Program-made: the position numbers and the translations under genes
Source: Escherichia coli
GTDB taxonomy: Bacteria > Pseudomonadota > Gammaproteobacteria > Enterobacterales > Enterobacteriaceae
Length of the DNA: 64,000 nucleotides
Direction: 5' to 3' (one strand)
NCBI RefSeq assembly: GCF_003334765.1
Contig: NZ_QOWT01000008.1
Part shown: positions 1 through 64,000 of the stretch, piece after piece
Numbering within the stretch: position 1 is the stretch's first letter
Layout of the letters: every line of letters starts with the position of its first letter
The notes under the pieces: model-generated
What the model was told of the DNA's origin: nothing
What the model saw: only the letters and a program-made list of their open reading frames with translations
The model's database searches: none

Positions 1-52
1 CCAGATGCGTAAACGTAAGCGTCTGATGAAGCACATCAAGAAAAATAAATAA
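1..52 (+). CDS. der: 3' end of ribosome-associated GTPase Der (EngA), partial
   Basis: Frame-2 ORF runs off the 5' edge and ends ...QMRKRKRLMKHIKKNK-stop at 50-52; basic C-terminal tail and position upstream of yfgJ fit der. Identity from memory of gene order. Confidence 0.5.
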   Translation, partial: QMRKRKRLMKHIKKNK

Positions 53-121
53 TTATCCGTAAGTATTTTATCTGCCATTCCCTCTATGAATGTAGAGGGA
101 ATGGCTACCGGAGGAATTCAT

Positions 122-1734
<1,613 letters not shown>

Positions 1735-1816
1735 TTATTCAGTCGATAGTAACCCGCCCTTCGGGGATAGCAAGCATTTTTTGCAAAAAGGGGTAGATGC
1801 AATCGGTTACGCTCTG

Positions 1817-1829
1817 TATAATGCCGCGG
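1817..1829 (+). promoter_or_regulatory. guaBA promoter -10 hexamer TATAAT followed by GC-rich discriminator GCCGCGG
   Basis: TATAAT at 1817-1822 about 40 nt upstream of the guaB ATG; GC-rich discriminator is typical of growth-rate/stringently controlled promoters; a weak PurR-like half-palindrome (ATGCAATCGGTTACGC) lies just upstream. Confidence 0.5.
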
Positions 1830-1865
1830 CAATATTTATTAACCACTCTGGTCGAGATATTGCCC

Positions 1866-3332
1866 ATGCTACGTATCGCTAAAGAAGCTCTGACGTTTGA
1901 CGACGTTCTCCTCGTTCCTGCTCACTCTACCGTTCTGCCGAATACTGCTGACCTCAGCACCCAGCTGACGAAAACTATTCGTCTGAATATCCCTATGCTT
2001 TCCGCAGCAATGGATACCGTAACGGAAGCGCGCCTGGCTATTGCTCTGGCTCAGGAAGGCGGTATCGGCTTTATCCACAAAAACATGTCCATTGAACGCC
2101 AGGCAGAAGAAGTTCGCCGTGTGAAAAAACACGAATCTGGTGTGGTGACTGATCCGCAGACTGTTCTGCCAACCACGACGCTGCGCGAAGTGAAAGAACT
2201 GACCGAGCGTAACGGTTTTGCGGGCTATCCGGTCGTTACCGAAGAAAACGAACTGGTGGGTATTATCACCGGTCGTGACGTGCGTTTTGTTACCGACCTG
2301 AACCAGCCGGTTAGCGTTTACATGACGCCGAAAGAGCGTCTGGTCACCGTGCGTGAAGGTGAAGCCCGTGAAGTGGTGCTGGCAAAAATGCACGAAAAAC
2401 GCGTTGAAAAAGCGCTGGTGGTTGATGACGAATTCCACCTGATCGGCATGATCACCGTGAAAGACTTCCAGAAAGCGGAACGTAAACCGAACGCCTGTAA
2501 AGACGAGCAAGGCCGTCTGCGTGTTGGTGCAGCGGTTGGCGCAGGTGCGGGTAACGAAGAGCGTGTTGACGCGCTGGTTGCCGCAGGCGTTGACGTTCTG
2601 CTGATCGACTCCTCCCACGGTCACTCAGAAGGTGTACTGCAACGTATCCGTGAAACCCGTGCTAAATATCCGGATCTGCAAATTATCGGCGGCAACGTGG
2701 CAACAGCTGCAGGTGCACGCGCTCTGGCAGAAGCTGGTTGCAGTGCGGTTAAAGTCGGCATTGGCCCTGGCTCTATCTGTACAACTCGTATCGTGACTGG
2801 CGTCGGTGTTCCGCAGATTACCGCTGTTGCTGACGCAGTAGAAGCCCTGGAAGGCACCGGTATTCCGGTTATCGCTGATGGCGGTATTCGCTTCTCCGGC
2901 GACATCGCCAAAGCTATCGCCGCTGGCGCAAGCGCGGTGATGGTAGGTTCCATGCTGGCGGGTACTGAAGAATCTCCGGGTGAAATCGAACTCTACCAGG
3001 GCCGTTCTTACAAATCTTACCGTGGTATGGGTTCCCTGGGCGCGATGTCCAAAGGTTCCTCTGACCGTTATTTCCAGAGCGATAACGCTGCCGACAAACT
3101 GGTGCCGGAAGGTATCGAAGGTCGCGTAGCCTATAAAGGTCGCCTGAAAGAGATCATTCACCAGCAGATGGGCGGCCTGCGCTCCTGTATGGGTCTGACC
3201 GGCTGTGGTACTATCGACGAACTGCGTACTAAAGCGGAGTTTGTACGTATCAGCGGTGCGGGCATTCAGGAAAGCCACGTTCACGACGTGACCATTACTA
3301 AAGAGTCCCCGAACTACCGTCTGGGCTCCTGA
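1866..3332 (+). CDS. guaB: IMP dehydrogenase
   Basis: ORF track 1797..3332; start reset to [18 protein letters not shown] (488 aa); CBS pair and catalytic [11 protein letters not shown] loop present. Confidence 0.95.
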
Positions 3333-3339
3333 TTCTCTT

Positions 3340-3360
3340 CGCCCGACTTCATGTCGGGCG
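3340..3360 (+). other. guaB-guaA intercistronic stem-loop
   Basis: CGCCCGAC-ttcat-GTCGGGCG, 8-bp GC-rich stem immediately after the guaB stop; no strong U-tract, so probably an mRNA structure rather than a full terminator. Confidence 0.45.
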
Positions 3361-3400
3361 ATTTATATTATCTGTTTCACTTGCCTCGGAATAAGCGTCA

Positions 3401-4978
3401 ATGACGGAAAACATTCATAAGCATCGCATCCTCATTCTGGACTTCGGTTCTCAGTACACTCAACTGGTTGCGCGCCGCGTGCGTGAGCTGGGTGTTTACT
3501 GCGAACTGTGGGCGTGGGATGTGACAGAAGCACAAATTCGTGACTTCAATCCAAGCGGCATTATTCTTTCCGGCGGCCCGGAAAGTACTACTGAAGAAAA
3601 CAGTCCGCGTGCGCCGCAGTATGTCTTTGAAGCAGGCGTACCGGTATTCGGCGTTTGCTATGGCATGCAGACCATGGCAATGCAGTTGGGCGGTCACGTT
3701 GAAGCCTCTAACGAACGTGAATTTGGCTACGCGCAGGTTGAAGTCGTAAACGACAGCGCACTGGTTCGCGGTATCGAAGATGCGCTGACCGCAGACGGTA
3801 AACCGCTGCTCGATGTCTGGATGAGCCACGGCGATAAAGTTACCGCTATTCCGTCCGACTTCATCACCGTAGCCAGCACCGAAAGCTGCCCGTTTGCCAT
3901 TATGGCTAACGAAGAAAAACGCTTCTATGGCGTACAGTTCCACCCGGAAGTGACTCACACCCGCCAGGGTATGCGCATGCTGGAGCGTTTTGTGCGTGAT
4001 ATCTGCCAGTGTGAAGCCCTGTGGACGCCAGCGAAAATTATCGACGATGCTGTAGCTCGCATCCGCGAGCAGGTAGGCGACGATAAAGTCATCCTCGGCC
4101 TCTCTGGTGGTGTGGATTCCTCCGTAACCGCAATGCTGCTGCACCGCGCTATCGGTAAAAACCTGACTTGCGTATTCGTCGACAACGGCCTGCTGCGCCT
4201 CAACGAAGCAGAGCAGGTTCTGGATATGTTTGGCGATCACTTTGGTCTTAACATTGTTCACGTACCGGCAGAAGATCGCTTCCTGTCAGCGCTGGCTGGC
4301 GAAAACGATCCGGAAGCAAAACGTAAAATCATCGGTCGCGTTTTCGTTGAAGTATTCGATGAAGAAGCGCTGAAACTGGAAGACGTGAAGTGGCTGGCGC
4401 AGGGCACCATCTACCCTGACGTTATCGAATCTGCGGCGTCTGCAACCGGTAAAGCACACGTCATCAAATCTCACCACAACGTGGGCGGCCTGCCGAAAGA
4501 GATGAAGATGGGCCTGGTTGAACCGCTGAAAGAGCTGTTCAAAGACGAAGTGCGTAAGATTGGTCTGGAGCTGGGCCTGCCGTACGACATGCTGTACCGT
4601 CACCCGTTCCCGGGACCAGGCCTTGGCGTTCGTGTTCTGGGTGAAGTGAAGAAAGAGTACTGTGACCTGCTGCGCCGTGCTGACGCCATCTTCATTGAAG
4701 AACTGCGTAAAGCGGACCTGTACGACAAAGTCAGCCAGGCGTTCACTGTGTTCCTGCCGGTACGTTCCGTTGGCGTAATGGGCGATGGTCGTAAGTATGA
4801 CTGGGTTGTCTCTCTGCGTGCTGTCGAAACCATCGACTTTATGACCGCACACTGGGCGCATCTGCCGTACGATTTCCTCGGTCGCGTTTCCAACCGCATT
4901 ATCAATGAAGTGAACGGTATTTCCCGCGTGGTGTATGACATCAGCGGCAAGCCGCCAGCTACCATTGAGTGGGAATGA
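3401..4978 (+). CDS. guaA: GMP synthase (glutamine-hydrolysing)
   Basis: 525-aa [29 protein letters not shown]...; GATase plus ATP-PPase (SGGVDSS) motifs; ends ...TIEWE. Confidence 0.95.
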
Positions 4979-5002
4979 TTTGACCCTGCACTATGAATGA
5001 AC

Positions 5003-5032
5003 AAAACCCTCTGTTACTACAGAGGGTTTTTT
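5003..5032. terminator. Bidirectional rho-independent terminator between convergent guaA and yfgI
   Basis: AAAACCCTCTGT-tact-ACAGAGGGTTTTTT: 8-bp stem flanked by an A-run on one side and a T-run on the other. Confidence 0.75.
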
Positions 5033-5070
5033 ATCTTCAAGAATTATAGGATTGAAGTTACTAACATCGA

Positions 5071-5610
5071 TTAATTAAACCAGCTGTCCGATTTGTTCTC
5101 TTCTGCTTTGCCCACGCTTTTCATCAGATCGCGACCGCCTTCAGTCATATTTCTGTTGGCGTCAGCTTCAGATTGCACCACATCGGTTTGCGCAGCTTTG
5201 TGCTTCAGTTCCTGATCGATAAATTCGTTTTCTCGCTTAACGCGGGCTTCTTCTTTCGCCAGCGCCAGTTTTTGTTTCTGAATCTCTAAGCTGCGTAGCT
5301 CATCTTCATAACTTTGATCGCGTTTTTTGTCCGCAGAGGCTTCGGCGTCCAGTTTATCCTGACGAGCTTTCTTATTTGCCGCTGCCGTTGCCGCTCTTTT
5401 GTTAGCGGCGGCCTGGGCATTTGCGCGACGTTGCTTCTCTTGCTGGATTTCCCTGTTGCGCTCCGCGACCCATTCGTCATGCTGCCTTTGCTCTTCATTT
5501 TTACCTTGCTGTTCCGCTTCTGCGACAGCAGAGAGTTGATCCTGCAATGATGAGGCGATAGCCGGATAGCTTAAGGAGGCTAAGATGGCGCAAAGAAAAA
5601 CTTTCTTCAT
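5071..5610 (-). CDS. yfgI: Secreted low-complexity Lys/Glu/Ala/Gln-rich protein YfgI
   Basis: 179-aa ORF with signal peptide MKKVFLCAILASLSYPAIA followed by a charged coiled-coil-like region. Confidence 0.85.
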   Translation of the reverse strand: MKKVFLCAILASLSYPAIASSLQDQLSAVAEAEQQGKNEEQRQHDEWVAERNREIQQEKQRRANAQAAANKRAATAAANKKARQDKLDAEASADKKRDQSYEDELRSLEIQKQKLALAKEEARVKRENEFIDQELKHKAAQTDVVQSEADANRNMTEGGRDLMKSVGKAEENKSDSWFN

Positions 5611-5625
5611 GACTCCTCCTGATTA

Positions 5626-6144
5626 TTAGCTCTTTTCAGGACATTTGGTATTTGGCTGAATACGCGTTTCGTTATACGTCGTGGTAATAACAACGGCTAA
5701 ACCTGTCGTAAACTGGCACTCTTTACCCACCTGGGTAGAGGTATACACTTTGGTGCCTTCCTTATAGGTTAAAGAAACACCTTCCACTAAGGTTTTATCA
5801 TTCACCATAGAACCCGCTGCCGCGCCTACAGCTCCGCCGCCAACTGCACCTGCCGTCGTTCCGGAATTGCTGCCAGACCCGACGTTGTGGCCGATAACAC
5901 CGCCAGCGACTGCGCCAATAAGCGCGCCGAAGGCTTGTGCGTTCCGTTTATTTTGGGAGTTGTCTACGGCAACTTTTGCGGGAAGAATGGAAATAATATT
6001 AACGGTTTTAGTTTCTTGTTTGGTATTCAGTTGATCGGTTTGATAAACATCGGCAGCATGATCGTCAGCATTTGACTGGCATCCTGCCAGAGTGAATGAC
6101 GCTAACATTGCCACAGGCAGAAGACATTTTTTAAATTTCATCAC
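5626..6144 (-). CDS. yfgH: Outer-membrane lipoprotein with glycine-zipper domain, YfgH
   Basis: 172-aa ORF; lipobox LAGC at the end of the signal peptide; Gly-rich GxxxG repeat segment. Confidence 0.85.
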   Translation of the reverse strand: MMKFKKCLLPVAMLASFTLAGCQSNADDHAADVYQTDQLNTKQETKTVNIISILPAKVAVDNSQNKRNAQAFGALIGAVAGGVIGHNVGSGSNSGTTAGAVGGGAVGAAAGSMVNDKTLVEGVSLTYKEGTKVYTSTQVGKECQFTTGLAVVITTTYNETRIQPNTKCPEKS

Positions 6145-6454
6145 TATTCCTTGTTATACACATTACGAAAAATAAGACATTTAAGATCATCAAAAGAGGA
6201 AAGTAAATGTATTGCGTATAAAGGGATAGATTAAATTTATTAAAATTCACGCAGGGAATAATTTATAAAAATATATCATCACAACATATATATTAATTTT
6301 ATATTTATTTCGCAGCCAAACAGGATAAACATCAGTCAGGATAAAGACGTAAAATTTAAGATGAAAGAATATCTGCCGCTTTGATAATCCCAAACAGCAA
6401 AAGCATCCGACAGCGAAGTGCCGTTATGTTCTGTGAAAGTGGAGAAGGTAACCG

Positions 6455-6646
6455 CTAACGTTGTACCGGTGATTCGACGGAGAGTGTGGATTGCTGAGCT
6501 TCTTTTTTGCTCTGATGGTGCTGCCAGGCACCGACGGACGAGTAGATAAAACGGCCAAAGAAGAAGATAAAGCTGATGAGCAGTACGATACGGGTCATGC
6601 GACTGTTAAATCGGTGTCGTTTTCGCATACTGGTTGCCTGACTCAC
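6455..6646 (-). CDS. yfgG: Small single-pass membrane protein YfgG (63 aa)
   Basis: 63-aa ORF MSQATSMRKRHRFNSRMTRIVLLISFIFFFG... with one hydrophobic helix. Confidence 0.7.
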   Translation of the reverse strand: MSQATSMRKRHRFNSRMTRIVLLISFIFFFGRFIYSSVGAWQHHQSKKEAQQSTLSVESPVQR

Positions 6647-6856
6647 AAAAGGTTCCTTGAAGTATGTCCCACGCTGTGGACGGTACTTACATTAAGGCAC
6701 AACAGGACAAAATGGTCAATTCTTCGTTATGTAAAAAAGCGTCAGTGGATACATATTTTAATGTTATGGAAGTTAATTTAATTATTTACAATGATGATGT
6801 AATAATGATGAATTAACATGATAAACGTAATAATTCATTAATCAGGGTTATTTTGT

Positions 6857-6870
6857 TTGATATATATCAA
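6857..6870 (+). promoter_or_regulatory. FNR-type box TTGATATATATCAA upstream of pdeF
   Basis: Perfect match to TTGAT-N4-ATCAA, about 130 bp upstream of the pdeF ATG in an AT-rich divergent region. Confidence 0.6.
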
Positions 6871-6997
6871 TTGGTACTTTCATATGACACTTAGAATCAA
6901 TGCTCTCTATAGTGATGAATAATCATCATTCGAAGTCAGGTGGGATGCCTGTCTGAATACACCTCCTTCAGGATGTGGGGGATTCTGCTGAGCATCT

Positions 6998-9241
6998 ATG
7001 AAACTGAATGCAACTTATATAAAAATACGTGATAAATGGTGGGGGCTTCCGCTGTTCCTGCCTTCTTTAATCTTGCCCATTTTCGCCCACATTAATACTT
7101 TCGCGCATATTTCTTCCGGTGAGGTTTTTCTCTTTTATCTGCCTCTGGCACTGATGATCAGCATGATGATGTTTTTCAGCTGGGCGGCATTGCCAGGGAT
7201 CGCCTTAGGGATTTTTGTCCGCAAATATGCAGAGCTGGGTTTTTACGAAACGCTATCATTAACGGCTAATTTTATTATCATTATCATTCTCTGTTGGGGC
7301 GGTTACAGGGTCTTTACTCCCCGGCGTAACAACGTTTCACATGGTGATACCCGTTTAATTTCCCAGCGTATATTCTGGCAGATTGTGTTTCCTGCAACGC
7401 TGTTTCTGATACTTTTCCAGTTTGCTGCATTTGTAGGATTACTGGCGAGCAGAGAAAATCTGGTCGGTGTCATGCCTTTTAACCTCGGGACTTTAATCAA
7501 TTATCAGGCCTTACTGGTGGGTAATCTGATCGGTGTCCCGCTGTGCTACTTCATCATTCGGGTAGTGCGAAATCCATTTTATTTACGTAGCTATTATTCG
7601 CAATTAAAACAGCAGGTTGATGCCAAAGTCACCAAAAAAGAGTTCGCGCTCTGGCTACTGGCATTAGGTGCTTTATTGTTGCTGTTATGCATGCCGTTAA
7701 ATGAAAAAAGCACAATTTTTAGCACCAATTATACCTTGTCATTATTGCTGCCCCTGATGATGTGGGGAGCGATGCGCTATGGTTATAAGCTGATTTCGCT
7801 GCTCTGGGCGGTCGTGTTGATGATCAGCATCCACAGCTATCAAAATTACATTCCCATTTATCCTGGCTATACCACGCAGCTGACCATAACCTCCTCCAGT
7901 TATCTGGTATTCTCTTTTATTGTCAATTATATGGCTGTACTGGCAACCCGTCAGAGAGCGGTAGTCAGACGCATTCAGCGGCTTGCGTATGTGGACCCGG
8001 TGGTTCATCTGCCAAATGTTCGCGCCCTGAATCGCGCGTTGCGTGATGCCCCCTGGTCTGCGCTTTGTTATTTACGCATCCCTGGCATGGAAATGCTGGT
8101 TAAGAACTATGGCATCATGCTGCGGATTCAATACAAGCAAAAACTTTCTCACTGGCTGTCACCCTTGCTGGAACCGGGTGAAGATGTTTATCAGCTTTCG
8201 GGTAACGATCTCGCGCTGCGACTGAATACAGAATCGCACCAGGAGCGCATTACCGCACTGGATAGCCATCTCAAGCAATTTCGTTTCTTTTGGGATGGCA
8301 TGCCGATGCAACCGCAGATTGGCGTCAGTTACTGCTATGTGCGCTCGCCAGTGAATCATATCTACCTGCTGCTGGGAGAGCTAAATACGGTCGCCGAACT
8401 TTCCATCGTGACCAACGCCCCGGAAAATATGCAGCGTCGCGGGGCAATGTATTTGCAACGCGAATTGAAAGATAAAGTCGCGATGATGAATCGACTACAG
8501 CAGGCGCTGGAACACAACCATTTTTTCCTGATGGCCCAGCCGATTACCGGTATGCGTGGTGATGTTTACCATGAAATTCTTCTGCGCATGAAAGGTGAGA
8601 ATGATGAACTGATCAGCCCCGATAGCTTCTTGCCGGTCGCGCACGAATTTGGTTTATCGTCGAGTATCGACATGTGGGTCATTGAGCATACGCTGCAATT
8701 TATGGCTGAAAACAGAGCGAAGATGCCCGCTCACCGTTTTGCTATTAATCTGTCTCCAACCTCGGTATGTCAGGCTCGTTTTCCTGTTGAAGTCAGTCAG
8801 TTGCTGGCTAAATATCAGATTGAAGCGTGGCAACTTATTTTTGAAGTCACCGAAAGTAATGCTCTGACCAATGTTAAGCAGGCGCAAATCACCTTGCAGC
8901 ATCTTCAGGAATTAGGCTGCCAGATTGCGATTGATGATTTCGGCACCGGCTACGCCAGCTATGCGCGGCTTAAAAATGTGAATGCCGATCTGCTTAAAAT
9001 TGACGGCAGTTTTATCCGCAATATTGTGTCAAATAGTCTGGATTATCAGATAGTGGCATCGATTTGCCACCTGGCGCGAATGAAGAAAATGCTGGTAGTG
9101 GCAGAGTACGTTGAAAACGAAGAGATCCGCGAGGCGGTGCTCTCTTTGGGGATCGATTATATGCAGGGTTATCTTATTGGTAAGCCGCAGCCGTTAATTG
9201 ATACGCTGAATGAAATCGAACCCATTCGCGAAAGTGCCTGA
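6998..9241 (+). CDS. pdeF: Cyclic-di-GMP phosphodiesterase PdeF (YfgF): MASE1 membrane domain, degenerate GGDEF, EAL domain
   Basis: 747-aa ORF; multiple N-terminal TM helices; C-terminal EAL domain. Confidence 0.9.
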   Translation: MKLNATYIKIRDKWWGLPLFLPSLILPIFAHINTFAHISSGEVFLFYLPLALMISMMMFFSWAALPGIALGIFVRKYAELGFYETLSLTANFIIIIILCWGGYRVFTPRRNNVSHGDTRLISQRIFWQIVFPATLFLILFQFAAFVGLLASRENLVGVMPFNLGTLINYQALLVGNLIGVPLCYFIIRVVRNPFYLRSYYSQLKQQVDAKVTKKEFALWLLALGALLLLLCMPLNEKSTIFSTNYTLSLLLPLMMWGAMRYGYKLISLLWAVVLMISIHSYQNYIPIYPGYTTQLTITSSSYLVFSFIVNYMAVLATRQRAVVRRIQRLAYVDPVVHLPNVRALNRALRDAPWSALCYLRIPGMEMLVKNYGIMLRIQYKQKLSHWLSPLLEPGEDVYQLSGNDLALRLNTESHQERITALDSHLKQFRFFWDGMPMQPQIGVSYCYVRSPVNHIYLLLGELNTVAELSIVTNAPENMQRRGAMYLQRELKDKVAMMNRLQQALEHNHFFLMAQPITGMRGDVYHEILLRMKGENDELISPDSFLPVAHEFGLSSSIDMWVIEHTLQFMAENRAKMPAHRFAINLSPTSVCQARFPVEVSQLLAKYQIEAWQLIFEVTESNALTNVKQAQITLQHLQELGCQIAIDDFGTGYASYARLKNVNADLLKIDGSFIRNIVSNSLDYQIVASICHLARMKKMLVVAEYVENEEIREAVLSLGIDYMQGYLIGKPQPLIDTLNEIEPIRESA

Positions 9242-9246
9242 ATAAT

Positions 9247-9273
9247 GCGGGCCGACATTTCTCGTCGGCCCGC
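9247..9273. terminator. GC-rich hairpin between convergent pdeF and ppx
   Basis: GCGGGCCGAC-atttctc-GTCGGCCCGC, 10-bp stem; flanking A/T runs are weak, so terminator strength is uncertain. Confidence 0.45.
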
Positions 9274-9279
9274 AAAGTA

Positions 9280-12892
<3,613 letters not shown>

Positions 12893-13021
12893 TACCACTT
12901 TTACTCCGTTTTATTCACGGGACACTGCCTGGATATTATGGCGAGCAATATTGGCAGATGTCCAACTATGCCAGAAAAGGGGGAAAAAAACTGCTGGAGC
13001 TTGCGATTTACAGGTGAATTG

Positions 13022-13047
13022 AAAAACGCCAGCGGCAGAGCTGGCGC
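13022..13047 (-). terminator. Rho-independent terminator after purN
   Basis: On the minus strand GCCAGC-tctgcc-GCTGGC followed by GTTTTT, 17 nt downstream of the purN stop. Confidence 0.5.
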
Positions 13048-13063
13048 TTTAATTACGGGGGTA

Positions 13064-13701
13064 TTACTCGTCGGCAGCGTAGCCCTGCGGCGGCAGACGT
13101 TGACCATCCAGCCACGCGGCGTTTTCGTGCATTTTCAGACGACCATCGGCAAACCAGCTAATCACCAGTGGATAAATGGCGTGTTCCTGGGTTTGCACGC
13201 GGGCGGTGATGTCATCTTCCGAATCACCAGCAAATACCGGGACTTTCGCCTGTAAAATAACCGGGCCACCGTCCAGTTCATCGGTGACGAAATGCACCGA
13301 TGTACCGTGCTCTTCATCGCCATTTTCCAGCGCCTGACGATGGGTGTGTAATCCGGGATATTTCGGCAGCAGAGAAGGGTGAATGTTCAGCAAACGCCCG
13401 GCATAGTGGGAGACAAACGCCGGGCTGAGAATGCGCATAAAACCAGCCAGCACGACCACATCGGGTGCGTACATGTCGATTTCATGAATCAACTCCCGGT
13501 CATAGGCTTCACGACTGTCAAACGCGCTGGCGATGAGCGTATGCGTTGCAATACCCGCCTGGCGGGCGCGTTCAAGGCCGAACGCGTCGGCCTTATTGCT
13601 GAAAACTGCCCGTACGGTGCCTTTAATTTTGTTGGTTTTACAGGCGTCAATAATTGCCTGTAAATTACTTCCGTTGCCGGAAATAAGCACCACAATATTC
13701 A

Positions 13702-13702
<1 letters not shown>
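13064..13702 (-). CDS. purN: Phosphoribosylglycinamide formyltransferase 1
   Basis: 212-aa ORF MNIVVLISGNGSNLQAIIDA...; start overlaps the purM stop (TAATG). Confidence 0.95.
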
Positions 13703-14757
<1,055 letters not shown>

Positions 14758-14802
14758 TTACTTGCGGTAGAAAAATAAAATTCGGCGCAATTCTAACAGG
14801 GA

Positions 14803-14818
14803 AAGCAAACGTTTGCGA
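14803..14818. promoter_or_regulatory. PurR operator (pur box) of purMN
   Basis: AAGCAAACGTTTGCGA with perfect palindromic core GCAAACGTTTGC, about 65-80 bp upstream of the purM start. Confidence 0.7.
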
Positions 14819-15015
14819 GACTGCTTTACACAACCTTTTTGCACGTCTTTTCCCCAGGCGCGCGGCGAAAGAAGACTTGTGCCAGGGTAAAGGTTAGTTT
14901 TCGGATGGAATAATCTTCTTTCATAACCATCTGAATATAAAATAACTTTATCTCAAACCGTTATCATTTTGACTAAAGTCAACGAAAAGAATATTGCCGC
15001 CTTGAAGAAAGGAGG

Positions 15016-15037
15016 TATAATCCGTCGATTTTTTTTG
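15016..15037 (+). promoter_or_regulatory. upp promoter -10 (TATAAT) and initially transcribed GATTTTTTTTG tract
   Basis: TATAAT at 15016-15021 followed by CCGTCG and an 8-T run; matches the upp UTP-sensitive start-site selection / reiterative transcription arrangement. Confidence 0.65.
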
Positions 15038-15063
15038 TGGCTGCCCCTCAAAGGAGAAAGAGT

Positions 15064-15690
15064 ATGAAGATCGTGGAAGTCAAACACCCACTCGTCAAAC
15101 ACAAGCTGGGACTGATGCGTGAGCAAGATATCAGCACCAAGCGCTTTCGCGAACTCGCTTCCGAAGTGGGTAGCCTGCTGACTTACGAAGCGACCGCCGA
15201 CCTCGAAACGGAAAAAGTAACTATCGAAGGCTGGAACGGCCCGGTAGAAATCGACCAGATCAAAGGTAAGAAAATTACCGTTGTGCCAATTCTGCGTGCG
15301 GGTCTTGGTATGATGGACGGTGTGCTGGAAAACGTTCCGAGCGCGCGCATCAGCGTTGTCGGTATGTACCGTAATGAAGAAACGCTGGAGCCGGTACCGT
15401 ACTTCCAGAAACTGGTTTCTAACATCGATGAGCGTATGGCGCTGATCGTTGACCCAATGCTGGCAACCGGTGGTTCCGTTATCGCGACCATCGACCTGCT
15501 GAAAAAAGCGGGCTGCAGCAGCATCAAAGTTCTGGTGCTGGTAGCTGCGCCAGAAGGTATCGCTGCGCTGGAAAAAGCGCACCCGGACGTCGAACTGTAT
15601 ACCGCATCGATTGATCAGGGACTGAACGAGCACGGATACATTATTCCGGGCCTCGGCGATGCCGGTGACAAAATCTTTGGTACGAAATAA
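15064..15690 (+). CDS. upp: Uracil phosphoribosyltransferase
   Basis: ORF track 15037..15690 begins at an in-frame GTG; true start [16 protein letters not shown] (208 aa) has SD AAAGGAGAAAG upstream. Confidence 0.95.
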
Positions 15691-15775
15691 AGAATAAAAA
15701 TAATTAAAGCCGACTTTAAGAGTCGGCTTTTTTTTGAGTAAAGCGCCTATAACACATAATACAGAGGATAATACT

Positions 15776-17065
15776 ATGACGCGCCGTGCTATCGGGGTGA
15801 GTGAAAGACCGCCACTTTTACAGACAATCCCGCTTAGTTTGCAACATTTGTTCGCCATGTTTGGTGCAACCGTCCTGGTGCCCGTCTTATTTCATATTAA
15901 CCCGGCGACTGTACTGTTATTTAACGGTATTGGAACGCTGCTGTATCTCTTCATCTGTAAAGGGAAAATTCCGGCTTATCTTGGTTCCAGCTTTGCCTTT
16001 ATTTCACCGGTATTGTTACTGTTGCCGTTAGGGTATGAAGTCGCGCTGGGCGGCTTTATTATGTGCGGCGTGCTGTTCTGCCTGGTTTCTTTTATCGTGA
16101 AGAAAGCGGGGACCGGCTGGCTGGACGTGCTGTTTCCACCTGCGGCAATGGGCGCAATCGTTGCCGTCATCGGTCTGGAGCTGGCGGGCGTAGCTGCCGG
16201 TATGGCGGGTTTACTCCCGGCTGAAGGGCAAACGCCAGACTCCAAAACCATCATCATCTCTATTACCACCCTGGCGGTCACGGTTTTAGGTTCCGTGCTG
16301 TTTCGTGGTTTCCTGGCAATTATCCCGATTTTAATTGGCGTGCTGGTGGGGTACGCGCTCTCTTTCGCAATGGGAATTGTCGATACCACGCCGATTATTA
16401 ATGCTCACTGGTTTGCGCTGCCAACCCTCTATACGCCGCGCTTCGAGTGGTTTGCCATTCTGACTATTCTGCCAGCGGCGTTAGTGGTTATTGCCGAACA
16501 CGTAGGGCACCTGGTAGTAACGGCTAATATCGTCAAAAAAGATCTGCTGCGCGATCCAGGTCTGCACCGTTCGATGTTTGCTAATGGCTTGTCGACCGTG
16601 ATTTCCGGCTTCTTTGGCTCTACGCCAAATACTACTTACGGAGAAAACATTGGCGTGATGGCGATCACCCGTGTTTACAGTACCTGGGTTATCGGCGGGG
16701 CGGCGATTTTCGCTATCCTGCTTTCCTGCGTCGGTAAACTGGCTGCCGCTATCCAGATGATCCCATTGCCGGTGATGGGCGGCGTTTCGCTGCTGCTTTA
16801 TGGTGTCATCGGTGCTTCCGGTATTCGTGTTTTGATCGAATCGAAAGTGGATTACAACAAAGCACAGAACCTGATCCTGACTTCCGTGATTTTGATCATC
16901 GGCGTCAGTGGCGCGAAGGTAAACATCGGCGCGGCGGAGTTAAAAGGTATGGCGCTGGCGACCATCGTCGGTATCGGCTTAAGTTTGATCTTCAAACTGA
17001 TCAGTGTGCTGCGCCCTGAAGAAGTGGTGCTGGACGCAGAAGACGCGGATATAACAGACAAATAA
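15776..17065 (+). CDS. uraA: Uracil:H+ symporter
   Basis: ORF track 15734..17065; start reset to [21 protein letters not shown] (429 aa); polytopic NCS2-family membrane protein. Confidence 0.93.
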
Positions 17066-17073
17066 TGTACCGA

Positions 17074-17094
17074 CCGGGCAGTGTTGCTGCCCGG
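17074..17094 (+). terminator. Hairpin downstream of uraA
   Basis: CCGGGCAG-tgtt-gCTGCCCGG, 8-bp stem 9 nt after the uraA stop; weak U-tract. Confidence 0.4.
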
Positions 17095-17159
17095 TTCAAA
17101 CATCATGGGATTCTGTGGTAAACTTCTCGCGATTTTGTGAAATCCTGGTTGAGGTATCT

Positions 17160-17861
17160 CTGAACACACCGGCACAGCTCTCTTTGCCACTTTATCTTCC
17201 TGACGACGAAACCTTTGCAAGTTTCTGGCCGGGGGATAACTCCTCTTTACTGGCCGCGCTGCAAAACGTGCTGCGTCAGGAACATAGCGGTTACATCTAT
17301 CTCTGGGCACGCGAAGGCGCGGGGCGCAGCCATCTGCTGCACGCGGCTTGCGCGGAATTGTCGCAGCGTGGCGATGCGGTGGGCTATGTCCCGCTGGATA
17401 AACGCACCTGGTTTGTTCCGGAAGTGCTCGACGGTATGGAGCATTTGTCGCTGGTCTGTATCGACAACATTGAGTGTATTGCAGGCGATGAGTTGTGGGA
17501 GATGGCGATTTTCGATCTCTACAATCGAATTCTGGAATCGGGCAAAACACGGTTGTTGATCACCGGCGATCGTCCACCGCGGCAGTTGAATCTGGGATTA
17601 CCGGATCTCGCGTCGCGACTCGACTGGGGGCAGATCTACAAATTGCAGCCACTTTCTGATGAAGATAAGTTGCAGGCGCTACAGTTACGCGCGCGTTTGC
17701 GTGGTTTTGAACTGCCGGAAGATGTGGGGCGTTTCTTGCTGAAGCGGCTCGACAGAGAAATGCGCACGCTATTTATGACGTTGGATCAGTTGGATCGTGC
17801 GTCGATTACCGCGCAACGTAAGCTGACCATTCCGTTTGTGAAAGAAATTCTGAAGTTGTAG
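17160..17861 (+). CDS. hda: DnaA-inactivating AAA+ protein Hda
   Basis: ORF track 17115..17861 (GTG, 248 aa); a 233-aa form would start at CTG 17160 preceded by GAGG; I recall CUG initiation being reported for Hda; AAA+ Walker motifs present. Confidence 0.8.
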
Positions 17862-17872
17862 ATAAGGTGTTT

Positions 17873-17972
17873 ATTGTCGGATGCGGCGCGAACGCCTTAT
17901 CCGAACTACGCGAAGTTAATCCATAGTATTCGTAGGCCGGATAAGACGTGGCAAGCGTCGCATCCGGCAATG
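17873..17972. repeat. REP (repetitive extragenic palindrome) pair
   Basis: Two GCCGGATGCGGCG...CGCCTTATCCGG-type palindromic units between hda and yfgD. Confidence 0.75.
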
Positions 17973-17998
17973 TGCTTCAACTAGCGATGGAGCACATC

Positions 17999-18358
17999 TT
18001 AACCCACGATTTCCAGTACCTGCTCCGGTGGACGACCAATCCGCGCTTTGCCATTCGCGACCACAATCGGGCGCTCCATCAGCTTCGGATTATCCACCAT
18101 TGCCTGAATCAGCGCCTCTTCGCTAAGCGAACTGTCAGCCAGGTTCAGTTCTTTATAAAGATCCTCTTTCTGGCGCATCAATTCACGGGCGCTATTCATC
18201 CCCAGTATTTTCAGCAAATCGCGCAGCGTTGCCGCATCGGCGGGTGTCTCAAGGTAGAGCACCACTTCTGGCTCCACGCCGTTTTCTTTCAGCAGGTTCA
18301 GCGTTTCCCGGCTCTTTGAACAGCGTGGGTTATGGTAGATTTTTACCTGTTTGGTCAT
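17999..18358 (-). CDS. yfgD: ArsC/Spx-family thioredoxin-fold protein YfgD
   Basis: 119-aa ORF MTKQVKIYHNPRCSKSRETLNLL... with CxxS redox motif. Confidence 0.88.
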   Translation of the reverse strand: MTKQVKIYHNPRCSKSRETLNLLKENGVEPEVVLYLETPADAATLRDLLKILGMNSARELMRQKEDLYKELNLADSSLSEEALIQAMVDNPKLMERPIVVANGKARIGRPPEQVLEIVG

Positions 18359-18378
18359 TGTTCTTCCTTTAATGCGAA

Positions 18379-19842
18379 TTACATCTTGGTATAAGGCTTA
18401 AAGCGTTCCTGCAGCTGGCGCAACTGGTCGATGCGCGCATCGTAACGCGCTTGTTGCAGGCTGCCTAATTTCACCTGCGAACTGGCGCTACTCAACAGCG
18501 AAATGGCCTGATCGAGTCGTCCGGCGAGCGCATAACCTTCTGCTCGCGCAGCCAGCTCCTGATCGCGGTTATTTAGCGCGGCTTCCGCCTGTGCCAGCAA
18601 ATCCCAGCCGTTGCTGTCATCTTTATTATTAAAGGTGTAGCGATTCAGAATATTGGCCGCTTCTTGTGGTTGACCGCCTTGCAAATAAGCGTTCGCCAGG
18701 TTGAGCTGCAACACCGGATTGGTGCGTAAATCGCGGGCATTTTTCAGACGATTGATCGCCTCATTGGCTTTGTTTTGCCCAAGATCGATATCAGTAGCCA
18801 GATCGAGATACCATGCGTTGCCAGGTTCTGCCGCCAGTAACGGTTGCAGCGTTTTACGCGCCTCGTCGTATTTATTGGCTTCCATCGCCTGTAAAGCACG
18901 ACCATATTGTGCTGCTCGTTGCTGACGAACGTTTCCTTTCGCCCATTCATCCAGCAAATCACTGGTGAGCTGGTTACGTCCGGAATTATACATCCCCAGT
19001 GTGCGCGCTTTCGCCAGATAGAAATCTTCCGACGACTGCACCACCATCGGGCGCATCTGATTAGCACGGTTGCGGGCATCTGCCAGACGACTTTCCGGCA
19101 ACGGGTGAGTCAATAAAATTTCCGGCGGGCGCGAGGAGTAACGCGCCTGATCGAGTAATTTTTCGAGGAAGGTTGGCATCGCCTGCGGATCGAATCCCGA
19201 GCGTTGCAGCACCTGAATACCAATGCGGTCCGCTTCCTGTTCATTTTGCTGGGTGAAACTGATCATCCCCTGACGCGTTCCCGCCAGTGTACCGGTCAGC
19301 GCCGCCATCCCCGCCTGCGGACTGGCCATCGCCAGTAAAATAGAACCTAACGCGCCGACCCAGGTCAGCGGCGCGCTGCGCTGCTGATCTTCCATCGCTC
19401 GCGCCAGGTGACGTTGGGTGACGTGGGAGATTTCGTGCGCCATAACTGAAGCCAGTTGACTTTCGTTATCGGAATAACGGAACAGGGCAGAGTGCAGCAC
19501 CACGTTGCCGCCAAAGAAAGCAAAGGCGTTAATTTCGTCGTTGTTGATCAGAAAAAAATGAAACGGTGTCTTAACCGAATTGGCATGCGAAACCAGACGC
19601 ATCCCCAGCGAATTAATATATTGCGTTAACAGCGGGTCATTAATTAACGGCGCGCTGCCGCGTAGCTGGCGGACATAATAGTCGCCCATCTGCATTTCCT
19701 GACCAATGGAAAGCGTGCTTCCTGCGGAGGTTCCCATATCCGGCAAGGTGTCTGCGCTGTCGGCAAACGCCGGGGCTACCTGACCAATGGTCATAGCAGC
19801 AATGAGGGTTGCAACCAGGTTTTTTTTCAACTGCCTGAACAT
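18379..19842 (-). CDS. bepA: Periplasmic beta-barrel assembly-enhancing protease BepA (M48 peptidase plus TPR)
   Basis: 487-aa ORF with signal peptide and HEISH zinc motif, C-terminal TPR repeats. Confidence 0.92.
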
Positions 19843-19873
19843 AACCTCTATCCTGTATTTCTGGAGATAGTCA

Positions 19874-19902
19874 TTTGACCGATACTGTGAAATATCGTTC
19901 CC
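19874..19902 (-). promoter_or_regulatory. Candidate sigmaE promoter for bepA
   Basis: Minus strand reads GGAACG-N16-GTCAAA (consensus GGAACTT-N16-TCAAA) about 30 nt upstream of the bepA ATG. Confidence 0.55.
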
Positions 19903-20054
19903 ACCGCGCCGCCTTTGAGTGTAACGGCGAAGATTAGCCCACTCAAATGACTTTTCAGTTTCCTGAATCCGTCATAAAAAGCGAAGTCTTTTTTGTGACA
20001 TTTCGATACAATTGCGGATCGCAATCCCGCTCTTGAGGTTCAGGGAAGGTCTTT

Positions 20055-21116
20055 ATGCTCGAAATGTTGATGCAATGGTATCGCCGCCGTTTTAGCGACC
20101 CGGAAGCGATTGCCTTGCTGGTTATTTTAGTTGCCGGATTTGGCATTATCTTTTTCTTTAGTGGCCTGCTTGCTCCGTTGCTGGTGGCTATTGTGCTGGC
20201 CTATTTGCTGGAATGGCCAACCGTGCGTCTGCAATCTATTGGCTGCTCCCGCCGCTGGGCGACGTCGATTGTATTGGTGGTTTTCGTCGGTATATTGCTA
20301 CTGATGGCGTTCGTGGTACTGCCTATCGCCTGGCAACAGGGCATCTACTTAATCCGCGATATGCCGGGGATGCTCAATAAGCTTTCTGACTTTGCCGCCA
20401 CGTTGCCGCGCCGCTATCCGGCGTTAATGGACGCGGGCATTATTGATGCAATGGCCGAAAATATGCGCAGTCGGATGCTGACCATGGGCGATTCGGTGGT
20501 GAAAATTTCCCTCGCCTCGCTGGTCGGTTTGCTGACCATAGCCGTCTATCTGGTGCTGGTGCCATTGATGGTCTTCTTCCTGCTGAAAGACAAAGAGCAG
20601 ATGCTGAACGCCGTTCGCCGGGTGCTGCCGCGTAACCGTGGGCTGGCAGGACAGGTGTGGAAGGAGATGAATCAACAAATCACCAACTATATCCGCGGCA
20701 AAGTGCTGGAGATGATCGTGGTGGGGATCGCCACCTGGCTGGGGTTCTTGCTCTTCGGGCTGAACTATTCGCTGCTGCTGGCAGTGCTGGTCGGCTTCTC
20801 GGTTCTTATTCCGTACATTGGCGCATTTGTGGTGACCATTCCGGTGGTTGGCGTGGCGCTATTCCAGTTTGGCGCAGGTACTGAATTCTGGAGCTGCTTC
20901 GCGGTGTATCTGATTATTCAGGCGCTGGACGGCAACCTGTTAGTGCCGGTGTTGTTCTCCGAAGCGGTTAACCTGCATCCGCTGGTGATTATTTTATCGG
21001 TGGTGATCTTCGGTGGTTTGTGGGGATTCTGGGGCGTATTCTTCGCCATTCCGTTGGCGACGCTGATCAAAGCCGTGATTCATGCCTGGCCCGATGGGCA
21101 AATCGCGCAAGAATAA
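20055..21116 (+). CDS. perM: AI-2E/PerM family membrane transporter (YfgO)
   Basis: 353-aa polytopic membrane ORF MLEMLMQWYRRRFSDPEAIALLVIL.... Confidence 0.88.
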   Translation: MLEMLMQWYRRRFSDPEAIALLVILVAGFGIIFFFSGLLAPLLVAIVLAYLLEWPTVRLQSIGCSRRWATSIVLVVFVGILLLMAFVVLPIAWQQGIYLIRDMPGMLNKLSDFAATLPRRYPALMDAGIIDAMAENMRSRMLTMGDSVVKISLASLVGLLTIAVYLVLVPLMVFFLLKDKEQMLNAVRRVLPRNRGLAGQVWKEMNQQITNYIRGKVLEMIVVGIATWLGFLLFGLNYSLLLAVLVGFSVLIPYIGAFVVTIPVVGVALFQFGAGTEFWSCFAVYLIIQALDGNLLVPVLFSEAVNLHPLVIILSVVIFGGLWGFWGVFFAIPLATLIKAVIHAWPDGQIAQE

Positions 21117-21120
21117 TCTT

Positions 21121-21155
21121 CAGCCCGACGAACTGTTTCGCCGGGCTGATTTTTC
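21121..21155 (+). terminator. Rho-independent terminator after perM
   Basis: CAGCCCGACG-aactgtttcg-CCGGGCTG followed by ATTTTT; abuts the focB stop on the other strand. Confidence 0.55.
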
Positions 21156-22002
21156 AGGGTTCCTGACGTAAATAAATAGCCCGATAACACATACTCACCA
21201 GCACCGCACCGCCGATAATATTACCCAGCATCACCGGGAGCAGATTGGCGGTAATAAAATGGCTGACCGTCAGTGCCGGAAAATTGTCTGCGCTACTGTG
21301 CGCCAGCTGCCAGAAGGGGGGAGGGGCGAAATGGCGAATGGCAATGGCGAACGGAATCACAAACAAATTGGCGATACAGTGCTCAAAGCCACTGGCGACA
21401 AACAGGGTGATGGGCAAAATCATGGCGACGATTTTGTCGCATAACGAACGCCCGCAATAACTCATCCACAGCGCCAGGCAAACCATCAGATTGCACATAA
21501 TGCCGAGGCTGACAGATTCAGTAAATGTATGATGCATTTTGCCCTCGGCGCAGTGTAAAACCGCGACTCCCCACATCGCGTTTTCACTCATCACCAGCCC
21601 GGAAAACCAGATTAACAAACTGAAACAGGCAATACCTGCCAGATTACCGCAGGCCACCAGAAGTGCGTTAATCAGCCAAGTTCGCCAACTAATAACGCCC
21701 CGACTTTTTGCCATCACCGTCATTACCGACGAGGTGAACAGGCTGGTGCCGCAAACCGCCAGCAAAATAAAGCCGAGTGTAAAGCAAAGGCCGCCCACCA
21801 GATGGGTTAATGCCTGTGAAGACGGGGCATCGGCGATAACGGAAAGGTAAAAAGTAAATCCGATCGCCATAAACACGCCAGCGGACATCGCCATTAAAAA
21901 GACCGACACTTTACTGCGGGCAATTTTATGGGCGGCAATCCGTTCAGCGATTGCCGCTTTTCTGGCGCTCAACTGCAAGTCGAAAGAGAGTTTGTTTCTC
22001 AT
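21154..22002 (-). CDS. focB: Formate channel FocB (FNT family)
   Basis: 282-aa membrane ORF directly downstream of hyfR; FNT-family TM pattern. Confidence 0.9.
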   Translation of the reverse strand: MRNKLSFDLQLSARKAAIAERIAAHKIARSKVSVFLMAMSAGVFMAIGFTFYLSVIADAPSSQALTHLVGGLCFTLGFILLAVCGTSLFTSSVMTVMAKSRGVISWRTWLINALLVACGNLAGIACFSLLIWFSGLVMSENAMWGVAVLHCAEGKMHHTFTESVSLGIMCNLMVCLALWMSYCGRSLCDKIVAMILPITLFVASGFEHCIANLFVIPFAIAIRHFAPPPFWQLAHSSADNFPALTVSHFITANLLPVMLGNIIGGAVLVSMCYRAIYLRQEP

Positions 22003-22023
22003 GCATACTCCTGCAAAAGCAGA

Positions 22024-24036
22024 TTACAACACCTCGCGAACCGAGATCCCCAGCCGCTGCATTCGTGACAGCAGCGTGGTGCGCTTCATCCCTAATCGCG
22101 TCGCTGCGCCACGGGGCCCGGCAACAATGCCATTGGTTTCTCGCAATACCTGAACAATGCGCTGACGTTCTTCTTCGTCATTCTCTGGCGTCGTCGGGTG
22201 CAGTAACTGCGCCATTGAACTGCGAAGCGCTGAATCTTCATTTAGCGTCGGCAGTAAACGGCTTTGTCGGACATTTAGATGTAAATTCAGACTGTTACCA
22301 CGAGTCAACAGTACCGCCCGCTCAATCACGTTTTCCAGCTCGCGCACGTTGCCCGGCCAATCCCACGACATCAACTGGCGTAGTGCCTCGGTCGGGATGG
22401 CGTCAATTGCGCGATTCATATGGCGCGCCATTTTTTGCGTGAAATGTTTTGCTAAAAGAGGGATATCTTCCGGACGGTCGCGTAGCGGCGGCAATTCCAG
22501 TGGGAAGACATTCAGGCGATAAAAGAGATCGCTGCGAAACTGGCGATCTTCAACCATTTGCCACAAATCACGGTTGGTGGCGGCAATGACTCTGACATTC
22601 ACCGGGATCGTTCTACTCCCGCCGAGACGCTCAATCTCCCGCTCCTGCAATACGCGCAGCAGTTTAGGCTGAAGTTCTAACGGCAGATCGCCAATTTCAT
22701 CGAGAAACAACGTGCCGCCATCGGCAATTTCAAAACGACCACGATGGGTATTAATCGCACCAGTAAACGCCCCTTTGTCATGACCGAATAACTCACTTTC
22801 CAGAAGACTGGCGGGGATGGCAGCGCAGTTGATTTTGACCAGCGGCTTGTCGCGTCGCGGGCTAAGTTGATGGATCGCTCTGGCGATCACCTCTTTGCCA
22901 GTTCCGGTTTCACCACAAATCAACACCGTACTGTCGCTCTTCGCCACAATATCTACCTGCTGGAGCAGGTCTTCCATTGCCTGGCTTTGATAGATAATGT
23001 CACCGATGCCCAGATTCGAAAGGAGCTGCTCGCTAAGCTGGTGGTTTTCTTGCTGCAAACTTTCCTGCAAATCGGTCATGCTACGCCAGGCATCGGCATT
23101 GCCAACGGCAATAGCGATGCGATCGGCTATGTGTTGTAGTAGCTGGCAGTTTTCCTCACTAAAGAGAGTGGAAGAGGTATGCGCCAGCAACAATGCACCC
23201 GGTGTATGGTTGCCAAAGGTAAGCGGTATAAGGAGCGCAGATTCGCAGCCGTTAGATGCAAGTAAGAGTAATAACGGGTCGCGTTGCCAGAGAAACAGAT
23301 CATCTGCACGGTGCGTCAAGGTCGGTTGTCGGGTTTGTAGCGTTTGTGTCAGCAATACACTTTCGCCAGGCATACAGCGTGGCAGACACGCACAATGTGA
23401 GGCAGAAAGATCGCTGCACCACAGGCTGAACTTCTCGTTCTTTCGATGATCGCCCAGTACCATACTGACTGAAGCCAGACCGAAAAAATGATGGATCTCA
23501 CGAGCGACGTCAGCGATCAGATCGTCGAGATCAAGATGTGACAGCACTGCATTAGTAATATCAACCAGTACCCGATGATGATCGCGATCTTTCTCCAGCA
23601 AACGCAGCGCCACCTGCTGTTCTTCATCATTGAGCCATGATTGCAGAACCGGGGTGATTATCCGCGCCAGCCAGTTAAACAGTGTGCAATCCTGGGAAGT
23701 AAAACGACTGCCGTGGGTGCGAATAAAGCGTAGCTCCGCCATTCCACTACTGCCGAGAAGGACGGCGTGACGCGAATAATCGACCATCTCGCCCTGATAC
23801 TCTGTTGTTGCCGTCACATCGCTGCCATCATCATGGTAGCGGTAATAGAAGTTGCTTTTGAGAACATGCAGTTCAATAAGTTGTACCGGGCTGAACGGCG
23901 GCGGCAGCGGGATGAAGGCGCGTAATAAAGACGCCTTGCCGTGTTTCTGTGCTAACCGCTCCGCGAGCATTCCGTTTACCGCTTCAATTGTTATTCCTTG
24001 TGGCGGGGCAAACATCGCCTCGTCTGACATAGCCAT
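22024..24036 (-). CDS. hyfR: Sigma54-dependent transcriptional activator HyfR (GAF, AAA+, HTH)
   Basis: ORF track 22024..24039; GESGTGKE and GAFTGA sigma54-interaction motifs; start set to the second Met for 670 aa. Confidence 0.9.
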
Positions 24037-24065
24037 CAACAGTCCTTATTAATGAGAAATCCTTC

Positions 24066-24479
24066 TCACGCAATTTTTCTGGCCATCAGATAGATGGCCG
24101 GTTCCTGCACAATTTCATCCAACAGATGAATGAATTGAATGCTACGCGCCTGCCACACAGACGTCGCGTCATCCGCCAGTGGCGCGAATGCCCGGGTCAA
24201 CAGGGCGGTGTGGCTGGCGTCAATAACAATCTCACCAAAAGTCATCACCCCCAGCATCTTACGTCGGGCTTGCTCCTCTTCGACCAGTGCAAGCCAATCT
24301 TCGTATTCCGTCAGTGGGCAGCGGAAGGCGACATTCAGACAATCAATCACGCCAACGTGATGGCCGATAGCTAGCGAGTAATACATTACCTGAGAGCTGT
24401 GTTCCGGCATCTCGTCGCTACTGGCGACAAACTTTTTTCGCAGCGTCCAGAAAACAATTTCCCCGCACTCTTCAGTCAT
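24066..24479 (-). CDS. hyfJ: Hydrogenase-4 component J (HycH-like maturation factor)
   Basis: ORF track 24066..24542; start reset to [11 protein letters not shown] (137 aa), overlapping the hyfI stop. Confidence 0.8.
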
Positions 24480-25230
24480 GTAACCCCCGGAGTACGCGAA
24501 AGAGTTGCTGAACGATACTATTGAGACGTGGATCGTCGGCATCGCGCAACCAGGTGTTAACCCGATTTCCTGTAGGAGCGTCGCTTAAATGGCGCAGGAG
24601 CCGATCGCAAATTTCTCGCCCCTGACGATAGCCCGCCAGCCGCCGCGCTTCTCGCTCAATGGCGATACGCTGTGATGGCGGGATCTGCGGCCACAACGGT
24701 TGCATAGTCACCCCGGTGGGATCGCGATAATCCACAGCGTGAATCTTCTGTTGCAGCAAACCGAGCGCCACGGCGAAACCGTGAATGGTGGCGGCCGGTG
24801 TTGGCGGGCAGCCGGGGATCCAAACATCAATGGGGACAATGGTGTCGCTACCGCCCCAGACGCTGTAGAGATCGTGGAAAATACCGCCGCCGACACCGCA
24901 CGCGCCGTAGGAAACACAAATTTTATGATCGGGGGCAGACTCATACGCCCGAAGTGCAGGCATACGCATCGCCCGGGTGACTGCGCCAGTAAATAACAAA
25001 ATATCGGCGTGACGCGGTGATGAAACAACCTTAATGCCAAAACGTTCTGCGTCGAATACTGGTGTAATGGCAGCAAAAATTTCGATTTCACAGGCGTTGC
25101 AGCCGCCGCAATCGACGCGATAAACGTAAGCCGAGCGACGGATATCCTGTAGCAAATGCCGCTTCATCTTTTGCGTTTGCTCGTCCAGCGTGATGGGCTG
25201 GCTGACATGTTGTGTAAGCACTGGACTCAT
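24472..25230 (-). CDS. hyfI: Hydrogenase-4 small subunit (NuoB-like, Fe-S)
   Basis: 252-aa ORF with conserved Cys ligands characteristic of NuoB/HycG family. Confidence 0.9.
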
Positions 25231-25772
25231 AGCTGCTCCTTAGCCACCAGCAGTACATCTGTATCGTCGTTGATCAGCGTCGCGCGTTGTTTGCATTCCG
25301 GGCAGACGCTCGCTTGCGCCCACAACATTTCGCGGTTTTGTGGCGCATTTTGTTGCTGTGCTAACAATTCAGCAGCCAGTGCGATGGTTTTTTGCGGGGC
25401 AAACGGGCGTTCGCAACGGCTGCAACGTTGTAGATGGAACGTCGCGCGGGTATAGAGATCGGCTTTATTGGTGACGGTCAGTTCAAAGTTATTGGTAAGC
25501 TGGATGGCTCTGGTCGGGCACACTTCTTCACAACGTCCGCAGTAAATACAACGCCCCAGATAGAGCTGCCAGGTGCGCGAATTTTGCTGGTCGTCGGTCT
25601 GGATAGTCAGCGCATTTGCCGGACAAGCACAGGCGCAGGCACCGCAGGCAATACATTGGCTGGGCATCAGGTCCGGTTTTCCGCGAAAGCCAGGGCTGAC
25701 CTCCAGTGGCGCGAAGGGATATTTCACCGTCGCGGTTCCGGCGCGCATAATAGTTTTCAGTAACTTCAGCAT
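25227..25772 (-). CDS. hyfH: Hydrogenase-4 ferredoxin-like subunit (2x[4Fe-4S])
   Basis: 181-aa ORF with two CxxCxxCxxxCP motifs. Confidence 0.9.
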
Positions 25773-25781
25773 CTTCTGTCC

Positions 25782-27449
25782 TTACTTCAGCGGCGAACGG
25801 TTACGATCAATGCCGTAGCGTTCGATCTCTTTATACGGCACGGTTTTTGACTGGCGCTTGCGCACATCTACCAGCGTCACACGGTCGGTACAGGAGTAGC
25901 AGGGATCAAGGCTACCGATAATCAGCGGTGCGTCAGAAACGGTATTGCCGCGCAGCATGTAACGCAACACCGGCCAGTTGGCGTAGGTGGCGGCACGGCA
26001 GCGCCAGCGGAACAATTTTTGGTTATCACCGAGCATGCTCCAGTGCACGTCTTCACCGCGTGGCGCTTCAACAAAGCCCAGCGCGAATGCGTGAGGTTTA
26101 TAGCTAAAGCCTTCGGTCAGCAGTGGGGTATCCGGCATGTTGTCGAGGGCAAATTCCAGCATTGCCAGCGAATCAAACGTCTCTTTGACACGGACCATCA
26201 CGCGGGAGAAAACATCGCCGCCGGTAAAGGTAAACAGTGTTTTTGGAATATTGCCGTAGTCGGCGTAGGGGTGATCAAAGCGCAAATCACGGGCGATTTG
26301 TCGGTCGAGAATGCCAATGCCCTGAGTGCGTTGTTCCATATTCGGCGTAGCAAGCAGCATCTCTACCAGCTCCGACACGTCGGCGCGCATCTCGCGCACC
26401 AGTTTCAGCGTTTGCAGACGTTGCTCTTTGAGAATATCGCGGCGAACACCACCAATCAGATTCAGACCGTAGGTTTTACGCGACCCGATCAGCAATTCCG
26501 CCATCGTCATCGACTTTTCCCGCACGCGGAAAAATTGCATAAAGCCGGTATCAAAACCAACGAAATGGCAGGAGAGGCCAAGGTTAAGCAAATGACTGTG
26601 TAGCCGTTCGACTTCCAGCAGAATCGAGCGAATAGTATGTGCTCGTTGCGGCACCTCAATCCCCAGTGCATTTTCAACCGAATTGGTATAGGCCACACTG
26701 TGGGCAAAACCGCAAATCCCACACACGCGGTCCGATAAGAAGGTCACTTCGTTGTAGCCCATCCGCGTTTCTGCCAGTTTCTCCATGCCGCGATGGACAT
26801 AAAACAGGCGGTAATCAGCATCGACAATTTGCTCGCCATCCACAAACAAGCGGAAGTGACCCGGTTCATCGGAGGTGATATGCAGCGGGCCGACAGGGAT
26901 CACCCGCGCATCGCTGTTGCCCTCATTGATAAACGGATACGTTTCGGAATCAGTCGTCGGTTCAGGGCGCAGTCGATAATCCATCGCATCTTTGCGCAGC
27001 GGATGCATATCTTCCGGCCAGTCATCGGGCAACACCAGGCGACGCTGATCCGGCAGGCCAACCGGAATCAGCCCGTACATATCGCGAATTTCTCGCTCGC
27101 CCCAGACCGCGGCAGGGACGCGCGGTGTGACTGACGGAAACTCCCGACTGTCGGCATCGACCAGCGCCTTCACCACAATCCAGCATTTTTCGGCCCCTTC
27201 CATTGAAAGGGCATAATAAACCGCGTAATGACCGTTAAGTGTCCGCTCGTCGTTGCCAAACAGGACCGGAAGCCAGCCATCATGTTGATAATAAAGATAC
27301 TGTACAACGTCAGGCAGCAGATTGATTTTCACCGCAATGGTGACCTGTTCAGGCGTTTGTCGCTCTTCATCCAGCACCGCGCCGGGGAACTGCGTTTTCA
27401 GGGCGGCGAGAATCGCTTCGCCACGATTTGACGATGAATTAACGTTCAC
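25782..27449 (-). CDS. hyfG: Hydrogenase-4 [NiFe] large subunit
   Basis: ORF track 25782..27494; start reset to GTG at 27447-27449 preceded by GGAG (555 aa); C-terminal DPCYSCTDR Ni-binding motif. Confidence 0.9.
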
Positions 27450-29019
27450 TGTGTTTCTCCGAAACAGATGCGGTGCCTGAAGGCAAAAAATCATGCCAGG
27501 TGCTACGTTGTGCAGGCAGATCGTGCGTCCCTGAGAGGACTATAGTGGAAGCGCCCGCCAGGATCCTGATGACAGGTTGTGGAATATGCGTTCCCATCGC
27601 CAGCATCATGACCAGCAGAATCACCATTGGCGAGGTGGTCAACCAGCCGAGATCACCCCGGTTAACGGCCTGCGGCGGTTTCGCCATTAACACCCGCGCA
27701 GCCATCCGTACCAGGCCCGCCAGCACCAGCGTTAACAGCAATAACAGCAGGACGATAATCAGCAGGTGATTACGTGCCAGTCCGGCGGTAATGGTCATAA
27801 ATTCGCTAAGAAAAATGTTGAAGGGCGGCATCCCTGCCAGCGCCAGCGCACCGCCGCCAAACAGCACGGCGGTAAATGGCATGATTTTGAGCATCCCACA
27901 GACGACGTTGAGATCGCGCGTGCCGTACTTGAGCAGTACATTGCCGGAACCGCAGAACAGCAGCGTTTTTGCCAGACTGTGGTTTAAGATGTGCAGCAGC
28001 GCGGCAAAAATTCCCAGCGGCCCGCCAATGCCTAGCTCCACCGCGACCAGCCCCATGTTCTCCACGCTGGAGTACGCCAGCAGACGCTTAATGTCCCGCT
28101 GTACCAGAATGAAAAATGCCGCCACGGCAACCGACAACATGCCGAAGATGAGCAACAACCGGTTGGGGAAATCGCTGCCGATGGCTTGGCAAATAATGAT
28201 GTAATAGCGAATCAGCACCAACAGCGCGCAGTTCAGCAATACGGCGGAGAGCAGGGCGCTGACCGGACTCGGCGCTTCACTGTGAGCATCCGGCAGCCAG
28301 GCGTGCATGGGAAATAGCCCGGTTTTGGTACCAAAGCCAATTAGCAAAAACACAAAGGCCAACAGCATTAATGTTGGGTCAAGCAAGGACGATTGCTTAA
28401 GAACCTCGCTCCAGAATATCGCCATTTCTGCCTGCGGCATAACGCTGGCGGCGTTGGCGTATACCAGCACGGTACCGAACAGACCAAAAGCGACACCAAC
28501 AGTACAAATAATGATGTACTTCCATGCAGCTTCCAGCGATGAACGCTGACCGTAAATGCCTACCAGAAACGCCGAGCTTAAGGTGGTGGCTTCGATCGCC
28601 GCCCACATCACAATCAGGTTATTGCTGGTAACAACCAGCAGCATGGTGAACAAAAACAGATGGAAGAAACCGTAGTAATCGCACAGCGTAACGGGTGAAA
28701 GCTCGCCGTGTGCCACTTCATGACGCATGTAGCCAATCGAGTAAATACCGGTGAGAAAGCCAATCACACCAAGAATGGCGAGGAACAAACCGCCCAGACC
28801 ATCAATATGAAGCCACAGTCCCGCAGCGAATATTTCTCCTGCATCAGCGGCAGTTTGGACCACCCAGAGTGCCAGAATCAGCAGCAGTATGATCCCTAAG
28901 CTATGTAATACGGTCACCGTGCGAGTCGCAGAAAGTCTCCGTTTCCGGCAGGCAAAACAGAGCAGCGAAAAAAGCAGCGGCGTGAGCAGGAGTAAAGCGA
29001 ACATCACAGAATAACTCAT
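27439..29019 (-). CDS. hyfF: Hydrogenase-4 membrane subunit F (NuoL/M/N antiporter-like)
   Basis: 526-aa polytopic membrane ORF. Confidence 0.9.
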
Positions 29020-29023
29020 CTCA

Positions 29024-29674
29024 TTATCCCTTCAGCGCGGTCAAGTTGTTCACGTCCAGCGTGCCGTGGGTACGCCATATTTTTCTTGCCAGTAACACCA
29101 TCACAATGACGGCGAAGATGGCGTCGGTAGCGATACCTATTTCCACCAGTTCCGGTGCTCGCCAGGCAAGAAGCGCCAGCACCAGATGGGAGCCGTTTTC
29201 CATCAGGCAGTAACCAAAAATTTGCCGCAGGATATTGCGCTGGCTGACAATGCACAGCAGGCCAAGCAGAAAATGACCTAACGCTACCGCCAGCGCCGGT
29301 TTCAGCCCGGTAGCCATCGGTAGCTTCACGGGCTGAACGACAAATGCGCAAAGCAGGACAATTAACGCCGCGAGCAGTGCCATCATTGCCGGACCGAATA
29401 ACGCTTTTTCCGGGATGTTCTGGGGAATATTTCGTGCAGCGTAAGTCATGATTAACGGTACCAGCAGCACTTTGGTGATAAAGGCGCTGGCGGACCAGAT
29501 CAGCAGTTGCTCTGCGGCGAACAGGCACGAGAGAGTGGCGAAAATAGACACCAGCACCAGTGACTGGCAGGCGTAAAATCCGCATGACAGGCGATAGCTT
29601 TTGACGCTAATCACAAACAGCGATGTCAGCATCATCAGTCCCGCCAGATTATTTACGATCATAGAACCGGTCAT
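29024..29674 (-). CDS. hyfE: Hydrogenase-4 membrane subunit E
   Basis: 216-aa hydrophobic ORF. Confidence 0.88.
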
Positions 29675-29685
29675 TCATCATCTCC

Positions 29686-31125
29686 TTACTGCAACCAGGT
29701 CGCGGCGATTACGCTGGAAATCAGCGACATCACAATCAGTACAATCAACACCAGGCGCATTGATCCTGGCAGCGGTGCGGCATCGGCGACGGCCTCGCTC
29801 GGTTTGCCAGGCACAACGCGACCAAACCAGCGAATAAACCAGGCGAAACTGGCGACCGATTCAATCATCAGAAGAATCATGGCGGGCAGCAGGATCCAGT
29901 ACTCCACTGACAACGCAAAACCGGCAGCAAACAGCGGGAATTTACTGAAGAAGCCGTTGAACGGCGGCACGCCGGTAATCGCCAGCGCTGCCACGCAGAA
30001 ACCCACGCCTGGCAACGGCAGGGTGTGCAATACGCCACGCAGACGCGGCAACAAGCGCGTGCCGCAGCTGTAACTCAGCGCACCTGCTACAAGGAAAAAC
30101 AGGCTTTTAGCGAACGCGTGGTTGACGATGTAGGCGATGCTGCCCTCCAGCGCCAGCCGCGAGCCGAAGATGGAGAGCGACAAGCCGAAGAACATCCAGC
30201 CAAGTTGAGTGATGGTCGACCAGGCTAGCAACCGCTTCATATCCTGCTGTGGCAAATACATCAGAAAGCCATAAAGAATGGTGACCAGTGCCATGACCAT
30301 GCCAACGCCGCCAATCACATGCGGGATATTGCCGCCGTCGATAATAGCGCGGGCAAAAATGTAAACGCCCACTTTCACCATCGATGCGGCGTGGAGATAG
30401 GCGCTGATCGGTGTTGGCGCTTCCATTGCGTCCGGTAGCCACGCTTGCATCGGTAGCTGGGCCGATTTCCCCCACGCGGCAAACAGGATGCCGCCATAAA
30501 CCAGATAACGTGCGTCGCCGTGTAACTCGCTCATCGCGCTAAGCGCAAACGTTCCGGTCTGCAAAAACAGCGTGGCGGCGGCAAGATACAACCCCAACGA
30601 GCCGATATGAGTGATAAGTAACGCTTTTAGTGCTGAACGCTGCGCTTTATCGCTCTGGTAATAACTGATCAACGCCCAGGAGCAGCCGCCTGTAATTTCA
30701 AAAAACAACAACTGACCGAGCAGCGTCGAGGAGAGTACCAGTCCCGCCATCGCGCCGATAAACACCAGTAAAAATGCGTAATAACGATTCGTGCCGTTAT
30801 GCGGGTGTTCGCGATTTTTATCCGTCAGATAACCCGTGGAGTAGATCGTGACCAGCAAACCGAGAAACACCACCACAAACAGAATCAGCGTACTCACGCG
30901 ATCAATGACCAGGCCAAACAACGCCACATCCCCCACGTTGACCAACGTCAACGTGACGGCAACTTTATCGGCCTGATAAAACGCGGAGATCAGTGACAAC
31001 ATGCACAGCGTGGTCAGCGCGGCGAACAAAACCCCCCATTCGGCGGCCCGACGTTGTGGCGAAAACGAAACGACCAGTGCGCCGATAAAAGGCAGCAATA
31101 ACGTCGTCAGAGCAAGATTTTCCAT
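29686..31125 (-). CDS. hyfD: Hydrogenase-4 membrane subunit D (antiporter-like)
   Basis: 479-aa polytopic membrane ORF. Confidence 0.9.
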   Translation of the reverse strand: MENLALTTLLLPFIGALVVSFSPQRRAAEWGVLFAALTTLCMLSLISAFYQADKVAVTLTLVNVGDVALFGLVIDRVSTLILFVVVFLGLLVTIYSTGYLTDKNREHPHNGTNRYYAFLLVFIGAMAGLVLSSTLLGQLLFFEITGGCSWALISYYQSDKAQRSALKALLITHIGSLGLYLAAATLFLQTGTFALSAMSELHGDARYLVYGGILFAAWGKSAQLPMQAWLPDAMEAPTPISAYLHAASMVKVGVYIFARAIIDGGNIPHVIGGVGMVMALVTILYGFLMYLPQQDMKRLLAWSTITQLGWMFFGLSLSIFGSRLALEGSIAYIVNHAFAKSLFFLVAGALSYSCGTRLLPRLRGVLHTLPLPGVGFCVAALAITGVPPFNGFFSKFPLFAAGFALSVEYWILLPAMILLMIESVASFAWFIRWFGRVVPGKPSEAVADAAPLPGSMRLVLIVLIVMSLISSVIAATWLQ

Positions 31126-31141
31126 ATTCCGTCAGTGCTCC

Positions 31142-32089
31142 TTACAGACCGGTTAACCAGAAGACCCATGCAAGCGCAGCAAGGCTGAAGCCAAGCCAGG
31201 TCACATGGTGAATGAGTAAAAAACGCCCGCGTGCCAGCGTGTTTTCTGCGATTGAGGCCAGTACAAAAATCAGCAAAACCTTGAGCAGCGTAACGACAAG
31301 TGAAGTCAGCAGGCAGGCGAGAGAAAGTTCTTGCGCGCGCCCAAAGGGCAGAAACAGGGCCACAAACAGTGATGCCATCACGACCTGTTTCAGCCCCAGC
31401 CCCCATTTCGCTAGCGCCAGCCCGGCACCGGAATATTCGGTCAGCGGGCCTTCCTGTAATTCCTGTTCTGCTTCAGCAACATCAAAGGGAATTTTTCCCA
31501 TCTCAATGAAGCAGGCAAAACCACAGGCCAGTAACGCCAGTACGGTGGTTAGCGGCGAGTTCCAGCCCATCGCCAGCGTATTGCTGATCATCTCGATATG
31601 CGTGGAACCTGCTATCAGCGCCAATACCAGCAGTGAGAGAATAAGCATTGGTTCGACCAGAATGCCGAGCGTCAACTCGCGACTGGCACCGACTCCCGCA
31701 AACGGACTTCCGGTATCCAGCCCGGAAAGAGCAAAGAAAAAACGAAACAGGGCAAGAAGATAGATAAGGGTGATCAGATCGCCGCCGCCCGCAAAAGGGG
31801 AAACGGTAATAAACAGTGGTAAGGCCATCGCCAGCACCAGCATGCTGCTGATTAATACCCACGGCATCAGGCGGAACATCAGACCTGAAGATGTCGGCGC
31901 AACTTCCTGGCGTTTAAACAGTTTGTGGATATCGCGATAATCCTGCCAGATCCCCGGCCCGCGGCGGGAGTGCATACGCGCGCGTATCTGCCGGGAAATA
32001 CCCGTAAAAAGTGGGGTTAGCATCAGCAGAATCACGGCCTGTGCTAACGCAAAAATGACCAGATATCCGTCGCAAAGAGTTTGTCTCAT
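31142..32089 (-). CDS. hyfC: Hydrogenase-4 membrane subunit C (NuoH-like)
   Basis: ORF track 31142..32110; start reset to MRQTLCDGYLVIF (315 aa). Confidence 0.88.
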   Translation of the reverse strand: MRQTLCDGYLVIFALAQAVILLMLTPLFTGISRQIRARMHSRRGPGIWQDYRDIHKLFKRQEVAPTSSGLMFRLMPWVLISSMLVLAMALPLFITVSPFAGGGDLITLIYLLALFRFFFALSGLDTGSPFAGVGASRELTLGILVEPMLILSLLVLALIAGSTHIEMISNTLAMGWNSPLTTVLALLACGFACFIEMGKIPFDVAEAEQELQEGPLTEYSGAGLALAKWGLGLKQVVMASLFVALFLPFGRAQELSLACLLTSLVVTLLKVLLIFVLASIAENTLARGRFLLIHHVTWLGFSLAALAWVFWLTGL

Positions 32090-32099
32090 GGTGATTTCC

Positions 32100-34118
32100 T
32101 TAGACGGCAATAGCGATTAGCAGCACAACCAGTGCGGCGACCACATACAGGCAATAGAGACGAAAGTCGCCGCTTTGCAGATGCTGTATTTCTTTGGCCA
32201 GCCGTTGGGTGGCGCTCACGATGGGGCGGATCACCCGCTCATCCCAGAAGGGTTCTGTGCTCTGAGCCCTGGCGGTGACGTGCGCAAGACCTTTATTTAG
32301 CCTCAGCGTAGGGTCGAGCTGTTGTCGTAGACGAAATAGCGCAGAAAAGACCACACGCAGCGGCTGCATCACGCCATTGCCTGACGGGGCCATCGCATTT
32401 TCCCAGCCGTAGCCGCATGCCCAGGCATCTCCTGTGCGACGAAACGCTGCGCGGCGCGAACGACACCACAGCCAGTAAAGGCCAGGCAGCAAAGGCATCG
32501 CCAGTAGTAACAGCAACAGTAATGAGGGGGTGACCTGTGTATGAAACGTGCCGGGTACAAGTGCTATTCCGCTGGCGACAGTGGCGGGAGGGGTATTGGT
32601 AAACGCATGGGCAATATGCATTATCTTCGGTGCCAGCCAACTGGCACTAAGCGCAATTAATACGCAGAGTGCCGCGAGCAGTAGCATGGCGACGATCATC
32701 GTATTTGGCACTTCCTGTGCCTCTTCAGCGTGTGTACTGCGCGGCGCACCACAGAAAGTAATACCGTACATTTTTACGAAGCACATTACTGCCAGCCCAC
32801 CAGTGACTGCCAGCATTACCATAGCAATAGGACCCGCAAGTTGTAGCGCTACGGCTTCCACACGACTTAGTGAGAACAGCGACTGCCAGGTGTACCATTC
32901 GCTGATAAAACCATTCAGCGGAGGAATGGCTGATATCGCGAGGCAACCAATCAGGCATGCTGCGGCTGTCCACGGCATCCGTTTCGCTAGTGCCCCCATT
33001 TTTTCCATGTCGTGGGTATGCAAACGCGAAATAATCGCTCCCGCGCCGAGAAATAGCAGCCCTTTGAACAGCGCATGGTTGAGCAGATGAAACAGTGCGC
33101 CGAGCAGTCCAACCACGGTGAGCAGCGGGTCGTGCAGTGACAGACCGACCATCGCCACACCGACTGCCAGCAAAATAATGCCGACGTTTTCGACGGTACT
33201 CCAGGCCAGCAGCCGTTTGATATCCTGTTCCGCCAGCGCATATAGCACGCCCAGGAGCGCGGAGATTGCGCCGATCGCCATCACCAGAATGCCCCACCAC
33301 AGAGGCAAACCCGTTTGCGCCAGCAGATCCATCGCTACTTTCAGGATGCCGAAAATACCTATTTTGACCATTACGCCAGACATCAACGCCGAAGCGTGCG
33401 ATGGTGCGGCAGGGTGAGCGCGCGGCAACCAGCTGTGCAACGGCATCATCCCGGCTTTCGCGCCAAAACCGAAAAAGGCCAGCAGGAACACCGCCGACGC
33501 CAGCCCCGGAGAAAGTGAAAGCGTGCGGAAACTGGCAAAATCGAGGCTGCCGCTTTCGCGCCCCATCAGCAAGAAGGCGATCATTATCAGCACCGATCCG
33601 GCGTGGGCGATAAAAAAGTAGAGCATGCCAGCGTTGATCGACGTTTTATCCTGCCTGGCAATGACCAGAAACCAGGAAGACAGCGACATCATTTCAAACA
33701 GCACGATGAACCAAAAAGCGTTGTCCATCACCAGCAGGGCAACCATCGATGCGATGAAAATATTCATAAAGAAGCCCATCGCCGCCGCGCCTTTGCCCTC
33801 GTATTCGCGCATATAAGTCAATGAATAGAGAGAACAAACCACCACCAGCAAGGAGATAACCAGCACCATAAATGCCGAGAGGCTATCCATTCGCAGGGTT
33901 AAATCGGCAAATTCAAAAGGGGTGGCAAAACGGGCGACTAAAGTTACACCAGCATGTAATTGCGTAATTCCGCTGATGATGCCAATCACGCCGCCCACCA
34001 GCGATGTGATGCCGGAAAGCTTAATAGCCAGTCTGTCCAGACCGAGTAAAAACAGCGAAGCCAGACTAGCAAACAGATAGAGAATCAGCGACCAGGTTAA
34101 TAATTGCAGGGCATCCAT
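32100..34118 (-). CDS. hyfB: Hydrogenase-4 membrane subunit B (NuoL-like antiporter-like)
   Basis: 672-aa polytopic membrane ORF; start overlaps the hyfA stop. Confidence 0.9.
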   Translation of the reverse strand: MDALQLLTWSLILYLFASLASLFLLGLDRLAIKLSGITSLVGGVIGIISGITQLHAGVTLVARFATPFEFADLTLRMDSLSAFMVLVISLLVVVCSLYSLTYMREYEGKGAAAMGFFMNIFIASMVALLVMDNAFWFIVLFEMMSLSSWFLVIARQDKTSINAGMLYFFIAHAGSVLIMIAFLLMGRESGSLDFASFRTLSLSPGLASAVFLLAFFGFGAKAGMMPLHSWLPRAHPAAPSHASALMSGVMVKIGIFGILKVAMDLLAQTGLPLWWGILVMAIGAISALLGVLYALAEQDIKRLLAWSTVENVGIILLAVGVAMVGLSLHDPLLTVVGLLGALFHLLNHALFKGLLFLGAGAIISRLHTHDMEKMGALAKRMPWTAAACLIGCLAISAIPPLNGFISEWYTWQSLFSLSRVEAVALQLAGPIAMVMLAVTGGLAVMCFVKMYGITFCGAPRSTHAEEAQEVPNTMIVAMLLLAALCVLIALSASWLAPKIMHIAHAFTNTPPATVASGIALVPGTFHTQVTPSLLLLLLLAMPLLPGLYWLWCRSRRAAFRRTGDAWACGYGWENAMAPSGNGVMQPLRVVFSALFRLRQQLDPTLRLNKGLAHVTARAQSTEPFWDERVIRPIVSATQRLAKEIQHLQSGDFRLYCLYVVAALVVLLIAIAV

Positions 34119-34735
34119 TAGCGTTGCTCCTGAGTGAGGGAAAGGGGATCCTCCCCGCCATTGGCAAACCAGCTTGCGGCAAGGCGCTGTTTTTCTTTCA
34201 TCTGACGTTGCAGGCTATCACCGGTGATCAGCCGTAACGCCTGATTCGGGCAAGCGCGAACGCAGGCCGGACCTTCTGGCAAGAAATCACACAGGTCGCA
34301 TTTCACCGCGACGGTCTGGACACCAGGTTCCCAGCGCAGCAAAGCATGTTGTGTTGGCGCGTTTTCTTCGCCGTCTTTGAGTGAGCCTTCAGCCTGAAAA
34401 ACATATTGCGCATGGGCATTCACCGGACGGCTTCCTGAAGCGCTGATTGCGCCAAATGGGCAGACCACGGCGCAAAGCTTGCAGCCAATACAGAGGCTTT
34501 CGTTGAGTTGGATCGCATCATCCCTCTGAGAGATGGCATTGACCGGGCAGACCTGCAGGCAAGGGGCTTCCTCACAGTGATGACACACGACAGGGGCAGT
34601 GATTGTTGACGTCTTCGCCAGGGCCAGGCGCGGGTGTTGCTGTAAACCTTGCGTTTTATGCACGTCCGAACAGGCAGCGAGACAGGTATTACATCCTGTA
34701 CACCACAGTGGTTCGGCCACCACAAAGCGGTTCAT
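34118..34735 (-). CDS. hyfA: Hydrogenase-4 4Fe-4S ferredoxin subunit A
   Basis: ORF track 34118..34774; start reset to MNRFVVAEPLWCTGCNTC (205 aa) with AAGGAG 5 nt upstream; four Cys clusters. Confidence 0.9.
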   Translation of the reverse strand: MNRFVVAEPLWCTGCNTCLAACSDVHKTQGLQQHPRLALAKTSTITAPVVCHHCEEAPCLQVCPVNAISQRDDAIQLNESLCIGCKLCAVVCPFGAISASGSRPVNAHAQYVFQAEGSLKDGEENAPTQHALLRWEPGVQTVAVKCDLCDFLPEGPACVRACPNQALRLITGDSLQRQMKEKQRLAASWFANGGEDPLSLTQEQR

Positions 34736-34776
34736 GTCGGCTCCTTGAAAATGATATGAAACATTGCATTTCATAT

Positions 34777-34792
34777 TGCATAAAGGATGCCA
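34777..34792 (-). promoter_or_regulatory. Sigma54 (-24/-12) promoter of the hyf operon
   Basis: Minus strand reads TGGCATCCTTTATGCA against consensus TGGCACG-N4-TTGCA; GG and GC correctly spaced; about 45 nt upstream of the hyfA ATG; fits a HyfR-activated operon. Confidence 0.65.
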
Positions 34793-34917
34793 TTCTGATT
34801 AACTCAATATATTCAATAAGTTATGTATTAACTGGATTCTGAACGGTACAAAAATGATGGTCATTAACGTTCAGCAAAAAATGGATTCGACACCCGTGTC
34901 GCAGGGGAAAGCGAGAA

Positions 34918-34933
34918 TGTGATCTTGATCACG
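34918..34933. promoter_or_regulatory. CRP-like palindrome TGTGATCTTGATCACG
   Basis: Close match to TGTGA-N6-TCACA, about 150 bp upstream of the sigma54 element, between the bcp 3' end and hyfA. Confidence 0.45.
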
Positions 34934-34987
34934 AGAAGTGAGGTATGCTGGCCGCAAGCGCAGCCAGCACGGAATGGAGCAAAGTAA

Positions 34988-35458
34988 TCAGGCGTGTTCT
35001 TTCAGCCAGTTCAGCACAACGTCGTGGTGATTGCTGGTTTTGAAATCGTCAAAGACATGTTCGATTTTGCCATCAGCGTCAATCAGGAAGCTGATGCGAT
35101 GAATGCCATCGTAGGTTTTGCCCATGAAGGACTTTTCACCCCAGACGCCGAATTGTTCGCACACCTGGTGGTCCTCATCAGACAGGAGCGTAAAGTTAAG
35201 CAGCTCTTTTTCCGCAAAACGGGAGAGTTTTTCGGGTTTATCGGTGCTGATACCCAGCACATCAACGCCCGCTTTTTTCAACTCATCCATGTTATCGCGT
35301 AAGCCGCAGGCCTGTACGGTACAGCCGGGGGTCATGGCTTTCGGGTAGAAATAAACCAGAACACGCTGTCCCTGGAAGTCGGTCAAATTAACTTGTTCTC
35401 CGTCTTGATCCGGCAAGCTAAATTTCGGTGCGATATCACCGGCTTTCAGTGGATTCAT
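34988..35458 (-). CDS. bcp: Thiol peroxidase Bcp (peroxiredoxin)
   Basis: 156-aa ORF MNPLKAGDIAPKFSLPDQDGE... with peroxidatic Cys in the TPGCT motif. Confidence 0.93.
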   Translation of the reverse strand: MNPLKAGDIAPKFSLPDQDGEQVNLTDFQGQRVLVYFYPKAMTPGCTVQACGLRDNMDELKKAGVDVLGISTDKPEKLSRFAEKELLNFTLLSDEDHQVCEQFGVWGEKSFMGKTYDGIHRISFLIDADGKIEHVFDDFKTSNHHDVVLNWLKEHA

Positions 35459-36030
35459 TACTTAACTCCATCCTGTTCATCATGTTGGGAATAATTGACG
35501 ACGTTAATACTGCCTTGTGCATTGAGTTCTGTACATAGGGCTTTGAACGCTTGCTCAATATTTGCTGCGTCCGCAGATGCGGGGCTGTGGGCGGTTATCT
35601 GAATATGCAACTGCGCAGCCCGTTCATTTTCAGCAGGTTGCGTGCGCGACACCAGCTCCGCAATGTTCATATGATGCGCGTCGAAAAGTGCTGTGAAGCG
35701 TTCAATTAAATGCGGGGAGTCTGCCACATCGACCTGAACCCAGACAGATGCTGGCATTGGCGGACGCGGACGCGCCGTCGTGCGCTTCATCACGATTAAA
35801 AGATCCAGTTCGGCACCTTTCAACGGTAACGTTGATTCAATCAGAGTAATGGCATTCCATGAACCGGAAAGCAGCATAATAAACGTGAACTCTTCTCCCA
35901 GCATCGCCAGGCGACTGTCTTCAATATTACAGCCGCAACTACTGACATGACGGGTGATGGTGTTCACAATTCCAGGGCGATCGGCACCCAACGCAGTGAT
36001 CACCAGATAATGTTGCGATGACAGTGTCAA
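35458..36030 (-). CDS. gcvR: Glycine cleavage system regulator GcvR (ACT domains)
   Basis: ORF track 35458..36096; 190-aa form starts at TTG 36028-36030 preceded by AAGGA; stop overlaps the bcp start. Confidence 0.8.
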   Translation of the reverse strand: MTLSSQHYLVITALGADRPGIVNTITRHVSSCGCNIEDSRLAMLGEEFTFIMLLSGSWNAITLIESTLPLKGAELDLLIVMKRTTARPRPPMPASVWVQVDVADSPHLIERFTALFDAHHMNIAELVSRTQPAENERAAQLHIQITAHSPASADAANIEQAFKALCTELNAQGSINVVNYSQHDEQDGVK

Positions 36031-36175
36031 ACTGGTTATTCCTTTAAGGGGTGAGTTGTTCTTAAGGAAAGCATAAAAAAAACATGCATACAACAATCAG
36101 AACGGTTCTGTCTGCTTGCTTTTAATGCCATACCAAACGTACCATTGAGACACTTGTTTGCACAGAGGATGGCCC

Positions 36176-37054
36176 ATGTTCACGGGAAGTATTGTCGCGA
36201 TTGTTACTCCGATGGATGAAAAAGGTAATGTCTGTCGGGCTAGCTTGAAAAAACTGATTGATTATCATGTCGCCAGCGGTACTTCGGCGATCGTTTCTGT
36301 TGGCACCACTGGCGAGTCCGCTACCTTAAATCATGACGAACATGCTGATGTGGTGATGATGACGCTGGATCTGGCTGATGGGCGCATTCCGGTAATTGCC
36401 GGGACCGGCGCTAACGCTACTGCGGAAGCCATTAGCCTGACGCAGCGCTTCAATGACAGTGGTATCGTCGGCTGCCTGACGGTAACCCCTTACTACAATC
36501 GTCCGTCGCAAGAAGGTTTGTATCAGCATTTCAAAGCCATCGCTGAGCATACTGACCTGCCGCAAATTCTGTATAATGTGCCGTCCCGTACTGGCTGCGA
36601 TCTGCTCCCGGAAACGGTGGGCCGTCTGGCGAAAGTAAAAAATATTATCGGAATCAAAGAGGCAACAGGGAACTTAACGCGTGTAAACCAGATCAAAGAG
36701 CTGGTTTCAGATGATTTTGTTCTGCTGAGCGGCGATGATGCGAGCGCGCTGGACTTCATGCAATTGGGCGGTCATGGGGTTATTTCCGTTACGGCTAACG
36801 TCGCAGCGCGTGATATGGCCCAGATGTGCAAACTGGCAGCAGAAGGGCATTTTGCCGAGGCACGCGTTATTAATCAGCGTCTGATGCCATTACACAACAA
36901 ACTATTTGTCGAACCCAATCCAATCCCGGTGAAATGGGCATGTAAGGAACTGGGTCTTGTGGCGACCGATACGCTGCGCCTGCCAATGACACCAATCACC
37001 GACAGTGGTCGTGAGACGGTCAGAGCGGCGCTTAAGCATGCCGGTTTGCTGTAA
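36176..37054 (+). CDS. dapA: 4-hydroxy-tetrahydrodipicolinate synthase
   Basis: ORF track 36158..37054; start reset to [18 protein letters not shown] (292 aa). Confidence 0.95.
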
Positions 37055-37070
37055 AGTTTAGGGAGATTTG

Positions 37071-38105
37071 ATGGCTTACTCTGTTCAAAAGTCGCGCCTG
37101 GCAAAGGTTGCGGGTGTTTCGCTTGTTTTATTACTCGCTGCCTGTAGTTCTGACTCACGCTATAAGCGTCAGGTCAGTGGTGATGAAGCCTACCTGGAAG
37201 CGGCACCGCTTGCGGAGCTTCATGCCCCGGCTGGAATGATTTTGCCGGTGACCTCCGGTGATTATGCAATCCCGGTGACCAACGGTAGTGGTGCTGTCGG
37301 TAAGGCGCTGGACATTCGTCCACCAGCCCAGCCGCTGGCACTGGTTTCTGGCGCGCGTACCCAGTTCACGGGCGATACCGCTTCATTGCTGGTGGAAAAT
37401 GGTCGTGGCAATACTCTGTGGCCGCAGGTGGTTAGCGTGCTGCAGGCGAAAAACTACACCATCACCCAACGTGATGATGCTGGTCAGACACTGACCACCG
37501 ATTGGGTACAATGGAACCGTCTGGACGAAGACGAGCAGTATCGTGGTCGTTATCAAATCTCTGTTAAGCCGCAGGGTTATCAGCAGGCGGTTACGGTTAA
37601 ACTGCTGAACCTGGAACAGGCGGGCAAACCGGTTGCAGACGCGGCTTCCATGCAGCGTTACAGCACGGAGATGATGAACGTTATTTCCGCCGGTCTGGAT
37701 AAATCTGCCACTGACGCCGCGAACGCTGCGCAAAATCGTGCCTCCACCACTATGGACGTACAAAGTGCAGCTGATGACACCGGTTTACCAATGCTGGTCG
37801 TACGCGGGCCGTTCAATGTGGTTTGGCAACGTCTGCCAGCGGCGCTGGAAAAAGTGGGCATGAAAGTGACCGACAGCACCCGTTCGCAGGGCAACATGGC
37901 CGTAACTTATAAGCCGCTGTCTGACAGCGACTGGCAGGAACTGGGCGCGAGCGATCCAGGCCTGGCATCCGGTGACTATAAACTGCAGGTTGGCGATTTA
38001 GATAACCGCAGCAGCCTACAGTTCATCGATCCGAAAGGTCATACTCTGACTCAGAGTCAGAACGACGCGCTGGTAGCTGTCTTCCAGGCTGCGTTTAGCA
38101 AGTAA
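37071..38105 (+). CDS. bamC: Outer-membrane protein assembly lipoprotein BamC (NlpB)
   Basis: ORF track 37068..38105; [27 protein letters not shown] with lipobox LAAC (344 aa). Confidence 0.93.
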
Positions 38106-38110
38106 AAATA

Positions 38111-38140
38111 CAGGGCTGGAATCATCCGGCCCTTTTTTCT
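38111..38140 (+). terminator. Rho-independent terminator after bamC
   Basis: CAGGGCTGGA-atcat-CCGGCCC followed by TTTTTT. Confidence 0.65.
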
Positions 38141-38148
38141 GATATGAT

Positions 38149-38164
38149 ACGCAAACGTGTGCGT
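38149..38164. promoter_or_regulatory. PurR operator upstream of purC
   Basis: ACGCAAACGTGTGCGT, near-perfect pur box directly downstream of a TATGAT -10-like hexamer; about 150 nt upstream of the purC ATG. Confidence 0.6.
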
Positions 38165-38208
38165 CTGCAGGAAAACGCGATTTTAGCGGTAATTCGCACG
38201 AAATTTGT

Positions 38209-38262
<54 letters not shown>

Positions 38263-38317
38263 CACACCAGACAGCAAAAGATTTTAAAACGTTAATTCAC
38301 ACCCAGGAGTGATAAAG

Positions 38318-39031
38318 ATGCAAAAGCAAGCTGAGTTGTATCGTGGTAAAGCGAAAACCGTATACAGCACGGAAAACCCGGACCTGTTGGTGCTCGAATT
38401 CCGCAATGATACGTCAGCAGGGGATGGCGCGCGCATTGAGCAGTTTGATCGCAAAGGTATGGTGAACAACAAGTTCAACTACTTCATTATGAGCAAACTG
38501 GCTGAAGCGGGTATCCCGACTCAAATGGAGCGTCTGCTCTCCGATACCGAATGTCTGGTGAAAAAGCTGGATATGGTGCCGGTTGAGTGTGTCGTGCGTA
38601 ACCGTGCTGCTGGCTCTCTGGTGAAACGTCTTGGAATCGAAGAAGGTATTGAGCTGAACCCGCCGCTGTTCGATCTGTTCCTGAAAAACGACGCCATGCA
38701 CGATCCGATGGTCAACGAATCTTACTGCGAAACCTTTGGCTGGGTGAGCAAAGAGAACCTGGCGCGTATGAAAGAGCTGACCTACAAAGCGAACGACGTG
38801 CTGAAAAAACTGTTCGATGATGCTGGTCTGATTCTGGTCGACTTCAAGCTGGAATTTGGTCTGTACAAAGGCGAAGTGGTACTGGGTGATGAGTTCTCCC
38901 CGGACGGTAGCCGCCTGTGGGACAAAGAAACGCTGGAGAAAATGGACAAAGACCGTTTCCGCCAGAGCCTCGGTGGCCTGATCGAAGCCTATGAAGCCGT
39001 CGCCCGCCGCCTGGGTGTACAGCTGGACTGA
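38318..39031 (+). CDS. purC: SAICAR synthetase
   Basis: ORF track 38309..39031; start reset to [22 protein letters not shown] (237 aa). Confidence 0.95.
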
Positions 39032-39048
39032 TTTTTCTGTTCATCATC

Positions 39049-39071
39049 TTGCCGTGCAGCTGGCACGGCAA
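39049..39071. other. Perfect 9-bp stem hairpin downstream of purC
   Basis: TTGCCGTGC-agctg-GCACGGCAA; no U-tract on either strand. Confidence 0.4.
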
Positions 39072-39198
39072 GACAACCGCTCTCGGAATATATGCATTGA
39101 ACGCTCATTCCTCCGCCATTTCATCCCGCTTTCCTGTGGTAATCTTCCTCTGAACCACCTACGATCATTTCTATAATGAATATATTGTTGAGGTATCT

Positions 39199-40062
39199 AT
39201 GCGTTGGCAAGGGCGACGTGAAAGTGACAATGTTGAAGACAGGCGCAACAGCTCTGGTGGTCCATCTATGGGCGGTCCCGGTTTTCGCCTGCCAAGCGGT
39301 AAAGGCGGGCTGATTTTACTGATAGTCGTGCTGGTTGCAGGCTACTATGGTGTTGATTTAACCGGGTTGATGACCGGGCAGCCGGTTTCCCAACAACAAT
39401 CAACGCGGTCAATTAGCCCAAATGAAGACGAAGCCGCAAAATTCACCTCGGTGATTCTGGCAACCACGGAAGACACCTGGGGACAACAGTTCGAGAAGAT
39501 GGGTAAGACCTATCAGCAACCGAAGCTGGTCATGTACCGTGGAATGACGCGTACCGGCTGCGGGGCGGGCCAGTCCATAATGGGGCCGTTCTATTGCCCG
39601 GCGGATGGCACGGTTTATATCGATCTCTCCTTCTATGATGACATGAAAGACAAACTTGGCGCGGATGGCGATTTTGCCCAGGGGTACGTTATCGCCCATG
39701 AAGTCGGTCATCATGTGCAGAAACTGTTAGGCATCGAGCCGAAAGTTCGTCAACTGCAACAAAACGCGACGCAGGCGGAAGTAAACCGCTTATCTGTGCG
39801 TATGGAACTCCAGGCCGACTGTTTTGCCGGTGTCTGGGGGCATAGTATGCAGCAGCAAGGCGTTCTGGAAACCGGCGATCTGGAAGAGGCGCTGAACGCG
39901 GCGCAGGCCATCGGCGATGACCGTTTACAACAGCAAAGTCAGGGGCGAGTAGTACCAGACAGTTTCACTCATGGCACTTCTCAGCAACGCTACAGCTGGT
40001 TTAAACGTGGTTTCGACAGCGGCGATCCGGCACAATGCAATACTTTTGGTAAAAGCATTTAA
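39199..40062 (+). CDS. ypfJ: Predicted zinc metallopeptidase YpfJ
   Basis: 287-aa ORF with N-terminal TM segment and HEVGHH zinc motif. Confidence 0.85.
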
Positions 40063-40076
40063 CTTCCGGGGCAGGG

Positions 40077-42092
40077 ATGGCTGAACTGACTGCGCTTCAC
40101 ACATTAACAGCGCAAATGAAACGTGAAGGGATCCGCCGCTTGCTGGTGTTGAGCGGGGAAGAGGGTTGGTGTTTTGAGCATACTCTTAAGTTGCGTGATG
40201 CCTTACCTGGCGACTGGCTGTGGATTTCGCCGCGGCCAGATGCTGAAAACCACTGTTCTCCCTCGGCACTACAAACTTTACTTGGGCGCGAGTTCCGGCA
40301 TGCGGTATTCGACGCCCGCCACGGCTTTGATGCCGCTGCCTTTGCCGCACTTAGCGGAACGTTGAAAGCGGGAAGCTGGCTGGTTTTGTTACTCCCTGTA
40401 TGGGAAGAGTGGGAAAACCAACCTGATGCCGACTCGCTGCGCTGGAGTGATTGCCCTGACCCTATTGCGACGCCGCATTTTGTCCAGCATCTCAAACGCG
40501 TACTTACGGCGGATAACGAGGCTATCCTCTGGCGGCAAAACCAGCCATTCTCGTTGGCGCATTTTACTCCCCGTACTGACTGGTACCCCGCGACTGGCGC
40601 ACCACAACCAGAACAACAGCAACTCTTAAAGCAGCTAATGACCATGCCGCCGGGCGTGGCAGCGGTAACGGCTGCGCGTGGGCGCGGTAAGTCGGCGTTG
40701 GCAGGGCAACTCATTTCTCGTATTGCGGGCAGAGCGATTGTCACCGCGCCCGCAAAAGCGTCAACGGATGTACTGGCACAATTTGCGGGCGAGAAGTTTC
40801 GCTTTATTGCGCCGGATGCCTTGTTAGCCAGCGATGAGCAAGCCGACTGGCTGGTGGTCGATGAAGCCGCAGCCATACCTGCGCCATTGTTGCATCAACT
40901 GGTATCGCGTTTTCCTCGAACGTTGTTAACCACTACGGTGCAGGGCTACGAAGGCACCGGACGTGGTTTTTTGCTGAAATTTTGCGCTCGCTTTCCGCAT
41001 TTACACCGTTTTGAACTGCAACAGCCGATCCGCTGGGCGCAGGGATGCCCGCTGGAAAAAATGGTCAGCGAGGCACTGGTTTTTGACGATGAAAACTTCA
41101 CCCATACACCACAAGGCAATATTGTCATTTCCGCATTTGAACAGACGTTATGGCAAAGCGATCCAGAAACGCCGTTAAAGGTTTATCAGCTCTTGTCTGG
41201 TGCGCACTATCGGACTTCGCCGCTGGATTTACGCCGGATGATGGATGCACCAGGGCAACATTTTTTACAGGCGGCTGGCGAAAACGAGATTGCCGGGGCG
41301 CTGTGGCTGGTGGATGAGGGTGGATTATCTCAACAACTCAGTCAGGCGGTATGGGCAGGTTTTCGTCGCCCGCGGGGTAATCTGGTGGCCCAGTCGCTGG
41401 CGGCGCACGGCAACAATCCACTGGCGGCGACATTGCGTGGACGGCGGGTCAGCCGGATAGCAGTTCATCCGGCTCGTCAGCGGGAAGGCACAGGGCGGCA
41501 ACTTATTGCTGGTGCTTTGCAATATACGCAAGACCTCGACTATCTTTCGGTGAGTTTTGGTTACACCGGGGAGTTATGGCGTTTCTGGCAACGCTGCGGT
41601 TTTGTGCTGGTGCGGATGGGTAATCATCGGGAAGCCAGCAGCGGTTGCTATACGGCGATGGCGCTGTTACCGATGAGTGATGCGGGTAAACAGCTGGCTG
41701 AACGTGAGCATTACCGTTTACGTCGCGATGCGCAAGCTCTCGCGCAGTGGAATGGCGAAACGCTTCCTGTTGATCCACTAAACGATGCCGTCCTTTCTGA
41801 CGACGACTGGCTTGAACTGGCCGGTTTTGCTTTCGCTCATCGTCCGCTATTAACGTCGTTAGGTTGCTTATTGCGTCTGTTACAAACCAGTGAACTGGCA
41901 TTACCGGCGCTGCGTGGGCGTTTACAGAAAAACGCCAGTGATGCGCAGTTATGTACCACACTTAAACTTTCAGGCCGCAAGATGTTACTGGTCCGTCAGC
42001 GGGAAGAGGCCGCGCAGGCGCTGTTCGCACTTAATGATGTTCGCACTGAGCGTCTGCGCGATCGCATAACGCAATGGCAATTATTTCACTGA
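40077..42092 (+). CDS. tmcA: tRNA(Met) cytidine acetyltransferase TmcA
   Basis: 671-aa ORF with Walker A (GRGKSA) helicase-like domain plus GNAT acetyltransferase domain. Confidence 0.9.
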   Translation: MAELTALHTLTAQMKREGIRRLLVLSGEEGWCFEHTLKLRDALPGDWLWISPRPDAENHCSPSALQTLLGREFRHAVFDARHGFDAAAFAALSGTLKAGSWLVLLLPVWEEWENQPDADSLRWSDCPDPIATPHFVQHLKRVLTADNEAILWRQNQPFSLAHFTPRTDWYPATGAPQPEQQQLLKQLMTMPPGVAAVTAARGRGKSALAGQLISRIAGRAIVTAPAKASTDVLAQFAGEKFRFIAPDALLASDEQADWLVVDEAAAIPAPLLHQLVSRFPRTLLTTTVQGYEGTGRGFLLKFCARFPHLHRFELQQPIRWAQGCPLEKMVSEALVFDDENFTHTPQGNIVISAFEQTLWQSDPETPLKVYQLLSGAHYRTSPLDLRRMMDAPGQHFLQAAGENEIAGALWLVDEGGLSQQLSQAVWAGFRRPRGNLVAQSLAAHGNNPLAATLRGRRVSRIAVHPARQREGTGRQLIAGALQYTQDLDYLSVSFGYTGELWRFWQRCGFVLVRMGNHREASSGCYTAMALLPMSDAGKQLAEREHYRLRRDAQALAQWNGETLPVDPLNDAVLSDDDWLELAGFAFAHRPLLTSLGCLLRLLQTSELALPALRGRLQKNASDAQLCTTLKLSGRKMLLVRQREEAAQALFALNDVRTERLRDRITQWQLFH

Positions 42093-42165
42093 CTCCTTCA
42101 ATTTTATCTCATGGTCATTGTGAGTCAGCGGCGTAAAATTAATGACATCAGTTAAGGAGTTCGCC

Positions 42166-42864
42166 ATGAAACATGACCATTTTGTTGTTCAAAGCCCGGA
42201 TAAACCTGCGCAACAGTTGTTACTGCTTTTCCACGGTGTCGGGGATAACCCGGTGGCAATGGGGGAAATAGGCAACTGGTTTGCACCGCTGTTTCCTGAT
42301 GCGCTGGTGGTGAGTGTCGGTGGCGCGGAGCCGAGCGGTAATCCGGCGGGGCGTCAGTGGTTTTCGGTGCAGGGTATTACGGAAGATAATCGCCAGGCGC
42401 GTGTGGATGCGATCATGCCGACGTTTATTGAAACGGTGCGCTACTGGCAGAAACAGAGCGGAGTAGGGGCTAACGCCACGGCGCTCATCGGTTTCTCTCA
42501 AGGCGCGATTATGGTGCTGGAGAGCATTAAAGCCGAACCGGGCCTTGCTTCACGCGTCATTGCTTTTAACGGACGCTATGCGAGCCTGCCGGAAACTGCG
42601 TCTACAGCCACGACAATTCACCTGATTCATGGCGGTGAAGATCCGGTTATCGATCTGGCGCATGCGGTTGCTGCGCAGGAAGCGTTAATCAGTGCCGGTG
42701 GTGACGTGACGCTGGATATCGTGGAGGATTTAGGCCATGCGATCGACAATCGCAGTATGCAATTTGCCCTGGATCACTTGCGTTATACCATTCCGAAACA
42801 TTATTTCGACGAAGCGCTAAGTGGCGGTAAGCCTGGCGATGATGATGTGATTGAAATGATGTAA
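42166..42864 (+). CDS. ypfH: Alpha/beta-hydrolase esterase YpfH
   Basis: ORF track 42142..42864; start reset to MKHDHFVVQSPDKPAQQLLLLFHGVGDN (232 aa); GFSQG nucleophile elbow. Confidence 0.88.
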   Translation: MKHDHFVVQSPDKPAQQLLLLFHGVGDNPVAMGEIGNWFAPLFPDALVVSVGGAEPSGNPAGRQWFSVQGITEDNRQARVDAIMPTFIETVRYWQKQSGVGANATALIGFSQGAIMVLESIKAEPGLASRVIAFNGRYASLPETASTATTIHLIHGGEDPVIDLAHAVAAQEALISAGGDVTLDIVEDLGHAIDNRSMQFALDHLRYTIPKHYFDEALSGGKPGDDDVIEMM

Positions 42865-42875
42865 AAGACAGATTA

Positions 42876-42960
42876 CCTGGCCTGATAAGACGCGTGAGCG
42901 TCGCATCAGGCATCGTTCACCATTGCCGGATGCGGCGTTAACGCCTTATCCGGCCTACGG
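42876..42960. repeat. REP element cluster
   Basis: Two REP-type palindromes (GCCTGATAAGACGCG...CGCATCAGGC and GCCGGATGCGGCG...CGCCTTATCCGGC) between ypfH and ypfN. Confidence 0.75.
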
Positions 42961-42973
42961 TTGAGCACTCAGC

Positions 42974-43174
42974 TTACTTCTTCGGTTGATCCTTTTTCGG
43001 CCAGTCGTCGTCATCGTCCCACTTATCGTTGAAATCACGATGCGGGGGAAGCTCCGGCTTGTTGGCGAGAAATTTCTTATGGTCGACGCGCTTGAGATCT
43101 TTAATCACGTTCAGCAGGACGCCTACCAAAAAGACAATCACCAGAATCCACCAATATTTAGCCAGCCAGTCCAT
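42974..43174 (-). CDS. ypfN: Small membrane protein YpfN (66 aa, UPF0370)
   Basis: ORF track 42974..43198; start reset to [23 protein letters not shown]; acidic DDDDDW tail. Confidence 0.75.
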
Positions 43175-43201
43175 GCTTATTTCCTCTTGCAGAACCACTC
43201 A

Positions 43202-44329
43202 TCAGGCGACGAGCTGTTCCATGATACGTTGATACATACGGGCAAGTAGCTGCAGGTCGGCAGCGTTCACACATTCATTAATTTTATGAATAGTGGCATT
43301 GACCGGCCCGAGTTCCACCACCTGCGCCCCCATGCGGGCAATAAAGCGCCCGTCGGACGTTCCGCCTGTGGTCAGTAGCTGCGGTTTAATTTCATTATAG
43401 TGCTCAACCGCGTTAACGACCGCATCCACCAGTTTACCGCGCGCGGTCAAAAATGGCTGCCCGGAAAGCCACCAATCCACCGTATAGCGCAGTTGATGTT
43501 TTTCAAGCAGGGCAAGCACCTGCGCTTTGATCATCTCATCAGTCAGTTCGGTGCTGAAGCGGAAGTTAAACTGCACAAACAGTTCACCCGGAATAACGTT
43601 GTTACTGCCCGTTCCCGCCTGAATATTGGCAATCTGCATACTGGTCGCCGGGAAGAATTCATTGCCCTGATCCCACTCAATAGCCACTAATTCATTAAGG
43701 AAAGGTGCTGCGCGATGTACCGGATTGTCAGCCAGATGTGGGTAGGCAACATGCCCCTGAACGCCATGAATGGTAAGGTTGCAGGTTAATGATCCGCGAC
43801 GACCATTTTTCACCACATCACCTACCACTTCGATACTCGACGGTTCGCCAACCAGGCAGTAATCGAGACGCTCATTACGTGCCATTAACGCTTCGACGAC
43901 TTTTACCGTACCGTTGTGGGCACTGGCTTCTTCATCAGAGGTGATCAGAAATGCCAGTCGCCCCGTATGGTTGGGATGTTGTGCGACAAAACGTTCTGCC
44001 GCCACCACCATCGCCGCCAGCGAGCCTTTCATATCTGCCGCACCGCGCCCGAATAACATGCCGTCACGAATGGTGGGTTCAAACGGGGGATTGATCCAAC
44101 GATCGGCGTCGCCAGGCGGCACCACGTCGGTATGCCCGGCAAAGGCTAACGTTTCACCCTGCCCACGCCATGCCCAAAAATTCTGCGTATCGGCAAAGTC
44201 CATGCGTTCAACGGTAAAACCGATCGCCTGCAAACGTTCAATCAACAAAGCCTGGCATCCTGCATCATCAGGACTCAGGGAAGGGCGGCGAATAAGCTGT
44301 TGTGTCAGCTCAATAACCGGGCACGACAT
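43202..44329 (-). CDS. dapE: Succinyl-diaminopimelate desuccinylase
   Basis: 375-aa [29 protein letters not shown]...; M20 peptidase family. Confidence 0.95.
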
Positions 44330-44332
44330 AGA

Positions 44333-44707
<375 letters not shown>

Positions 44708-45069
44708 TTATGAGAATAAATACTCATTTAAGGGTGAAAACATTTTGCCTGCAAATGATTATCAGGAAATATAACATTATCGAAGTATTCAAATTAACAA
44801 CTATTAAATAATATTAAACATTTTTAACGTAAACATTAAGAATATTCATCTTGTTATCTGTCTGTATTTTAACCAGAATTAAATCAGTATTAGATGCCGT
44901 ATGAATATCTCGAAATGTTGCTGTGTATCACATACAAATCATCACCGCAGGACCATAGTATTTACATAAGATTTGTCCCCCGGAGGTAGTCATCGCAGCA
45001 ATCGAGTAAATTAGCTTCACCACGGTATATTGTTTCCGTAGAATACCCATAATTATAAGAGAGGTTGTT

Positions 45070-45129
45070 ATGATTGAACGTGAACTGGGGAACTGGAAAG
45101 ACTTTATCGAAGTTATGCTTCGTAAGTAA
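45070..45129 (+). CDS. ypfM: 19-aa small protein YpfM
   Basis: ATG preceded by GAGAGG SD; encodes MIERELGNWKDFIEVMLRK; followed by a strong terminator; absent from the ORF track because of its size. Confidence 0.65.
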   Translation: MIERELGNWKDFIEVMLRK

Positions 45130-45190
45130 TTCCTGAGACAAAGTACAAACAGCAAGAACCCGCTGAGCAGGTTCTTAATCGGAAAGTTGA

Positions 45191-45222
45191 AAAAGGCGAC
45201 ACATTGGCATGTCGCCTTTTTT
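45191..45222. terminator. Bidirectional terminator between ypfM and convergent acrD
   Basis: AAAAAGGCGACA-cattggca-TGTCGCCTTTTTT. Confidence 0.7.
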
Positions 45223-45227
45223 ATTGC

Positions 45228-48200
45228 TTATTCCGGGCGCGGCTTCAGCGGGAAGCGGCGGCGCACCAGCACAAAGAACAGCGGCACGAAGTAAATAGCC
45301 AGAATAGTGGCCGAAATCATCCCGCCCATTACGCCAGTACCCACCGCATGCTGACCACCGGAACCGGCACCCGTGCTGGTTGCCATTGGCAATACGCCGA
45401 AGATAAATGCCAGCGAGGTCATCAGAATCGGGCGTAAACGCTGACGGCAGGCGTGGAGCGTCGCTTCAAACAGGTCGTGGCCTTTTTGGTTCATCTCGTT
45501 AGCAAACTCGACGATCAGGATGGCGTTTTTCGCCGATAAACCAATGACCGTTAACAGGCCCACCTGGAAGTAAACGTCGTTTTCCAGCCCGCGCATCCAG
45601 GTTGCCAGCAGCGCGCCGATTACCCCCAGCGGCACGACCAGCATTACCGAGAACGGCACCGACCAGCTTTCATACAACGCAGCCAGACACAGGAATACCA
45701 CCAGCAAGGAAATGGCGTACAGCGCCGGAGCCTGCGCGCCGGAAAGCCGCTCCTGATACGACATCGCCGTCCACTCCAGACCAAAGCCGTTTGGCAGCTG
45801 CTTCACTAACGATTCCATAATATCCATCGCCGTACCGGTACTGACCCCCGGTGCGGCTTCCCCAACAATCTCAACCGCAGAATAACCGTTATAGCGTTCC
45901 AGACGCGGCGAGCCTGTTTCCCAGCGTGAGGTCGCGAAAGCAGAGAAGGGCACCATGCCGCCATCTTTATTTCGGACATACCAGAGATTGATGTCATCTG
46001 GCAGCATGCGATACGGCGCAGCTGCCTGCACATAGACTTTCTTCACGCGACCGCGATCCATAAAGTCATTCACATAGCTCGAACCCCAGGCGGTTTGCAG
46101 TGTGTCGTTAATATCGTCGATAGCAACGCCCAGCGCCTGAGCTTTACGCTGGTCGATATCAATCTGCAACTGCGGACTGTCGTCGAGGCCGTTATGGCGC
46201 ACACGGGTTAGCTCCGGGTTTTCCGCCGCCAGCGCCAGCAACTGATTACTTGCTGCCATCAGCGCATCGTGACCCGCTCCAGCGTGGTCCTGCAACTCCA
46301 TATCAAAACCTGCAGAACTACCAAGACCGCTAATTGCTGGCGGGCTGCTGGCGATAACGCGAGCTTCTTTAATTTGGTTAAACGCCTTCGTTGCACGCTC
46401 GATAATGGCAAACGAGGTGCCGGTCTTACTGTCGCGTTCGCTCCAGTCTTTCAGGCGGATAAACATTCGCGCCACGTTTTGCCCGTTACCCCCAGGGCCA
46501 GAACCAACGGTGGCAAACACCGACATGATGTTGTCTTTTTCATGGGTGAAGTAGTATTTCTCGATTTGCTCAACGACTTTCAGGGTCTGTTGTTGCGTTG
46601 AACCGCTGGGCAACTGTACCGAGGTAGTAAACATGCCACGGTCTTCCAGCGGTAAGAACGACGTCGGCAAACGCAGGAACAGGAACACCATGCCGCCAAG
46701 CAGCAGGACATAAATCACAATCCAGCGCAGGCTACGGTGGAGAATTTTCGCCACCCCTTTTTCGTAGCGTTCGGCGTTGCGGTTAAACATCTGGTTAAAC
46801 CAGGCAAAAAAGCCTTTTTGCCCATGATGCTCACCTTTTTTCAGTGGCTTAAGTAGTGTGGCACACAGAGCCGGAGTGAGGATCATCGCTACCAGTACTG
46901 ACAGCACCATCGCCGCAACAATGGTAATAGAGAACTGGCGATAGATGGCACCGGTGGTGCCGCCGAAGAAGGCCATTGGTACAAATACCGCCGAAAGAAC
47001 CATCGCAATCCCGACCAGTGCCCCCTGGATCTGCCCCATCGATTTACGTGTGGCTTCGCGAGGAGTGAGTCCTTCCTCACTCATAATACGTTCGACGTTT
47101 TCCACCACCACGATGGCGTCATCCACCAGCAGACCGATCGCCAGCACCATCGCGAACATGGTTAAGGTGTTGACGCTGTAACCGAAGGCGTAAAGTACGG
47201 AGAAGGTTCCCATCAACACCACCGGCACGGCGATAGTGGGTATCAGCGTGGCGCGGAAGTTTTGCAGGAACAGATACATAACGAGGAAAACCAGAGCGAT
47301 AGCTTCCAGCAGCGTTTTCACCACGTCTTCAATGGAGGCTTTAACAAACGAGGTGGTTTCATACGCCACCTTGTATTCCAGTCCATGCGGGAAATACTGC
47401 GCCAGCTCGTCGAGACGATTGAGCACCAGCTCCGCTGTCGCCATTTCGTTAGCGCCGGAGGCCAGTTTTACCCCCAGCCCGGAGGCTGGCTTACCATTGA
47501 AGCGGCTAAGATAATCGTATTTCTCCGCCCCCATTTCGACGGTGGCGACATCGCCCAGCCTTACCTCTGAGCCGTCCTGATTGACCCGCAAGGTGATATC
47601 GCGGAACTGTTCTGGTGTTTGCAGCAGTGACTGGGCGTTAATGGTGGCGTTGAGCGCCTGCTTATCGACGGAAGGTGTACCACCAAGTTGCCCAACCGCA
47701 ATCTGCGCGTTCTGTGACTCAATGGCATCAGTGACATCTTTAGCCGTCATCTGGAAACTGTTGAGTTTCGCCGGGTCCAGCCAGATACGCATGGAATATT
47801 GCGAACCATAGGCATCGATATCCCCGACGCCATTCACGCGGCTTAACGGGTCCTGAATATTACTGGCAACATAATCAGCAATATCCTGTTTATCCATCGA
47901 ACCATCGGTAGAGACGAAGGCAATGGTCAGAATGTTGGTATCGCCGGTTTTACGCACCGTCACGCCCTGATTTTGCACCGCCTGCGGTAACTTTCGCATG
48001 GCTGATTGCAGCTGGTTTTGTACTTGCTGCACGGCTTCGTCCGGATCGGTGCCTGCTTTAAAACTTAAAGTGACAGATGCCTGACCGGTGCCACTGCTCT
48101 GAGATGACATATACATGAGATTATCGAGGCCGGTCATATTTTGCTCGATAACCTGGGTCACGGTGTTTTCCAGCGTCTGGGCCGATGCGCCGGGATAGTT

Positions 48201-48341
48201 AGCGGTCACTCGCACATTCGGTGGCGCGAGATCGGGGTATTGTTCAACGGGCAATGAAAAAATCGCCAGGGTACCTGTCAGACACAACAGGATTGCCAGC
48301 ACCCAGGCAAAAATGGGGCGATCAATAAAGAAATTCGCCAT
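45228..48341 (-). CDS. acrD: RND-family multidrug/aminoglycoside efflux pump AcrD
   Basis: 1037-aa [26 protein letters not shown]...; 12-TM RND architecture. Confidence 0.95.
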
Positions 48342-48504
48342 TAAAAGAGGACCTCGTGTTTCTGCGTATCGTTGTAGGCTTGACTTGCTTCACTGTAGCG
48401 GCAAGGTACGAGCCAATCGTGGAGAAAAAAAGGAGTTAATGTAAATTATCATGCCCTTTTATACTGAACCTTAAGTGCAAGTATTCTTTGGTCAGTAGGA
48501 GGCA

Positions 48505-50205
48505 TTACATTAACTGACTTTCCTCACCCTCCGCAGAGCGAAAGCTAATACTCACTAACGTGCCGCCGCCGGAAGGTTGTGAAAAAGTCAGCGTCCCACC
48601 TAGCCGTTCCGCGCGTTCGCGCATGATATTCAGACCATAATGACCTTCGGGTTCTTTCGGTTCACCGATACCAATCCCGTTATCACGGATATAAACCGTG
48701 TGATTGCCGTCCGGCGCGGTGACGCAACTGACGGCGATTTCGCTGGCGTTGGCGTGCTTCATCGCATTCAGCACCGCTTCGCGAATAATTTGCAACAAAT
48801 GCACCTGCATTTGCGCATCCAGTGCCAGGGTTGGCAGACGGCAGTCGAGGGTCAGTTTGGCGCTGGTTTGATTTTGTAACGTATCCAGCATTTCCCTCAA
48901 TGCGGAGGGGAGATCCGCCTGCTGCAGCGTCAGGCGGAAAGTAGTCAACAGCTCGCGTAACTGCCGATAAGCATCATTCAACGCCTGGGAAAAATCGGCC
49001 ATGATACTTTGTGCGGTGGCGTTATCTTCCGGTATCGAACGCTTCAGTAACGTCAACTGGATACGTAAGTAAGAAAGTACCTGAGCCAGCGAGTCGTGCA
49101 ATTCGCGGGCGATGGTCGCACGTTCTTCCATCAACAATAATTGCTGAAAATGCTTCTGCGCCTGATTAAAGTACAAACCGCGTCCCAGCATCGACGAAAC
49201 GCTGTTAAGCAGCGGTTCTGATGATGAAACGTGACTATTTTGCCAGTGCAGTTCGCCGTAAACCGTCTCTTGCATTGTCACCGGTAAAATCTGCATCGGC
49301 AATTCCGGGTTTGGTTGCCCTTCGCTAATCCGCCAGTTTTCACCGACATTTAACTCCAGATATTCAGCCGCTTCATTGTCGCGAACAATCTGCAAAATAT
49401 GGCGGAAACAATGCACATCAATCTGGCTAGTGTTCAGCGCCTGCGAACACTGATACAACACCTCCAGACGACGCTTGGCCTCGTGGAGATCGCGGGTCTT
49501 TTCTTCTACTGACGCTTCCAGCGAACGGTACAATTTATGCAGCTCGCTCGACATCTGGTTAAAGGTTTTTGCAAGCAGACCAAGCTCATTCGGCAGGTTG
49601 GTATCCAGCGGCGGCGAGTCGAACTGCCCGTGTTCAATACGCTGACTGGCGGTAACCAGCTGATTCAGCGGGGCAACCACCTGATGGCGTATGCGGCGCA
49701 AAGTAAAAAAGACCAGCGTGAAAATACCGATGCCGCCAGCCAGGGAAATCGCCACCACCAGCAGCATTTTGCGTTCAGCGTAGTGCTGTAAAGCCAGTAC
49801 GAACAGGTCTATCTGATTAACATAATTATTAATATTGGCCTGATACCACGGCAAATCGCCCTTGCTGAGCCGATTATTCATCTCCAGCCAGTTGGCATTC
49901 AGATGCGCATAGCGAGTTTTTACTGCTTCTGGCACATACCAGACGTTGAGGTTGGTTAATACCGGTGAATGCAGTGCCTGCTGAAATAACTGGCGATGTG
50001 CATTGAGTTGTGGACTGCCACTTTGCAAGTCGTAGCCCAGGCGGTAACTCTGCATACGCAGCGATCCGGCAATATTGATAGCCTCAGCGTCGCGCAAACT
50101 GCTCGCCAGAGTTAGCAGAGCGATACCCGTGGAAAGAATCGACAGCAGCACAATGTAAAAAAAGGCCCGGGCCAGACTGGCCGAGACGGGTCGTTTAACA
50201 ATCAC
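48505..50205 (-). CDS. narQ: Nitrate/nitrite sensor histidine kinase NarQ
   Basis: ORF track 48505..50220; 566-aa form starts at GTG (V)IVKRPVSASLARAFFYIVLL; HAMP plus HisKA_3 plus HATPase domains. Confidence 0.88.
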   Translation of the reverse strand: MIVKRPVSASLARAFFYIVLLSILSTGIALLTLASSLRDAEAINIAGSLRMQSYRLGYDLQSGSPQLNAHRQLFQQALHSPVLTNLNVWYVPEAVKTRYAHLNANWLEMNNRLSKGDLPWYQANINNYVNQIDLFVLALQHYAERKMLLVVAISLAGGIGIFTLVFFTLRRIRHQVVAPLNQLVTASQRIEHGQFDSPPLDTNLPNELGLLAKTFNQMSSELHKLYRSLEASVEEKTRDLHEAKRRLEVLYQCSQALNTSQIDVHCFRHILQIVRDNEAAEYLELNVGENWRISEGQPNPELPMQILPVTMQETVYGELHWQNSHVSSSEPLLNSVSSMLGRGLYFNQAQKHFQQLLLMEERATIARELHDSLAQVLSYLRIQLTLLKRSIPEDNATAQSIMADFSQALNDAYRQLRELLTTFRLTLQQADLPSALREMLDTLQNQTSAKLTLDCRLPTLALDAQMQVHLLQIIREAVLNAMKHANASEIAVSCVTAPDGNHTVYIRDNGIGIGEPKEPEGHYGLNIMRERAERLGGTLTFSQPSGGGTLVSISFRSAEGEESQLM

Positions 50206-50410
50206 ACGCGTCTTCTCCACAAAAAATCATTAATGTTCCAGTTCGCTGAAACGCAATTTAGTCAGTGATGGGATTATTTGATCTGCCACAGTTTATAGCG
50301 AAATAGTTACTTATTCTGGGCACATGAACATTGCCGATTCCCCTGTAAGTCGGGTAATAACAACACTCATATAAAGAATAAGGTTTTTACAACCAAAAAA
50401 GAAGGTCGTT

Positions 50411-52390
50411 ATGAATCGTTTTATTATGGCCAACAGTCAGCAATGTCTGGGTTGTCATGCTTGTGAAATCGCCTGTGTCATGGCTCACAATGATGAGCAA
50501 CATGTCCTGAGCCAACACCATTTTCATCCCCGAATTACGGTTATCAAACATCAACAGCAACGTAGTGCAGTGACCTGTCACCATTGTGAAGATGCGCCCT
50601 GCGCCCGTAGCTGCCCTAATGGCGCAATCAGCCACGTTGATGACAGCATTCAGGTCAATCAGCAAAAGTGTATTGGCTGTAAATCCTGCGTGGTGGCCTG
50701 TCCTTTTGGTACGATGCAAATCGTCCTGACACCCGTCGCGGCAGGAAAAGTAAAAGCCACGGCGCATAAATGCGACCTTTGTGCGGGGCGCGAAAACGGT
50801 CCTGCCTGTGTTGAGAATTGCCCGGCGGACGCGCTGCAACTGGTCACTGACGTCGCACTCTCCGGCATGGCGAAATCCCGCCGCTTGCGCACCGCGCGTC
50901 AGGAACATCAACCGTGGCATGCCAGTACCGCGGCGCAAGAAATGCCGGTAATGAGTAAAGTCGAACAAATGCAGGCAACGCCCGCGCGTGGCGAGCCGGA
51001 TAAACTGGCGATTGAAGCGCGCAAAACCGGTTTTGATGAAATTTATCTGCCATTTCGCGCCGACCAGGCACAACGGGAAGCCTCGCGCTGCCTTAAGTGC
51101 GGCGAGCACAGCGTTTGTGAATGGACCTGCCCGCTGCATAACCATATACCGCAGTGGATTGAACTGGTGAAAGCCGGAAACATCGACGCCGCCGTCGAGC
51201 TTTCTCACCAGACCAACACCCTGCCGGAAATTACCGGACGCGTTTGTCCGCAAGACCGTTTGTGTGAAGGTGCCTGTACTATTCGCGATGAGCACGGCGC
51301 GGTAACTATCGGCAACATTGAACGCTACATTTCAGATCAGGCGTTGGCGAAAGGTTGGCGTCCTGACTTAAGCCATGTCACCAAAGTGGACAAGCGGGTG
51401 GCGATTATCGGTGCAGGTCCGGCAGGGCTGGCCTGTGCGGATGTTCTGACCCGCAATGGCGTGGGGGTGACGGTGTACGATCGCCATCCAGAAATCGGTG
51501 GCTTGCTCACTTTCGGCATTCCTTCTTTCAAACTGGATAAATCCCTGCTGGCACGCCGTCGGGAAATCTTCAGCGCGATGGGGATTCACTTCGAACTCAA
51601 TTGTGAAGTGGGTAAAGATGTCTCTTTGGATTCGCTTTTGGAACAATACGACGCGGTCTTCGTTGGCGTAGGCACTTACCGTTCCATGAAAGCGGGTTTA
51701 CCCAATGAAGATGCGCCGGGCGTTTATGACGCGCTGCCGTTCCTCATTGCCAACACTAAACAGGTGATGGGGCTCGAAGAGCTACCGGAAGAGCCGTTTA
51801 TCAATACCGCCGGACTTAACGTCGTGGTACTGGGCGGCGGCGACACCGCGATGGACTGTGTGCGTACCGCACTGCGCCACGGCGCGAGTAACGTCACCTG
51901 CGCTTATCGTCGTGATGAAGCTAACATGCCAGGCTCGAAGAAAGAAGTGAAGAACGCCCGCGAAGAGGGGGCCAACTTCGAATTTAACGTCCAGCCGGTG
52001 GCGCTTGAGCTGAATGAACAAGGTCACGTCTGCGGGATTCGTTTCCTGCGCACGCGTCTTGGAGAGCCGGATGCCCAGGGGCGTCGGCGTCCAGTGCCGG
52101 TGGAAGGCAGTGAATTTGTCATGCCAGCCGACGCGGTGATTATGGCGTTTGGCTTCAATCCGCACGGGATGCCGTGGCTGGAGTCGCACGGTGTAACGGT
52201 AGACAAATGGGGCCGCATCATCGCGGATGTGGAAAGCCAGTACCGTTACCAGACCACCAATCCGAAAATCTTCGCTGGTGGTGACGCCGTGCGTGGTGCG
52301 GATCTGGTGGTTACCGCAATGGCAGAAGGACGTCATGCGGCACAGGGGATTATTGACTGGCTGGGGGTAAAATCAGTCAAATCTCACTGA
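50411..52390 (+). CDS. aegA: Fe-S / FAD-NAD(P) oxidoreductase AegA (ferredoxin domain fused to GltD-like domain)
   Basis: 659-aa ORF with N-terminal multi-Cys ferredoxin motifs and C-terminal GxGxxG dinucleotide-binding region. Confidence 0.9.
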   Translation: MNRFIMANSQQCLGCHACEIACVMAHNDEQHVLSQHHFHPRITVIKHQQQRSAVTCHHCEDAPCARSCPNGAISHVDDSIQVNQQKCIGCKSCVVACPFGTMQIVLTPVAAGKVKATAHKCDLCAGRENGPACVENCPADALQLVTDVALSGMAKSRRLRTARQEHQPWHASTAAQEMPVMSKVEQMQATPARGEPDKLAIEARKTGFDEIYLPFRADQAQREASRCLKCGEHSVCEWTCPLHNHIPQWIELVKAGNIDAAVELSHQTNTLPEITGRVCPQDRLCEGACTIRDEHGAVTIGNIERYISDQALAKGWRPDLSHVTKVDKRVAIIGAGPAGLACADVLTRNGVGVTVYDRHPEIGGLLTFGIPSFKLDKSLLARRREIFSAMGIHFELNCEVGKDVSLDSLLEQYDAVFVGVGTYRSMKAGLPNEDAPGVYDALPFLIANTKQVMGLEELPEEPFINTAGLNVVVLGGGDTAMDCVRTALRHGASNVTCAYRRDEANMPGSKKEVKNAREEGANFEFNVQPVALELNEQGHVCGIRFLRTRLGEPDAQGRRRPVPVEGSEFVMPADAVIMAFGFNPHGMPWLESHGVTVDKWGRIIADVESQYRYQTTNPKIFAGGDAVRGADLVVTAMAEGRHAAQGIIDWLGVKSVKSH

Positions 52391-52457
52391 TAGCCTGCGC
52401 AGACAAACCCGACTTCACAGCGTAAGATAATTGTTCATTTCGCGCTGTGGAGTCGGT

Positions 52458-53033
52458 ATGACGCAACAAATCACCCTCATTAAAGACAAAATTCTCTCCG
52501 ATAACTATTTCACCCTGCACAACATTACTTACGATCTCACGCGCAAAGACGGCGAAGTTATCCGCCATAAACGTGAAGTGTACGATCGCGGCAATGGTGC
52601 GACGATCCTCCTGTACAACACGAAGAAAAAGACCGTGGTTCTGATTCGTCAGTTCCGTGTCGCTACCTGGGTTAATGGCAATGAAAGCGGGCAGCTGATT
52701 GAAAGCTGCGCCGGGCTGCTGGATAACGACGAACCGGAAGTGTGTATTCGCAAAGAAGCGATTGAAGAGACGGGCTATGAAGTGGGTGAAGTGCGCAAAT
52801 TATTTGAACTGTATATGTCGCCAGGCGGTGTGACTGAGCTAATCCACTTTTTTATCGCCGAATACAGTGACAATCAGCGCGCTAACGCCGGTGGCGGTGT
52901 CGAAGATGAAGATATTGAAGTGCTCGAGCTGCCGTTCAGCCAGGCGCTGGAGATGATCAAAACCGGCGAGATACGTGACGGTAAGACGGTGTTATTGCTT
53001 AACTATTTGCAAACGTCACATTTAATGGACTGA
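52458..53033 (+). CDS. nudK: GDP-mannose pyrophosphatase NudK (Nudix hydrolase)
   Basis: ORF track 52431..53033; start reset to [18 protein letters not shown] (191 aa); Nudix box REAIEETGY. Confidence 0.9.
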
Positions 53034-53158
53034 AAAATAACAATAATATTTCGTTGTTTATTATTGGCTCAATCCGACAAATCCGATTGAGCCGCGCTAC
53101 CTGCGCAACGAAGATACGACTTGTGCTGTTTGTTTGAACTTCTGGGGTCGTACCGTCC

Positions 53159-54202
53159 ATGCGCTATCGCATTTTCCTTCTCTTTTTTTTCGCTTTGTTG
53201 CCGACGTCTTTGGTGTGGGCGGCACCAGCGCAACGGGCGTTTTCCGACTGGCAGGTCACCTGTAATAACCAAAATTTCTGCGTGGCGCGTAATACGGGCG
53301 ATCATAATGGACTGGTGATGACCCTGAGCCGCAGCGCCGGGGCGCATACCGATGCCGTTTTACGTATTGAGCGCGGCGGATTGAAGTCGCCGGAGGCGTC
53401 AGAAGGGGAGATAGCGCCACGGCTGCTGTTAGATGGCGAGCCGTTGGCGTTAAGTGGTGACAAGTGGCGGATTTCACCATGGTTATTAGTAACCGATGAT
53501 ACGGCAACCATCACCGCGTTTTTGCAGATGATTCAGGAAGGGAAGGCAATCACCTTACGCGATGGCGATCAGACCATTTCTCTGAGTGGCTTAAAAGCAG
53601 CGTTGTTGTTTATTGATGCTCAGCAAAAGCGCGTTGGCAGTGAAACCGCGTGGATCAAGAAAGGGGACGAACCGCCGCTCAGCGTACCGCCCGCGCCTGC
53701 GCTGAAAGAGGTCGCGGTGGTTAACCCAACGCCGACGCCACTCTCACTCGAAGAACGCAACGATTTGCTGGATTATGGAAACTGGCGGATGAATGGTCTG
53801 CGCTGCTCGCTTGATCCATTGCGTCGTGAGGTGAATGTCACTGCGCTGACTGATGATAAAGCGCTGATGATGATTAGCTGTGAGGCAGGGGCCTATAACA
53901 CCATTGATTTGGCATGGATTGTGTCGCGTAAAAAGCCACTAGCTTCGCGCCCGGTTCGGTTGCGTTTGCCGTTCAACAACGGTCAGGAGACGAATGAACT
54001 GGAACTGATGAACGCAACATTTGATGAGAAATCGCGTGAACTGGTGACCTTAGCGAAAGGGCGCGGATTAAGCGATTGTGGCATTCAGGCGCGCTGGCGC
54101 TTTGACGGTCAGCGTTTTCGCCTGGTGCGTTACGCCGCAGAACCCACCTGCGATAACTGGCATGGGCCAGACGCCTGGCCCACGTTGTGGATCACCCGTT
54201 AA
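53159..54202 (+). CDS. ypfG: Periplasmic DUF1176-family protein YpfG
   Basis: 347-aa ORF with signal peptide MRYRIFLLFFFALLPTSLVWA. Confidence 0.85.
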   Translation: MRYRIFLLFFFALLPTSLVWAAPAQRAFSDWQVTCNNQNFCVARNTGDHNGLVMTLSRSAGAHTDAVLRIERGGLKSPEASEGEIAPRLLLDGEPLALSGDKWRISPWLLVTDDTATITAFLQMIQEGKAITLRDGDQTISLSGLKAALLFIDAQQKRVGSETAWIKKGDEPPLSVPPAPALKEVAVVNPTPTPLSLEERNDLLDYGNWRMNGLRCSLDPLRREVNVTALTDDKALMMISCEAGAYNTIDLAWIVSRKKPLASRPVRLRLPFNNGQETNELELMNATFDEKSRELVTLAKGRGLSDCGIQARWRFDGQRFRLVRYAAEPTCDNWHGPDAWPTLWITR

Positions 54203-54217
54203 ACAAAATGGCGGGAC

Positions 54218-54290
54218 ATGTAGGCCGGATAAGACGCTGTAGGCCGGATAAGACGCGTCAGCGTCGCATCCGGCAATCAGCATCCGGCAA
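54218..54290. repeat. REP/BIME cluster
   Basis: Tandem TAGGCCGGATAAGACGC units followed by GCGTCGCATCCGGCAATCAGCATCCGGCAA, directly upstream of the tktB stop. Confidence 0.75.
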
Positions 54291-54296
54291 TCACCA

Positions 54297-56300
54297 TCAG
54301 GCACCTTTCACTCCCAGCACCTTATGCGCTTTTGCCACAATATTCTCGGCGGTAAAGCCAAAGAACGGGAACAGCTTATCCGCCGGAGCAGATTCCCCGT
54401 AACCCGTCATCCCGACAATTGCCCCTTTCAGACCAACATACTTGTACCAGTAATCGGCAATACCTGCTTCCACCGCCACGCGAGCCGCAACGTTAGAAGG
54501 CAACACCGACTCCCGATATTCCTCATCCTGGGCGTCGAAAATATCGGTCGAGGGCAGGGAAACTACGCGTACATTGCGACCTTCTCCTGCTAATTTCTCT
54601 GCCGCTTGCAGGGTAATTTCCATCTCTGAACCGGTGGCAATCAGAATAATATCTGGCTTACCGCCGCTGTCTTTCAGCACATAACCGCCACGAGCAATCT
54701 CTTTAACCTGATCCGGCGTACGTTCCACCTGGGCCAGATTCTGCCTTGAGAGGATCAGTGCCGTCGGTCCGTTGTGGCGCTCAACCGCCAGCTTCCAGCC
54801 CACCGCCGCTTCCACCTGATCGCACGGTCGCCAGGTGCTGAAATTTGGCGTTAAGCGCAGGCTGGCCAGTTGCTCAACAGCCTGGTGCGTCGGACCATCT
54901 TCGCCCAGGCCAATTGAGTCGTGGGTATAAACCATAATCTGCCGCGCTTTCATCAGTGCCGCCATCCGCGCGGCGTTACGGGCGTATTCAACAAACATCA
55001 GGAACGTCGCGGTATACGGCACAAAGCCGCCGTGGTGCGCGATGCCGTTGGCGATAGCGGTCATGCCAAATTCACGCACCCCGTAGTGAATGTAGTTGCC
55101 CGCTGGATCTTCCTTCAGCGAAACAGAACCTTTCCAGATGGTCAGGTTGCTGGGAGCCAGATCCGCCGAACCGCCGAGCAACTCAGGCAGCATCGGCCCG
55201 TAAGCGTTAAGCGTATTTTGCGAAGCCTTACGGGTAGCGATTTTCGCCGGATTTGCCTGTAACTCATTGATATATTTCTGAGTCGTTTTCTCCCAGTCCT
55301 TCGGTAAACCACCGCTCATCCGTCGGGTAAACTCTTCTGCCAGTTGCGGATGAGCCTTTTTATAGGCGGCAAACTTCTCATTCCAGCTCTGCTGCGCTTT
55401 TTCGCCTTTTTCACGGGCATCCCAGGCGTGATAAATCTCTTTAGGGATCTCAAATGGCGGATGGTGCCAGCCCAGTTTTTGCCGTGCCAGCGCCACTTCT
55501 TCTTCCCCCAGTGGTGCGCCGTGCGCCTCTTCCTTACCTGCTTTATTCGGCGAACCAAAGCCAATCACCGTACGGCAGATAATCAGCGACGGCTTATCTT
55601 TCACGCTTTGCGCTTCAAGGATCGCTTCCTTCACCGCCTGCGGATCGTGACCGTCGATTTCATGGATCACATGCCAGTGATAGGCTTCAAAACGTTTTGC
55701 CGTATCGTCGGTAAACCAGCCTTCTGTTTCACCGTCGATGGAAATACCGTTGTGATCGTAAAAACCAATCAGCTTGCCCAGTCCCAGCGTGCCTGCCAGC
55801 GAACAGACTTCGTGGGAAATACCTTCCATCAGGCAGCCGTCGCCCATAAACACATAGGTGAAGTGATCGACGATCTCATGGTCTGGCTGGTTAAACTGCG
55901 CCGCCAGTGTACGCTCTGCTATCGCCAGCCCGACGGCGTTCGCCAAACCTTGTCCAAGCGGGCCGGTGGTGGTTTCAACGCCTGGCGTATAGCCAATCTC
56001 CGGGTGGCCTGGGGTTTTCGAATGCAACTGACGGAAGTTCTTCAGTTCTTCCAGCGGCAGGTCGTAACCGGTCAGATGTAGCAAACTGTAGAGCAGCATC
56101 GACGCGTGACCGTTGGAAAGAATAAAGCGGTCGCGATCATACCAGGTTGGGTCGGTAGGGTTATGTTTAAGAAAATCGTTCCACAGCACTTCGGCAATAT
56201 CAGCCATGCCCATCGGCGCGCCGGGATGACCAGAGTTGGCTTTTTGTACCGCATCCATACTGAGTGCGCGAATCGCATTGGCAAGGTCTTTTCGGGACAT
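54297..56300 (-). CDS. tktB: Transketolase 2
   Basis: ORF track 54297..56363; start reset to [27 protein letters not shown] (667 aa). Confidence 0.95.
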
Positions 56301-56319
56301 ATAACACTCCGTGGCTGGT

Positions 56320-57270
56320 TTATAGTTTGGCGGCAAGAAGATCTTCCAGTTTGCGTTGATCAACGGCGAACAGACGAATGCCTTCAGACAGTTTTTCTAC
56401 CGCCATCGCATCCTGATTGTGCTCCCAACGGAACTCCGCTTCGCTCATGGGAGCTGGGCGTGGGAACGTCTGAGAAGGTGGGATTAATTTACGTACCACT
56501 GGCGAAACTTTTTCCTGCAGCTCCTTCAGTAAATTCGGTGCGATAGTCAGTCGATCGCAGCCGGTTAAGGCGAGGATTTGTTCGGTGCGACGGAAGCTCG
56601 CGCCCATCACAATGGTTTCATAGTGGTGTTGCTTATAGTAGTCGTAGATATTGCGCACCGATTTAACGCCCGGATCTTCTTCCACCACATACGGGTCCAT
56701 CGGCTTGCGTGCCTGATACCAGTCATAAATACGCCCGACAAACGGCGAAATCAGAAAAACGCCTGCTTCCGCACAGGCCCGTGCCTGTGCAAAAGAAAAC
56801 AGCAGCGTCAGGTTGCAGTTAATACCTTCTTTTTCCAGCTCTTCTGCCGCGCGAATTCCTTCCCAGGTCGAAGCCAGCTTGATCAGAATGCGTGATTTCT
56901 CAACGCCTTGTTGCTGATACAAGTCCACCAGATGGCGCGCCTTCTCAATACTCTTTTCTTTATCAAAAGAGAGGCGTGCATCAACTTCTGTTGACACGCG
57001 ACCGGGTACGATTTTGAGGATTTCAGCACCGAAATTGACCGCCAGTTTGTCACACGCTGCGACCACCTGTTGTTCCTGGGTCTTGCCATTTTTTTTACCC
57101 CAGGCGATAGCATCGTCTATTAAATGCTCATATTGTGATAATCCGGCAGCTTTGAGTAACAGCGAAGGATTGGTGGTGGCATCCTGGGGATGATAATGGC
57201 GAATGGACTCAATATCGCCGCTGTCTGCCACGACAGTGGTGAACTGTTTGATGCCGTCTAACTCGTTCAT
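56320..57270 (-). CDS. talA: Transaldolase A
   Basis: 316-aa [26 protein letters not shown]...; 19-nt gap to tktB indicates a talA-tktB operon. Confidence 0.95.
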
Positions 57271-57496
57271 AGGAAATACTCCTTGAAAAGTAAAGTGTTA
57301 GATGAGTGCGTTAATTCACACTTCTGAGAAATTTCGCTAAACGCATCAAAAAAGCATAGCAGACAGGCATGGTATTGCTGGATTAAGCAGGTAACATCAG
57401 TGTTATAGGATTATTACCAAAACATTATATTAATGGTGAGAGTTTGGACTTGCTCAAAGTCTGTAGACTCCGGCAGGGTAATAATGTGCGCCACGT

Positions 57497-57520
57497 TGTG
57501 GGCAGGGGCTGTTGCCCACA
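57497..57520 (+). other. Stem-loop in the maeB 5' leader
   Basis: TGTGGGCA-ggggctgt-TGCCCACA, 8-bp stem about 40 nt upstream of the maeB ATG. Confidence 0.35.
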
Positions 57521-57558
57521 CACTTTATTTGTGAACGTTACGTGAAAGGAACAACCAA

Positions 57559-59838
57559 ATGGATGACCAGTTAAAACAAAGTGCACTTGATTTCCATGAA
57601 TTTCCAGTTCCAGGGAAAATCCAGGTTTCTCCAACCAAGCCTCTGGCAACACAGCGCGATCTGGCGCTGGCCTACTCACCAGGCGTTGCCGCACCTTGTC
57701 TTGAAATCGAAAAAGACCCGTTAAAAGCCTACAAATATACCGCCCGCGGTAACCTGGTGGCGGTGATCTCTAACGGTACGGCGGTGCTGGGGTTAGGCAA
57801 CATTGGCGCGCTGGCAGGCAAACCGGTGATGGAAGGCAAGGGCGTTCTGTTTAAGAAATTCGCCGGGATTGATGTATTTGACATTGAAGTTGACGAACTC
57901 GACCCGGACAAATTTATTGAAGTTGTCGCCGCGCTCGAACCAACCTTCGGCGGCATCAACCTCGAAGACATTAAAGCGCCAGAATGTTTCTATATTGAAC
58001 AGAAACTGCGCGAGCGGATGAATATTCCGGTATTCCACGACGATCAGCACGGCACGGCAATTATCAGCACTGCCGCCATCCTCAACGGCTTGCGCGTGGT
58101 GGAGAAAAACATCTCCGACGTGCGGATGGTGGTTTCCGGCGCGGGTGCCGCAGCAATCGCCTGTATGAACCTGCTGGTAGCGCTGGGTCTGCAAAAACAT
58201 AACATCGTGGTTTGCGATTCAAAAGGCGTTATCTATCAGGGCCGTGAGCCAAACATGGCGGAAACCAAAGCCGCATATGCGGTGGTGGATGACGGCAAAC
58301 GTACCCTCGATGATGTGATTGAAGGCGCGGATATTTTCCTGGGCTGTTCCGGCCCGAAAGTGCTGACCCAGGAAATGGTGAAGAAAATGGCTCGTGCGCC
58401 AATGATCCTGGCGCTGGCGAACCCGGAACCGGAAATTCTGCCGCCGCTGGCGAAAGAAGTGCGTCCGGATGCCATCATTTGCACCGGTCGTTCTGACTAT
58501 CCGAACCAGGTGAACAACGTCCTGTGCTTCCCGTTCATCTTCCGTGGCGCGCTGGACGTTGGCGCAACCGCCATCAACGAAGAGATGAAACTGGCGGCGG
58601 TACGTGCGATTGCAGAACTCGCCCATGCGGAACAGAGCGAAGTGGTGGCTTCAGCGTATGGCGATCAGGATCTGAGCTTTGGTCCGGAATACATCATTCC
58701 AAAACCGTTTGATCCGCGCTTGATCGTTAAGATCGCTCCTGCGGTCGCTAAAGCCGCGATGGAGTCGGGCGTGGCGACTCGTCCGATTGCTGATTTCGAC
58801 GTCTACATCGACAAGCTGACTGAGTTCGTTTACAAAACCAACCTGTTTATGAAGCCGATTTTCTCCCAGGCTCGCAAAGCGCCGAAGCGCGTTGTTCTGC
58901 CGGAAGGGGAAGAGGCGCGCGTTCTGCATGCCACTCAGGAACTGGTAACGCTGGGACTGGCGAAACCGATCCTTATCGGTCGTCCGAACGTGATCGAAAT
59001 GCGCATTCAGAAACTGGGCTTGCAGATCAAAGCGGGCGTTGATTTTGAGATCGTCAATAACGAATCCGATCCGCGCTTTAAAGAGTACTGGACCGAATAC
59101 TTCCAGATCATGAAGCGTCGCGGCGTCACTCAGGAACAGGCGCAGCGGGCGCTGATCAGTAACCCGACAGTGATCGGCGCGATCATGGTTCAGCGTGGGG
59201 AAGCCGATGCAATGATTTGCGGTACGGTGGGTGATTATCATGAACATTTTAGCGTGGTGAAAAATGTCTTTGGTTATCGCGATGGCGTTCACACCGCAGG
59301 TGCCATGAACGCGCTGCTGCTGCCGAGTGGTAACACCTTTATTGCCGATACATATGTTAATGATGAACCGGATGCAGAAGAGCTGGCGGAGATCACCTTG
59401 ATGGCGGCAGAAACTGTCCGTCGTTTTGGTATTGAGCCGCGCGTTGCTTTGTTGTCGCACTCCAACTTTGGTTCTTCTGACTGCCCGTCGTCGAGCAAAA
59501 TGCGTCAGGCGCTGGAACTGGTCAGGGAACGTGCACCAGAACTGATGATTGATGGTGAAATGCACGGCGATGCAGCGCTGGTGGAAGCGATTCGCAACGA
59601 CCGTATGCCGGACAGCTCTTTGAAAGGTTCCGCCAATATTCTGGTGATGCCGAACATGGAAGCTGCCCGCATTAGTTACAACTTACTGCGTGTTTCCAGC
59701 TCGGAAGGTGTGACTGTCGGCCCGGTGCTGATGGGTGTGGCGAAACCGGTTCACGTGTTAACGCCGATCGCATCGGTGCGTCGTATCGTCAACATGGTGG
59801 CGCTGGCCGTGGTAGAAGCGCAAACCCAACCGCTGTAA
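57559..59838 (+). CDS. maeB: NADP-dependent malic enzyme (malic enzyme domain fused to PTA-like domain)
   Basis: 759-aa [26 protein letters not shown].... Confidence 0.95.
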
Positions 59839-59854
59839 TTTTTTTAACTCTCAC

Positions 59855-59880
59855 GCTTACCCTGAATATTCAGGGTAAGC
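59855..59880. other. Perfect 26-bp palindrome GCTTACCCTGAAT|ATTCAGGGTAAGC after maeB
   Basis: Read directly from sequence 17 nt after the maeB stop; no downstream U-tract; lies at the distal edge of the eut upstream region. Confidence 0.5.
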
Positions 59881-60129
59881 AGTTTAGCTGCAATATATTA
59901 GTAAAGCTTATTACTGAGTTTGCGAATAATAAAAAAAAGCAGTCTATATAATATCTCGATATTATTTTATTTATATTCATGCGTTGCATATGAAAGTTTA
60001 TGCACCACAGCGAATATCTCTCCATTCTTAGTGATCTACCTCACCTTTTAAACGCGCTTGCCGAATTTTGTTATTTACTCTGACGAAAAATTGTCACGAT
60101 ACACGAAAGTTTTTCACAGGCGGCGACTC

Positions 60130-60465
60130 ATGGATAAAGAACGCATCATTCAGGAATTTGTGCCCGGCAAACAGGTCACACTGGCGCATCTCATCGCGCA
60201 TCCCGGTGAGGAACTGGCGAAGAAAATCGGCGTTCCGGATGCGGGCGCAATTGGCATTATGACGCTAACTCCCGGCGAAACGGCGATGATCGCCGGTGAT
60301 TTAGCGCTGAAAGCCGCTGATGTGCATATCGGTTTTCTCGACCGATTCAGCGGTGCATTGGTGATTTATGGCTCGGTGGGCGCAGTAGAAGAAGCGTTAT
60401 CACAAACCGTCAGCGGTTTAGGTCGCTTATTAAATTATACGCTTTGTGAAATGACCAAAAGTTAA
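60130..60465 (+). CDS. eutS: Ethanolamine-utilisation microcompartment shell protein EutS
   Basis: ORF track 60058..60465; start reset to [21 protein letters not shown] (111 aa). Confidence 0.9.
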
Positions 60466-60477
60466 TACGAGGCATTC

Positions 60478-60957
60478 ATGAAACGAATTGCGTTTGTGGG
60501 TAGCGTCGGGGCAGGAAAAACAACGTTATTTAATGCGTTGCAGGGGAATTATACCCTCGCCAGAAAAACACAGGCCGTGGAATTTAATGATAAGGGCGAT
60601 ATTGATACGCCGGGTGAATATTTTAACCATCCCCGCTGGTATCACGCCTTAATTACCACGCTACAGGATGTAGACATGCTGATCTATGTCCATGGCGCAA
60701 ATGACCCGGAAAGTCGGTTGCCTGCCGGGTTGCTGGATATTGGCGTCAGCAAACGGCAAATCGCCGTCATCAGTAAAACGGACATGCCAGATGCTGACGT
60801 CGCCGCAACGCGAAAGTTATTGCTTGAGACGGGCTTCGAAGAGCCGATTTTCGAGCTAAACAGCCACGACCCGCAAAGCGTGCAGCAACTGGTGGATTAT
60901 CTGGCATCTCTCACCAAACAGGAGGAAGCAGGTGAAAAAACTCATCACAGCGAATGA
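60478..60957 (+). CDS. eutP: Ethanolamine-utilisation P-loop acetate kinase-like protein EutP
   Basis: 159-aa ORF with Walker A GSVGAGKTT. Confidence 0.9.
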   Translation: MKRIAFVGSVGAGKTTLFNALQGNYTLARKTQAVEFNDKGDIDTPGEYFNHPRWYHALITTLQDVDMLIYVHGANDPESRLPAGLLDIGVSKRQIAVISKTDMPDADVAATRKLLLETGFEEPIFELNSHDPQSVQQLVDYLASLTKQEEAGEKTHHSE

Positions 60958-61633
60958 TATTCGTGAAGCACACGCGCGCGGCGAACAGGCAATGTCCGTG
61001 GTTCTGCGCGCCAGCATTATTACCCCGGAAGCCCGTGAAGTGGCGGATCTACTGGGTTTTACCATCACCGAATGTGATGAATCGATCCCGGTAACGGCGT
61101 CCGTGCCCGCCAGCGTGCCAGCCGACAAAACCGAAAGCCAGCGCATCCGCGAAACCATCATTGCCCAGCTGCCGGAAGGCCAGTTTACCGAAAGCCTGGT
61201 CGCACAGCTGATGGAAAAAGTGATGAAGGAAAAACAGTCGCTGGAGCAGGGCGCAATGCAGCCGAGCTTCAAATCGGTGACCGGCAAAGGCGGCATCAAA
61301 GTGATTGATGGCAGTAGCGTCAAGTTTGGTCGTTTCGACGGCGCAGAGCCGCATTGCGTGGGCTTGACTGATCTTGTGACCGGAGACGACGGCAGCAGCA
61401 TGGCCGCCGGTTTTATGCAGTGGGAGAACGCATTCTTCCCGTGGACCCTGAACTACGACGAAATCGACATGGTGCTGGAAGGGGAGCTGCATGTTCGCCA
61501 CGAAGGCCAAACCATGATCGCCAAAGCAGGCGACGTGATGTTTATCCCGAAAGGCTCCAGCATCGAATTTGGTACGACATCCAGCGTGAAATTCCTGTAT
61601 GTCGCCTGGCCGGCTAACTGGCAATCCCTATGA
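60932..61633 (+). CDS. eutQ: Ethanolamine-utilisation cupin-domain protein EutQ
   Basis: 233-aa ORF MKKLITANDIREAHARGEQ...; overlaps the eutP 3' end by 26 nt. Confidence 0.88.
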   Translation: MKKLITANDIREAHARGEQAMSVVLRASIITPEAREVADLLGFTITECDESIPVTASVPASVPADKTESQRIRETIIAQLPEGQFTESLVAQLMEKVMKEKQSLEQGAMQPSFKSVTGKGGIKVIDGSSVKFGRFDGAEPHCVGLTDLVTGDDGSSMAAGFMQWENAFFPWTLNYDEIDMVLEGELHVRHEGQTMIAKAGDVMFIPKGSSIEFGTTSSVKFLYVAWPANWQSL

Positions 61634-62433
61634 AAGATTTCATCACCGAAGCATGGCTAAGAGCGAACCATACGCTCAGCGAAGGCGCAGAGATCCATCT
61701 CCCTGCGGACAGTCGCCTGACGCCCTCTGCCCGGGAGTTGCTGGAAAGCCGCCATCTGCGCATCAAGTTTATTGACGAGCAGGGCCGCCTGTTTGTTGAC
61801 GATGAACAGCAGCAGCCGCAGCCCGTTCATGGGCTGACCAGTAGCGATGAACATCCGCAGGCGTGCTGCGAACTGTGTCGCCAGCCGGTGGCAAAAAAGC
61901 CGGATACGCTGACTCACCTGTCGGCGGAAAAAATGGTCGCCAAAAGCGATCCGCGTCTGGGTTTTCGCGCGGTTCTCGACAGCACCATTGCGCTGGCAGT
62001 GTGGCTGCAAATTGAACTGGCGGAACCGTGGCAGCCGTGGCTGGCGGATATCCGTTCGCGTCTTGGCAACATTATGCGCGCCGATGCGCTGGGGGAACCG
62101 CTGGGCTGCCAGGCGATTGTCGGGCTTTCTGACGAAGATCTGCATCGGCTTTCTCATCAGCCGCTGCGCTATCTCGACCACGATCATCTGGTGCCGGAAG
62201 CCAGCCACGGGCGCGATGCTGCGTTGCTCAATCTGCTACGCACCAAAGTGCGGGAAACCGAAACCGTAGCGGCGCAGGTCTTTATCACCCGCAGCTTTGA
62301 AGTATTACGCCCGGACATTTTGCAGGCGCTGAACCGCCTTTCGAGCACGGTCTACGTGATGATGATCCTGAGCGTAACGAAGCAGCCGCTAACGGTGAAG
62401 CAGATCCAACAACGACTGGGGGAAACGCAATGA
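61630..62433 (+). CDS. eutT: Ethanolamine-utilisation corrinoid adenosyltransferase EutT
   Basis: 267-aa [22 protein letters not shown]...; 4-nt overlaps with eutQ and eutD. Confidence 0.9.

Positions 62434-64000: not shown

Follow-up and report, generated by a model that had tools for sequence, protein, structure and literature searches.

[quoted passage not shown]

The window, the whole 64-kb stretch of Escherichia coli DNA that was analysed, contains the known hyfABCDEFGHIJR-focB operon (hydrogenase-4 or formate hydrogenlyase-2, FHL-2) in the K-12-type allelic state. Twelve co-oriented open reading frames (ORFs) on the minus strand each pair with their K-12 hyf counterpart, and the sequence is 100% identical to annotated hyf loci across 12.8 kb. 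The order hyfA-J, hyfR, focB between bcp and yfgO is that of the 100%-identical annotated record and of MG1655 (b2481-b2492), with which the window shares genes, lengths, overlaps, promoter and flanks. The original prediction had named this operon, and the gene-by-gene match to K-12 and the annotated record bear it out. The operon is textbook material and already known, but its allele could be a point of interest. All twelve genes had been placed in 22024-34792; this interval begins at the hyfR stop codon, ends at the -24 box of the predicted sigma-54 promoter and therefore holds only eleven. Outside it lie focB (21154-22002), the focB terminator (21120-21149) and upstream regulatory DNA (34793-34987). 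The genes are:

focB, 21154-22002, minus strand: FNT-family formate channel, 282 aa (NCBIfam NF007261, 649 bits, cut-off 499), identical to K-12
hyfR, 22024-24036, minus strand: sigma-54-dependent activator with GAF, AAA+ and HTH_8 domains, FhlA paralogue, identical to K-12
hyfJ, 24066-24479, minus strand: HycH-type assembly chaperone (NF011664, 208 bits, cut-off 145)
hyfI, 24472-25230, minus strand: NuoB-like small subunit (NF005012, NuoB subfamily), with D218A
hyfH, 25227-25772, minus strand: NuoI-like 2x[4Fe-4S] ferredoxin-like subunit (NF006076, 362 bits, cut-off 270)
hyfG, 25782-27449, minus strand: [NiFe] large subunit of 555 aa, a NuoC-NuoD fusion, GTG start, with the 48-bp deletion, T321I and T39A
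hyfF, 27439-29019, minus strand: antiporter-like subunit (NF005041, 1175 bits, cut-off 951), with T44I
hyfE, 29024-29674, minus strand: FHL-2-specific small membrane subunit (NF008556, 369 bits, cut-off 136)
hyfD, 29686-31125, minus strand: NuoL-like antiporter-like subunit, intact in the window (NF005097, 811 bits, cut-off 430)
hyfC, 31142-32089, minus strand: NuoH/HycD-like membrane anchor (NuoH models, E = 3.5e-28)
hyfB, 32100-34118, minus strand: antiporter-like subunit with a HycC-like C-terminal extension (NF005086, 977 bits, cut-off 667)
hyfA, 34118-34735, minus strand: HycB-like Fe-S subunit with CxxCxxCxxxC motifs, identical to K-12; predicted docking site of FdhH

HyfB, HyfD, HyfE, HyfF, HyfH and FocB all score above the cut-off of their NCBIfam equivalog models, and HyfE, which is specific to FHL-2, is present together with the three antiporter-like subunits (NF008556, NF005086, NF005097, NF005041). 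HyfR has the Pfam domains PF00158, PF01590 and PF02954 and scores 642 bits against the FhlA model, under its cut-off of 830. HyfH contains two CxxCxxCxxxC motifs. The genes are tightly coupled, as had been proposed, with intergenic gaps of -11 to +29 nt and four overlaps (hyfA/B 1 nt, hyfF/G 11 nt, hyfH/I 4 nt and hyfI/J 8 nt). The claim that all genes are intact holds only in part: the twelve ORFs are free of internal stops and equal in length to those of K-12, but compared with the ancestral allele hyfG has lost 48 bp in frame.

Family models and key residues agree that HyfB, HyfD and HyfF are antiporter-like, in line with the original prediction. The Glu of TM5 is invariant in all seven aligned proteins. 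HyfB, HyfD and HyfF have the TM7 Lys, which is Leu in HycC, and the residue in TM12 is Glu in HyfB and HyfF and Lys in HyfD. We take these sites to be the equivalents of NuoM E144, K234 and E407. A HycI-like protease is not encoded in the 64 kb (tblastn of HycI, best E = 0.49), so that the locus is indeed without a maturation endopeptidase of its own, in agreement with published work (PMC7654741).

Three candidate regulatory elements were found around the operon:

34777-34792, minus strand: predicted sigma-54 promoter TGGCATCCTTTATGCA, GG-N10-GC, 42 nt 5' of the hyfA ATG
34888-34901, minus strand: candidate binding site of HyfR or FhlA, a palindrome (CGACACGGGTGTCG) some 110 bp 5' of the -24 box
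21120-21149, minus strand: predicted stem-loop terminator 3' of focB, in the gap between it and the convergent yfgO

The pattern TGGCAY-N5-WTGCW has a single match in the 64 kb, at 34777-34792. Its chance expectation is 0.55 per window, and therefore the location of the match is informative and its mere presence is not. The operon combines a predicted sigma-54 promoter 5' of hyfA with the sigma-54 activator HyfR. The palindrome may be a binding site for HyfR or FhlA, as its position and symmetry suggest. The stem-loop has 13 pairs (8 G-C) followed by a T-rich tail; it was the top-ranked terminator-like site in the scan and would act as a terminator. Many weak terminator-like matches within genes were set aside as composition effects. 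The sigma-70 promoter scan gave no site upstream of hyfA and fewer in all than shuffled controls did, and the Rfam scan of 19000-37000 gave no match.

By design the enzyme would be complex-I-like. FdhH would dock on HyfA, and electrons would cross HyfA, HyfH and HyfI before they reach the [NiFe] site of HyfG. A membrane arm of five subunits (HyfB, C, D, E and F, of which three are antiporter-like) could couple the formation of H2 to the movement of ions. Transcription would be directed by HyfR and sigma-54, and FocB would move formate. The soluble arm is homologous to that of FHL-1 (hyc, hydrogenase-3; PDB 7Z0S), and tblastn of FHL-1 proteins against the window gave identities of 70% for HycE/HyfG, 62% for HycG/HyfI, about 50-51% for HycB/HyfA, 45% for HycF/HyfH, 48% for HycH/HyfJ, 52% for HycD/HyfC and 40% for HycC/HyfB. 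FHL-1 has only one antiporter-like subunit, without the TM7 lysine, where the window has three, and it includes HycI and HycA. The FHL-2 systems of Pectobacterium atrosepticum and Trabulsiella guamensis, which produce H2 and encode the protease HyfK (PMC7384014; bioRxiv 10.1101/563510), are Hyf-type with HyfE and three antiporter-like subunits, like the window; their HyfG is about 80% identical to that of the window, and focB is absent in T. guamensis.

The window hyfG lacks 48 bp in frame, GCCCGTGATTATAGCCCTGTAGGGCCGCTGATCCGCGGCAGTGGTTTT, which encode 16 amino acids (ARDYSPVGPLIRGSGF), and the same loss is found in K-12. HyfG therefore has 555 aa in the window and 571 aa in O157:H7, Z226-7, 2016C-3878, 99COLEC and LD93-1; the 16 residues are missing relative to both the 571-aa allele and HycE. 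In DNA alignments with the full-length genes of O157:H7 and Z226-7, the 48 bp sit between two 10-bp direct repeats (GCCCGTGATT), of which the window retains one copy:

26285-26294, minus strand: deletion scar in hyfG, lone leftover copy of GCCCGTGATT

A slipped-strand event between the two repeats probably removed the 16 residues. HycE and all other genera contain the segment, and therefore we rejected the reading of the 48 bp as an insertion in O157-type strains. No mention of the hyfG deletion was found in the openly accessible literature that was searched.

The lost segment is highly conserved. Ten of its 16 residues are invariant among 41 sequences from many genera, and the motif GPxxRx[ST]G within it occurs in 114 of 120 homologue clusters, which are all of the non-E. 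coli-type clusters examined. Of the remaining six, five have an identical E. coli-type deletion junction and one is a truncated Shigella sonnei protein. GPxxRxSG can be aligned in HycE (7Z0S), MbhL (6CFW) and Aquifex NuoCD, and HyfG of Pectobacterium and Trabulsiella has it. HycE keeps the loop and Arg395, which maps within the segment missing from the window HyfG; its counterpart in HycE is residues 384-399. In the FHL-1 structure, Arg395 belongs to a conserved His284/Glu437/Arg395 proton pathway to the active site (PMC9474812). The loop and its proton-pathway arginine (HycE Arg395, NDUFS2 Arg297) are thus absent from the window HyfG. Thr321, which is invariant in 41 homologues, is replaced by Ile. 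MG1655 shares both the deletion and T321I, whereas full-length E. coli alleles have ARDYSPVGPLIRGSGF as well as Thr321. HyfG does retain both motifs that ligate Ni-Fe, RVCGIC (241) and DPCYSCTDR (515), the C-terminal 32-aa tail (assembly peptide), and the equivalents of HycE Arg478, Asp529, His284 and Glu437 in EAPRGED, LDPC, RLHSH and VKETF. Judged from these alignments, the loss of an invariant loop and a proton-pathway arginine, with Thr321 also replaced, probably leaves the catalytic subunit of the window dead.

The deletion is widespread in E. coli: among 4293 hyfG-bearing genomes, 2180 have the full-length allele and 2113 the deleted one. K-12 and BL21 both carry it, as do about half of the genomes with hyf. 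Essentially all hydrogenase-4 work was done on strains derived from K-12 or B and hence on the deleted allele. All strains with the deletion share one common K-12-like haplotype flanking it, so that a single origin spread by recombination is favoured over recurrent independent deletions at the repeats, which are less likely. 99COLEC has the same K-12-like haplotype around the site, yet its hyfG is full-length. The full-length-allele operons of O157:H7 NE 1092-2, O104:H4 C227-11 and 2016C-3878 have the same twelve genes at the same site with 98-99% identity.

Other changes point to decay of the operon. Across its 64 kb the window has 13 differences from MG1655, and its source is thus a close relative of MG1655 and not that strain itself. 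Four of these lie in the 13.6 kb of hyf, and all four are nonsynonymous; the seven coding differences in the flanks comprise two nonsynonymous and five synonymous changes. This nonsynonymous excess (one-sided Fisher p = 0.045) is based on 11 SNPs only, and because dN/dS generally depends on time, close relatives would in any case be expected to show high values. Polarity analysis showed that HyfF T44I, HyfG T39A (at a Thr with 90% or higher conservation among 41 homologues) and HyfI D218A are derived in the window lineage, whereas the window has the ancestral HyfB T66 and T66P is private to K-12. K-12 laboratory mutation was thereby rejected as the source of the four differences, with T66P as the only K-12-private change. 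The whole locus is missing from 1127 of 5426 E. coli genomes (21%), and about 930 others have a deletion of the hyfD segment 30161-30368. Frameshifts, stops or deletions occur in six of ten other hyf loci sampled. Since 99COLEC and LD93-1 carry frameshifts together with full-length hyfG, decay is not tied to the hyfG deletion alone. Pairwise dN/dS between distant lineages is 0.10-0.16, and the twelve ORFs have remained open in K-12 as well as in the window in spite of the deletion; both therefore indicate purifying selection for most of the history of the locus. The hyfG deletion may thus be of recent date.

We consider it fairly probable that the known hyf operon of the window, being of K-12 type, has a HyfG that is unable to form an active hydrogenase and is decaying under ineffective selection. 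Loss of HyfG activity and relaxed selection on hyf in the window lineage are what the deletion and the missense changes suggest. If HyfG is inactive, the silence of K-12-type hyf would be a structural defect and not regulatory alone. The original prediction described the operon as largely silent and its role as debated, which agrees with the literature (PMC7654741; PMC7384014; bioRxiv 10.1101/563510), where E. coli FHL-2 is termed a "long-standing mystery" (bioRxiv 10.1101/563510). It also implied a complete, intact enzyme awaiting the right expression conditions, and this part is not supported. A functional ion-translocating FHL-2 that is merely untranscribed in the laboratory and matured by HycI from hyc seems unlikely. 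Its open and tightly coupled ORFs, predicted promoter and activator, retained Ni-Fe ligands, 32-aa tail and antiporter residues, and low long-range dN/dS would fit such an enzyme, and HycI is able to mature a heterologous HyfG (PMC7654741). However, Finney et al. (2020) obtained no H2 when Phyc or PT5 drove hyf in K-12, and still none with the HycE tail on HyfG and an extra protease (PMC7654741). The 16 missing residues, ten of them invariant and one the proton-pathway arginine, and T321I at an invariant site argue against it as well. The checks that had been proposed earlier, RNA-seq and a comparison of hyc with hyc hyf deletions, have largely been made already in K-12 and would not bear on the hyfG lesion.

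A dead catalytic site might instead be accompanied by a retained non-catalytic role, in which the membrane arm, HyfR or FocB acts on proton, potassium or formate flux or on the regulation of FHL-1. Such a role would account both for ORFs that have stayed open and for the phenotypes reported in K-12 mutants: one group described H2-related effects of ΔhyfG in BW25113, which belongs to K-12 and has the deleted allele (PMC10758574). It would also suit the K-12-identical hyfR and focB, which pass or approach their family models, and the conserved antiporter residues of HyfB, HyfD and HyfF. Against this, each of hyfR, focB, hyfB, hyfC, hyfD and hyfI is broken in one natural isolate or another, the whole locus is gone from about a fifth of genomes, and all four hyf SNPs relative to K-12 are missense changes in structural genes; we therefore hold it to be rather improbable. 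That the 16 residues form a dispensable surface loop, with K-12 inactivity arising from translation, assembly or an absent partner, is very improbable, since the motif is kept by every homologue beyond the deleted E. coli/Shigella allele among the 120 clusters, is conserved out to complex I and archaeal MBH, and contains an arginine of the published proton pathway (PMC9474812), even though the lesion keeps the reading frame and about half of the genomes with hyf carry it. AlphaFold2 models of both HyfG alleles from a 41-sequence alignment left the region unresolved (mean pLDDT about 61, below 50 around the deletion in both) and therefore give no structural estimate of how HyfG accommodates the deletion.

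The preferred reading, an inactive HyfG in a decaying operon, bears on work with K-12. The most thorough attempt to activate the K-12 operon failed for unexplained reasons (PMC7654741), and the hyfG deletion may be a testable explanation for the failure to obtain K-12 hydrogenase-4 activity even with strong promoters. Deletion of an active-site-proximal invariant loop in the catalytic subunit offers a hypothesis that is concrete and cheap to examine. Only tentatively do we suggest that the deletion and T321I are the main cause of undetected hydrogenase-4 in the laboratory, that full-length lineages (O157:H7, O104:H4) are active and that repair of the 48 bp would wake the K-12 enzyme. No report on the activity of full-length-allele E. 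coli hyf operons was found in the literature searched, and therefore some other defect may be limiting, instead of the deletion or next to it. If the suggestion is true, FHL-2 of the full-length-allele lineages would be active and possibly ion-translocating. The deletion is also a caution that conclusions on hydrogenase-4 physiology drawn from K-12 mutants may not hold for E. coli as a species. The hyf operon is in addition an example of stepwise operon decay within a species, through whole loss, the hyfD deletion, the hyfG deletion, frameshifts and IS insertions.

The hyfABCDEFGHIJ-hyfR-focB genes for hydrogenase-4 (Hyd-4, formate hydrogenlyase-2) occupy 21154-34735 on the minus strand of the window as twelve co-oriented ORFs; K-12 MG1655 and an identical record are both annotated with the order bcp, hyfA to hyfJ, hyfR, focB, yfgO. 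A megablast search with the interval 22024-34792 gave matches in 4299 of the 5426 complete E. coli genomes, each time as a single chromosomal copy; every match carries hyfA-hyfR annotation, and identity reaches 100% in several. This is a known locus, and the original prediction of a complete hyf locus in this interval was correct but ordinary annotation as to its identity. It erred in counting twelve genes there: the interval runs from the final base of the hyfR stop codon (22024) to the base with which the sigma-54 -24 box begins (34792), and thus holds eleven. The exclusion of focB is its one coordinate error, and the strand was left unstated. Besides a 195-bp region upstream of the promoter, the following features lie outside the interval:

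21120-21149, predicted focB terminator
21154-22002, minus strand, focB
34888-34901, minus strand, CGACACGGGTGTCG, a perfect palindrome some 110 bp 5' of the sigma-54 -24 box

The palindrome sits where a site for an enhancer-binding protein (HyfR or FhlA) is expected, and is a candidate for such a site. The predicted sigma-54 box (GG-N10-GC) lies 42 nt 5' of the hyfA ATG, and the window contains no other match of this kind; as 0.55 matches are expected by chance per 64 kb, about the one seen, its position rather than its presence is informative.

The genes are tightly coupled, as claimed, with gaps of -1, 10, 16, 11, 4, -11, 9, -4, -8, 29 and 21 nt. HyfB, HyfD and HyfF pass their NCBIfam equivalogs and match NuoL/M/N and MrpA/D models, which bears out the three antiporter-like subunits. 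Aligned with NuoL, NuoM, NuoN and HycC, all three have the invariant TM5 glutamate and the TM7 lysine, the latter being absent from HycC, and carry E, K and E, respectively, at the TM12 position. HyfE, HyfH and FocB score over the cut-off of their equivalog models, HyfJ matches HycH, HyfI is NuoB-like, HyfC NuoH-like and HyfA HycB-like, and HyfR contains GAF, sigma-54 AAA+ and HTH_8 domains. This architecture is that of a formate hydrogenlyase that resembles complex I and has a large membrane arm, as is well established for the family and has been shown by experiment with the enzymes of Pectobacterium and Trabulsiella (PMC7384014; bioRxiv 10.1101/563510). No maturation endopeptidase is encoded anywhere in the window, in agreement with PMC7654741, and a silent operon of debated role is in line with the literature (PMC7384014; bioRxiv 10.1101/563510; PMC7654741).

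Gene by gene, the hyf genes of the window have the same lengths, starts and stops as those of MG1655, with no internal stops and only four nucleotide differences. The whole window corresponds to MG1655 2,635,935-2,571,935 reversed with 13 differences, so that it comes from a very close K-12 relative and not from MG1655 itself. The sole indel is a T absent from the window at 59838 (K-12 2576097), directly 3' of the maeB stop codon; the other 12 differences are substitutions, including two missense changes outside hyf (AcrD R698S and EutP M124I). All four hyf differences are nonsynonymous (HyfB 66, HyfF 44, HyfG 39, HyfI 218) and the remaining 50 kb has seven coding differences, of which five are synonymous; the nonsynonymous excess in hyf has a one-sided Fisher p = 0.045 on very small counts. 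Comparison with ten other strains places the origin of three changes in the window's lineage; HyfB T66P (window 33923, hyfB codon 66) is private to MG1655, with Thr in the window and all ten strains. Between distant lineages dN/dS is 0.10-0.16, which indicates that the hyf genes were under purifying selection through most of their history.

That all genes are intact holds for the open reading frames but probably not for the function of hyfG, and this was a substantive oversight. The gene measures 1668 nt in the window and 1716 nt in O157:H7 and Z226-7. Protein alignment shows that HyfG of the window, like that of K-12 and SW07096, lacks 16 residues, ARDYSPVGPLIRGSGF, which the longer allele retains and which correspond to ARDFSNVGPMVRASGH in HycE, the large subunit of formate hydrogenlyase-1 (FHL-1). 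In the DNA, two copies of GCCCGTGATT bracket the 48 bp, and one of them is kept in the window (26285-26294), as is characteristic of deletion by strand slippage or microhomology. Of the 4293 genomes matched by a probe across the segment, 2180 are full-length and 2113 deleted, the latter including K-12 derivatives, BL21 and MFDpir. Of the 120 top-ranking homologue clusters, which span many genera, 114 contain the motif GPxxRx[ST]G; the six exceptions comprise five with the very junction seen in E. coli and a truncated protein from Shigella sonnei. It follows that the short allele is the derived one and that it is restricted to E. coli and Shigella.

Ten of the 16 lost residues are invariant in a 41-sequence alignment (A386, R387, D388, S390, V392, G393, P394, R397, S399 and G400). 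In structures, the motif aligns between HycE (7Z0S), P. furiosus MbhL (GPTARGSG) and Aquifex NuoCD (GPVARGSG), and its arginine is HycE Arg395. The paper on the FHL-1 structure places Arg395, with His284 and Glu437, in a putative proton pathway to canopy residues and describes conservation of this pathway across FHL, MBH, soluble hydrogenases and complex I, the last with NDUFS2 R297 as the equivalent (PMC9474812). The catalytic subunit encoded by the Δ48 allele is probably non-functional. Counted against this reading are that every ORF is still open, that ΔhyfG phenotypes were reported in BW25113 (PMC10758574), and that some strains with the full-length allele carry lesions too.

HyfG of the window carries two further substitutions, both at conserved positions. 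T39A, at a position at least 90% conserved, is confined to the window's lineage. T321I changes a residue that is invariant in the 41 homologues; it also occurs in K-12 and in 99COLEC, which has the full-length allele, and is thus older than the deletion. Although the 5' part of hyfG can differ among Δ48 strains, its 3' two-thirds have a K-12-like haplotype in all of them, and 99COLEC has the same haplotype with the 48 bp retained. This pattern fits a single deletion event on a K-12-like haplotype with later recombinational spread; alternatively, the deletion may have recurred at the repeats. Two 740-aa clusters (P0004, P0005) are HyfG-HyfH fusions with added ferredoxin Pfam domains on the Δ48 allele, implying that the hyfG stop codon was lost in some strains. 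An in-frame ATG lies 45 nt 5' of the annotated hyfG GTG start (window 27450-27494); a start there would yield a 570-aa protein and an overlap of 56 nt with hyfF. This longer form is annotated in one RefSeq record (LD93-1).

Disruptions occur in six of the ten other sampled hyf loci, although some single-strain homopolymer frameshifts among them may be assembly errors. One-bp deletions in hyfB (nt 591; L010, L013, L014) and hyfI (nt 348; L006, L012) and a hyfD frameshift (nt 89; L011, L014) recur identically in independent assemblies and are therefore probably real mutations, with less certainty for hyfD, where the frameshift is in a G6 run. A stop codon in hyfR and a 208-bp hyfD deletion were also found. 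The latter segment (30161-30368) is intact in the window and deleted in ~930 E. coli genomes, where its loss shifts the frame and hyfD is annotated as a pseudogene; SW07096 combines it with the Δ48 allele. In-frame length changes at short repeats occur in hyfH (-15 and -6 nt; L008:4372-4902, L011:4174-4713) and hyfF (+6 nt, GCGCTG repeat; L013:6434-8020).

IS insertions and IS-mediated deletions are found at hyf as well. An IS4-like IS421 lies at the hyfA 3' end, just 5' of hyfB, in ML35 (L017:12187-13299), which shares the window's hyf haplotype, and in two other strains, all otherwise 100% identical to the window, and most of the operon is gone in strain 300081 (H62), in association with IS1. 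The exact complement of the 4299 carriers, 1127 of 5426 complete genomes, lacks hyf-focB altogether, matching the loss reported in the F/G/B2 lineage (PMC6896753). In these genomes a 98-bp spacer separates yfgO from bcp (L003:1363-1460), and part of it is similar to the DNA upstream of hyfA at the end nearer bcp (window boundaries 21117-21153 and 34736-34987).

No mention of the internal hyfG deletion was found in the openly searchable literature, and priority is not claimed. Finney et al. (2020) obtained no H2 from K-12 Hyd-4 with the Phyc or PT5 promoter, a graft of the HycE assembly peptide, or extra HycI or HyfK protease, and concluded only that the protease level "is not the sole factor"; their published alignment was limited to the C-terminal 93 residues of HyfG (PMC7654741). 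The probable HyfG defect offers a simple explanation for this null result. The deletion is the interesting part of the locus, and it reduces a long-standing puzzle to a single knock-in experiment.

Follow-up and report, generated by a model that had tools for sequence, protein, structure and literature searches.

A sigma-54 −24/−12 promoter element upstream of hyfA and the start codon of hyfA in Escherichia coli

The hyf locus

The window, by which we mean the whole 64,000-nt stretch of DNA that was analysed, comes from an E. coli K-12-type chromosome, and its minus strand carries bcp and the hydrogenase 4 cluster hyfABCDEFGHIJR-focB. The 601 bases around the promoter site described below match K-12-type E. 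coli chromosomes at 100% identity, and the genes there are annotated as bcp and hyfA. Relative to MG1655 coordinates, the window runs in reverse complement, such that a window position w corresponds to U00096.2 position 2599173 + (34785 − w). The first gene of the cluster, hyfA, encodes a 4Fe-4S ferredoxin-type subunit of hydrogenase 4 and occupies 34118–34735 on the minus strand by RefSeq coordinates (618 nt; 205 aa plus stop). The same cluster contains hyfR (22024–24039, minus strand; 671 aa by mechanical ORF bounds), which encodes a sigma-54-dependent enhancer-binding activator. The HyfR ORF has strong matches to activators of the NifA/NorR/NtrC type and carries the sigma-54-interaction module common to NifA, NorR and NtrC. 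Against the FhlA equivalog model its score is 642 bits, under the cut-off of 830 bits, so HyfR is a paralogue of FhlA rather than FhlA itself.

The hyf cluster is not present in all strains. The whole of hyfA-focB is missing from 1128 of 5426 complete E. coli genomes (21%). In genomes that lack it, for example E. coli AH21F008, yfgO (perM) and bepA come immediately after bcp, with the break point near window position 34934–34939. All of the hyf-carrying complete E. coli genomes (4298/4298) keep the promoter region at ≥90% identity, and only 4 genomes fall in the 90–95% identity band. One sequence variant affects the promoter itself: E. coli Res13-Lact-PEB14-36 has a 14-bp tandem duplication inside the promoter (aligned to 34777–34793), TGGCATCCTTTATGCAACATCCTTTATGCA. 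The first copy keeps GG-N10-GC, meaning that the promoter is shifted 14 bp farther from the hyfA ATG. Another variant concerns hyfB, which is intact in the window (672-aa ORF, 32100–34118) but is a frameshifted pseudogene in the C600 record NZ_CM181231.1; the frameshift reflects either misassembly or a lesion of that particular strain.

A −24/−12 element upstream of hyfA

Read on the minus strand, the region upstream of hyfA contains aatcagaaTGGCATCCTTTATGCAatATGaaatgcaatgtttcatatcattttcAAGGAGccgacATGaaccgc, or over a longer stretch aatcagaaTGGCATCCTTTATGCAatATGaaatgcaatgtttcatatcattttcAAGGAGccgacATGaaccgctttgtggtg. Within it lies the 16-mer TGGCATCCTTTATGCA at 34792–34777, with GG at its positions 2–3 and GC at its positions 14–15 (GG-N10-GC). 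The sigma-54 (RpoN) −24/−12 element of the hyf operon, aTGGCATCCTTTATGCA, spans 34777–34793 on the minus strand, with GG at 34791–34790 and GC at 34779–34778. The placement of GG and GC, including their spacing, matches the sigma-54 consensus TGGCAC-N5-TTGCW exactly; outside GG and GC, the site differs from the consensus in two places, reading TGGCAT instead of TGGCAC and ATGCA instead of TTGCA. The original prediction of a minus-strand sigma-54 motif with correctly spaced GG and GC thus describes what is present at this position. The same prediction had put the motif inside an upstream extension of the hyfA ORF that begins at an ATG at 34774, and here it was imprecise: the motif ends 3 nt 5′ of that ATG, and it is the predicted transcription start (34766) that lies inside the extension instead.

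How much weight can be placed on the motif itself? The degenerate pattern TGGCAYNNNNNWTGCW matches once in the 64-kb window versus 0.55 matches expected, and at least one match occurs in 47 of 100 shuffles. A consensus search allowing three mismatches was uninformative, returning 115 matches versus 136 expected. A position-specific scoring matrix (PSSM) was built from 133 sigma-54 ChIP-seq motifs (Bonocora 2015, PMC4591121), with the hyfA site and one other site in the window left out. The hyfA site is the top PSSM match among ~128,000 window positions and, with 14.9 bits, scores above 61% of the training sites. By the same PSSM, however, 78% of random sequences of this length (64 kb) hold a site as good or better, and the average number is 1.5. 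Hence, the motif match, taken by sequence alone, is within chance expectation for 64 kb. The estimated chance that a site of this quality falls ≤100 nt ahead of one particular start codon, and on the right strand, is far smaller, ~0.001 (1.5 × 100/128,000). It is the position, orientation and conservation of the site, together with published binding data, that establish its reality, and not the motif match alone.

Two other sigma-54-like sequences in the window have high scores. The third-best PSSM match, ACGGTACAATTTATGCA at 49525–49541 (plus strand), is site IA19 in narQ, an intragenic antisense sigma-54 ChIP-seq site with a motif centre at 2584425 and a fold-above-threshold (FAT) value of 3 (PMC4591121). 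A second sequence, ATGGCGCAGTTACTGCA at 22199–22215 (minus strand), matches the hyfA site in score (14.84 bits). It is found within the 3′-terminal part of hyfR, in the sense direction, with the focB ATG (22002) ~200 nt downstream, and does not appear in the tables of the same study that were searched (Tables 1 and 2 and supplements; PMC4591121). With ~1.5 such matches expected per window, ATGGCGCAGTTACTGCA may be a chance match, or it may bear on focB having its own promoter.

Sigma-54 binding and the transcription start

By primer extension, transcription reportedly begins 30 bp ahead of hyfA, with −24/−12 boxes suitably placed, and hyf expression is reported to depend on FhlA and to be induced ~1000-fold by plasmid-borne HyfR. 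Genome-scale methods provide evidence for sigma-54 binding. In a ChIP-seq study of sigma-54, site OS23 consists of the 17-mer motif ATGGCATCCTTTATGCA, centred at 2599173 on the plus strand, with b2481 (hyfA) as the downstream gene (Bonocora 2015, Table 1, PMC4591121). The ChIP-seq peak centre is at 2599175, 2 bp from the motif centre, with a FAT of 16 and a PSSM score in that study of 10.5; the site carries the EcoCyc flag “C”, which denotes an experimentally confirmed promoter according to the table footnote (PMC4591121). The transcription start predicted for OS23 is 19 bp downstream of the motif centre and 31 nt from the hyfA start (PMC4591121). The OS23 17-mer is identical to the element in the window, and maps to 34793–34777. 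The predicted +1, mapped from the published table, falls at 34765–34766 on the minus strand (34766 by the motif centre), which puts it 12 nt beyond the C in the −12 GC and leaves 31 nt to the hyfA ATG. In an independent genomic SELEX study, the bcp>hyfA spacer had a signal of 92% with sigma-54 holoenzyme alone and of 100% with NtrC, where it was the highest peak and the reference (Shimada 2021, PMC8743547). Occupancy of the hyfA element by sigma-54 holoenzyme has therefore been observed both by ChIP-seq (PMC4591121) and by genomic SELEX (PMC8743547), and the title of Skibinski 2002 implies that E. coli hyf is rpoN dependent. The element that had been predicted upstream of hyfA is genuine: it is identical to the OS23 site, it coincides with a genomic SELEX peak, and it is conserved in two other genera (see below). 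It is also not new, being the already catalogued sigma-54 promoter PhyfA of EcoCyc.

The bcp-hyfA spacer was scanned for other features. A promoter scan of the spacer found no sigma-70-like promoter, and an Rfam scan of the spacer (E ≤ 1) found no RNA family. The leader includes a 10-codon mini-ORF, MFHIIFKEPT, at 34732–34764 on the minus strand, which starts 2 nt after the predicted +1 and whose TGA overlaps the hyfA ATG (ACATGA). This mini-ORF is not conserved in Citrobacter or Klebsiella indica, and we regard it as probably fortuitous.

Conservation across relatives

A pattern of the N-terminal coding sequence only, and hence blind to the promoter, was scanned against one genome per species and returned six loci. 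These include hyfA orthologues in Citrobacter amalonaticus and K. indica, which encode proteins of 204 and 205 aa, respectively, both starting MNRFVVADP. E. coli itself is absent from the species scan; its species representative probably lacks hyf, as do the cluster-less genomes described above. Matches in an Arthrobacter and in a Verrucomicrobia metagenome-assembled genome were rejected as chance matches in unrelated ORFs. Two alphaproteobacterial HyfA-like genes were also returned, and these have no sigma-54 motif upstream (best PSSM scores, 3.1 and 0.6). Control by sigma-54 is thus a trait of the enterobacterial operons and is not universal for the protein family.

In both C. amalonaticus and K. 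indica, the best PSSM match in the 300 nt upstream begins exactly 58 nt before the ATG, as it does in E. coli. The motifs at −58 are ATGGCATCCTTTGTGCA in C. amalonaticus and ATGGCATTGTTTGTGCA in K. indica, and nothing else upstream scores above zero. The 17-mer is identical to that of E. coli at 16/17 positions in C. amalonaticus and 14/17 in K. indica, and the Shine-Dalgarno sequence plus spacer at 15/16 and 13/16 positions, respectively. The 25 nt that separate the motif from the Shine-Dalgarno sequence, and that contain the upstream ATG, are identical at only 11/25 and 12/25 positions. GG and GC are invariant in C. amalonaticus, K. indica and four E. coli alleles (92.8–100% identity). Published scores for motifs upstream of hyfA extend the pattern to Yokenella (12.1), Pectobacterium (11.4), Dickeya (11.7), Brenneria (12.0) and Proteus (12.6) (Bonocora 2015, Table S5, PMC4591121).

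The hyfA start codon

Where does HyfA begin? The frame of hyfA is open from an ATG at 34772–34774 (minus strand), which is the source of a mechanically called 218-aa ORF; a second ATG follows in the same frame 13 codons later, at 34735. Several lines of evidence identify 34735 as the start and show that the upstream ATG is not a real start codon. First, counted from the predicted +1, the upstream ATG occupies −8 to −6, past the −12 element but before the RNA begins, and would therefore be missing from a transcript made from the sigma-54 promoter. Second, a Shine-Dalgarno sequence, AAGGAG (34741–34746, minus strand), lies at an optimal distance, 5 nt (CCGAC), before the ATG at 34735, and the surrounding AAGGAGCCGACATG is invariant in E. 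coli, C. amalonaticus and K. indica. There is no purine-rich Shine-Dalgarno sequence before the ATG at 34774. Third, C. amalonaticus has GCA and K. indica ACA in place of the upstream ATG, and in K. indica the frame is also interrupted by a TAA at −12. Fourth, residues 1–183 of HycB (FHL-1 structure, 7z0s chain B) align to residues 14–199 of the extended ORF (E = 3e-58), such that HycB has no counterpart to the 13 extra residues of the 218-aa ORF. Similarly, position 1 of the NCBIfam models of the paralogues AegA, HydN and YgfT aligns to residue 1 of the 205-aa HyfA. The 205-aa protein has the N-terminus MNRFV(V/I)A(D/E) right before the first CxxCxxCxxxC, with no leader peptide.

Existing annotation is in agreement. 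RefSeq places the hyfA start at the 34735 ATG in 4/4 E. coli records inspected, and the 205-aa sequence is that of Swiss-Prot HYFA_ECOLI and is found on at least 1000 contigs. Thus, the originally predicted start at 34735, with AAGGAG 5 nt upstream, is borne out by promoter position, Shine-Dalgarno sequence, conservation, HycB alignment and RefSeq, and it is the start already accepted in RefSeq and Swiss-Prot. An over-extended 218-aa HyfA (e.g., EFK12572.1 and EGI12116.1) occurs on 36 contigs, in GenBank/IMG records from a few older submissions. Calling an ORF from the first ATG after a stop codon over-extends hyfA by 13 codons, and this error persists in a few public records.

Candidate regulator sites upstream of the promoter

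The region between bcp and the −24/−12 element contains several conserved blocks that may be regulator sites. Closest to the promoter is an IHF-like sequence, TAACTTATTGAAT (YAANNNNTTGAWT), at 34811–34823 (minus strand). It lies between the putative enhancer blocks and the promoter, and its pattern is found in all three genera. Farther upstream is a 24-bp block, GAACGTTAATGACCATCATTTTTG, at 34849–34872 (−106 to −83; minus strand), a candidate second activator site. This is the best conserved upstream block: E. coli, C. amalonaticus and K. indica agree at 23/24 positions (GAACGTTAATGACCATCAYTTTTG), with diverging flanks, making it more strictly conserved across the three genera than either the FhlA-like inverted repeat or the −24/−12 element. 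The inverted repeat, CGACACGGGTGTCGAA, at 34886–34901 (−135 to −120; minus strand), is a candidate enhancer (upstream activating sequence) for FhlA or HyfR on the basis of its conservation in three genera. Its CGACA-N4-5-TGYCGAA is the part conserved in all three, and scores 5.6–8.4 bits against the published FhlA position weight matrix (PWM; PMC7658346). The inverted repeat was also flagged as a weak terminator-like hairpin (34901–34888). A palindrome with the pattern TGTGA-N6-TCACA, cGTGATCAAGATCACAt, is located at 34917–34933 (−167 to −151; minus strand). This palindrome is CRP-like; it is also found in Citrobacter, the aligned sequence of C. amalonaticus being a perfect TGTGATCGCAATCACA.

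The identities suggested for these blocks, namely FhlA/HyfR, IHF and CRP, are putative. In E. coli, the top match to the FhlA PWM (PMC7658346) is the CRP-like palindrome (9.6 bits) and not the conserved blocks, and 102 window positions score ≥8. Assignment of the enhancer therefore stays provisional, because the FhlA PWM fails to single out the conserved blocks. That the CRP-like palindrome is the best match to the FhlA matrix shows the likeness of the two consensus sequences. The 24-bp block GAACGTTAATGACCATCATTTTTG could conceivably be a specific site of HyfR, or of an unassigned regulator, rather than of FhlA, although we consider this unlikely. If true, a HyfR-specific 24-bp block could explain the near-silence of hyf under FhlA alone.

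A model for hyf transcription and alternative explanations

The element is almost certainly PhyfA, the sigma-54-dependent promoter of the hydrogenase-4 operon hyfABCDEFGHIJR-focB, with a 205-aa HyfA translated from 34735. A closed complex formed by sigma-54 RNA polymerase cannot isomerise and open the DNA without an AAA+ enhancer-binding protein. Accordant with this general scheme, sigma-54 RNA polymerase would bind TGGCATCCTTTATGCA through its GG (−24) and GC (−12), forming a closed complex that is stable, and this complex would be opened via ATP hydrolysis by an AAA+ activator. That activator would be either FhlA or HyfR, the FhlA paralogue whose gene stands at the end of the cluster. The activator would bind the conserved blocks ~85–135 bp upstream, with DNA bending probably occurring at the IHF-like site. 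Transcription is predicted to start ~12 nt after GC, at roughly window position 34766, the exact +1 being taken from the literature. The resulting 31-nt leader would bring AAGGAG to 5 nt before the ATG at 34735. The ATG at 34774, between the −12 element and +1, would be absent from the mRNA, and HyfA would be a 205-aa protein starting MNRFVVAEP. Published or computed data support the binding of sigma-54, the geometry of the motif, its conservation and the N-terminus of the protein, and the enhancer and IHF sites enter the model as candidates.

Two alternatives to this model concern the promoter and the protein product, and both are very improbable. The sigma-54-like match could be due to chance, with hyfA transcribed from another promoter, either of the sigma-70 type or by read-through from bcp. 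Chance alone is expected to produce 0.55 exact-pattern matches and ~1.5 PSSM matches of equal score per 64 kb, and the equal-scoring motif at 22199–22215 is indeed outside the published ChIP-seq tables. The hyfA site, however, is bound by sigma-54 in vivo (PMC4591121) and in vitro (PMC8743547), and EcoCyc lists the promoter as confirmed. Moreover, in three genera the motif stands out as a conserved stretch that keeps a constant distance to the ATG, it has high scores in five more genera, and the scan of the spacer revealed no sigma-70-like promoter. There is just as little to recommend a 218-aa HyfA that starts at 34774 with the extension MKCNVSYHFQGAD, be it the exclusive form or a minor isoform made from read-through transcripts. 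The frame is open from 34774, and some annotation pipelines have deposited the 218-aa form (36 contigs). Some read-through past the two hairpins 3′ of bcp (34969–34946 and 34901–34888, the second a weak terminator-like candidate) may also occur. Nevertheless, the upstream codon has no Shine-Dalgarno sequence and sits at −8 to −6 of the promoter, it is GCA or ACA in other genera, and an in-frame TAA is present at −12 in K. indica. Residue 1 of HycB corresponds to residue 14 of the extended ORF, the AegA, HydN and YgfT models start with the 205-aa form, and the 205-aa form has a Swiss-Prot entry and occurs on at least 1000 contigs.

A third alternative has a small but appreciable chance of being correct: the site may be real but poised, with a non-productive closed complex on a decaying or silent K-12 operon, in which case it would say little about HyfA production. 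The literature describes hyf as a “silent operon” with “poor native expression levels”, and most sigma-54 complexes are inactive in standard conditions (Bonocora 2015, PMC4591121). Given that hyf is silent or poorly expressed in K-12, sigma-54 occupancy is not equal to activity. The absence of the cluster from 1128/5426 complete E. coli genomes and the frameshifted hyfB in the C600 record are also consistent with decay. On the other hand, the promoter, the Shine-Dalgarno sequence and the activator-site blocks are conserved across genera, which argues for selection for function, and the promoter region is retained at ≥90% identity in every hyf-carrying E. coli genome (4298/4298). The orthologous promoter of Proteus mirabilis is active, in an rpoN- and fhlA-dependent manner (PMC7658346). 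Importantly for the present analysis, a poised complex would leave the conclusions about the promoter and the start codon unchanged.

What does this analysis add? The promoter, the sigma factor, the activators and the 205-aa HyfA were already established for E. coli K-12, so there is no biological addition. The analysis does indicate that a sigma-54 promoter and the correct start codon can be recovered by a careful reading of sequence alone.

Comparison with known systems

The closest known system is E. coli K-12 PhyfA (EcoCyc; OS23, b2481), which has the same sequence, ATGGCATCCTTTATGCA, on the same strand of the same bcp-hyfA spacer and at the same 31-nt distance from hyfA. There is no difference between the two; they are the same object. 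Among other E. coli promoters, those of hycA, hypA, fdhF and hydN, which are activated by FhlA, are like the hyfA promoter in their −24/−12 architecture, in their occupancy by sigma-54 in ChIP-seq, and in having a short leader of 20–41 nt (PMC4591121). The ChIP signal at hyfA is weaker, with a FAT of 16 compared with 91 for hycA and 201 for hypA (PMC4591121). Sigma-54 promoters of the formate regulon rely on upstream activator sites of the TGWC-N6-GWCA type (PMC7658346), and the blocks upstream of hyfA fit the FhlA matrix moderately. A further difference from the other formate-regulon promoters is that an FhlA paralogue, HyfR, is encoded within the hyf cluster itself. Outside E. coli, the hyf promoter of P. 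mirabilis differs in being from another genus and another genomic context, and is compared here by its published description. It resembles the E. coli promoter in having an RpoN motif and two predicted FhlA sites upstream of hyfA (PMC7658346), and the activity of a P. mirabilis hyf reporter is reduced in both rpoN and fhlA mutants (PMC7658346).

Follow-up and report, generated by a model that had tools for sequence, protein, structure and literature searches.

At Class I and Class II sigma70 promoters, such as lac (CRP site at -61.5) and galP1 (-41.5), CRP sites obey positional rules, being centred at -41.5 (Class II) or at -61.5, -71.5, -82.5 or -92.5 (Class I). At melAB, malK/malE and araBAD, which also have sigma70 promoters, CRP is bound at a fixed helical phase upstream of a second activator (MelR, MalT and AraC, respectively) and improves occupancy or architecture. 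A sigma54 promoter, by comparison, needs ATP hydrolysis by an enhancer-binding protein, so that activation of open complex formation by CRP through alpha-CTD or alpha-NTD is not directly applicable. At most of the other sigma54 promoters studied, including glnAp2 and dctA, CRP acts negatively, activation being the less common outcome; Tian in 2001, Wang in 1998 and Mao in 2007 reportedly found that CRP bound far upstream inhibits glnAp2, glnHp2 and, in E. coli, Rhizobium dctA. In the prp system, transcription of the activator gene from its sigma70 promoter is likewise driven by the single CRP site of the divergent region, and the CRP effect is exerted partly through the supply of PrpR.

In the window (the whole stretch of 64,000 nucleotides of E. 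coli DNA that was analysed), a CRP-like palindrome, TGTGATCTTGATCACG, occupies exactly 34918..34933 in the minus-strand bcp-hyfA spacer; the DNA is of the E. coli K-12 type, and this region, lying on the minus strand, is 100% identical to that of MG1655 over the query. In the direction of hyf transcription the palindrome reads CGTGATCAAGATCACA and is centred at -160.5 from the hyfA transcription start. It is a real CRP site of hyf and is already catalogued, being the same object as the hyfAp CRP site at -160.5 in the RegulonDB and EcoCyc entries for E. coli K-12, with 16-mer, spacer, orientation and distance all identical. The sequence-only reading, which had proposed a CRP site tying hyf expression to catabolite state, was thus right, and the RegulonDB activator entry, genomic SELEX and ChIP-seq in enterotoxigenic E. 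coli (ETEC) all support the idea, although it is not new.

How the hyf site relates to the described systems can be stated as follows. With the Class I and II promoters it shares the protein and the recognition sequence, and the CRP-induced bend and the activating regions are presumably available at hyf; however, at -160.5 of a sigma54 promoter, the box falls outside the Class I and II positions. The nearest analogue is prpBCDE, also an E. coli sigma54 promoter for which RegulonDB records CRP as an activator (at -103.5, and at -71.5 relative to the divergent prpR), and in both cases a specialised catabolic or fermentative operon is tied to catabolite state. Unlike prp, hyf has no divergent gene, hyfR being located 11 kb downstream in the same operon. 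The promoters glnAp2, glnHp2 and dctA resemble hyf in having CRP far upstream and no Class I or II geometry, but the effect there is inhibitory, whereas activation is recorded for hyf. The arrangement at melAB, malK/malE and araBAD differs from that at hyf in the sigma factor, and we know of no described contact between CRP and a protein of the FhlA/HyfR type. With its entries in RegulonDB and EcoCyc and its earlier detection by SELEX and ChIP-seq, the site has no discovery value; hyf is, however, among the very few sigma54 promoters with CRP recorded as an activator, and the value that remains lies in the mechanism.

Self, Hasona and Shanmugam (J Bacteriol, 2004) are said to have found that optimal hyf-lacZ expression needs CRP-cAMP; the activator label of the box rests on RegulonDB and on the abstract of that paper. 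Published binding data come from Shimada 2011 (PMC3105977) and Haycocks 2015. In the former, the RegulonDB list of CRP sites (Table S4) gives hyfABCDEFGHIJR-focB as activated from -160.5, with the core CGTGATCAAGATCACA lying within ...TCTCGTGATCAAGATCACATTC..., and genomic SELEX-chip with purified cAMP-CRP produced a peak in the bcp>/>hyfA spacer at 2.59903 Mb with the box TGTGATCTTGATCACG (Table S3); of the known CRP targets, genomic SELEX recovered 92, hyfA among them (Table 1). In an EcoCyc-based enrichment table (PMC5155068), the heading 'Regulated by CRP-cAMP' includes hyfR, which belongs to the same operon. The checks named in the sequence-only reading have for the most part been made already. 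CRP ChIP-seq, one of them, is available for ETEC H10407, where a high-confidence peak upstream of hyfA carries the motif CGTGATCAAGATCACA, i.e. the same 16-mer (Table 1, Haycocks 2015). These cells were grown aerobically in fructose medium, in which hyf is essentially silent, and the peak shows occupancy rather than regulation; the in vivo evidence for occupancy consists of these aerobic ETEC data, no CRP ChIP data for K-12 having been found. Taking binding and recorded activation together, we consider it very probable that the box is a genuine, high-affinity site for a cAMP-CRP dimer and that this dimer positively co-regulates hyfA transcription from its sigma54-dependent promoter.

The palindrome could instead be an FNR site (TTGAT-N4-ATCAA family) serving anaerobic control of hyf. 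Expression of hyf is anaerobic and an influence of FNR was suggested by earlier work, GTGATCAAGATCAC agrees with the FNR consensus at 8 of 10 positions, and Myers et al. 2013 (PMC3688515) predicted this palindrome as an FNR site, at 2599026, with a matrix score of 13.04. The same authors, however, classified this site as 'silent', with no FNR ChIP-seq peak in anaerobic growth. In addition, both E. coli half-sites have G/C at the position that separates CRP (GTGA) from FNR (TTGA), binding of CRP to the palindrome was shown directly by SELEX and ChIP-seq, and the corresponding Citrobacter box (see below) is a perfect CRP consensus. With no FNR occupancy in vivo, the FNR reading is largely refuted and we regard it as very unlikely.

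As for the match itself, the box has the two-fold symmetric TGTGA-N6-TCACA core, with 9 of the 10 core positions of TGTGATCTTGATCACG agreeing and the final A replaced by G, and the single mismatch described in the sequence-only reading is thereby borne out. The inner 14 bp, GTGATC-NN-GATCAC, form a perfect palindrome that also fits the extended CRP consensus; the 22-bp contact region extends over approximately 34915..34936, and two GATC (Dam) sites lie in the box. Matches to the CRP consensus with no more than one mismatch numbered 5 in the 64-kb window, as compared with 1.71 expected, and 3 of 100 shuffles reached this number. Using a weight matrix built from 61 other RegulonDB CRP sites, with the hyf box held out, the box scored 12.4 bits, which is the fourth best value in the 64 kb and above approximately 93% of the training sites, while about 0.73 matches as good are expected per random 64 kb. 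The sequence match alone therefore gives moderate support to a CRP site, and the case for a real one comes from the published binding data and the conservation across genera.

With about 0.7 to 1.7 sites of this quality expected by chance per 64 kb, and with no more than 55 bp between the bcp stop codon and the box, one could think of a chance palindrome, or of a part of the bcp terminator, to which no protein binds. This is refuted by the binding of CRP in vitro and in vivo, and the position of the box is conserved across three genera. Moreover, bcp has a 3' hairpin of its own at 34945..34970 (minus strand; GC-rich, with an 11-bp stem and a GCUU loop), which RNA folding shows to be separate from the CRP box, the latter not folding on itself in the minimum-energy structure; in two genomes lacking hyf, the hairpin is kept and half of the box is gone. 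We therefore give this explanation hardly any credence. The box was also rejected as an intrinsic terminator, having a loop of only 2 nt and no T run and not being formed in the minimum-energy fold. The 96-nt stretch containing the bcp hairpin folds at -31.2 kcal/mol (z = -4.8); because no U run follows the hairpin, bcp transcription may terminate poorly and could conceivably continue toward the hyf control region.

The bcp gene (34988..35458, minus strand) is separated by a 252-bp spacer from hyfA (34118..34735, minus strand), the first gene of the hyfABCDEFGHIJR-focB operon, which is followed by hyfB (32100..34118, minus strand); measured from the box, the bcp stop codon is 55 bp upstream and the hyfA ATG 190 bp downstream. 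An ORF of 671 aa between hyfJ and focB (22024..24039, minus strand) was identified as hyfR by position and size, and on the same grounds its product is assigned as a sigma54 activator of the FhlA-like, enhancer-binding type, the gene being situated at the end of the operon. The hyfA transcription start is placed at 34765 on the minus strand (box centre 34925.5 minus 160.5), 30 nt upstream of the ATG, which agrees with the position 30 bp upstream of hyfA that Skibinski et al. reportedly determined by primer extension in 2002. A sigma54 -24/-12 element, TGGCATCCTTTATGCA, is located at 34777..34792 on the minus strand. Going downstream from the box centre, it is 134 bp to the -24 GG and 160.5 bp to the start implied by RegulonDB, so that the earlier description of the palindrome as lying about 150 bp upstream of the sigma54 element is a fair one. 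The element was recognised from its sequence, from RpoN SELEX and from conservation, but a scan with the sigma54 consensus was uninformative (47 matches with 47 expected) and the assignment consequently rests on the latter two: in genomic SELEX with the RpoN holoenzyme, the bcp/hyfA spacer has a peak that ranks with the highest in the genome, at 92–100% (PMC8743547).

Genomic SELEX with the RpoD holoenzyme has assigned a 'constitutive' sigma70 promoter to the same spacer, with the predicted elements ATGACC-17-CAGAAT, the -35-like part of which overlaps a strongly conserved block (TGACCATCAYTTTTGT, see below). CRP may accordingly bind the box and serve this sigma70 promoter, or bind without regulatory effect, as is the case for many CRP ChIP peaks with no known regulatory output, and the dependence of hyf on crp would then be indirect, for example through hyfR, fhlA or the supply of formate. 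Yet a scan of 34650..35050 with the sigma70 consensus detected no promoter-like site, and conservation of the predicted -10 (CAGAAT) does not extend to Citrobacter or Kosakonia. Relative to the putative sigma70 start (near 34829), the box would be centred at about -96.5, a location not typical of Class I sites. Strict conservation of spacing is seen between the box and an enhancer-like repeat, and the RpoN SELEX signal in the spacer is one of the strongest in the genome (PMC8743547). Service to a sigma70 promoter, or binding without effect, thus appears unlikely, and co-regulation of the sigma54 promoter remains the preferred reading.

The enhancer-like repeat, CGACAC-GG-GTGTCG, is an inverted repeat at 34888..34901 on the minus strand, centred at about -129.5 and thus 31 bp downstream of the CRP box centre. 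Its CGACAC...TG(C/T)CG pattern is invariant in the E. coli, four Citrobacter and two Kosakonia sequences. Because CGACA/TGTCG pentamers also recur throughout the hycA-hypA spacer, the best-known FhlA target, we infer that the repeat is probably the HyfR/FhlA enhancer (upstream activating) site. The CRP palindrome contains no such pentamers and does not have the features of an FhlA/HyfR enhancer itself. A terminator scan flagged the CGACAC...GTGTCG repeat as its one terminator-like match, which is probably a false positive.

Between the repeat and the promoter lies the conserved block TGACCATCA(T/C)TTTTGT (34848..34863, minus strand; about -83 to -98). It is invariant at 15 of 16 positions in all seven aligned sequences, against a regional mean column identity of 73%, a degree of conservation equal to that of the sigma54 element. 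This block may be a site for IHF or another architectural protein. IHF ChIP-chip and Fis ChIP-seq signals overlap the region of the box and the block (Myers 2013, PMC3688515). As an IHF site the block TGACCATCAYTTTTGT was rejected, being a poor match, compared by eye, to the IHF consensus WATCAANNNNTTR. Another inverted repeat, CTGAACG-N23-CGTTCAG (about 34837..34873), was likewise discarded as a regulator site, its right arm not being conserved outside E. coli.

Within E. coli, the alignment of this region has a mean column identity of 99%, which is too little divergence to judge selection on the box. In strain CX05 the box reads CGTGACCAAGATCACA, with the base flanking the distal GTGA core changed and one GATC lost, indicating that a substitution is tolerated on the inner flank of the distal half-site; the enhancer repeat of this strain is also altered, with AACAC in place of GACAC. 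Outside E. coli, a protein-pattern scan covering one genome per species did not find hyfA in any other Escherichia species representative, and a degenerate DNA pattern for the HyfA N-terminus had no match in the one-genome-per-species collection. The latter result is explained by the Escherichia representatives having no hyfA and by the divergence of the nearest homologue (MNRFVVADPQWC, compared with MNRFVVAEPLWC in E. coli). The nearest HyfA homologues are those of Citrobacter amalonaticus (71% identity), three other Citrobacter (67–68%) and two Kosakonia (63%), and C. amalonaticus shares the dapA-gcvR-bcp-hyfA-hyfB neighbourhood.

In all six of these nearest non-E. coli loci, the top CRP-matrix match of the 400 bp upstream of hyfA is found at -186 to -191 from the ATG, the position in E. 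coli being -190. The boxes are TGTGATCGCAATCACA in C. amalonaticus, TGTGACTAATATCACA in the three other Citrobacter and TTTGACCGCGATCACA in the two Kosakonia; they score 11.3 to 15.0 bits, whereas the median best scores of control 400-bp windows from the same loci are about 5.4 to 6.4, and the Citrobacter box is a perfect CRP consensus. The box thus shows the conservation among orthologues expected of a CRP site. An alignment of the seven spacers upstream of hyfA (73% mean column identity) revealed discrete conserved islands, namely the CRP half-sites, the CGACAC-N3-TG(C/T)CG repeat, the TGACCATCA(T/C)TTTTGT block, TGGCA-N7-TGC (whose distance from the ATG is retained in Citrobacter and Kosakonia) and the ribosome-binding site. 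Within the box, the bases of the half-sites are kept and the promoter-proximal TCACA is invariant, while the inner 6 bp vary. In each of the seven sequences, the centre of the CRP box and that of the enhancer-like repeat are 31.0 bp apart, even though the 16 bp in between are unrelated in sequence; the other intervals drift, being 30–31 bp from repeat to block, 71–73 bp from block to GG and 53–57 bp from GG to ATG. These comparisons rest on four lineages, i.e. E. coli, C. amalonaticus, the Citrobacter NCU1 group and Kosakonia. No CRP box precedes the less closely related hyfA homologues of Atlantibacter, Morganella, Providencia, Dickeya, Pectobacterium and Serratia, in which sigma54 elements are present, and CRP control therefore appears to be specific to the bcp-linked hyf clade. 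The CRP box at the same place in Citrobacter and Kosakonia, the fixed 31-bp spacing and the decay of the box in two genomes lacking hyf (see below) are the new observations of this work.

The same comparison bears on the two GATC sites of the E. coli box. According to the literature, CRP consensus sites form a recognised group among the GATC-containing sequences and are sometimes under-methylated, and CRP bound at hyf might protect the box from methylation and thereby establish an inherited level of expression, as other CRP/Lrp-Dam systems do. The GATC sites, however, are not conserved, one being present in the box of C. amalonaticus and none in those of the other Citrobacter or Kosakonia; a methylation time-course paper flags a GATC in hyfR and not those in the box, and GATC is simply part of the best CRP consensus. 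A Dam-sensitive switch is thus highly improbable.

Approximately 21% of the complete E. coli genomes (1,128 of 5,426) match less than 80% of a 501-bp bcp-hyfA query, and every such genome listed in a spread sample matches only the bcp side of the query. Two of these hyf-less genomes were read, and in both bcp is directly followed by yfgO and bepA, the whole hyf-focB segment being missing. Relative to the window, this presence/absence segment corresponds to 21125..34938 (minus strand), with the BLAST homology of the hyf-less alleles ending at 34939 or 34934, just upstream of the CRP box in the hyf direction, and resuming at 21124. The two alleles (2626..2725 in loci L002 and L003) keep the bcp hairpin, the promoter-proximal half-site as TCACAT or TCAAAT and a degenerate enhancer repeat, CAACACTCGTTTC, while a 19-nt deletion has taken out the distal CRP half-site. 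At the junction of the large deletion is a GCTGAA(G) microhomology, which is present both upstream of hyfA and downstream of focB. Since these alleles are not clean and carry a decayed remnant of the control region, the absence of hyf represents a secondary loss, and the decay of the box after this loss, with the bcp hairpin intact, argues for a role of the box in hyf rather than bcp expression. Loss of the box in the two genomes fits a site that is maintained only while hyf is present.

From the arrangement of sites, a mechanism can be proposed. Without glucose, cAMP would be high and CRP would occupy its box at -160.5. HyfR or FhlA, as the enhancer-binding activator, is most likely held by the conserved CGACAC...TGYCG repeat, so that CRP would sit upstream of the activator at a distance of three helical turns (31 bp) and on the same face of the DNA. 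CRP most likely raises output either by stabilising assembly of the activator at the enhancer or, after looping of the enhancer onto the promoter, by adding a contact to the alpha-CTD of RNA polymerase. Expression of hydrogenase-4 would then need both a fermentative signal (formate, low pH and anaerobiosis, acting via HyfR/FhlA) and relief from catabolite repression. As the CRP site is upstream of the enhancer and not between enhancer and promoter, a simple IHF-like bending role does not apply. The exact 31-bp spacing in four lineages, with a diverged intervening sequence and other distances drifting by 1–4 bp, points to a stereospecific partnership of CRP with a sigma54 enhancer-binding protein, a suggestion that we put forward only tentatively. 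The fixed spacing would fit a direct contact between CRP and HyfR or FhlA, and equally a bridge between CRP and alpha-CTD formed only in the looped complex. To our knowledge, neither has been reported as a means of positive control by CRP at a sigma54 promoter. The fixed phasing to the enhancer-like repeat makes the mechanism directly testable. In laboratory strains of E. coli hyf is for the most part silent, and an understanding of its promoter's requirements is also relevant to attempts at activating hydrogenase-4 for hydrogen production.

Other sites of the CRP and FNR type were present in the window. The sequence at 1704..1719, TGTGAGCGAGATCAAA, is a known CRP site shared by guaBA (activator, -117.5) and xseA (repressor, +28.5), and was recovered by both SELEX and ETEC ChIP-seq. 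The reverse complement of the sequence at 50474..50489 (TGTGTCATGGCTCACA), i.e. TGTGAGCCATGACACA, belongs to an ETEC H10407 CRP ChIP-seq peak at (aegA)/narQ, and the sequence at 57305..57320, AGTGCGTTAATTCACA, is the CRP genomic SELEX box for the maeB/talA-tktB spacer. The top CRP-matrix match of the window, TTTGACGCTAATCACA (29600..29615; 13.0 bits), lies inside hyfE near its 5' end; it is not among the entries covering this region in the SELEX and ChIP-seq table excerpts consulted, and is possibly a non-functional intragenic match. Finally, TTTGATATATATCAAT at 6856..6871 includes a perfect FNR-type palindrome (TTGAT-N4-ATCAA) and is located in a 301-bp stretch annotated with pdeF (yfgF), an FNR-activated gene, and a small hypothetical gene.

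Follow-up and report, generated by a model that had tools for sequence, protein, structure and literature searches.

The ypfM locus of Escherichia coli: a conserved 19-codon gene with a candidate second promoter and a putative ArcZ pairing site in its reading frame

The 64-kb stretch of Escherichia coli DNA analysed here (the window) carries, between yffB and acrD, an open reading frame (ORF) of 19 codons that a preliminary description had put forward as the small-protein gene ypfM, with a ribosome-binding site and a terminator of its own (Table 1). The frame is flanked on one side by yffB (44333-44689, minus strand), dapE and ypfN and on the other by acrD (45228-48341, minus strand); it is divergent from yffB-dapE and convergent with acrD, the same layout as in the annotation of K-12. 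Sequence comparison found positions 44690-45230 to be 100% identical to E. coli K-12 MG1655, in which the same ORF is annotated as ypfM (b4606, 2590807-2590866, minus strand). Set against K-12 YpfM, the DNA, the protein, the position relative to acrD and yffB and the published promoter hexamers are all identical, with no difference between the two. Every one of 5426 complete E. coli genomes contains the ypfM region, usually with the annotation “protein YpfM,” and the NCBIfam equivalog model NF033843 (small_YpfM) is matched over profile positions 1-19 of 19 with 59.2 bits (E = 2.4e-16), the curated cutoff being 33 bits and the query having been padded with one X to 20 residues. The identification as ypfM is borne out by the K-12 identity, the NF033843 score, the coding-type evolution described below and published mass spectrometry. 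It had also been remarked that the gene is missing from the mechanical ORF track, and indeed the floor of that listing is 20 aa, while YpfM has 19. As a gene call, ypfM is already known: it is catalogued, annotated in RefSeq and endowed with its own NCBIfam model, its product is a regular find in mass spectrometry, and it was reportedly predicted in 2001. In five RefSeq records of E. coli Res13 strains, the DNA is 100% identical over the query and no ypfM feature stands at the match, so that automatic annotation of this 19-codon gene is inconsistent.

Table 1. Coordinates of the features of the ypfM unit in the window.
Feature	Position	Strand	Details
Candidate distal promoter	44918-44959	+	TTGC-N6-TCACAT (44918-44933) and CATAGT (44954-44959)
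Proximal sigma70 promoter	45016-45044	+	-35 TTCACC, 17-nt spacer, -10 TAGAAT
Shine-Dalgarno sequence	45059-45064	+	GAGAGG; 5 nt (TTGTT) to the ATG
ypfM CDS	45070-45129	+	ATG at 45070, 19 codons, TAA at 45127-45129; product MIERELGNWKDFIEVMLRK
Predicted ArcZ seed site	45084-45092	+	ACUGGGGAA; codon 5 (base 3) to codon 8 (base 2)
Match to Rfam RF01409 (STnc250)	45109-45228	+	cmscan, 37.5 bits, E = 7e-6, full-length model
3′ UTR	45130-45187	+	Least conserved part of the ypfM unit; contains the hairpin 45154-45176
Escherichia-specific hairpin	45154-45176	+	AAGAACC...GGUUCUU, -9.6 kcal/mol, z = -1.8
Bidirectional intrinsic terminator	45188-45228		A-run, GGCGACA/UGUCGCC stem, U-run; serves ypfM (+) and acrD (-)

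The Shine-Dalgarno sequence stands as first described, with the exception of its distance from the start codon, given as six nucleotides and in fact five. The segment AAGAGAGG is nearly invariant across 72 sequences (the 71 intact loci introduced below and the window sequence), and the Shine-Dalgarno sequence is unpaired in the predicted fold of the mRNA. The combination of a Shine-Dalgarno sequence and a short ORF opening with ATG was found 5 times in the window vs. about 21 times in block shuffles. Such a combination occurs readily by chance, and the case for ypfM therefore rests on conservation and experiment.

Conservation was assessed in 80 Enterobacterales loci, ranging from Escherichia to Yersinia, Dickeya, Erwinia, and Pantoea, that were found through the neighbouring yffB protein; because the loci are anchored on yffB, the sample is without bias towards genomes that bear ypfM. 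Of the 80, 71 have an intact YpfM-like ORF. The start is ATG in 72 of 72 sequences and the stop lies at codon 20 in 68 of 72, the consensus of the peptide being M-I-[ED]-x-E-L-G-N-W-K-D-F-I-E-x-M-L-R-K; in Salmonella, the product is identical at 19 of 19 residues. Variability is concentrated at third codon positions, with summed column entropies of 4.74, 4.81, and 13.94 for codon positions 1, 2, and 3, respectively (72 sequences), and dN/dS, pooled over comparisons with the window sequence, amounts to 0.08-0.10 for ypfM vs. 0.10 for yffB. The ypfM ORF is under purifying selection at the protein level and, together with its Shine-Dalgarno sequence, promoter and terminator, forms a unit conserved across Enterobacterales. 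Convergent acrD lies about 107 nt away in 67 of the 71 ypfM loci. Of the loci without ypfM, 7 have a flank long enough for a judgement, and acrD is likewise missing from 6 of them. In Yersinia and Dickeya, ypfM is retained in the absence of acrD, hence the linkage between the two genes may be merely positional.

The conserved signal could in principle belong to an antisense ORF of 75 aa (44928-45155, minus strand), whose third codon positions coincide with those of ypfM, such that the two frames cannot be told apart by a period-3 signal alone. This antisense frame has no stops across the overlap with ypfM in 70 of 71 loci. However, a stop can arise in it solely opposite sense codons starting with TA (Tyr) or CA (His/Gln), and in YpfM there is no more than one codon of this kind, namely His4, which occurs in some lineages; the openness of the antisense frame is thus dictated by the sense sequence. 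Beyond ypfM, the antisense frame stays open for about 19 codons per side, which is the expectation by chance, its remaining parts align with many indels, and conservation drops abruptly outside 45059-45129. The antisense ORF starts with TTG and lacks a Shine-Dalgarno sequence, and mass spectrometry backs the sense product. On the strength of the chance-length flanks and of an openness imposed by the sense codons, the antisense ORF was rejected as the source of the conservation, and we give it practically no chance of being right.

The YpfM peptide is made in E. coli. Top-down mass spectrometry detected it with 100% coverage and with its formyl-methionine retained, and it was also observed by DIA and PRM in the same 2025 study, which mentions an earlier detection by Schmidt et al. 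(PMC12529367). Translation, on which the preliminary description had staked the gene, is therefore answered by published data (PMC12529367). Of the conditions tested, low-manganese minimal medium alone gave detection by PRM (PMC12529367). Elsewhere in the literature, ypfM is reported to be down-regulated in aerosolised cells, and a MarA ChIP site is reported in the ypfM/yffB spacer of Salmonella.

The transcript of the orthologous Salmonella locus was first encountered as STnc250, at acrD/yffB, which was recovered in Hfq co-immunoprecipitates with 24 reads vs. 6 in the control, a 4-fold difference (Sittka 2008, PMC2515195). On Northern blots, STnc250 is a stable RNA of about 220 nt whose abundance depends on growth phase (PMC2515195). 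The ypfM mRNA is thereby a short, stable, Hfq-associated transcript, named STnc250 in Salmonella. Should the locus be a non-coding Hfq-binding sRNA and nothing else, with a fortuitous 19-codon ORF, its entry in Rfam, where the Salmonella homologue is listed as an sRNA gene, would be accounted for, and so would the ease with which short ORFs behind a Shine-Dalgarno sequence arise. Against this stand the period-3 variability and the dN/dS of about 0.1 in ypfM, a start and a stop held in register in 68-72 of 72 sequences, and the detection of the intact peptide by mass spectrometry; moreover, the discoverers of STnc250 noted that it contains the ypfM ORF and reclassified it themselves as a small mRNA (Sittka 2008, PMC2515195). 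A purely non-coding locus is refuted by the mass-spectrometric detection of YpfM and the codon-level conservation, and its likelihood is accordingly negligible. The “sRNA” label that STnc250 bears in Rfam is historical and misnames what is a small mRNA.

The product itself contains four acidic and four basic residues for a net charge of 0, and its hydrophobicity averages -0.12; the helical hydrophobic moment, at 0.55, lies in the top 2% of permutations. From its sequence, YpfM is predicted to be a soluble amphipathic helix with a single hydrophobic face made up of I2, L6, W9, F12, I13, M16, and L17, and we infer that it most likely acts by binding a larger protein. A search of the PDB with the padded peptide returned no match, a weak test for 19 residues. 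Like MntS and SgrT, which are soluble regulators that bind larger proteins, YpfM is tiny, conserved, conditionally expressed and devoid of an enzymatic fold. It differs from AcrZ, which binds AcrB, a paralogue of AcrD, in that it has no transmembrane segment.

Downstream of the ORF, the strong bidirectional terminator announced some 60 nt past the gene was confirmed. The stem-loop (45188-45223, with a G-C core from 45194) begins 58-64 nt past the ypfM stop codon and folds with -18.7 kcal/mol on the plus strand and -18.0 kcal/mol on the minus strand (z about -5.5), none of 200 shuffles being as stable. The terminator ends 5 nt from the stop codon of acrD (45228-45230), which makes it bidirectional and common to ypfM and acrD. 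At least 58 of the 71 loci have it downstream of the ORF, and RNAalifold recovers 11 pairs, 8 of which show compensatory double changes. Rfam matches to CsrC over the same segment were discarded as generic hairpin matches far under threshold. The hairpin that precedes the terminator in the 3′ UTR is present in E. coli and E. albertii and absent from Salmonella and Citrobacter; in a scan for terminators, it was also scored as terminator-like on the minus strand. The supplements of the 3′-end mapping study eLife 62438 list no entry for ypfM.

The Rfam model of STnc250, which represents the Hfq-bound 3′ portion of ypfM mRNA in Salmonella, covers the terminator and the 3′ UTR together with the last part of the ypfM ORF, and its match to the window remains below the gathering score of 42. 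The Salmonella locus aligns with the window throughout and is orthologous to it. It differs in its 3′ UTR, which measures 67 nt in Salmonella vs. 93 nt in E. coli, where it is 26 nt longer and bears a hairpin of its own. This longer and divergent 3′ UTR explains the sub-threshold score, the hairpin at 45154-45176 being the main cause. Over the whole window, the sole Rfam match above its gathering score is naRNA4 (RF02564, a REP-type nucleoid-associated RNA element) at 42879-42955 on the minus strand, just past ypfN, with 92.7 bits, and no tRNA gene is found in the window.

Upstream of the ORF, a consensus scan of 44300-45400 yielded TTCACC-17-TAGAAT as the sole sigma70-like site. This proximal promoter predicts a transcription start site (TSS) near 45051, a leader of 19 nt and a transcript of about 172 nt. 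T45039 and A45040 of its -10 hexamer are invariant out to Yersinia, Dickeya, and Erwinia, and 54 of 66 loci have the first base of the hexamer at -31 relative to the ATG. A heptamer of NarL type in this region (TACCCAT, 45045-45051) was set aside, as it is conserved in close relatives only and is expected by chance. Between the two versions of the K-12 coordinates there is a shift that we take to be 1977-1978 bp, in agreement with the plasmid coordinates. After this shift, the sigma70 ChIP-seq peak that was labelled ypfM and placed at 2588903 in the old coordinates (Myers et al., 2013, PMC3688515, Table S2) maps to about position 45055 of the window, and thus fits the proximal promoter in E. 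coli. Its signal is 321.6 under aerobic vs. 816.5 under anaerobic conditions, with an adjusted p-value of 1.7e-58 (PMC3688515, Table S2). Genomic SELEX with RpoD holoenzyme assigned the same hexamers to ypfM (Shimada et al., PMC3946193).

Further upstream, two conserved islands stand out amid a variable spacer, namely TTGC-N6-TCACAT, a CRP/FNR-like site centred at 44924.5, and an invariant CATAGT. The composite pattern has no other occurrence within the 64-kb window. The module is present in 39 of 72 loci and missing from 33, and the distance from the centre of the site to CATAGT is 29.5 bp in 32 loci and 28.5 bp in 7. In a class II activator-dependent promoter, the activator site is centred at -41.5 and the -10 element lies at -12, and the spacing of the distal candidate matches this geometry if CATAGT is a -10 element. 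The right half of the site (TCACA) is perfect for CRP, and the left half (TTGC), a weak match to CRP, resembles an FNR half-site. FNR was dropped as the factor acting at the site, since ypfM has no entry, apart from that in the sigma70 table, in those supplementary tables of Myers et al. (2013) that were searched (PMC3688515). Initiation at this module is predicted at about 44966 and would give a leader of 104 nt. In Salmonella, the predicted RNA measures 226 nt from the distal promoter vs. 146 nt from the proximal one, and the species of about 220 nt seen on Northern blots fits the former, not the latter. The distal module is therefore a well-motivated but unproven candidate for a second, activator-type promoter of ypfM.

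The spacer that holds these elements (44690-45069) had been characterised as AT-rich and devoid of any other ORF. Its composition (31% G+C vs. 52% for the window) and the lack of any annotated gene in K-12 RefSeq agree with this, although mechanical ORFs of 22-33 aa are present. The spacer is not empty, for it contains the promoter or promoters of ypfM, the promoter of yffB and a region of H-NS binding reported between ypfM and yffB (Shimada et al., PMC3946193). A single Hfq-CLASH chimera joins ChiX to sense-strand RNA from 44886-44915 (plus strand), upstream of both predicted ypfM starts, and some transcription of the spacer is thus explained by neither promoter. Insertions of IS1 are found inside the ypfM/yffB spacer in at least 15 RefSeq genomes of E. 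coli. In strain ET82, an IS1 lies in the part of the spacer towards yffB, at a place equivalent to 44773-44782 and some 290 nt before the ypfM start codon; homology to the window then stops within yffB at 44658, where a gene for an N-6 DNA methylase follows. On the far side of the spacer, yffB (44333-44689) is a validated SdsR-repressed mRNA in Salmonella, where the reporter spans -97 to +75 (PMC5137417), and its expression rises in an anaerobic fur mutant. As yffB and ypfM are both linked to small RNAs, the latter through the contacts described below, the spacer would serve two small-RNA-controlled genes.

RNA hybrids between ArcZ and ypfM were captured on Hfq. By CLASH, 13 such hybrids were recovered in exponential and transition phase, more than for most pairs visible in the table, and the pair is flagged there as also present in RIL-seq data; the ypfM arm is UAUGAUUGAACGUGAACUGGGGAACUGG, which corresponds to 45069-45096 in the window (PMC7213987, supplementary file 3). 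A single SdsR hybrid uses the same arm (PMC7213987, supplementary file 3). The seed of ArcZ is conserved and acts at translation-initiation regions (PMC7213987; PMC11322559). Within the CLASH arm, ACUGGGGAA is predicted to pair with UUCCCUGGU, the 5′-terminal seed of processed K-12 ArcZ, through 9 bp that include two G-U pairs (-12.7 kcal/mol). When distinct orthologous ORFs were paired against K-12 ArcZ, all 9 seed pairs were kept in 39 of 53. The synonymous variants CUA and UUA at Leu6 still pair with the seed, and the third base of codon 7, which faces a C of the seed, is G in 45 of 49, whereby the rare GGG is kept. The energy of the seed duplex reaches only the 0.096 quantile of random synonymous recodings. 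Energies of long ArcZ:ypfM duplexes (RNAduplex) were dropped as evidence, being no better than those of recoded or shuffled controls (0.79 and 0.48). The literature searched yielded no experiment on the effect of ArcZ on the level of YpfM or of ypfM mRNA.

The synonymous sites of ypfM are themselves unusually fixed. In the same 56 genomes, the commonest codon is used at conserved residues with a mean frequency of 0.87 in ypfM vs. 0.69 in yffB (Mann-Whitney, p = 4e-4), and synonymous divergence (pS) is 0.34 in ypfM, about half the 0.66 of yffB. Codons 5-10 are the most fixed in ypfM, with Gly7 encoded by the rare GGG in 98% of genomes, vs. GGC or GGT at 32-88% for the conserved glycines of yffB. 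Two rare codons, GGG7 (45088-45090) and CTT17 (45118-45120), are fixed across genera, and at residue 15, which varies between V, D, G, and A, the first base (45112) stays G in 48 of 53 sequences. The fixation of GGG7 fits pairing with ArcZ, and that of CTT17 and G45112 is in keeping with the 4-bp GAAG/CUUC hairpin at the start of the STnc250 model of Rfam. Synonymous fixation could instead reflect preferred codons (GAA, AAC, AAA, CGT) or an open initiation region, an explanation that GGG7 and CTT17 alone resist. From these patterns, the coding sequence of ypfM appears to be shaped also by ArcZ pairing. In its Hfq-dependent contact, its use of the ArcZ 5′ seed and its proximity to the translation-initiation region, ypfM resembles the ArcZ-repressed mRNAs tpx, sdaC, mlaA, and fbp. 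It is linked to ArcZ by interactome data and complementarity, and, unlike in these mRNAs, its site lies inside a 57-nt ORF, where it doubles as codons 5-8.

The same contacts could be read in the opposite direction, with ypfM as a dual-function RNA that not only encodes YpfM but also has a trans-acting role on Hfq, for instance by titrating ArcZ, and possibly SdsR, in the manner of a sponge; the conserved GAACUGGGGAACUGG stretch would then be a regulatory seed or a decoy. The transcript originally entered the catalogues as an sRNA that binds Hfq (Rfam STnc250), it is short and stable with a strong terminator, its ArcZ hybrids are comparatively numerous, the SdsR hybrid falls on the same arm, with the UUUCCCUGG motif being common to SdsR, and its synonymous sites are more constrained than those of neighbouring yffB. 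On the other hand, CLASH and RIL-seq cannot distinguish a target from a sponge, the 3′ UTR is the least conserved part of the unit and holds no conserved seed, and the strong selection on the amino-acid sequence of YpfM implies that the RNA is not merely a decoy. Such a trans-acting role is, in our estimation, rather unlikely. The more specific proposition that the ORF is doubly coded, with the nucleotides of residues 5-8 docking ArcZ, possibly also SdsR, and the tiny, abundant ypfM mRNA on Hfq buffering free ArcZ besides, is held to be just as doubtful. SgrS/SgrT, AzuCR/AzuC, and Spot 42/SpfP are likewise short Hfq-associated transcripts that encode a very small translated protein, but the resemblance of ypfM to them is architectural only. 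If the dual role were nevertheless true, STnc250/ypfM would be a genuine dual-function RNA through which oxygen status is connected with the ArcZ regulon.

Taken as a whole, including its proposed mechanism, the best explanation of the locus is with high probability that of ypfM as a monocistronic gene for a 19-residue cytoplasmic protein. In this mechanism, transcription would start near 45051 from the sigma70 promoter TTCACC-17-TAGAAT and, in Enterobacteriaceae, probably also near 44966 from the distal, activator-dependent promoter, with an occupancy by RNA polymerase that would be higher without oxygen. The transcript would end at the hairpin that it has in common with convergent acrD, and its U-tail would provide the binding site for Hfq. 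The 5′ seed of ArcZ would pair with codons 5-8, on the margin of the ribosome-binding window, and this pairing most likely lowers the synthesis of YpfM and/or the stability of its mRNA when ArcZ is abundant, i.e., in aerobic growth and at entry into stationary phase. A role for this pairing is the explanation proposed for the fixation of synonymous sites, the rare GGG7 included. YpfM, presumably a neutral amphipathic helix too polar to span the membrane, would then most likely dock its hydrophobic face on a larger protein.

YpfM is among the shortest validated bacterial proteins. Beyond a gene that was already known, the fresh points are the ArcZ site inside the ORF with the accompanying synonymous constraint and the candidate distal promoter, while the identity of STnc250 with the ypfM mRNA serves as a reminder. 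The locus offers three leads, namely putative ArcZ pairing in an ORF with constrained synonymous sites, increased anaerobic polymerase occupancy and a candidate second promoter of activator type, which together suggest that ypfM may be under oxygen- or growth-phase-dependent control.

Follow-up and report, generated by a model that had tools for sequence, protein, structure and literature searches.

The stem-loop in the leader of maeB is, by a modest balance of the evidence, near-neutral: a structured spacer that represents a labile region in its E. coli form and has no dedicated regulatory role. It would be part of a G/C-rich, rapidly evolving spacer, flanked on one side by a conserved promoter-like block and on the other by a conserved core comprising the U-run, a block complementary to Spot 42 and the Shine-Dalgarno (SD)/CsrA site. 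We favor this reading because the folding energy of the hairpin is ordinary, Rfam provides no match, a stem-breaking allele is carried uncompensated in 558 genomes, relatives lack the hairpin, modelled ribosome-binding-site accessibility does not respond to it and no 3' end maps to it. Spot 42 and CsrA, through the SD-proximal core downstream of the hairpin, would be the more likely route of leader control of maeB. If the hairpin has any residual effect, it would probably be small: RNA polymerase might pause weakly or terminate leakily at CAC-UUUAUUU, or mRNA decay might be altered modestly.

The features considered are listed below by their positions in the window, which is the whole 64-kb stretch of DNA analyzed.

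57426 to 57441, + strand: distal maeB promoter, with the -10 element TATATT at 57426-57431 and the transcription start site (TSS) at G57438 (-121) or A57441 (-118); from published TSS maps.
57438 to 57485, + strand: promoter-like block, comprising GAGAGTTTGG (57438-57447), CTCAAAGTCTG (57453-57463) and the -10-like AATAAT (57480-57485); from alignment.
57476 to 57483, + strand: GGGUAAUA, which pairs with UGUUGCCC (57510-57517) instead of the hairpin forming; from the minimum free energy (MFE) and centroid structures of 57438-57535.
57485 to 57535, + strand: upstream open reading frame (uORF) of 16 codons, MCATLWAGAVAHTLYL then stop, running through the hairpin, its ATG overlapping the -10-like AATAATG; read from the window.
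57487 to 57504, + strand: UGC.CCAC-GUU-GUGG.GCA, an antiterminator-like hairpin that competes for the left arm of the stem-loop; from the MFE structure of the 51-nt context.
57497 to 57520, + strand: the stem-loop; from sequence and RNAfold.
57524 to 57530, + strand: U-run TTTATTT, with CAC (57521-57523) between the stem and the U-run; match of a lenient terminator scan.
57538 to 57546, + strand: UUACGUGAA, exact complement of Spot 42 nucleotides 44-52, adjoining the SD; from k-mer comparison with K-12 spf.
57546 to 57550, + strand: Shine-Dalgarno AAGGA, whose GGA is the main predicted CsrA site; read from the window and from the Leistra 2018 model.
57559 to 59838, + strand: maeB coding sequence, NADP-dependent malic enzyme, 759 aa; from the open reading frame list and RefSeq annotation.

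The sequence and coordinates of the stem-loop were exactly as the initial annotation had given them. Its arms, TGTGGGCA (57497-57504) and TGCCCACA (57513-57520), form a perfect 8-bp inverted repeat, as read from the window, around the loop GGGGCTGT (57505-57512). RNAfold added a G57505.U57512 pair, which extends the stem to 9 bp and reduces the loop to 6 nt, and gave a dG of -14.3 to -15.0 kcal/mol with five G-C pairs in the 8-9 bp stem. The distance of about 40 nt to the maeB ATG was also correct: the gap is 38 nt, with the ATG at 57559 and the hairpin at -62 to -39 relative to maeB. The hairpin was paired with a probability of 0.96 in the mature leader, against 0.43-0.66 in nascent RNA that ends at the U-run. 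The divergent genes talA (56320-57270, - strand) and maeB (+ strand) are separated by a 288-bp spacer. The + strand of the window corresponds to the K-12 minus strand, and the ATG at 57559 to NC_000913.3 position 2578377. Positions 57200-57650 were matched at 95% identity or more, with annotation as maeB / tal, in 5,425 of the 5,426 complete E. coli genomes.

A start site downstream of the hairpin would have taken it out of the message. Both published start sites lie upstream of it, so the hairpin is transcribed within the maeB leader. One map shows a single maeB TSS with 611 reads and a 121-nt 5' UTR, and the upstream sequence printed there ends at G57438 (Kim 2012; PMC3415461). The other places the TSS at -118 (A57441) with the sigma-70 -10 element ATTATATT (Mendoza-Vargas 2009; PMC2760140). 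With the -121 TSS as +1, the hairpin spans nucleotides +60 to +83; with the -118 TSS, the stem begins at +57.

The energy of the hairpin is ordinary for its base composition, and perfect 8-bp inverted repeats are common in the window. Forty-two overlapping repeats of this kind with loops of 3-10 nt (about 24 distinct) were counted in the 64 kb, against 11.3 +/- 3.3 overlapping repeats in Markov-1 random sequence. Shuffling was applied to the hairpin's own 38-nt segment, from the -10-like element to the U-run. The best hairpin abutting the U-run had an energy of -14.3 kcal/mol compared with -12.6 +/- 3.2 kcal/mol in dinucleotide shuffles (z = -0.52, p = 0.31); the shuffles fold nearly as well because the local segment is G-rich and then C-rich. 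Larger contexts gave z values of -0.72 (51 nt), -1.0 (98 nt) and +0.23 (140 nt), and the sole context standing out was a 44-nt RNA starting at a hypothetical proximal promoter (z = -2.2). An Rfam scan of 57100-57800 at permissive E-values returned unrelated families only, with a best E of 5.2 or worse. The segment is single-copy, with a median of one place per genome in 5,425 genomes, and a REP/BIME-type repeat, which would be present in many copies, was rejected on that count.

Variation within E. coli fell largely on two alleles. The 60 nt from 57486 to 57545 were identical in 4,249 of the 5,426 complete genomes (78%), and most of the changes in the 1,177 genomes with at least one change were G57502A or C57523A. 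G57502A converts the central G57502-C57515 pair to an A.C mismatch and was uncompensated in both carriers aligned (C25 and Jnd12). It was found in 558 of the 5,426 genomes (about 10%), among them the type strain ATCC 11775 and Nissle 1917. With this allele the best fold changed from -15.0 to -9.1 kcal/mol and to a different structure, and the stem probability was 0.02 or less. C57523A, present in 561 of the 5,426 genomes, lies between the stem and the U-run and lengthens the A/U-rich tract. In RMDEC465, the most divergent strain, C57516U keeps G.U pairing and the loop is altered.

Orthologous leaders were gathered by a genome scan with the MaeB N-terminus (among the matches listed), by a metagenome DNA-pattern scan and by TalA-guided look-ups; the metagenome pattern was anchored outside the hairpin, and 39 of the loci listed were true maeB leaders. 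E. fergusonii, the closest species sampled, has neither the hairpin nor the U-run (z = +2.1). Two Enterobacter-like metagenome contigs, L125 and L184, lack the whole hairpin/U-run segment; in these, the SD core is kept and comes almost directly after the -10-like GATACT, the order being GATACT, ATCTGACCGATACGTAAAAGGAA, ATG. In Salmonella, C. koseri, C. amalonaticus and C. sedlakii, T5-6 follows GC-rich hairpins that differ from that of E. coli, and the geometry of hairpin and T-run is canonical in the last two species. Leaders of Enterobacter, Leclercia and Klebsiella-like bacteria have a weak GGGUG...CACCC helix, the loop of which usually contains CAGGA. No convincing equivalent hairpin was found in C. 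werkmanii, Citrobacter FP75, Enterobacter Ag1, Cedecea, Buttiauxella or Pectobacteriaceae.

The 5-bp GGGUG/CACCC helix was all that RNAalifold recovered from the 14 alignable leaders; its energy was -4.5 kcal/mol and its covariation term -0.04. One compensatory pair (U-A to C-G) was detected in the leader L199, and lineage-specific extensions of the helix exist. A T-run recurs at the position of the E. coli U-run in many genera, and a GC-rich hairpin with differing arms precedes a T-run at the same position in Salmonella, C. koseri, C. amalonaticus, Leclercia, Enterobacter and Mangrovibacter. When the best hairpin abutting the U-run was compared with shuffles in 16 leaders, z ranged from -1.83 to +0.64. 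The mean of -0.6 is nominally below zero (t-test p = 0.02), with the 16 lineages being related and not independent. These comparisons point to at most a weak tendency toward some hairpin before the U-run across genera, and the E. coli hairpin itself is lineage-specific and most likely dispensable.

Two other motifs were seen in the orthologous leaders. CAGGA(U) occurs in the GGGUG/CACCC loop, about 35-45 nt before the SD GGA, in L089, L092, L095, L108, L142, L176, L189, L199, L203 and the Enterobacter leaders. A layout with two GGA sites is typical of CsrA targets, and the CAGGA loop together with the SD GGA resembles it. The CAGGA loop motif has been lost in E. coli. The second motif, GTGCGGCGCAC, is a 5-1-5 palindrome directly 3' of the -10-like GATAAT in L208-L214 (Salmonella and Citrobacter), and reads GTGCGACGCAC in C. 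amalonaticus. This palindrome lies at the predicted start site, where it would be unable to form an RNA hairpin; it may have a role at the DNA level or may be due to chance.

A doubtful but better-surviving alternative is that the hairpin and UUUAUUU act as a leaky intrinsic terminator, or attenuator, which stops some transcripts before maeB. The U-run 3' of the hairpin, and with it the look of a weak terminator, had been missed in the initial annotation. CAC and UUUAUUUGUG come next after the stem, and a simple scan calls the + strand terminator-like. Hairpin, CAC and UUUAUUU look like a weak terminator. The U-run is interrupted and lies 3 nt off the stem, where an intrinsic terminator would have about 7-9 uninterrupted U beginning within 0-2 nt. 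A score of the d'Aubenton-Carafa (1990) type was -45 for the stem as given and rose to about 0 only with a bulged G-C/U-A extension that reaches the U-run. On the minus strand a terminator was rejected, the reverse-complement hairpin being without a T-run and no gene reading into it. Beyond the gene, GCTTACCCTGAATATTCAGGGTAAGC at 59855-59880 forms a perfect 10-bp hairpin 17 nt past the maeB stop with a weak T-run, AGTTTAG, and is the probable maeB terminator as judged from its sequence.

An attenuator in this leader has been predicted before, and the hairpin is covered by that computational prediction. For maeB, Table S6 of Mendoza-Vargas 2009 (PMC2760140) lists a 'Transcriptional' attenuator taken from the predictions of Merino and Yanofsky 2005, and the entry, also carried in RegulonDB, is purely computational. 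This listing and the terminator-like scan match both argue for attenuation. The listed anti-anti-terminator (U00096.2 2576456-2576533) corresponds to 57425-57502 of the window and overlaps the left arm of the hairpin. It begins upstream of both mapped TSSs and is therefore not fully transcribed from them, which argues against the prediction as listed. The Term-seq tables of Adams 2021 (PMC7815308), which cover three growth conditions, contain no maeB 3' end or Rho region and no coordinate 2578xxx, another point against attenuation. The nearest 3'-end entries in these tables are at K-12 positions 2560305 and 2581778, and the missing 3' end could be due to weak expression of maeB under those three conditions.

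Under this doubtful explanation, competing pairings would set how much transcription reads through, perhaps influenced by uORF translation or a bound factor. Mutually exclusive structures were found in the nascent RNA in silico, with probabilities of 0.29-0.54 for the alternatives against 0.43-0.66 for the hairpin. For the competing hairpin at 57487-57504, the probability was 0.30-0.54 in nascent RNA but about 0 once the leader was mature. When each was forced, the 57476-83:57510-17 pairing and the hairpin had ensemble energies of -33.8 and -33.6 kcal/mol, respectively. Near-isoenergetic alternatives of this kind (0.29-0.53 compared with 0.43-0.66 for the hairpin) count in favor of attenuation, as does the start of the uORF at 57485, beside the competing hairpin. 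AGGG lies 6 nt before the uORF ATG. Against a role for the uORF, orthologous uORFs range from 4 to more than 19 codons, end at different stops, vary in sequence and contain no regulatory codon run. Because of this range in length, the uORF peptide is probably not functional; a conserved leader peptide was rejected because length and sequence vary and because its overlap with the -10-like motif accounts for the ATG. A literature search on the 57485-57535 uORF found nothing. A sensor for the attenuator was likewise sought, and neither a conserved leader peptide, an Rfam aptamer match nor a literature report was found. The recurrence of a hairpin and T-run in other genera, canonical in C. amalonaticus and C. 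sedlakii, is in favor of attenuation, but the E. coli stem is broken in 10% of strains and missing in E. fergusonii, L125 and L184, and the covariation term of -0.04 gives no sign of a maintained stem.

A 5'-proximal, protective stem-loop of the ompA type is improbable. According to this explanation, the hairpin would shield the mRNA from 5'-end-dependent RNase E if a promoter with AATAAT (57480-85) were active. The promoter-like block to which this element belongs is common to Enterobacteriaceae and Pectobacteriaceae, with ATAxT invariant and TTCAAAGTTT nearly invariant (alignment A1), and is kept in the natural deletion variants L125 and L184. The distal -10 TATATT (57426-31) of E. coli is not conserved in other genera, and the mapped E. 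coli TSS (-121/-118) lies at the 5' edge of the conserved block. This distribution, which speaks for the protective stem-loop, suggests that a proximal maeB promoter is ancestral and the distal one younger. The 57438-57485 block would, if active as a promoter, start transcription about 4-6 nt 5' of the hairpin, and the hairpin dominates RNA beginning at 57492 (P = 0.97; z = -2.2). However, neither E. coli map (Kim 2012; Mendoza-Vargas 2009) contains a proximal TSS for this block, and a sigma-70 consensus scan detected no promoter in the talA-maeB spacer. In Salmonella and Citrobacter the left arm comes directly after the -10 element, so that transcription from such a start would miss part of the arm. 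The polymorphism and loss of the stem count against protection as well.

The talA-maeB spacer contains a further conserved motif. A near-palindrome or direct repeat, GTTATAGGATTATTAC, lies at 57402-57417, about 150 nt upstream of the maeB ATG, and reads GTTATAAGTTGATAAC in other genera. Preservation of this motif is better outside E. coli, and a transcription factor might bind there to act on talA, maeB or both. Inspection by eye for a CRP site gave TGTGG-N14-CCACA, which was rejected since the spacing is wrong.

The initial annotation had proposed that the hairpin could modulate translation or stability of the malic enzyme mRNA, and for translation the modelling did not bear this out. The stem ends 24 nt before the SD and is not conserved. 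The cost of opening -15 to +6 in the distal transcript was 5.8 kcal/mol for the wild type, 5.0 for G57502A, 4.5 for a stem-destroyed version and 5.6 for a hairpin deletion; in the hypothetical proximal transcript, the corresponding values were 4.6, 4.8, 4.9 and 4.1 kcal/mol. The mean probability of being unpaired for -15 to +6 was 0.58-0.62 over all four versions, and energy differences by partition function were 1.3 kcal/mol or less. In these models the hairpin does not occlude the ribosome-binding site, and the near-constant opening cost without the hairpin leaves translational modulation without thermodynamic support.

The SD-proximal part of the leader, 3' of the hairpin, is probably the regulatory one, judging from its conservation. 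The 9-nt UUACGUGAA lies 18 nt 3' of the stem, and leader and spf share no other exact complementarity of at least 7 nt. It lies within CGxUACGUGAAAGGAA, a nearly invariant stretch; no other part of the leader is as well conserved across Enterobacteriaceae. In most leaders and genera, about 11 nt separate the Spot 42-complementary block from the AUG. The Spot 42 duplex energy in a region-restricted analysis was not significant against shuffles (p = 0.14). The gene maeB has been reported as a Spot 42 target (PMC8534726; Arrieta-Ortiz et al.). The top modelled CsrA site is at -13, and a maeB 5'UTR-GFP reporter is repressed by CsrA (Leistra 2018; PMC6028588); that paper also names maeB a functional CsrA target, citing Sowa 2017. 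The UUACGUGAA/SD block fits both the published Spot 42 targeting of maeB and the CsrA repression of its leader.

The hairpin might be an accessory of this core, in that it would keep the U-rich linker, the Spot 42 site and the SD single-stranded or would present the U-run to Hfq; we regard this as quite improbable. The reported Spot 42 targeting, the CsrA repression in the reporter, the position of the Spot 42 complement 18 nt beyond the stem, and the CsrA-type motif CAGGA between the arms in other genera are all in keeping with such a role. In contrast, the E. coli loop has no GGA, the modelled accessibility of the core is independent of the hairpin, and the core is conserved in the hairpin-less E. 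fergusonii, L125 and L184.

A very improbable combination of these ideas is a switch between two isoforms, in which transcripts from the E. coli-specific distal promoter could adopt an antiterminated fold and the hairpin and U-run would serve as a conditional terminator, formed or not according to uORF translation or to whether CsrA or Spot 42 occupies the adjacent core. If true, this would be an uncharacterised attenuator that ties malic-enzyme expression to carbon status.

A DNA operator, with the 8-N8-8 palindrome bound by a dimeric transcription factor as a roadblock downstream of the TSS, is scarcely credible: the perfect 8-bp inverted repeat does lie within a divergent regulatory region, but one half-site is mutated in 10% of strains (G57502A), the palindrome is absent in E. 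fergusonii and its sequence unconserved in any other genus, a literature search found no regulator bound at 57497-57520, and half-sites spaced 16 bp from center to center face opposite sides of the helix, unlike those of typical HTH dimers.

The preferred reading of the hairpin as a structured spacer has points against it as well. These are the recurring hairpin and T-run, the mean z of -0.6, the compensatory pair in L199, the G.U pair kept in RMDEC465 and the 78% identity among E. coli genomes. The hairpin is nonetheless probably near-neutral, with weak pausing or termination as its most plausible residual activity. NADP-malic enzyme is a node between the TCA cycle and gluconeogenesis and is induced on acetate. 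A functional hairpin, if true, would add an extra transcriptional or RNA-stability layer to its control. The computational 'attenuator' annotation that maeB has long carried should not be treated as an established fact. The SD-proximal core (the Spot 42 complement and the CsrA/SD site) and the promoter-like block upstream of the hairpin are better targets for further work.

The leader can be compared with several known systems. It shares with the predicted maeB attenuator the same transcript, a terminator-like hairpin with a U-run and competing upstream pairings, the listed element overlapping the left arm; it differs in that no in vivo 3' end is seen, the U-run geometry is poor, no leader peptide is conserved and the stem is often lost. 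Like Rho-independent terminators and attenuators (trp, his, and pyrBI), it has a GC-rich stem of 8-9 bp, a short loop and a U-rich tract, and, as in those leaders, the hairpin competes with an antiterminator-like pairing and is preceded or overlapped by a short ORF. Unlike trp, his, and pyrBI, the maeB leader has a 3-nt CAC spacer, an interrupted U-run, an unconserved uORF without regulatory codons and no evidence of termination. With the ompA 5' stem-loop it has in common a stable 5' UTR hairpin well upstream of the SD, whereas the mapped 5' end of maeB is 59 nt upstream of the stem, which would be 5'-terminal only from an unproven proximal promoter. The E. coli maeB loop, GGGGCUGU, is unlike a glgC-type CsrA hairpin in having no GGA. 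The leader nevertheless resembles CsrA-bound leader hairpins such as that of glgC in being repressed by CsrA in the reporter, in having GGA at the SD, and in the CAGGA found between the arms in orthologues.

Follow-up and report, generated by a model that had tools for sequence, protein, structure and literature searches.

The perfect palindrome downstream of maeB in Escherichia coli is very probably an mRNA 3'-end hairpin rather than a DNA operator

A perfect 26-bp palindrome lies between maeB and the upstream region of the eut operon in Escherichia coli, and our analysis indicates that it is very probably the 3'-end or terminator hairpin of the maeB mRNA, a feature of the RNA and not an operator in the DNA. 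The window, meaning the whole 64,000-nucleotide (64-kb) stretch analyzed, is from E. coli K-12, with positions 59700 to 60200 being 100% identical to DH5alpha and matched in 5424 of 5426 complete E. coli genomes. In MG1655 (NC_000913.3), maeB is b2463, at 2576098-2578377 on the minus strand, and window position x therefore corresponds to 2576098-(x-59838). The eutS start is at 60130. Past the maeB stop come ~250 nt of untranslated RNA, and in the RefSeq annotation of MG1655 the interval between the two genes is empty. The parts discussed here are as follows.

57559 to 59838, + strand: maeB coding sequence, NADP-dependent malic enzyme (759-aa open reading frame, 100% identical to the DH5alpha gene annotated maeB)
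59839 to 59854, + strand: U-rich linker of 16 nt, UUUUUUUAACUCUCAC, from the stop codon to the stem (read from the sequence; variable among E. coli strains)
59855 to 59880, + strand: 26-bp palindrome and very probable maeB mRNA 3'-end hairpin, with an 11-13-bp stem and an AUAU loop (folding, conservation, and sense-only G·U changes)
59881 to 59890, + strand: 3' tail AGUUUAGCUG, site of the mapped maeB 3' ends, the dominant ones at 59888-59890 (PMC10687069, Supplementary Data 2-4)

The exact content of 59855-59880 is GCTTACCCTGAATATTCAGGGTAAGC, which consists of 13-nt arms with 100% complementarity and 0 nt of spacer. As the maeB open reading frame ends at 59838, the palindrome starts 17 nt past the TAA, and the description in an earlier, sequence-only reading of a perfect 26-bp palindrome between maeB and the eut upstream region is accurate in sequence, arms, and position. 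It is the sole perfect palindrome in the 64-kb window with arms of at least 8 nt. By a first-principles estimate, a random 64-kb sequence would be expected to hold ~0.001 such palindromes (64000/4^13), and 100 shuffles yielded none that matched, even when 3 mismatches were allowed. The palindrome is thus far beyond chance. The other perfect stems in the window (10-13 bp) all have noncomplementary loops, and several have T-runs and are terminator-like. Perfect 12-13-bp stems are found at 74-105, 5003-5030, and 45190-45221, two of them with A/T-run flanks of the bidirectional-terminator type; the one at 45190-45221 corresponds to the primary 3' terminus of ypfM, which stands next to maeB in the TRS table of PMC10687069.

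When read as + strand RNA, the palindrome folds at -19.5 kcal/mol (z = -4.7) into a stem of 11 bp capped by a 4-nt AUAU loop; among 200 shuffles, none was as stable. A stable, GC-containing hairpin is therefore present on the sense strand soon after the gene end, as is typical of intrinsic terminators. The - strand RNA forms an equivalent hairpin of -22 kcal/mol, and the stem lengthens to 12-13 bp in other strains and in relatives. No A-tract precedes the hairpin. The + strand tail, AGUUUAGCUG, has a UUU run and 4 U in its first 9 nt, whereas the - strand tail, GUGAGAGUUAAAAAAA, has no U-tract. The claim that neither strand carries a U-tract therefore holds for the - strand and is essentially right for the + strand, save for the short UUU. 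Measured against the U-rich ~7-9 nt that characterize intrinsic terminators, the K-12 tail AGUUUAGCU contains 4 U among 9 nt, at most 3 of them consecutive, and the tails of relatives have 5-6 U in 9 nt. The tail variants are AGUUUAG in K-12, GGUUUAG in the common form, GGUUUUCC, and, in E. whittamii, AUUUUUAU.

A simple consensus promoter/terminator scan called no terminator or promoter at the palindrome. An Rfam 15 scan of 59500-60500, with E values up to 10, returned chance-level matches only (best E = 2.3, with bit scores well short of the gathering thresholds); there were four matches, and in none does the hairpin serve as a structured element. Pairing of the U-run at 59839-59846 with the A-run at 59930-59937 was considered and rejected, as strains in which the U-run is broken keep the A-run, which lies beyond the mapped 3' end.

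Published 3'-end maps place the end of the maeB transcript directly after this stem. In an RNAtag-seq/Term-seq re-analysis (TRS, Nat Commun 2023, PMC10687069), a "Primary" maeB 3' terminus is listed on the minus strand at 2576046-2576055, a peak that converts to window positions 59881-59890. The dominant end, 2576046 or 2576048, falls at 59888-59890, which is 8-10 nt past the stem base at 59880; in vivo ends thus lie at about the distance, ~7-10 nt after the stem, seen with intrinsic terminators. Rows for the terminus stand in Supplementary Data 2 (two sheets) and Supplementary Data 3 (one sheet, probably the LB RNAtag-seq sheet, judging from its position in the file). These rows print exactly the palindrome hairpin, at -19.5 kcal/mol, and the maeB 3'UTR listed in Supplementary Data 4 is 53 nt long. 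The R statistic, defined as 1 minus local read-through, is 0.967, 0.989, and 1.0 for maeB, equivalent to a local read-through of 0-3%. Hardly any ends of steady-state RNA fragments lie just past the maeB terminus. Primary termini with a hairpin and a U-run of ≤3 are common in the same data, with talB, mog, dnaJ, and folA as examples.

The curated Term-seq 3'-end list of Adams et al. 2021 (PMC7815308), which is thresholded so that absence from it is not proof of absence, lists neither maeB nor eutS and contains no position within 2575900-2576069, so that not all studies report the maeB 3' end. The sequence-only reading had held that a lack of 3' ends at the site would speak against it. Since the terminus mapped in PMC10687069 is sharp, primary, and 8-10 nt after the stem, 3' ends are indeed present. 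Together with the 0-3% local read-through, this supports the suggestion of a weak or Rho-dependent terminator that insulates maeB from eutS. The terminus and its fold are already recorded in a supplementary table of PMC10687069, and no new concept is needed to account for them.

To follow the hairpin across strains and species, its conservation was compared at the level of DNA symmetry and of RNA pairing. In six divergent E. coli strains, the 26 bp are unchanged and the flanking bases vary. Most other E. coli strains have G instead of A at 59881, so that a 14th pair forms and the palindrome extends to 28 bp. A 30-nt query ending at 59880 matched 5246 of 5426 complete E. coli genomes (~97%) exactly over 28-30 nt, once per genome, in a search sensitive to near-complete copies only. 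A 45-nt query returned two "places" per genome, which we infer to be the palindrome matching itself on both strands. Species-representative genomes were scanned with the MaeB C terminus and, together with two BLAST searches, gave four informative variants.

Escherichia sp. MOD1 (L009): CGCTTACTCTGGATTATTCGGGGTAAGCG; sense strand -19.7 kcal/mol, antisense strand -8.8 kcal/mol
E. whittamii (L010): CGCTTACCCTGAGTAATTCGGGGTAAGCG; sense strand -20.7 kcal/mol, antisense strand -16.3 kcal/mol
E. coli SCU-172 type (L092): CGCTTACCCTGTTTATTCGGGGTAAGCG
L011: identical to the common E. coli form

A search for hairpins of the L009 type among genomes labelled E. coli found none, and the SCU-172-type variant turned up instead. 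In L009, L010, and L092, only 10-11 of 13 positions are Watson-Crick, i.e., palindromic, and the center is not self-complementary, so the two-fold symmetry and half-site conservation expected of an operator are not seen among these orthologous sites. In the lower 11 stem pairs, every variant substitution yields a wobble pair (U·G or G·U), and does so solely in the sense RNA of maeB; sense-strand pairing is 13/13 in both L009 and L010. There are no double-sided compensatory changes. The ~4 independent one-sided changes are all sense compatible, which on its own (p ~0.06) is suggestive and points in the same direction as the 3'-end data. Selection on the hairpin in the sense strand is thus supported, and the perfect palindrome looks like a derived, all-Watson-Crick form of an older stem that contained wobble pairs. 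The U-tract is better in relatives, with 4-5 consecutive U after the stem (GUUUUAUUG, AUUUUUAUA, and GUUUUCCUG).

The hairpin belongs to maeB and not to eut. In E. coli SCU-172, as in a few further genomes (L092:1493-3041), the variant hairpin follows maeB, and the next gene is an opposite-strand glycosyltransferase family 4 gene, not eutS. A 69-aa "hypothetical protein" that PGAP places on the minus strand across this L092 hairpin is probably a spurious call.

A closer look at other genera shows different hairpins in the same place. The Citrobacter, Klebsiella, Yokenella, Pseudocitrobacter, and Salmonella loci sampled have an unrelated GC-rich hairpin 14-20 nt past the maeB stop, GGCGCGGG-loop-CCCGCGCC in most loci, followed by T5-8 in most, though not all, of them; this combination marks a textbook intrinsic terminator. 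Kluyvera has yet another hairpin of the same kind after maeB. The other-genera terminators resemble that of K-12 in their distance from the stop, in the order of maeB then eutS in many loci, and in their presumed role, but differ in having an unrelated GC-rich stem and, in most loci, T5-8. As the stem sequences are unrelated, terminator turnover rather than homology is indicated, and the Escherichia hairpin, whose offset of 17 nt is the same, is the positional and presumably functional analogue of the maeB terminator of other genera. Unlike the other genera, Escherichia also has an extra AT-rich spacer of ~130-146 nt after the hairpin. In loci L037, L046, L051, L060, L063, L065, L067-L069, L073, L081, L082, and L086, the first 120 nt past maeB hold repeats: palindromic units of the form CCCTCTCCC...GGGAGAGGG, present repeatedly, in Enterobacter, Leclercia, Lelliottia, and Pluralibacter, and REP-like GCCGGATAAGCG elements in other species, so that different repeat families are found in one intergenic slot.

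In the mechanism that we propose, RNA polymerase would transcribe the palindrome 17 nt past the maeB stop and the nascent RNA would fold into a hairpin of 11-14 bp, with a predicted -19.5 to -22 kcal/mol, so that stable maeB transcripts would end 8-10 nt past the stem. The hairpin would thereby separate constitutive maeB transcription from the EutR-controlled eut operon ~250 nt on. The end itself would be formed by direct intrinsic termination, either factor independent or factor assisted, at a short and imperfect U-tract of the form G/A-UUU(U). The perfect symmetry of the DNA, including the AUAU center, would be incidental, the result of a stem that is Watson-Crick paired throughout and continues into the loop, and would owe nothing to protein recognition. 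In its GC-containing 11-14-bp stem, 4-nt loop, position 17 nt past the stop, ends 8-10 nt past the stem, very low read-through, and location between codirectional units, the maeB hairpin is like the weak-U-tract subclass of intrinsic terminators. It departs from intrinsic terminators in having UUU(U) only, preceded by A or G, in lacking an A-tract, and in not being called by the consensus scan.

A different route to the same end is Rho-dependent termination in the downstream untranslated, AT-rich spacer, followed by trimming by 3'-to-5' exonucleases (PNPase, RNase II) back to the hairpin, which would then be a protective cap and not the place where RNA polymerase stops. We regard this as the less probable origin of the end, albeit one to be taken seriously. 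An 8-10-nt single-stranded tail is also what stalled exonucleases can leave, and there are ~250 nt of untranslated RNA past the maeB stop. Dar & Sorek 2018 (PMC6061677) describe Rho-dependent transcripts that end precisely after stable stem-loops without U-tracts or A-tracts, and the anatomy of the maeB end fits that class as described there: a stable stem-loop, low U content (in K-12 a run of UUU only and 4 U in 9 nt), no upstream A-tract, and a precise steady-state end. The downstream sequence is less accommodating. Positions 59881-59980 contain 10 C and 12 G (22% GC), so there is no C>G bias of the kind reported for rut regions; judged by composition only, no C-rich, G-poor rut region lies downstream, and YC dinucleotides number only 9 in 146 nt. 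Supplementary file 2 of PMC7815308 lists no Rho-termination region near 2575900-2576069 or for eutS. The lack of downstream C>G enrichment, the lack of a Rho region in PMC7815308, and the better U-tract of relatives, with 4-5 consecutive U after the same stem, set maeB apart from the PMC6061677 class, and the orthologous positions in other genera are canonical intrinsic terminators. Because of the ends 8-10 nt past the stem, the U-runs of relatives, the terminators of other genera, the absence of C>G bias, and the absence of a listed Rho region, intrinsic termination is somewhat favored over Rho plus trimming within the hairpin reading. Under both routes, the hairpin would also shield the maeB mRNA 3' end from exonucleases.

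Two further accounts would give the palindrome a role other than marking the transcript end, and we consider each very unlikely. According to the one, it is an operator for a dimeric transcription factor that regulates eutS or acts as a roadblock to maeB read-through. Its perfect two-fold symmetry runs through the center, which an RNA hairpin does not need, it hardly varies within E. coli (5246 of 5426 genomes have an exact match), and a low-resolution RpoS-holoenzyme genomic SELEX peak (type B, old coordinate 2574144) lies between eutS and maeB (PMC5493296). That peak, along with general statements that EutR acts upstream of eutS, is all that a literature search for a regulator or binding site in the maeB-eutS spacer returned. 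We know of no operator consensus that the palindrome matches; the half-sites of Cra and ArgR are similar to it, but their spacing seems wrong, and the spacing of LexA and SoxR sites does not seem to fit either. In sister lineages the symmetry falls to 10-11/13 with an asymmetric center, and the changes keep the sense RNA stem only. The palindrome is present in one copy per genome, with no relaxed copies at ≤3 mismatches in the 64-kb window. It lies ~150 nt upstream of a block upstream of eutS that is shared across genera, is absent from the genera that share that block, and stays with maeB where eutS is not adjacent. An operator is unlikely because the symmetry is lost in relatives, the site is single copy, its location is wrong relative to the eut control region, and it persists with maeB; the proposal of a dimeric-regulator binding site accordingly finds no support, the DNA symmetry decaying in sister Escherichia while the RNA stem is kept. 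A variant of this idea, to which we likewise give very little weight, is that in E. coli sensu stricto the wobble stem was sharpened to a perfect 26-28-bp palindrome through a second, DNA-level role. Candidates for such a role would be binding of an uncharacterized dimeric regulator or a conditional roadblock/antitermination switch that lets maeB transcription read into eut. If true, a second role would explain why the perfect symmetry, center included, is fixed in ~97% of E. coli genomes.

According to the other account, the hairpin is a processing or regulatory element of the RNA. It could be a site for RNase III or RNase E, an sRNA derived from the 3'UTR, or an antiterminator through which maeB and eut are coupled under some conditions. 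The RNA structure is stable, and maeB and eut adjoin in many Enterobacteriaceae. Typical RNase III substrates, however, are longer than an 11-14-bp stem, no Rfam family reaches threshold (best E = 2.3), and the 3'UTR is only 53 nt and lacks a U-rich 3' end of the Hfq-binding kind. The literature searched held nothing specific to connect ProQ or Hfq with the maeB 3'UTR. There is also no conserved structure that competes with the stem, the 59839-59846/59930-59937 pairing failing to covary, and ethanolamine plus B12 induces the Eut proteins but not MaeB (PMC11334477). The earlier suggestion of an RNase site thus gains no support in the sense of cleavage, and the hairpin may act as a block to 3' exonucleases.

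With the palindrome read as the maeB 3'-end hairpin, the 3' boundary of the maeB transcription unit would be fixed, with a 3'UTR of 53 nt, which has little import beyond annotation. The maeB gene and the eut operon would be separate transcription units in K-12, which fits the noninduction of MaeB by ethanolamine plus B12 seen by proteomics (PMC11334477). The site is a small, clean illustration of two general points: perfectly palindromic DNA behind a gene usually reflects nothing more than an RNA hairpin, and unrelated hairpins can replace one another as terminators at one position between genera, as with the Escherichia type and the GC-rich type of Citrobacter, Klebsiella, and Salmonella.

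The remainder of the maeB-eutS interval has features of its own. The spacer from the hairpin to the conserved eutS upstream block, 59881-60026, is AT-rich, with 28% GC overall and 22% in the first 100 nt, and most of it (~130 nt) lacks a counterpart in Citrobacter and Klebsiella, where maeB and eutS are 158-160 nt apart versus 291 nt in K-12. In L011, part of the AT-rich spacer is missing (236 nt). An 18-bp near-palindrome, ATAATATC-TC-GATATTAT, lies inside the spacer at 59948-59965. The eutS upstream block itself, 60027-60129, is common to Escherichia, Citrobacter, Klebsiella, Yokenella, and Pseudocitrobacter; it begins ~147 nt past the palindrome and shares nothing with it. Read from the alignment, this block is presumably the main eut promoter and a putative EutR/CRP control region. 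At 60030-60045, it contains a CRP-site-like aGTGA-TCTACC-TCACc, followed by CTTGCCGAATTTTGTTATTTACTC. The RpoS genomic SELEX peak hints at a candidate constitutive sigma-S promoter within the maeB-eutS spacer (~59800-60130).

Several E. coli genomes carry IS1 insertions at or just after the hairpin, at positions orthologous to window 59879-59900. In one (L090:289-340), the IS1 end abuts GGGTAAG and the last palindrome base is replaced; in another (L091:289-350), IS1 follows AGTTTAG; and in a third (L005:2136-2900), IS1 lies after maeB, with eutS lost and eutP truncated. This suggests that the AT-rich spacer is a hot spot for IS1 insertion, which would disconnect or delete the eut promoter.

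Follow-up and report, generated by a model that had tools for sequence, protein, structure and literature searches.

The analysed window, a stretch of 64,000 nucleotides, is an Escherichia coli chromosomal segment that runs from der to eutN. Its eut part is 100% identical to that of strain FORC 064 and 99.8% identical to that of K-12 MG1655. Near the end of the window eutP and eutQ lie on the same strand and share coding sequence, with eutQ read in the +1 frame relative to eutP (Table 1). The eutP product is a small GTPase-like acetate kinase of the EutP/PduV family, with the domain spanning residues 2–144 and followed by a non-conserved tail (residues 145–159). EutQ combines an N-terminal shell- and cargo-binding region of about 99 amino acids with a C-terminal cupin acetate-kinase domain.

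Table 1. Features of the eutP/eutQ junction and of the neighbouring eut junctions (positions in the window).
Feature	Position	Strand	Remarks
eutS-eutP spacer	60466..60477	+	12 nt; holds the weaker GAGG Shine-Dalgarno of eutP
eutP CDS	60478..60957	+	ATG 60478, TGA 60955-60957; 159 aa; ORF, NCBIfam and RefSeq
Shine-Dalgarno AGGAGG of eutQ	60920..60925	+	6 nt before GTG; within eutP codons Q148-E149-E150
GTG start of eutQ	60932..60934	+	first ATG/GTG/TTG past the upstream in-frame stop
eutQ CDS	60932..61633	+	GTG 60932, TGA 61631-61633; 233 aa; ORF, NCBIfam and RefSeq
Dual-frame region, eutQ side	60932..60957	+	26 nt; codons 1-8 and two bases of codon 9 (M-K-K-L-I-T-A-N-D)
Dual-frame region, eutP side	60932..60957	+	codons 152-159 and stop (G-E-K-T-H-H-S-E-stop)
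A6 homopolymer	60935..60940	+	eutQ Lys2-Lys3; with one A lost, eutP codons 1-154 join eutQ 4-233 in frame
eutP stop TGA	60955..60957	+	last base of eutQ Asn8 (AAT) and first two of Asp9 (GAT)
ATG of eutQ codon 21	60992..60994	+	sole plausible downstream alternative start; rejected
eutQ stop/eutT start ATGA	61630..61633	+	4-nt overlap
eutT stop/eutD (pta) start	62430..62433	+	4-nt overlap

Both open reading frames encode recognised full-length proteins. EutP matches the NCBIfam equivalog model NF012011 over residues 1–159 of 159 with 350 bits (cut-off 258), and TIGR02528 covers its residues 2–144. EutQ matches the equivalog model NF012001 over residues 1–233 of 233 with 502 bits (cut-off 193), Pfam PF06249 (EutQ) over residues 85–232 (E = 6.8e-70) and PDB 2PYT over residues 102–232. 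It is a member of the EutQ family (NF012001; PF06249), with the cupin domain and, at the N-terminus, the region that characterises the Gram-negative form. EutQ residues 1–84 fall outside every Pfam family. RefSeq agrees on the coordinates and on the 26-nt overlap in K-12 MG1655, in STEC299 and in the strain that is identical to the window. In good agreement with this annotation, the ORF coordinates bear out the central observation of the original prediction, namely that eutQ starts 26 nt inside eutP in a different frame. Judged from the two reading frames and their family assignments, both genes are real, and their coding sequences do overlap on the same strand.

The overlap is already known. 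The corresponding genes in K-12 are eutP (b2461) and eutQ (b2460), whose annotated junction is the same locus with identical relative coordinates and the same 26 nt, and it is recorded in two papers. The supplement to Huber et al. 2023 lists distances of −26 for eutP-eutQ, −4 for eutQ-eutT, −4 for eutT-eutD and +12 for eutS-eutP (PMC10666635), and a Sci Adv 2025 paper states that codons 1–9 of Salmonella eutQ overlap eutP (PMC12487888). The 80-nt junction sequence is identical in 5295 of the 5409 complete E. coli genomes that carry the locus. It is the longest annotated overlap in the window, the next being hyfG/hyfF with 11 nt; within the same hyf operon (24065–29018, minus strand) hyfJ/hyfI overlap by 8 nt and hyfI/hyfH by 4 nt. 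Annotated overlaps of a single nucleotide occur at purN/purM, hyfB/hyfA and bcp/gcvR. The length of the eutP/eutQ overlap is not statistically remarkable: eutP runs on for 8 codons past the eutQ start, which is unexceptional at about three stops per 64 codons. According to Johnson & Chisholm 2004, as cited in PMC12548453, the shared stretch is shorter than 30 bp in more than 80% of the prokaryotic gene pairs that overlap.

The original prediction had set this junction against neighbouring eut junctions that overlap by 4 nt. This description is accurate for eutQ/eutT and eutT/eutD but not for eutS/eutP, where a 12-nt gap separates the genes, nor for eutD/eutM, where the annotated gap is 38 nt. 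The mechanically derived eutM ORF (ATG 63443, 111 aa) does overlap the eutD stop by 4 nt in an ATGA, and may have been counted as another junction of this kind; the RefSeq start of eutM is 63485 (97 aa). The mechanical eutS ORF is likewise extended, opening at TTG 60058 (135 aa), while in the annotation eutS starts at ATG 60130, as it does in the NCBIfam model (111 of 111 positions).

We compared the eutQ start across 54 loci encoding EutQ relatives, taking one genome per species. The set includes Escherichia, Citrobacter, Salmonella, Klebsiella, Pseudocitrobacter, Yokenella, Buttiauxella and Pluralibacter, as well as Morganella, Entomohabitans, Telmatospirillum, Iodobacter, Chromobacterium and others. 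A start codon occupies the homologous position in all 54 loci (GTG in 33, ATG in 21) and is followed by the peptide K-(K/T/Q)-L-I-(T/S)-A. The upstream Shine-Dalgarno sequence matches the anti-Shine-Dalgarno complement over at least 4 nt in 54/54 loci and over at least 5 nt in 43/54. More distant homologues came from a scan, made without a profile, of 1.84 billion representative proteins; it returned dozens of full-length sequences with 29–68% identity. When 53 distant representatives were aligned, nearly all opened with M-K-K-L-I-T, at most one or two residues away from the annotated N-terminus. Residues 1–20 as a whole are near-invariant in Enterobacteriaceae and conserved in these 53 representatives. 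Furthermore, EutQ residues 1–51 (60932–61084) align from the very first residue with EutT residues 1–51 (61630–61782) at 33% identity (E = 6e-5), and a conserved module therefore begins at the annotated EutQ start. From the alignment, this homology looks like an N-terminal module shared by Eut accessory proteins.

Further observations concern the N-terminal half of EutQ. Residues 6–92 match the N-terminal 88 positions of the NCBIfam EutA model NF007991 (E = 1.6e-9). The linker between helices H2 and H3 (approximately 61080–61130, residues ~50–66) is hypervariable in length, and some strains carry tandem duplications near it (P0001 and P0012, of 252 and 245 aa) or, as in P0119 (214 aa), a deletion. 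E. coli alleles of EutQ are 233 or 229 aa long and those of relatives 230–247 aa.

The functional literature on Salmonella concerns this same N-terminal region. Chromosomal deletion of eutQ codons 9–21, which encode helix H1, or of codons 9–99 disconnects shell and cargo, and H1 is needed for shell-cargo association (PMC12487888). Residues 1–99 suffice to target GFP to the compartment, and both residues 9–21 and 1–99 are required in microcompartment assembly (PMC12487888). Taken with the conservation described above, GTG 60932 appears to be the true, ancestral and conserved start of EutQ. Our literature search found neither EutQ N-terminal proteomics nor initiation profiling under eut-inducing conditions, and no paper pairing eutQ with ribosome profiling.

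While the eutQ start is constant and eutP lies directly 5′ of eutQ in all loci, the geometry of the junction differs among them. The overlap measures 26 nt in Escherichia, C. sedlakii, Yokenella and Entomohabitans, and 23 nt in most Citrobacter, Salmonella, Klebsiella and Pseudocitrobacter; it is reduced to a 4-nt ATGA in Buttiauxella, Telmatospirillum, Iodobacter and Xenophilus, and is replaced by a gap of 12–15 nt in Morganella, Pluralibacter gergoviae, Intestinirhabdus and Chromobacterium. Individual loci depart further. In Citrobacter amalonaticus S646 (L027) eutP ends 168 nt before eutQ, in C. koseri NCTC10786 (L049) a shifted eutP tail gives a 4-nt overlap, and at one locus (L023) the match to EutP extends over residues 44–158 only; all three keep the eutQ start and its Shine-Dalgarno sequence.

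The difference between 23 and 26 nt is due to a synonymous eutQ codon. In Citrobacter, Salmonella and Klebsiella, Ala7 is GCT, which together with the following AAY creates a TAA in the eutP frame, so that the overlap is 23 nt; the homologous junction of Salmonella enterica LT2 is of this type. Where Ala7 is GCG the TAA is removed, and the next stop in the eutP frame is the TGA formed by AAT-GAT, at 26 nt. Meeting no stop in its own frame up to the eutQ start, eutP reads on to the first out-of-frame stop.

We compared codon positions in the 23/26-nt group, in which 33 loci yield 25 distinct junction sequences. Scored in the eutQ frame, all 7 third positions within the overlap vary, whereas among the first and the second positions, 8 of each, 2 vary in either case. 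The peptide VKKLITAND is encoded by 22 of the 25 sequences, whereas in the EutP frame the same sequences specify 13 different tails (GEKTHHSE*, GEKTYHS*, GEETNHS*, DENVSHRE* and others, the asterisk denoting the stop). The EutP/PduV family model stops at residue 144 of 159, and the overlap thus involves only the tail outside the conserved domain. In the EutP frame the eutQ Shine-Dalgarno sequence reads Q-E-E, and the eutQ initiation region thus dictates the final ~13 residues of EutP. In the clade of Escherichia, Salmonella, Citrobacter and Klebsiella eutP has a short non-conserved tail with its stop inside eutQ codons 7–9. The eutQ initiation region as a whole (AGGAGG with its 6-nt spacer, then GTG and codons 1–8) lies within the 3′ end of eutP. 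The pattern suggests that selection acts on the eutQ frame, the final EutP residues being a passive by-product.

The same comparison bears on the alternative eutQ start offered in the original prediction. Were EutQ to begin at Met21, either exclusively or alongside the GTG, there would be no true overlap, or there would be two isoforms. An ATG is a better start codon than a GTG, and a 213-aa EutQ starting with MSVVLRAS is indeed given by some gene callers and by a few RefSeq WP_ records (P0286, P0295, P0297). Against this, only 20 of the 54 loci have an ATG at codon 21, and 30 have a codon there that cannot serve as a start, while the annotated position has a conserved GTG or ATG with a Shine-Dalgarno sequence in every one. 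No usable Shine-Dalgarno sequence precedes 60992, the substitutions in eutQ codons 2–8 are synonymous, and residues 1–20 are near-invariant in Enterobacteriaceae. A Met21 start would also delete helix H1 (residues 9–21), which is functionally required in Salmonella (PMC12487888). One of the 213-aa calls (L064) was made despite an intact GTG, A6 and AGGAGG and is therefore a gene-caller truncation, and another sequence (L065) is cut by a contig end. Databases carry EutQ entries of 213 and 209 aa that begin at Met21 (L064, 801–1442); these are gene-caller choices or contig truncations in which the conserved N-terminal helix is lost. We consider a start at Met21 highly improbable, and rejected it on the combined grounds of conservation, codon-position pattern and functional literature. 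The alternative-start part of the original prediction is accordingly not supported.

A further ATG, at position 60954, forms an ATGA with the eutP stop and opens a 46-aa third-frame ORF inside eutQ (60954–61094). It exists only where eutQ Asn8 is AAT, many relatives having AAC, and the ORF is probably a chance occurrence.

The A6 run at eutQ Lys2-Lys3 raises the question of whether the two frames are ever joined. Protein searches returned 384-aa fusions of EutP and EutQ; in the commonest of them (P0270, P0271 and P0272), found on 33, 13 and 8 contigs, respectively, of draft and Logan assemblies, EutP(1–154) is followed exactly by EutQ(4–233). In the six contigs inspected (L058–L063) the run is, at the DNA level, A5 instead of A6; three of them also have a split (frameshifted) eutT, and in one more the eutS call is truncated. 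The A5 79-mer has no exact match in 5409 complete E. coli genomes. We therefore rejected the fusions as real alleles; they are probably homopolymer sequencing errors or sporadic mutations.

One could still suppose that A6 promotes +1 ribosomal or transcriptional slippage and so yields a functional fusion of two acetate kinases. eutQ does lie in the +1 frame, a +1 shift on AAA AAA would leave tRNA-Lys perfectly paired again, and the A5 variants that recur in public assemblies encode exactly the 384-aa fusion. As in prfB (+1) and dnaX (−1), an SD-like sequence precedes a homopolymeric run of Lys codons and the second frame is open downstream. However, the run is not conserved across genera, being interrupted as AAGAAA in Klebsiella and other loci and as AAAACG or AAAACA in Yokenella and Entomohabitans, and unlike prfB and dnaX the eutP/eutQ junction has no conserved slippery motif, stimulatory stop or hungry codon. 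Neither a slow codon nor a stop follows the run. In prfB, +1 shifting is stimulated by a Shine-Dalgarno sequence at roughly 3 nt; that of eutQ lies 11 nt upstream, a spacing that is wrong for a +1 shift. As read from the sequence, the eutP frame also has no canonical X XXY YYZ heptamer of the dnaX type. Adding the lack of an exact A5 match in the complete genomes and the apparently error-prone nature of the A5 contigs, we find programmed recoding hardly credible, and give next to no weight to the related idea that the E. coli A6 is a low-level +1 slippage site or a mutational switch to EutP(1–154)-EutQ(4–233). If it were true, the EutQ N-terminal region in the fusion would tether EutP, a kinase that is otherwise cytosolic, to the microcompartment.

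There remains the question of how ribosomes reach the eutQ start. The original prediction invoked translational coupling, in which ribosomes would stop at 60955–60957, back up 23 nt and reinitiate at the GTG, or in which translation of eutP would unfold the eutQ site. The genes do overlap, the eutQ Shine-Dalgarno sequence lies inside translated eutP sequence, and part of the Shine-Dalgarno region is paired in the minimum-free-energy fold; that GTG is a weaker start codon than ATG also speaks against independent initiation. The predicted fold, however, is no more stable than expected. The junction RNA (60885–60985, 101 nt) folds at −20.3 kcal/mol, compared with a mean of −21.95 ± 2.8 for shuffled sequences (z = +0.59), and 142 of the 200 shuffles equal or exceed the native sequence in stability. 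Folding of this segment thus gave no signal of a stable structure hiding the eutQ Shine-Dalgarno sequence or start, and we rejected a sequestering structure as the basis of coupling. A consensus scan of 59800–61700 found no promoter-like site near the junction, and a scan of the same interval for terminators found one weak site, inside eutQ, which is below chance expectation.

Distance and protein abundance also weigh against coupling. Huber et al. took −8 to +10 nt as the predictive range for termination-reinitiation (PMC10666635); the eutP stop, 23 nt past the eutQ start (distance −26), is outside it. In native E. coli pairs reinitiation falls steeply with distance, by 40–80% at 14 nt and by 80–100% at 38 nt, values measured for positive intergenic distances only (PMC10666635). 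In E. coli W3110 grown on ethanolamine and B12, iBAQ values were 100 for EutQ, 7 ± 1 for EutP and 11 ± 3 for EutS (PMC11334477). EutQ is thus about 14-fold more abundant than EutP, in a label-free measurement that reports the steady state only, whereas reinitiation cannot exceed the upstream product. A difference in stability between encapsulated EutQ and cytosolic EutP could contribute to this ratio. Finally, relatives with gaps of 12–15 nt keep the same Shine-Dalgarno sequence and start. The overlap, then, is not a functional feature that has been conserved.

We infer that eutQ initiation is predominantly independent of eutP. The 30S subunit would bind the strong eutQ signal (AGGAGG-N6-GTG) directly, without ribosomes being handed on from eutP, and such direct initiation would allow the level of EutQ, which links shell and cargo, to rise far above that of EutP. 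Very probably, then, two genuine genes overlap out of phase in an ordinary way, with a conserved GTG start, passive run-on of eutP and mainly independent initiation of eutQ. Coupling as the main route to eutQ is unlikely and not needed, and of the interpretation put forward in the original prediction what survives is a possible minor contribution of coupling.

Established coupling systems offer points of comparison. Short ATGA (−4), TGATG (−1) and −8 overlaps share with eutP/eutQ the co-directional operon arrangement and a downstream start inside the upstream gene, and eutQ/eutT and eutT/eutD just downstream are of the classic short stop/start type. The eutP/eutQ pair differs from them in that the eutP stop lies well past the eutQ start and in the great excess of EutQ over EutP. 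In phages fr and MS2, the lysis gene is not known to be initiated without termination of the coat gene, nor to have an accessible strong ribosome-binding site. The coat and lysis genes resemble eutP and eutQ in overlapping out of frame by tens of nucleotides, and backward reinitiation over the 34-nt overlap of fr, as cited in PMC10666635, is documented; eutQ, by contrast, is preceded by a consensus AGGAGG at the ideal distance, and its junction RNA is not unusually structured. Beyond the −4, −1 and −8 types, overlaps are rare (PMC10666635, PMC12548453).

The overlap matters little beyond good annotation practice, and there its lessons are concrete. An overlap of 23–26 nt with a GTG start can be correct, and gene callers that avoid it yield a 213-aa EutQ without helix H1, part of the shell-cargo linking region. 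One-base errors in A6 put spurious EutP-EutQ fusions into public databases. For strain engineering, a deletion or tag placed at the 3′ end of eutP will also alter EutQ, which is the most abundant Eut protein, because the last ~13 codons of eutP carry the ribosome-binding site and first codons of eutQ; published constructs in Salmonella already take this into account.
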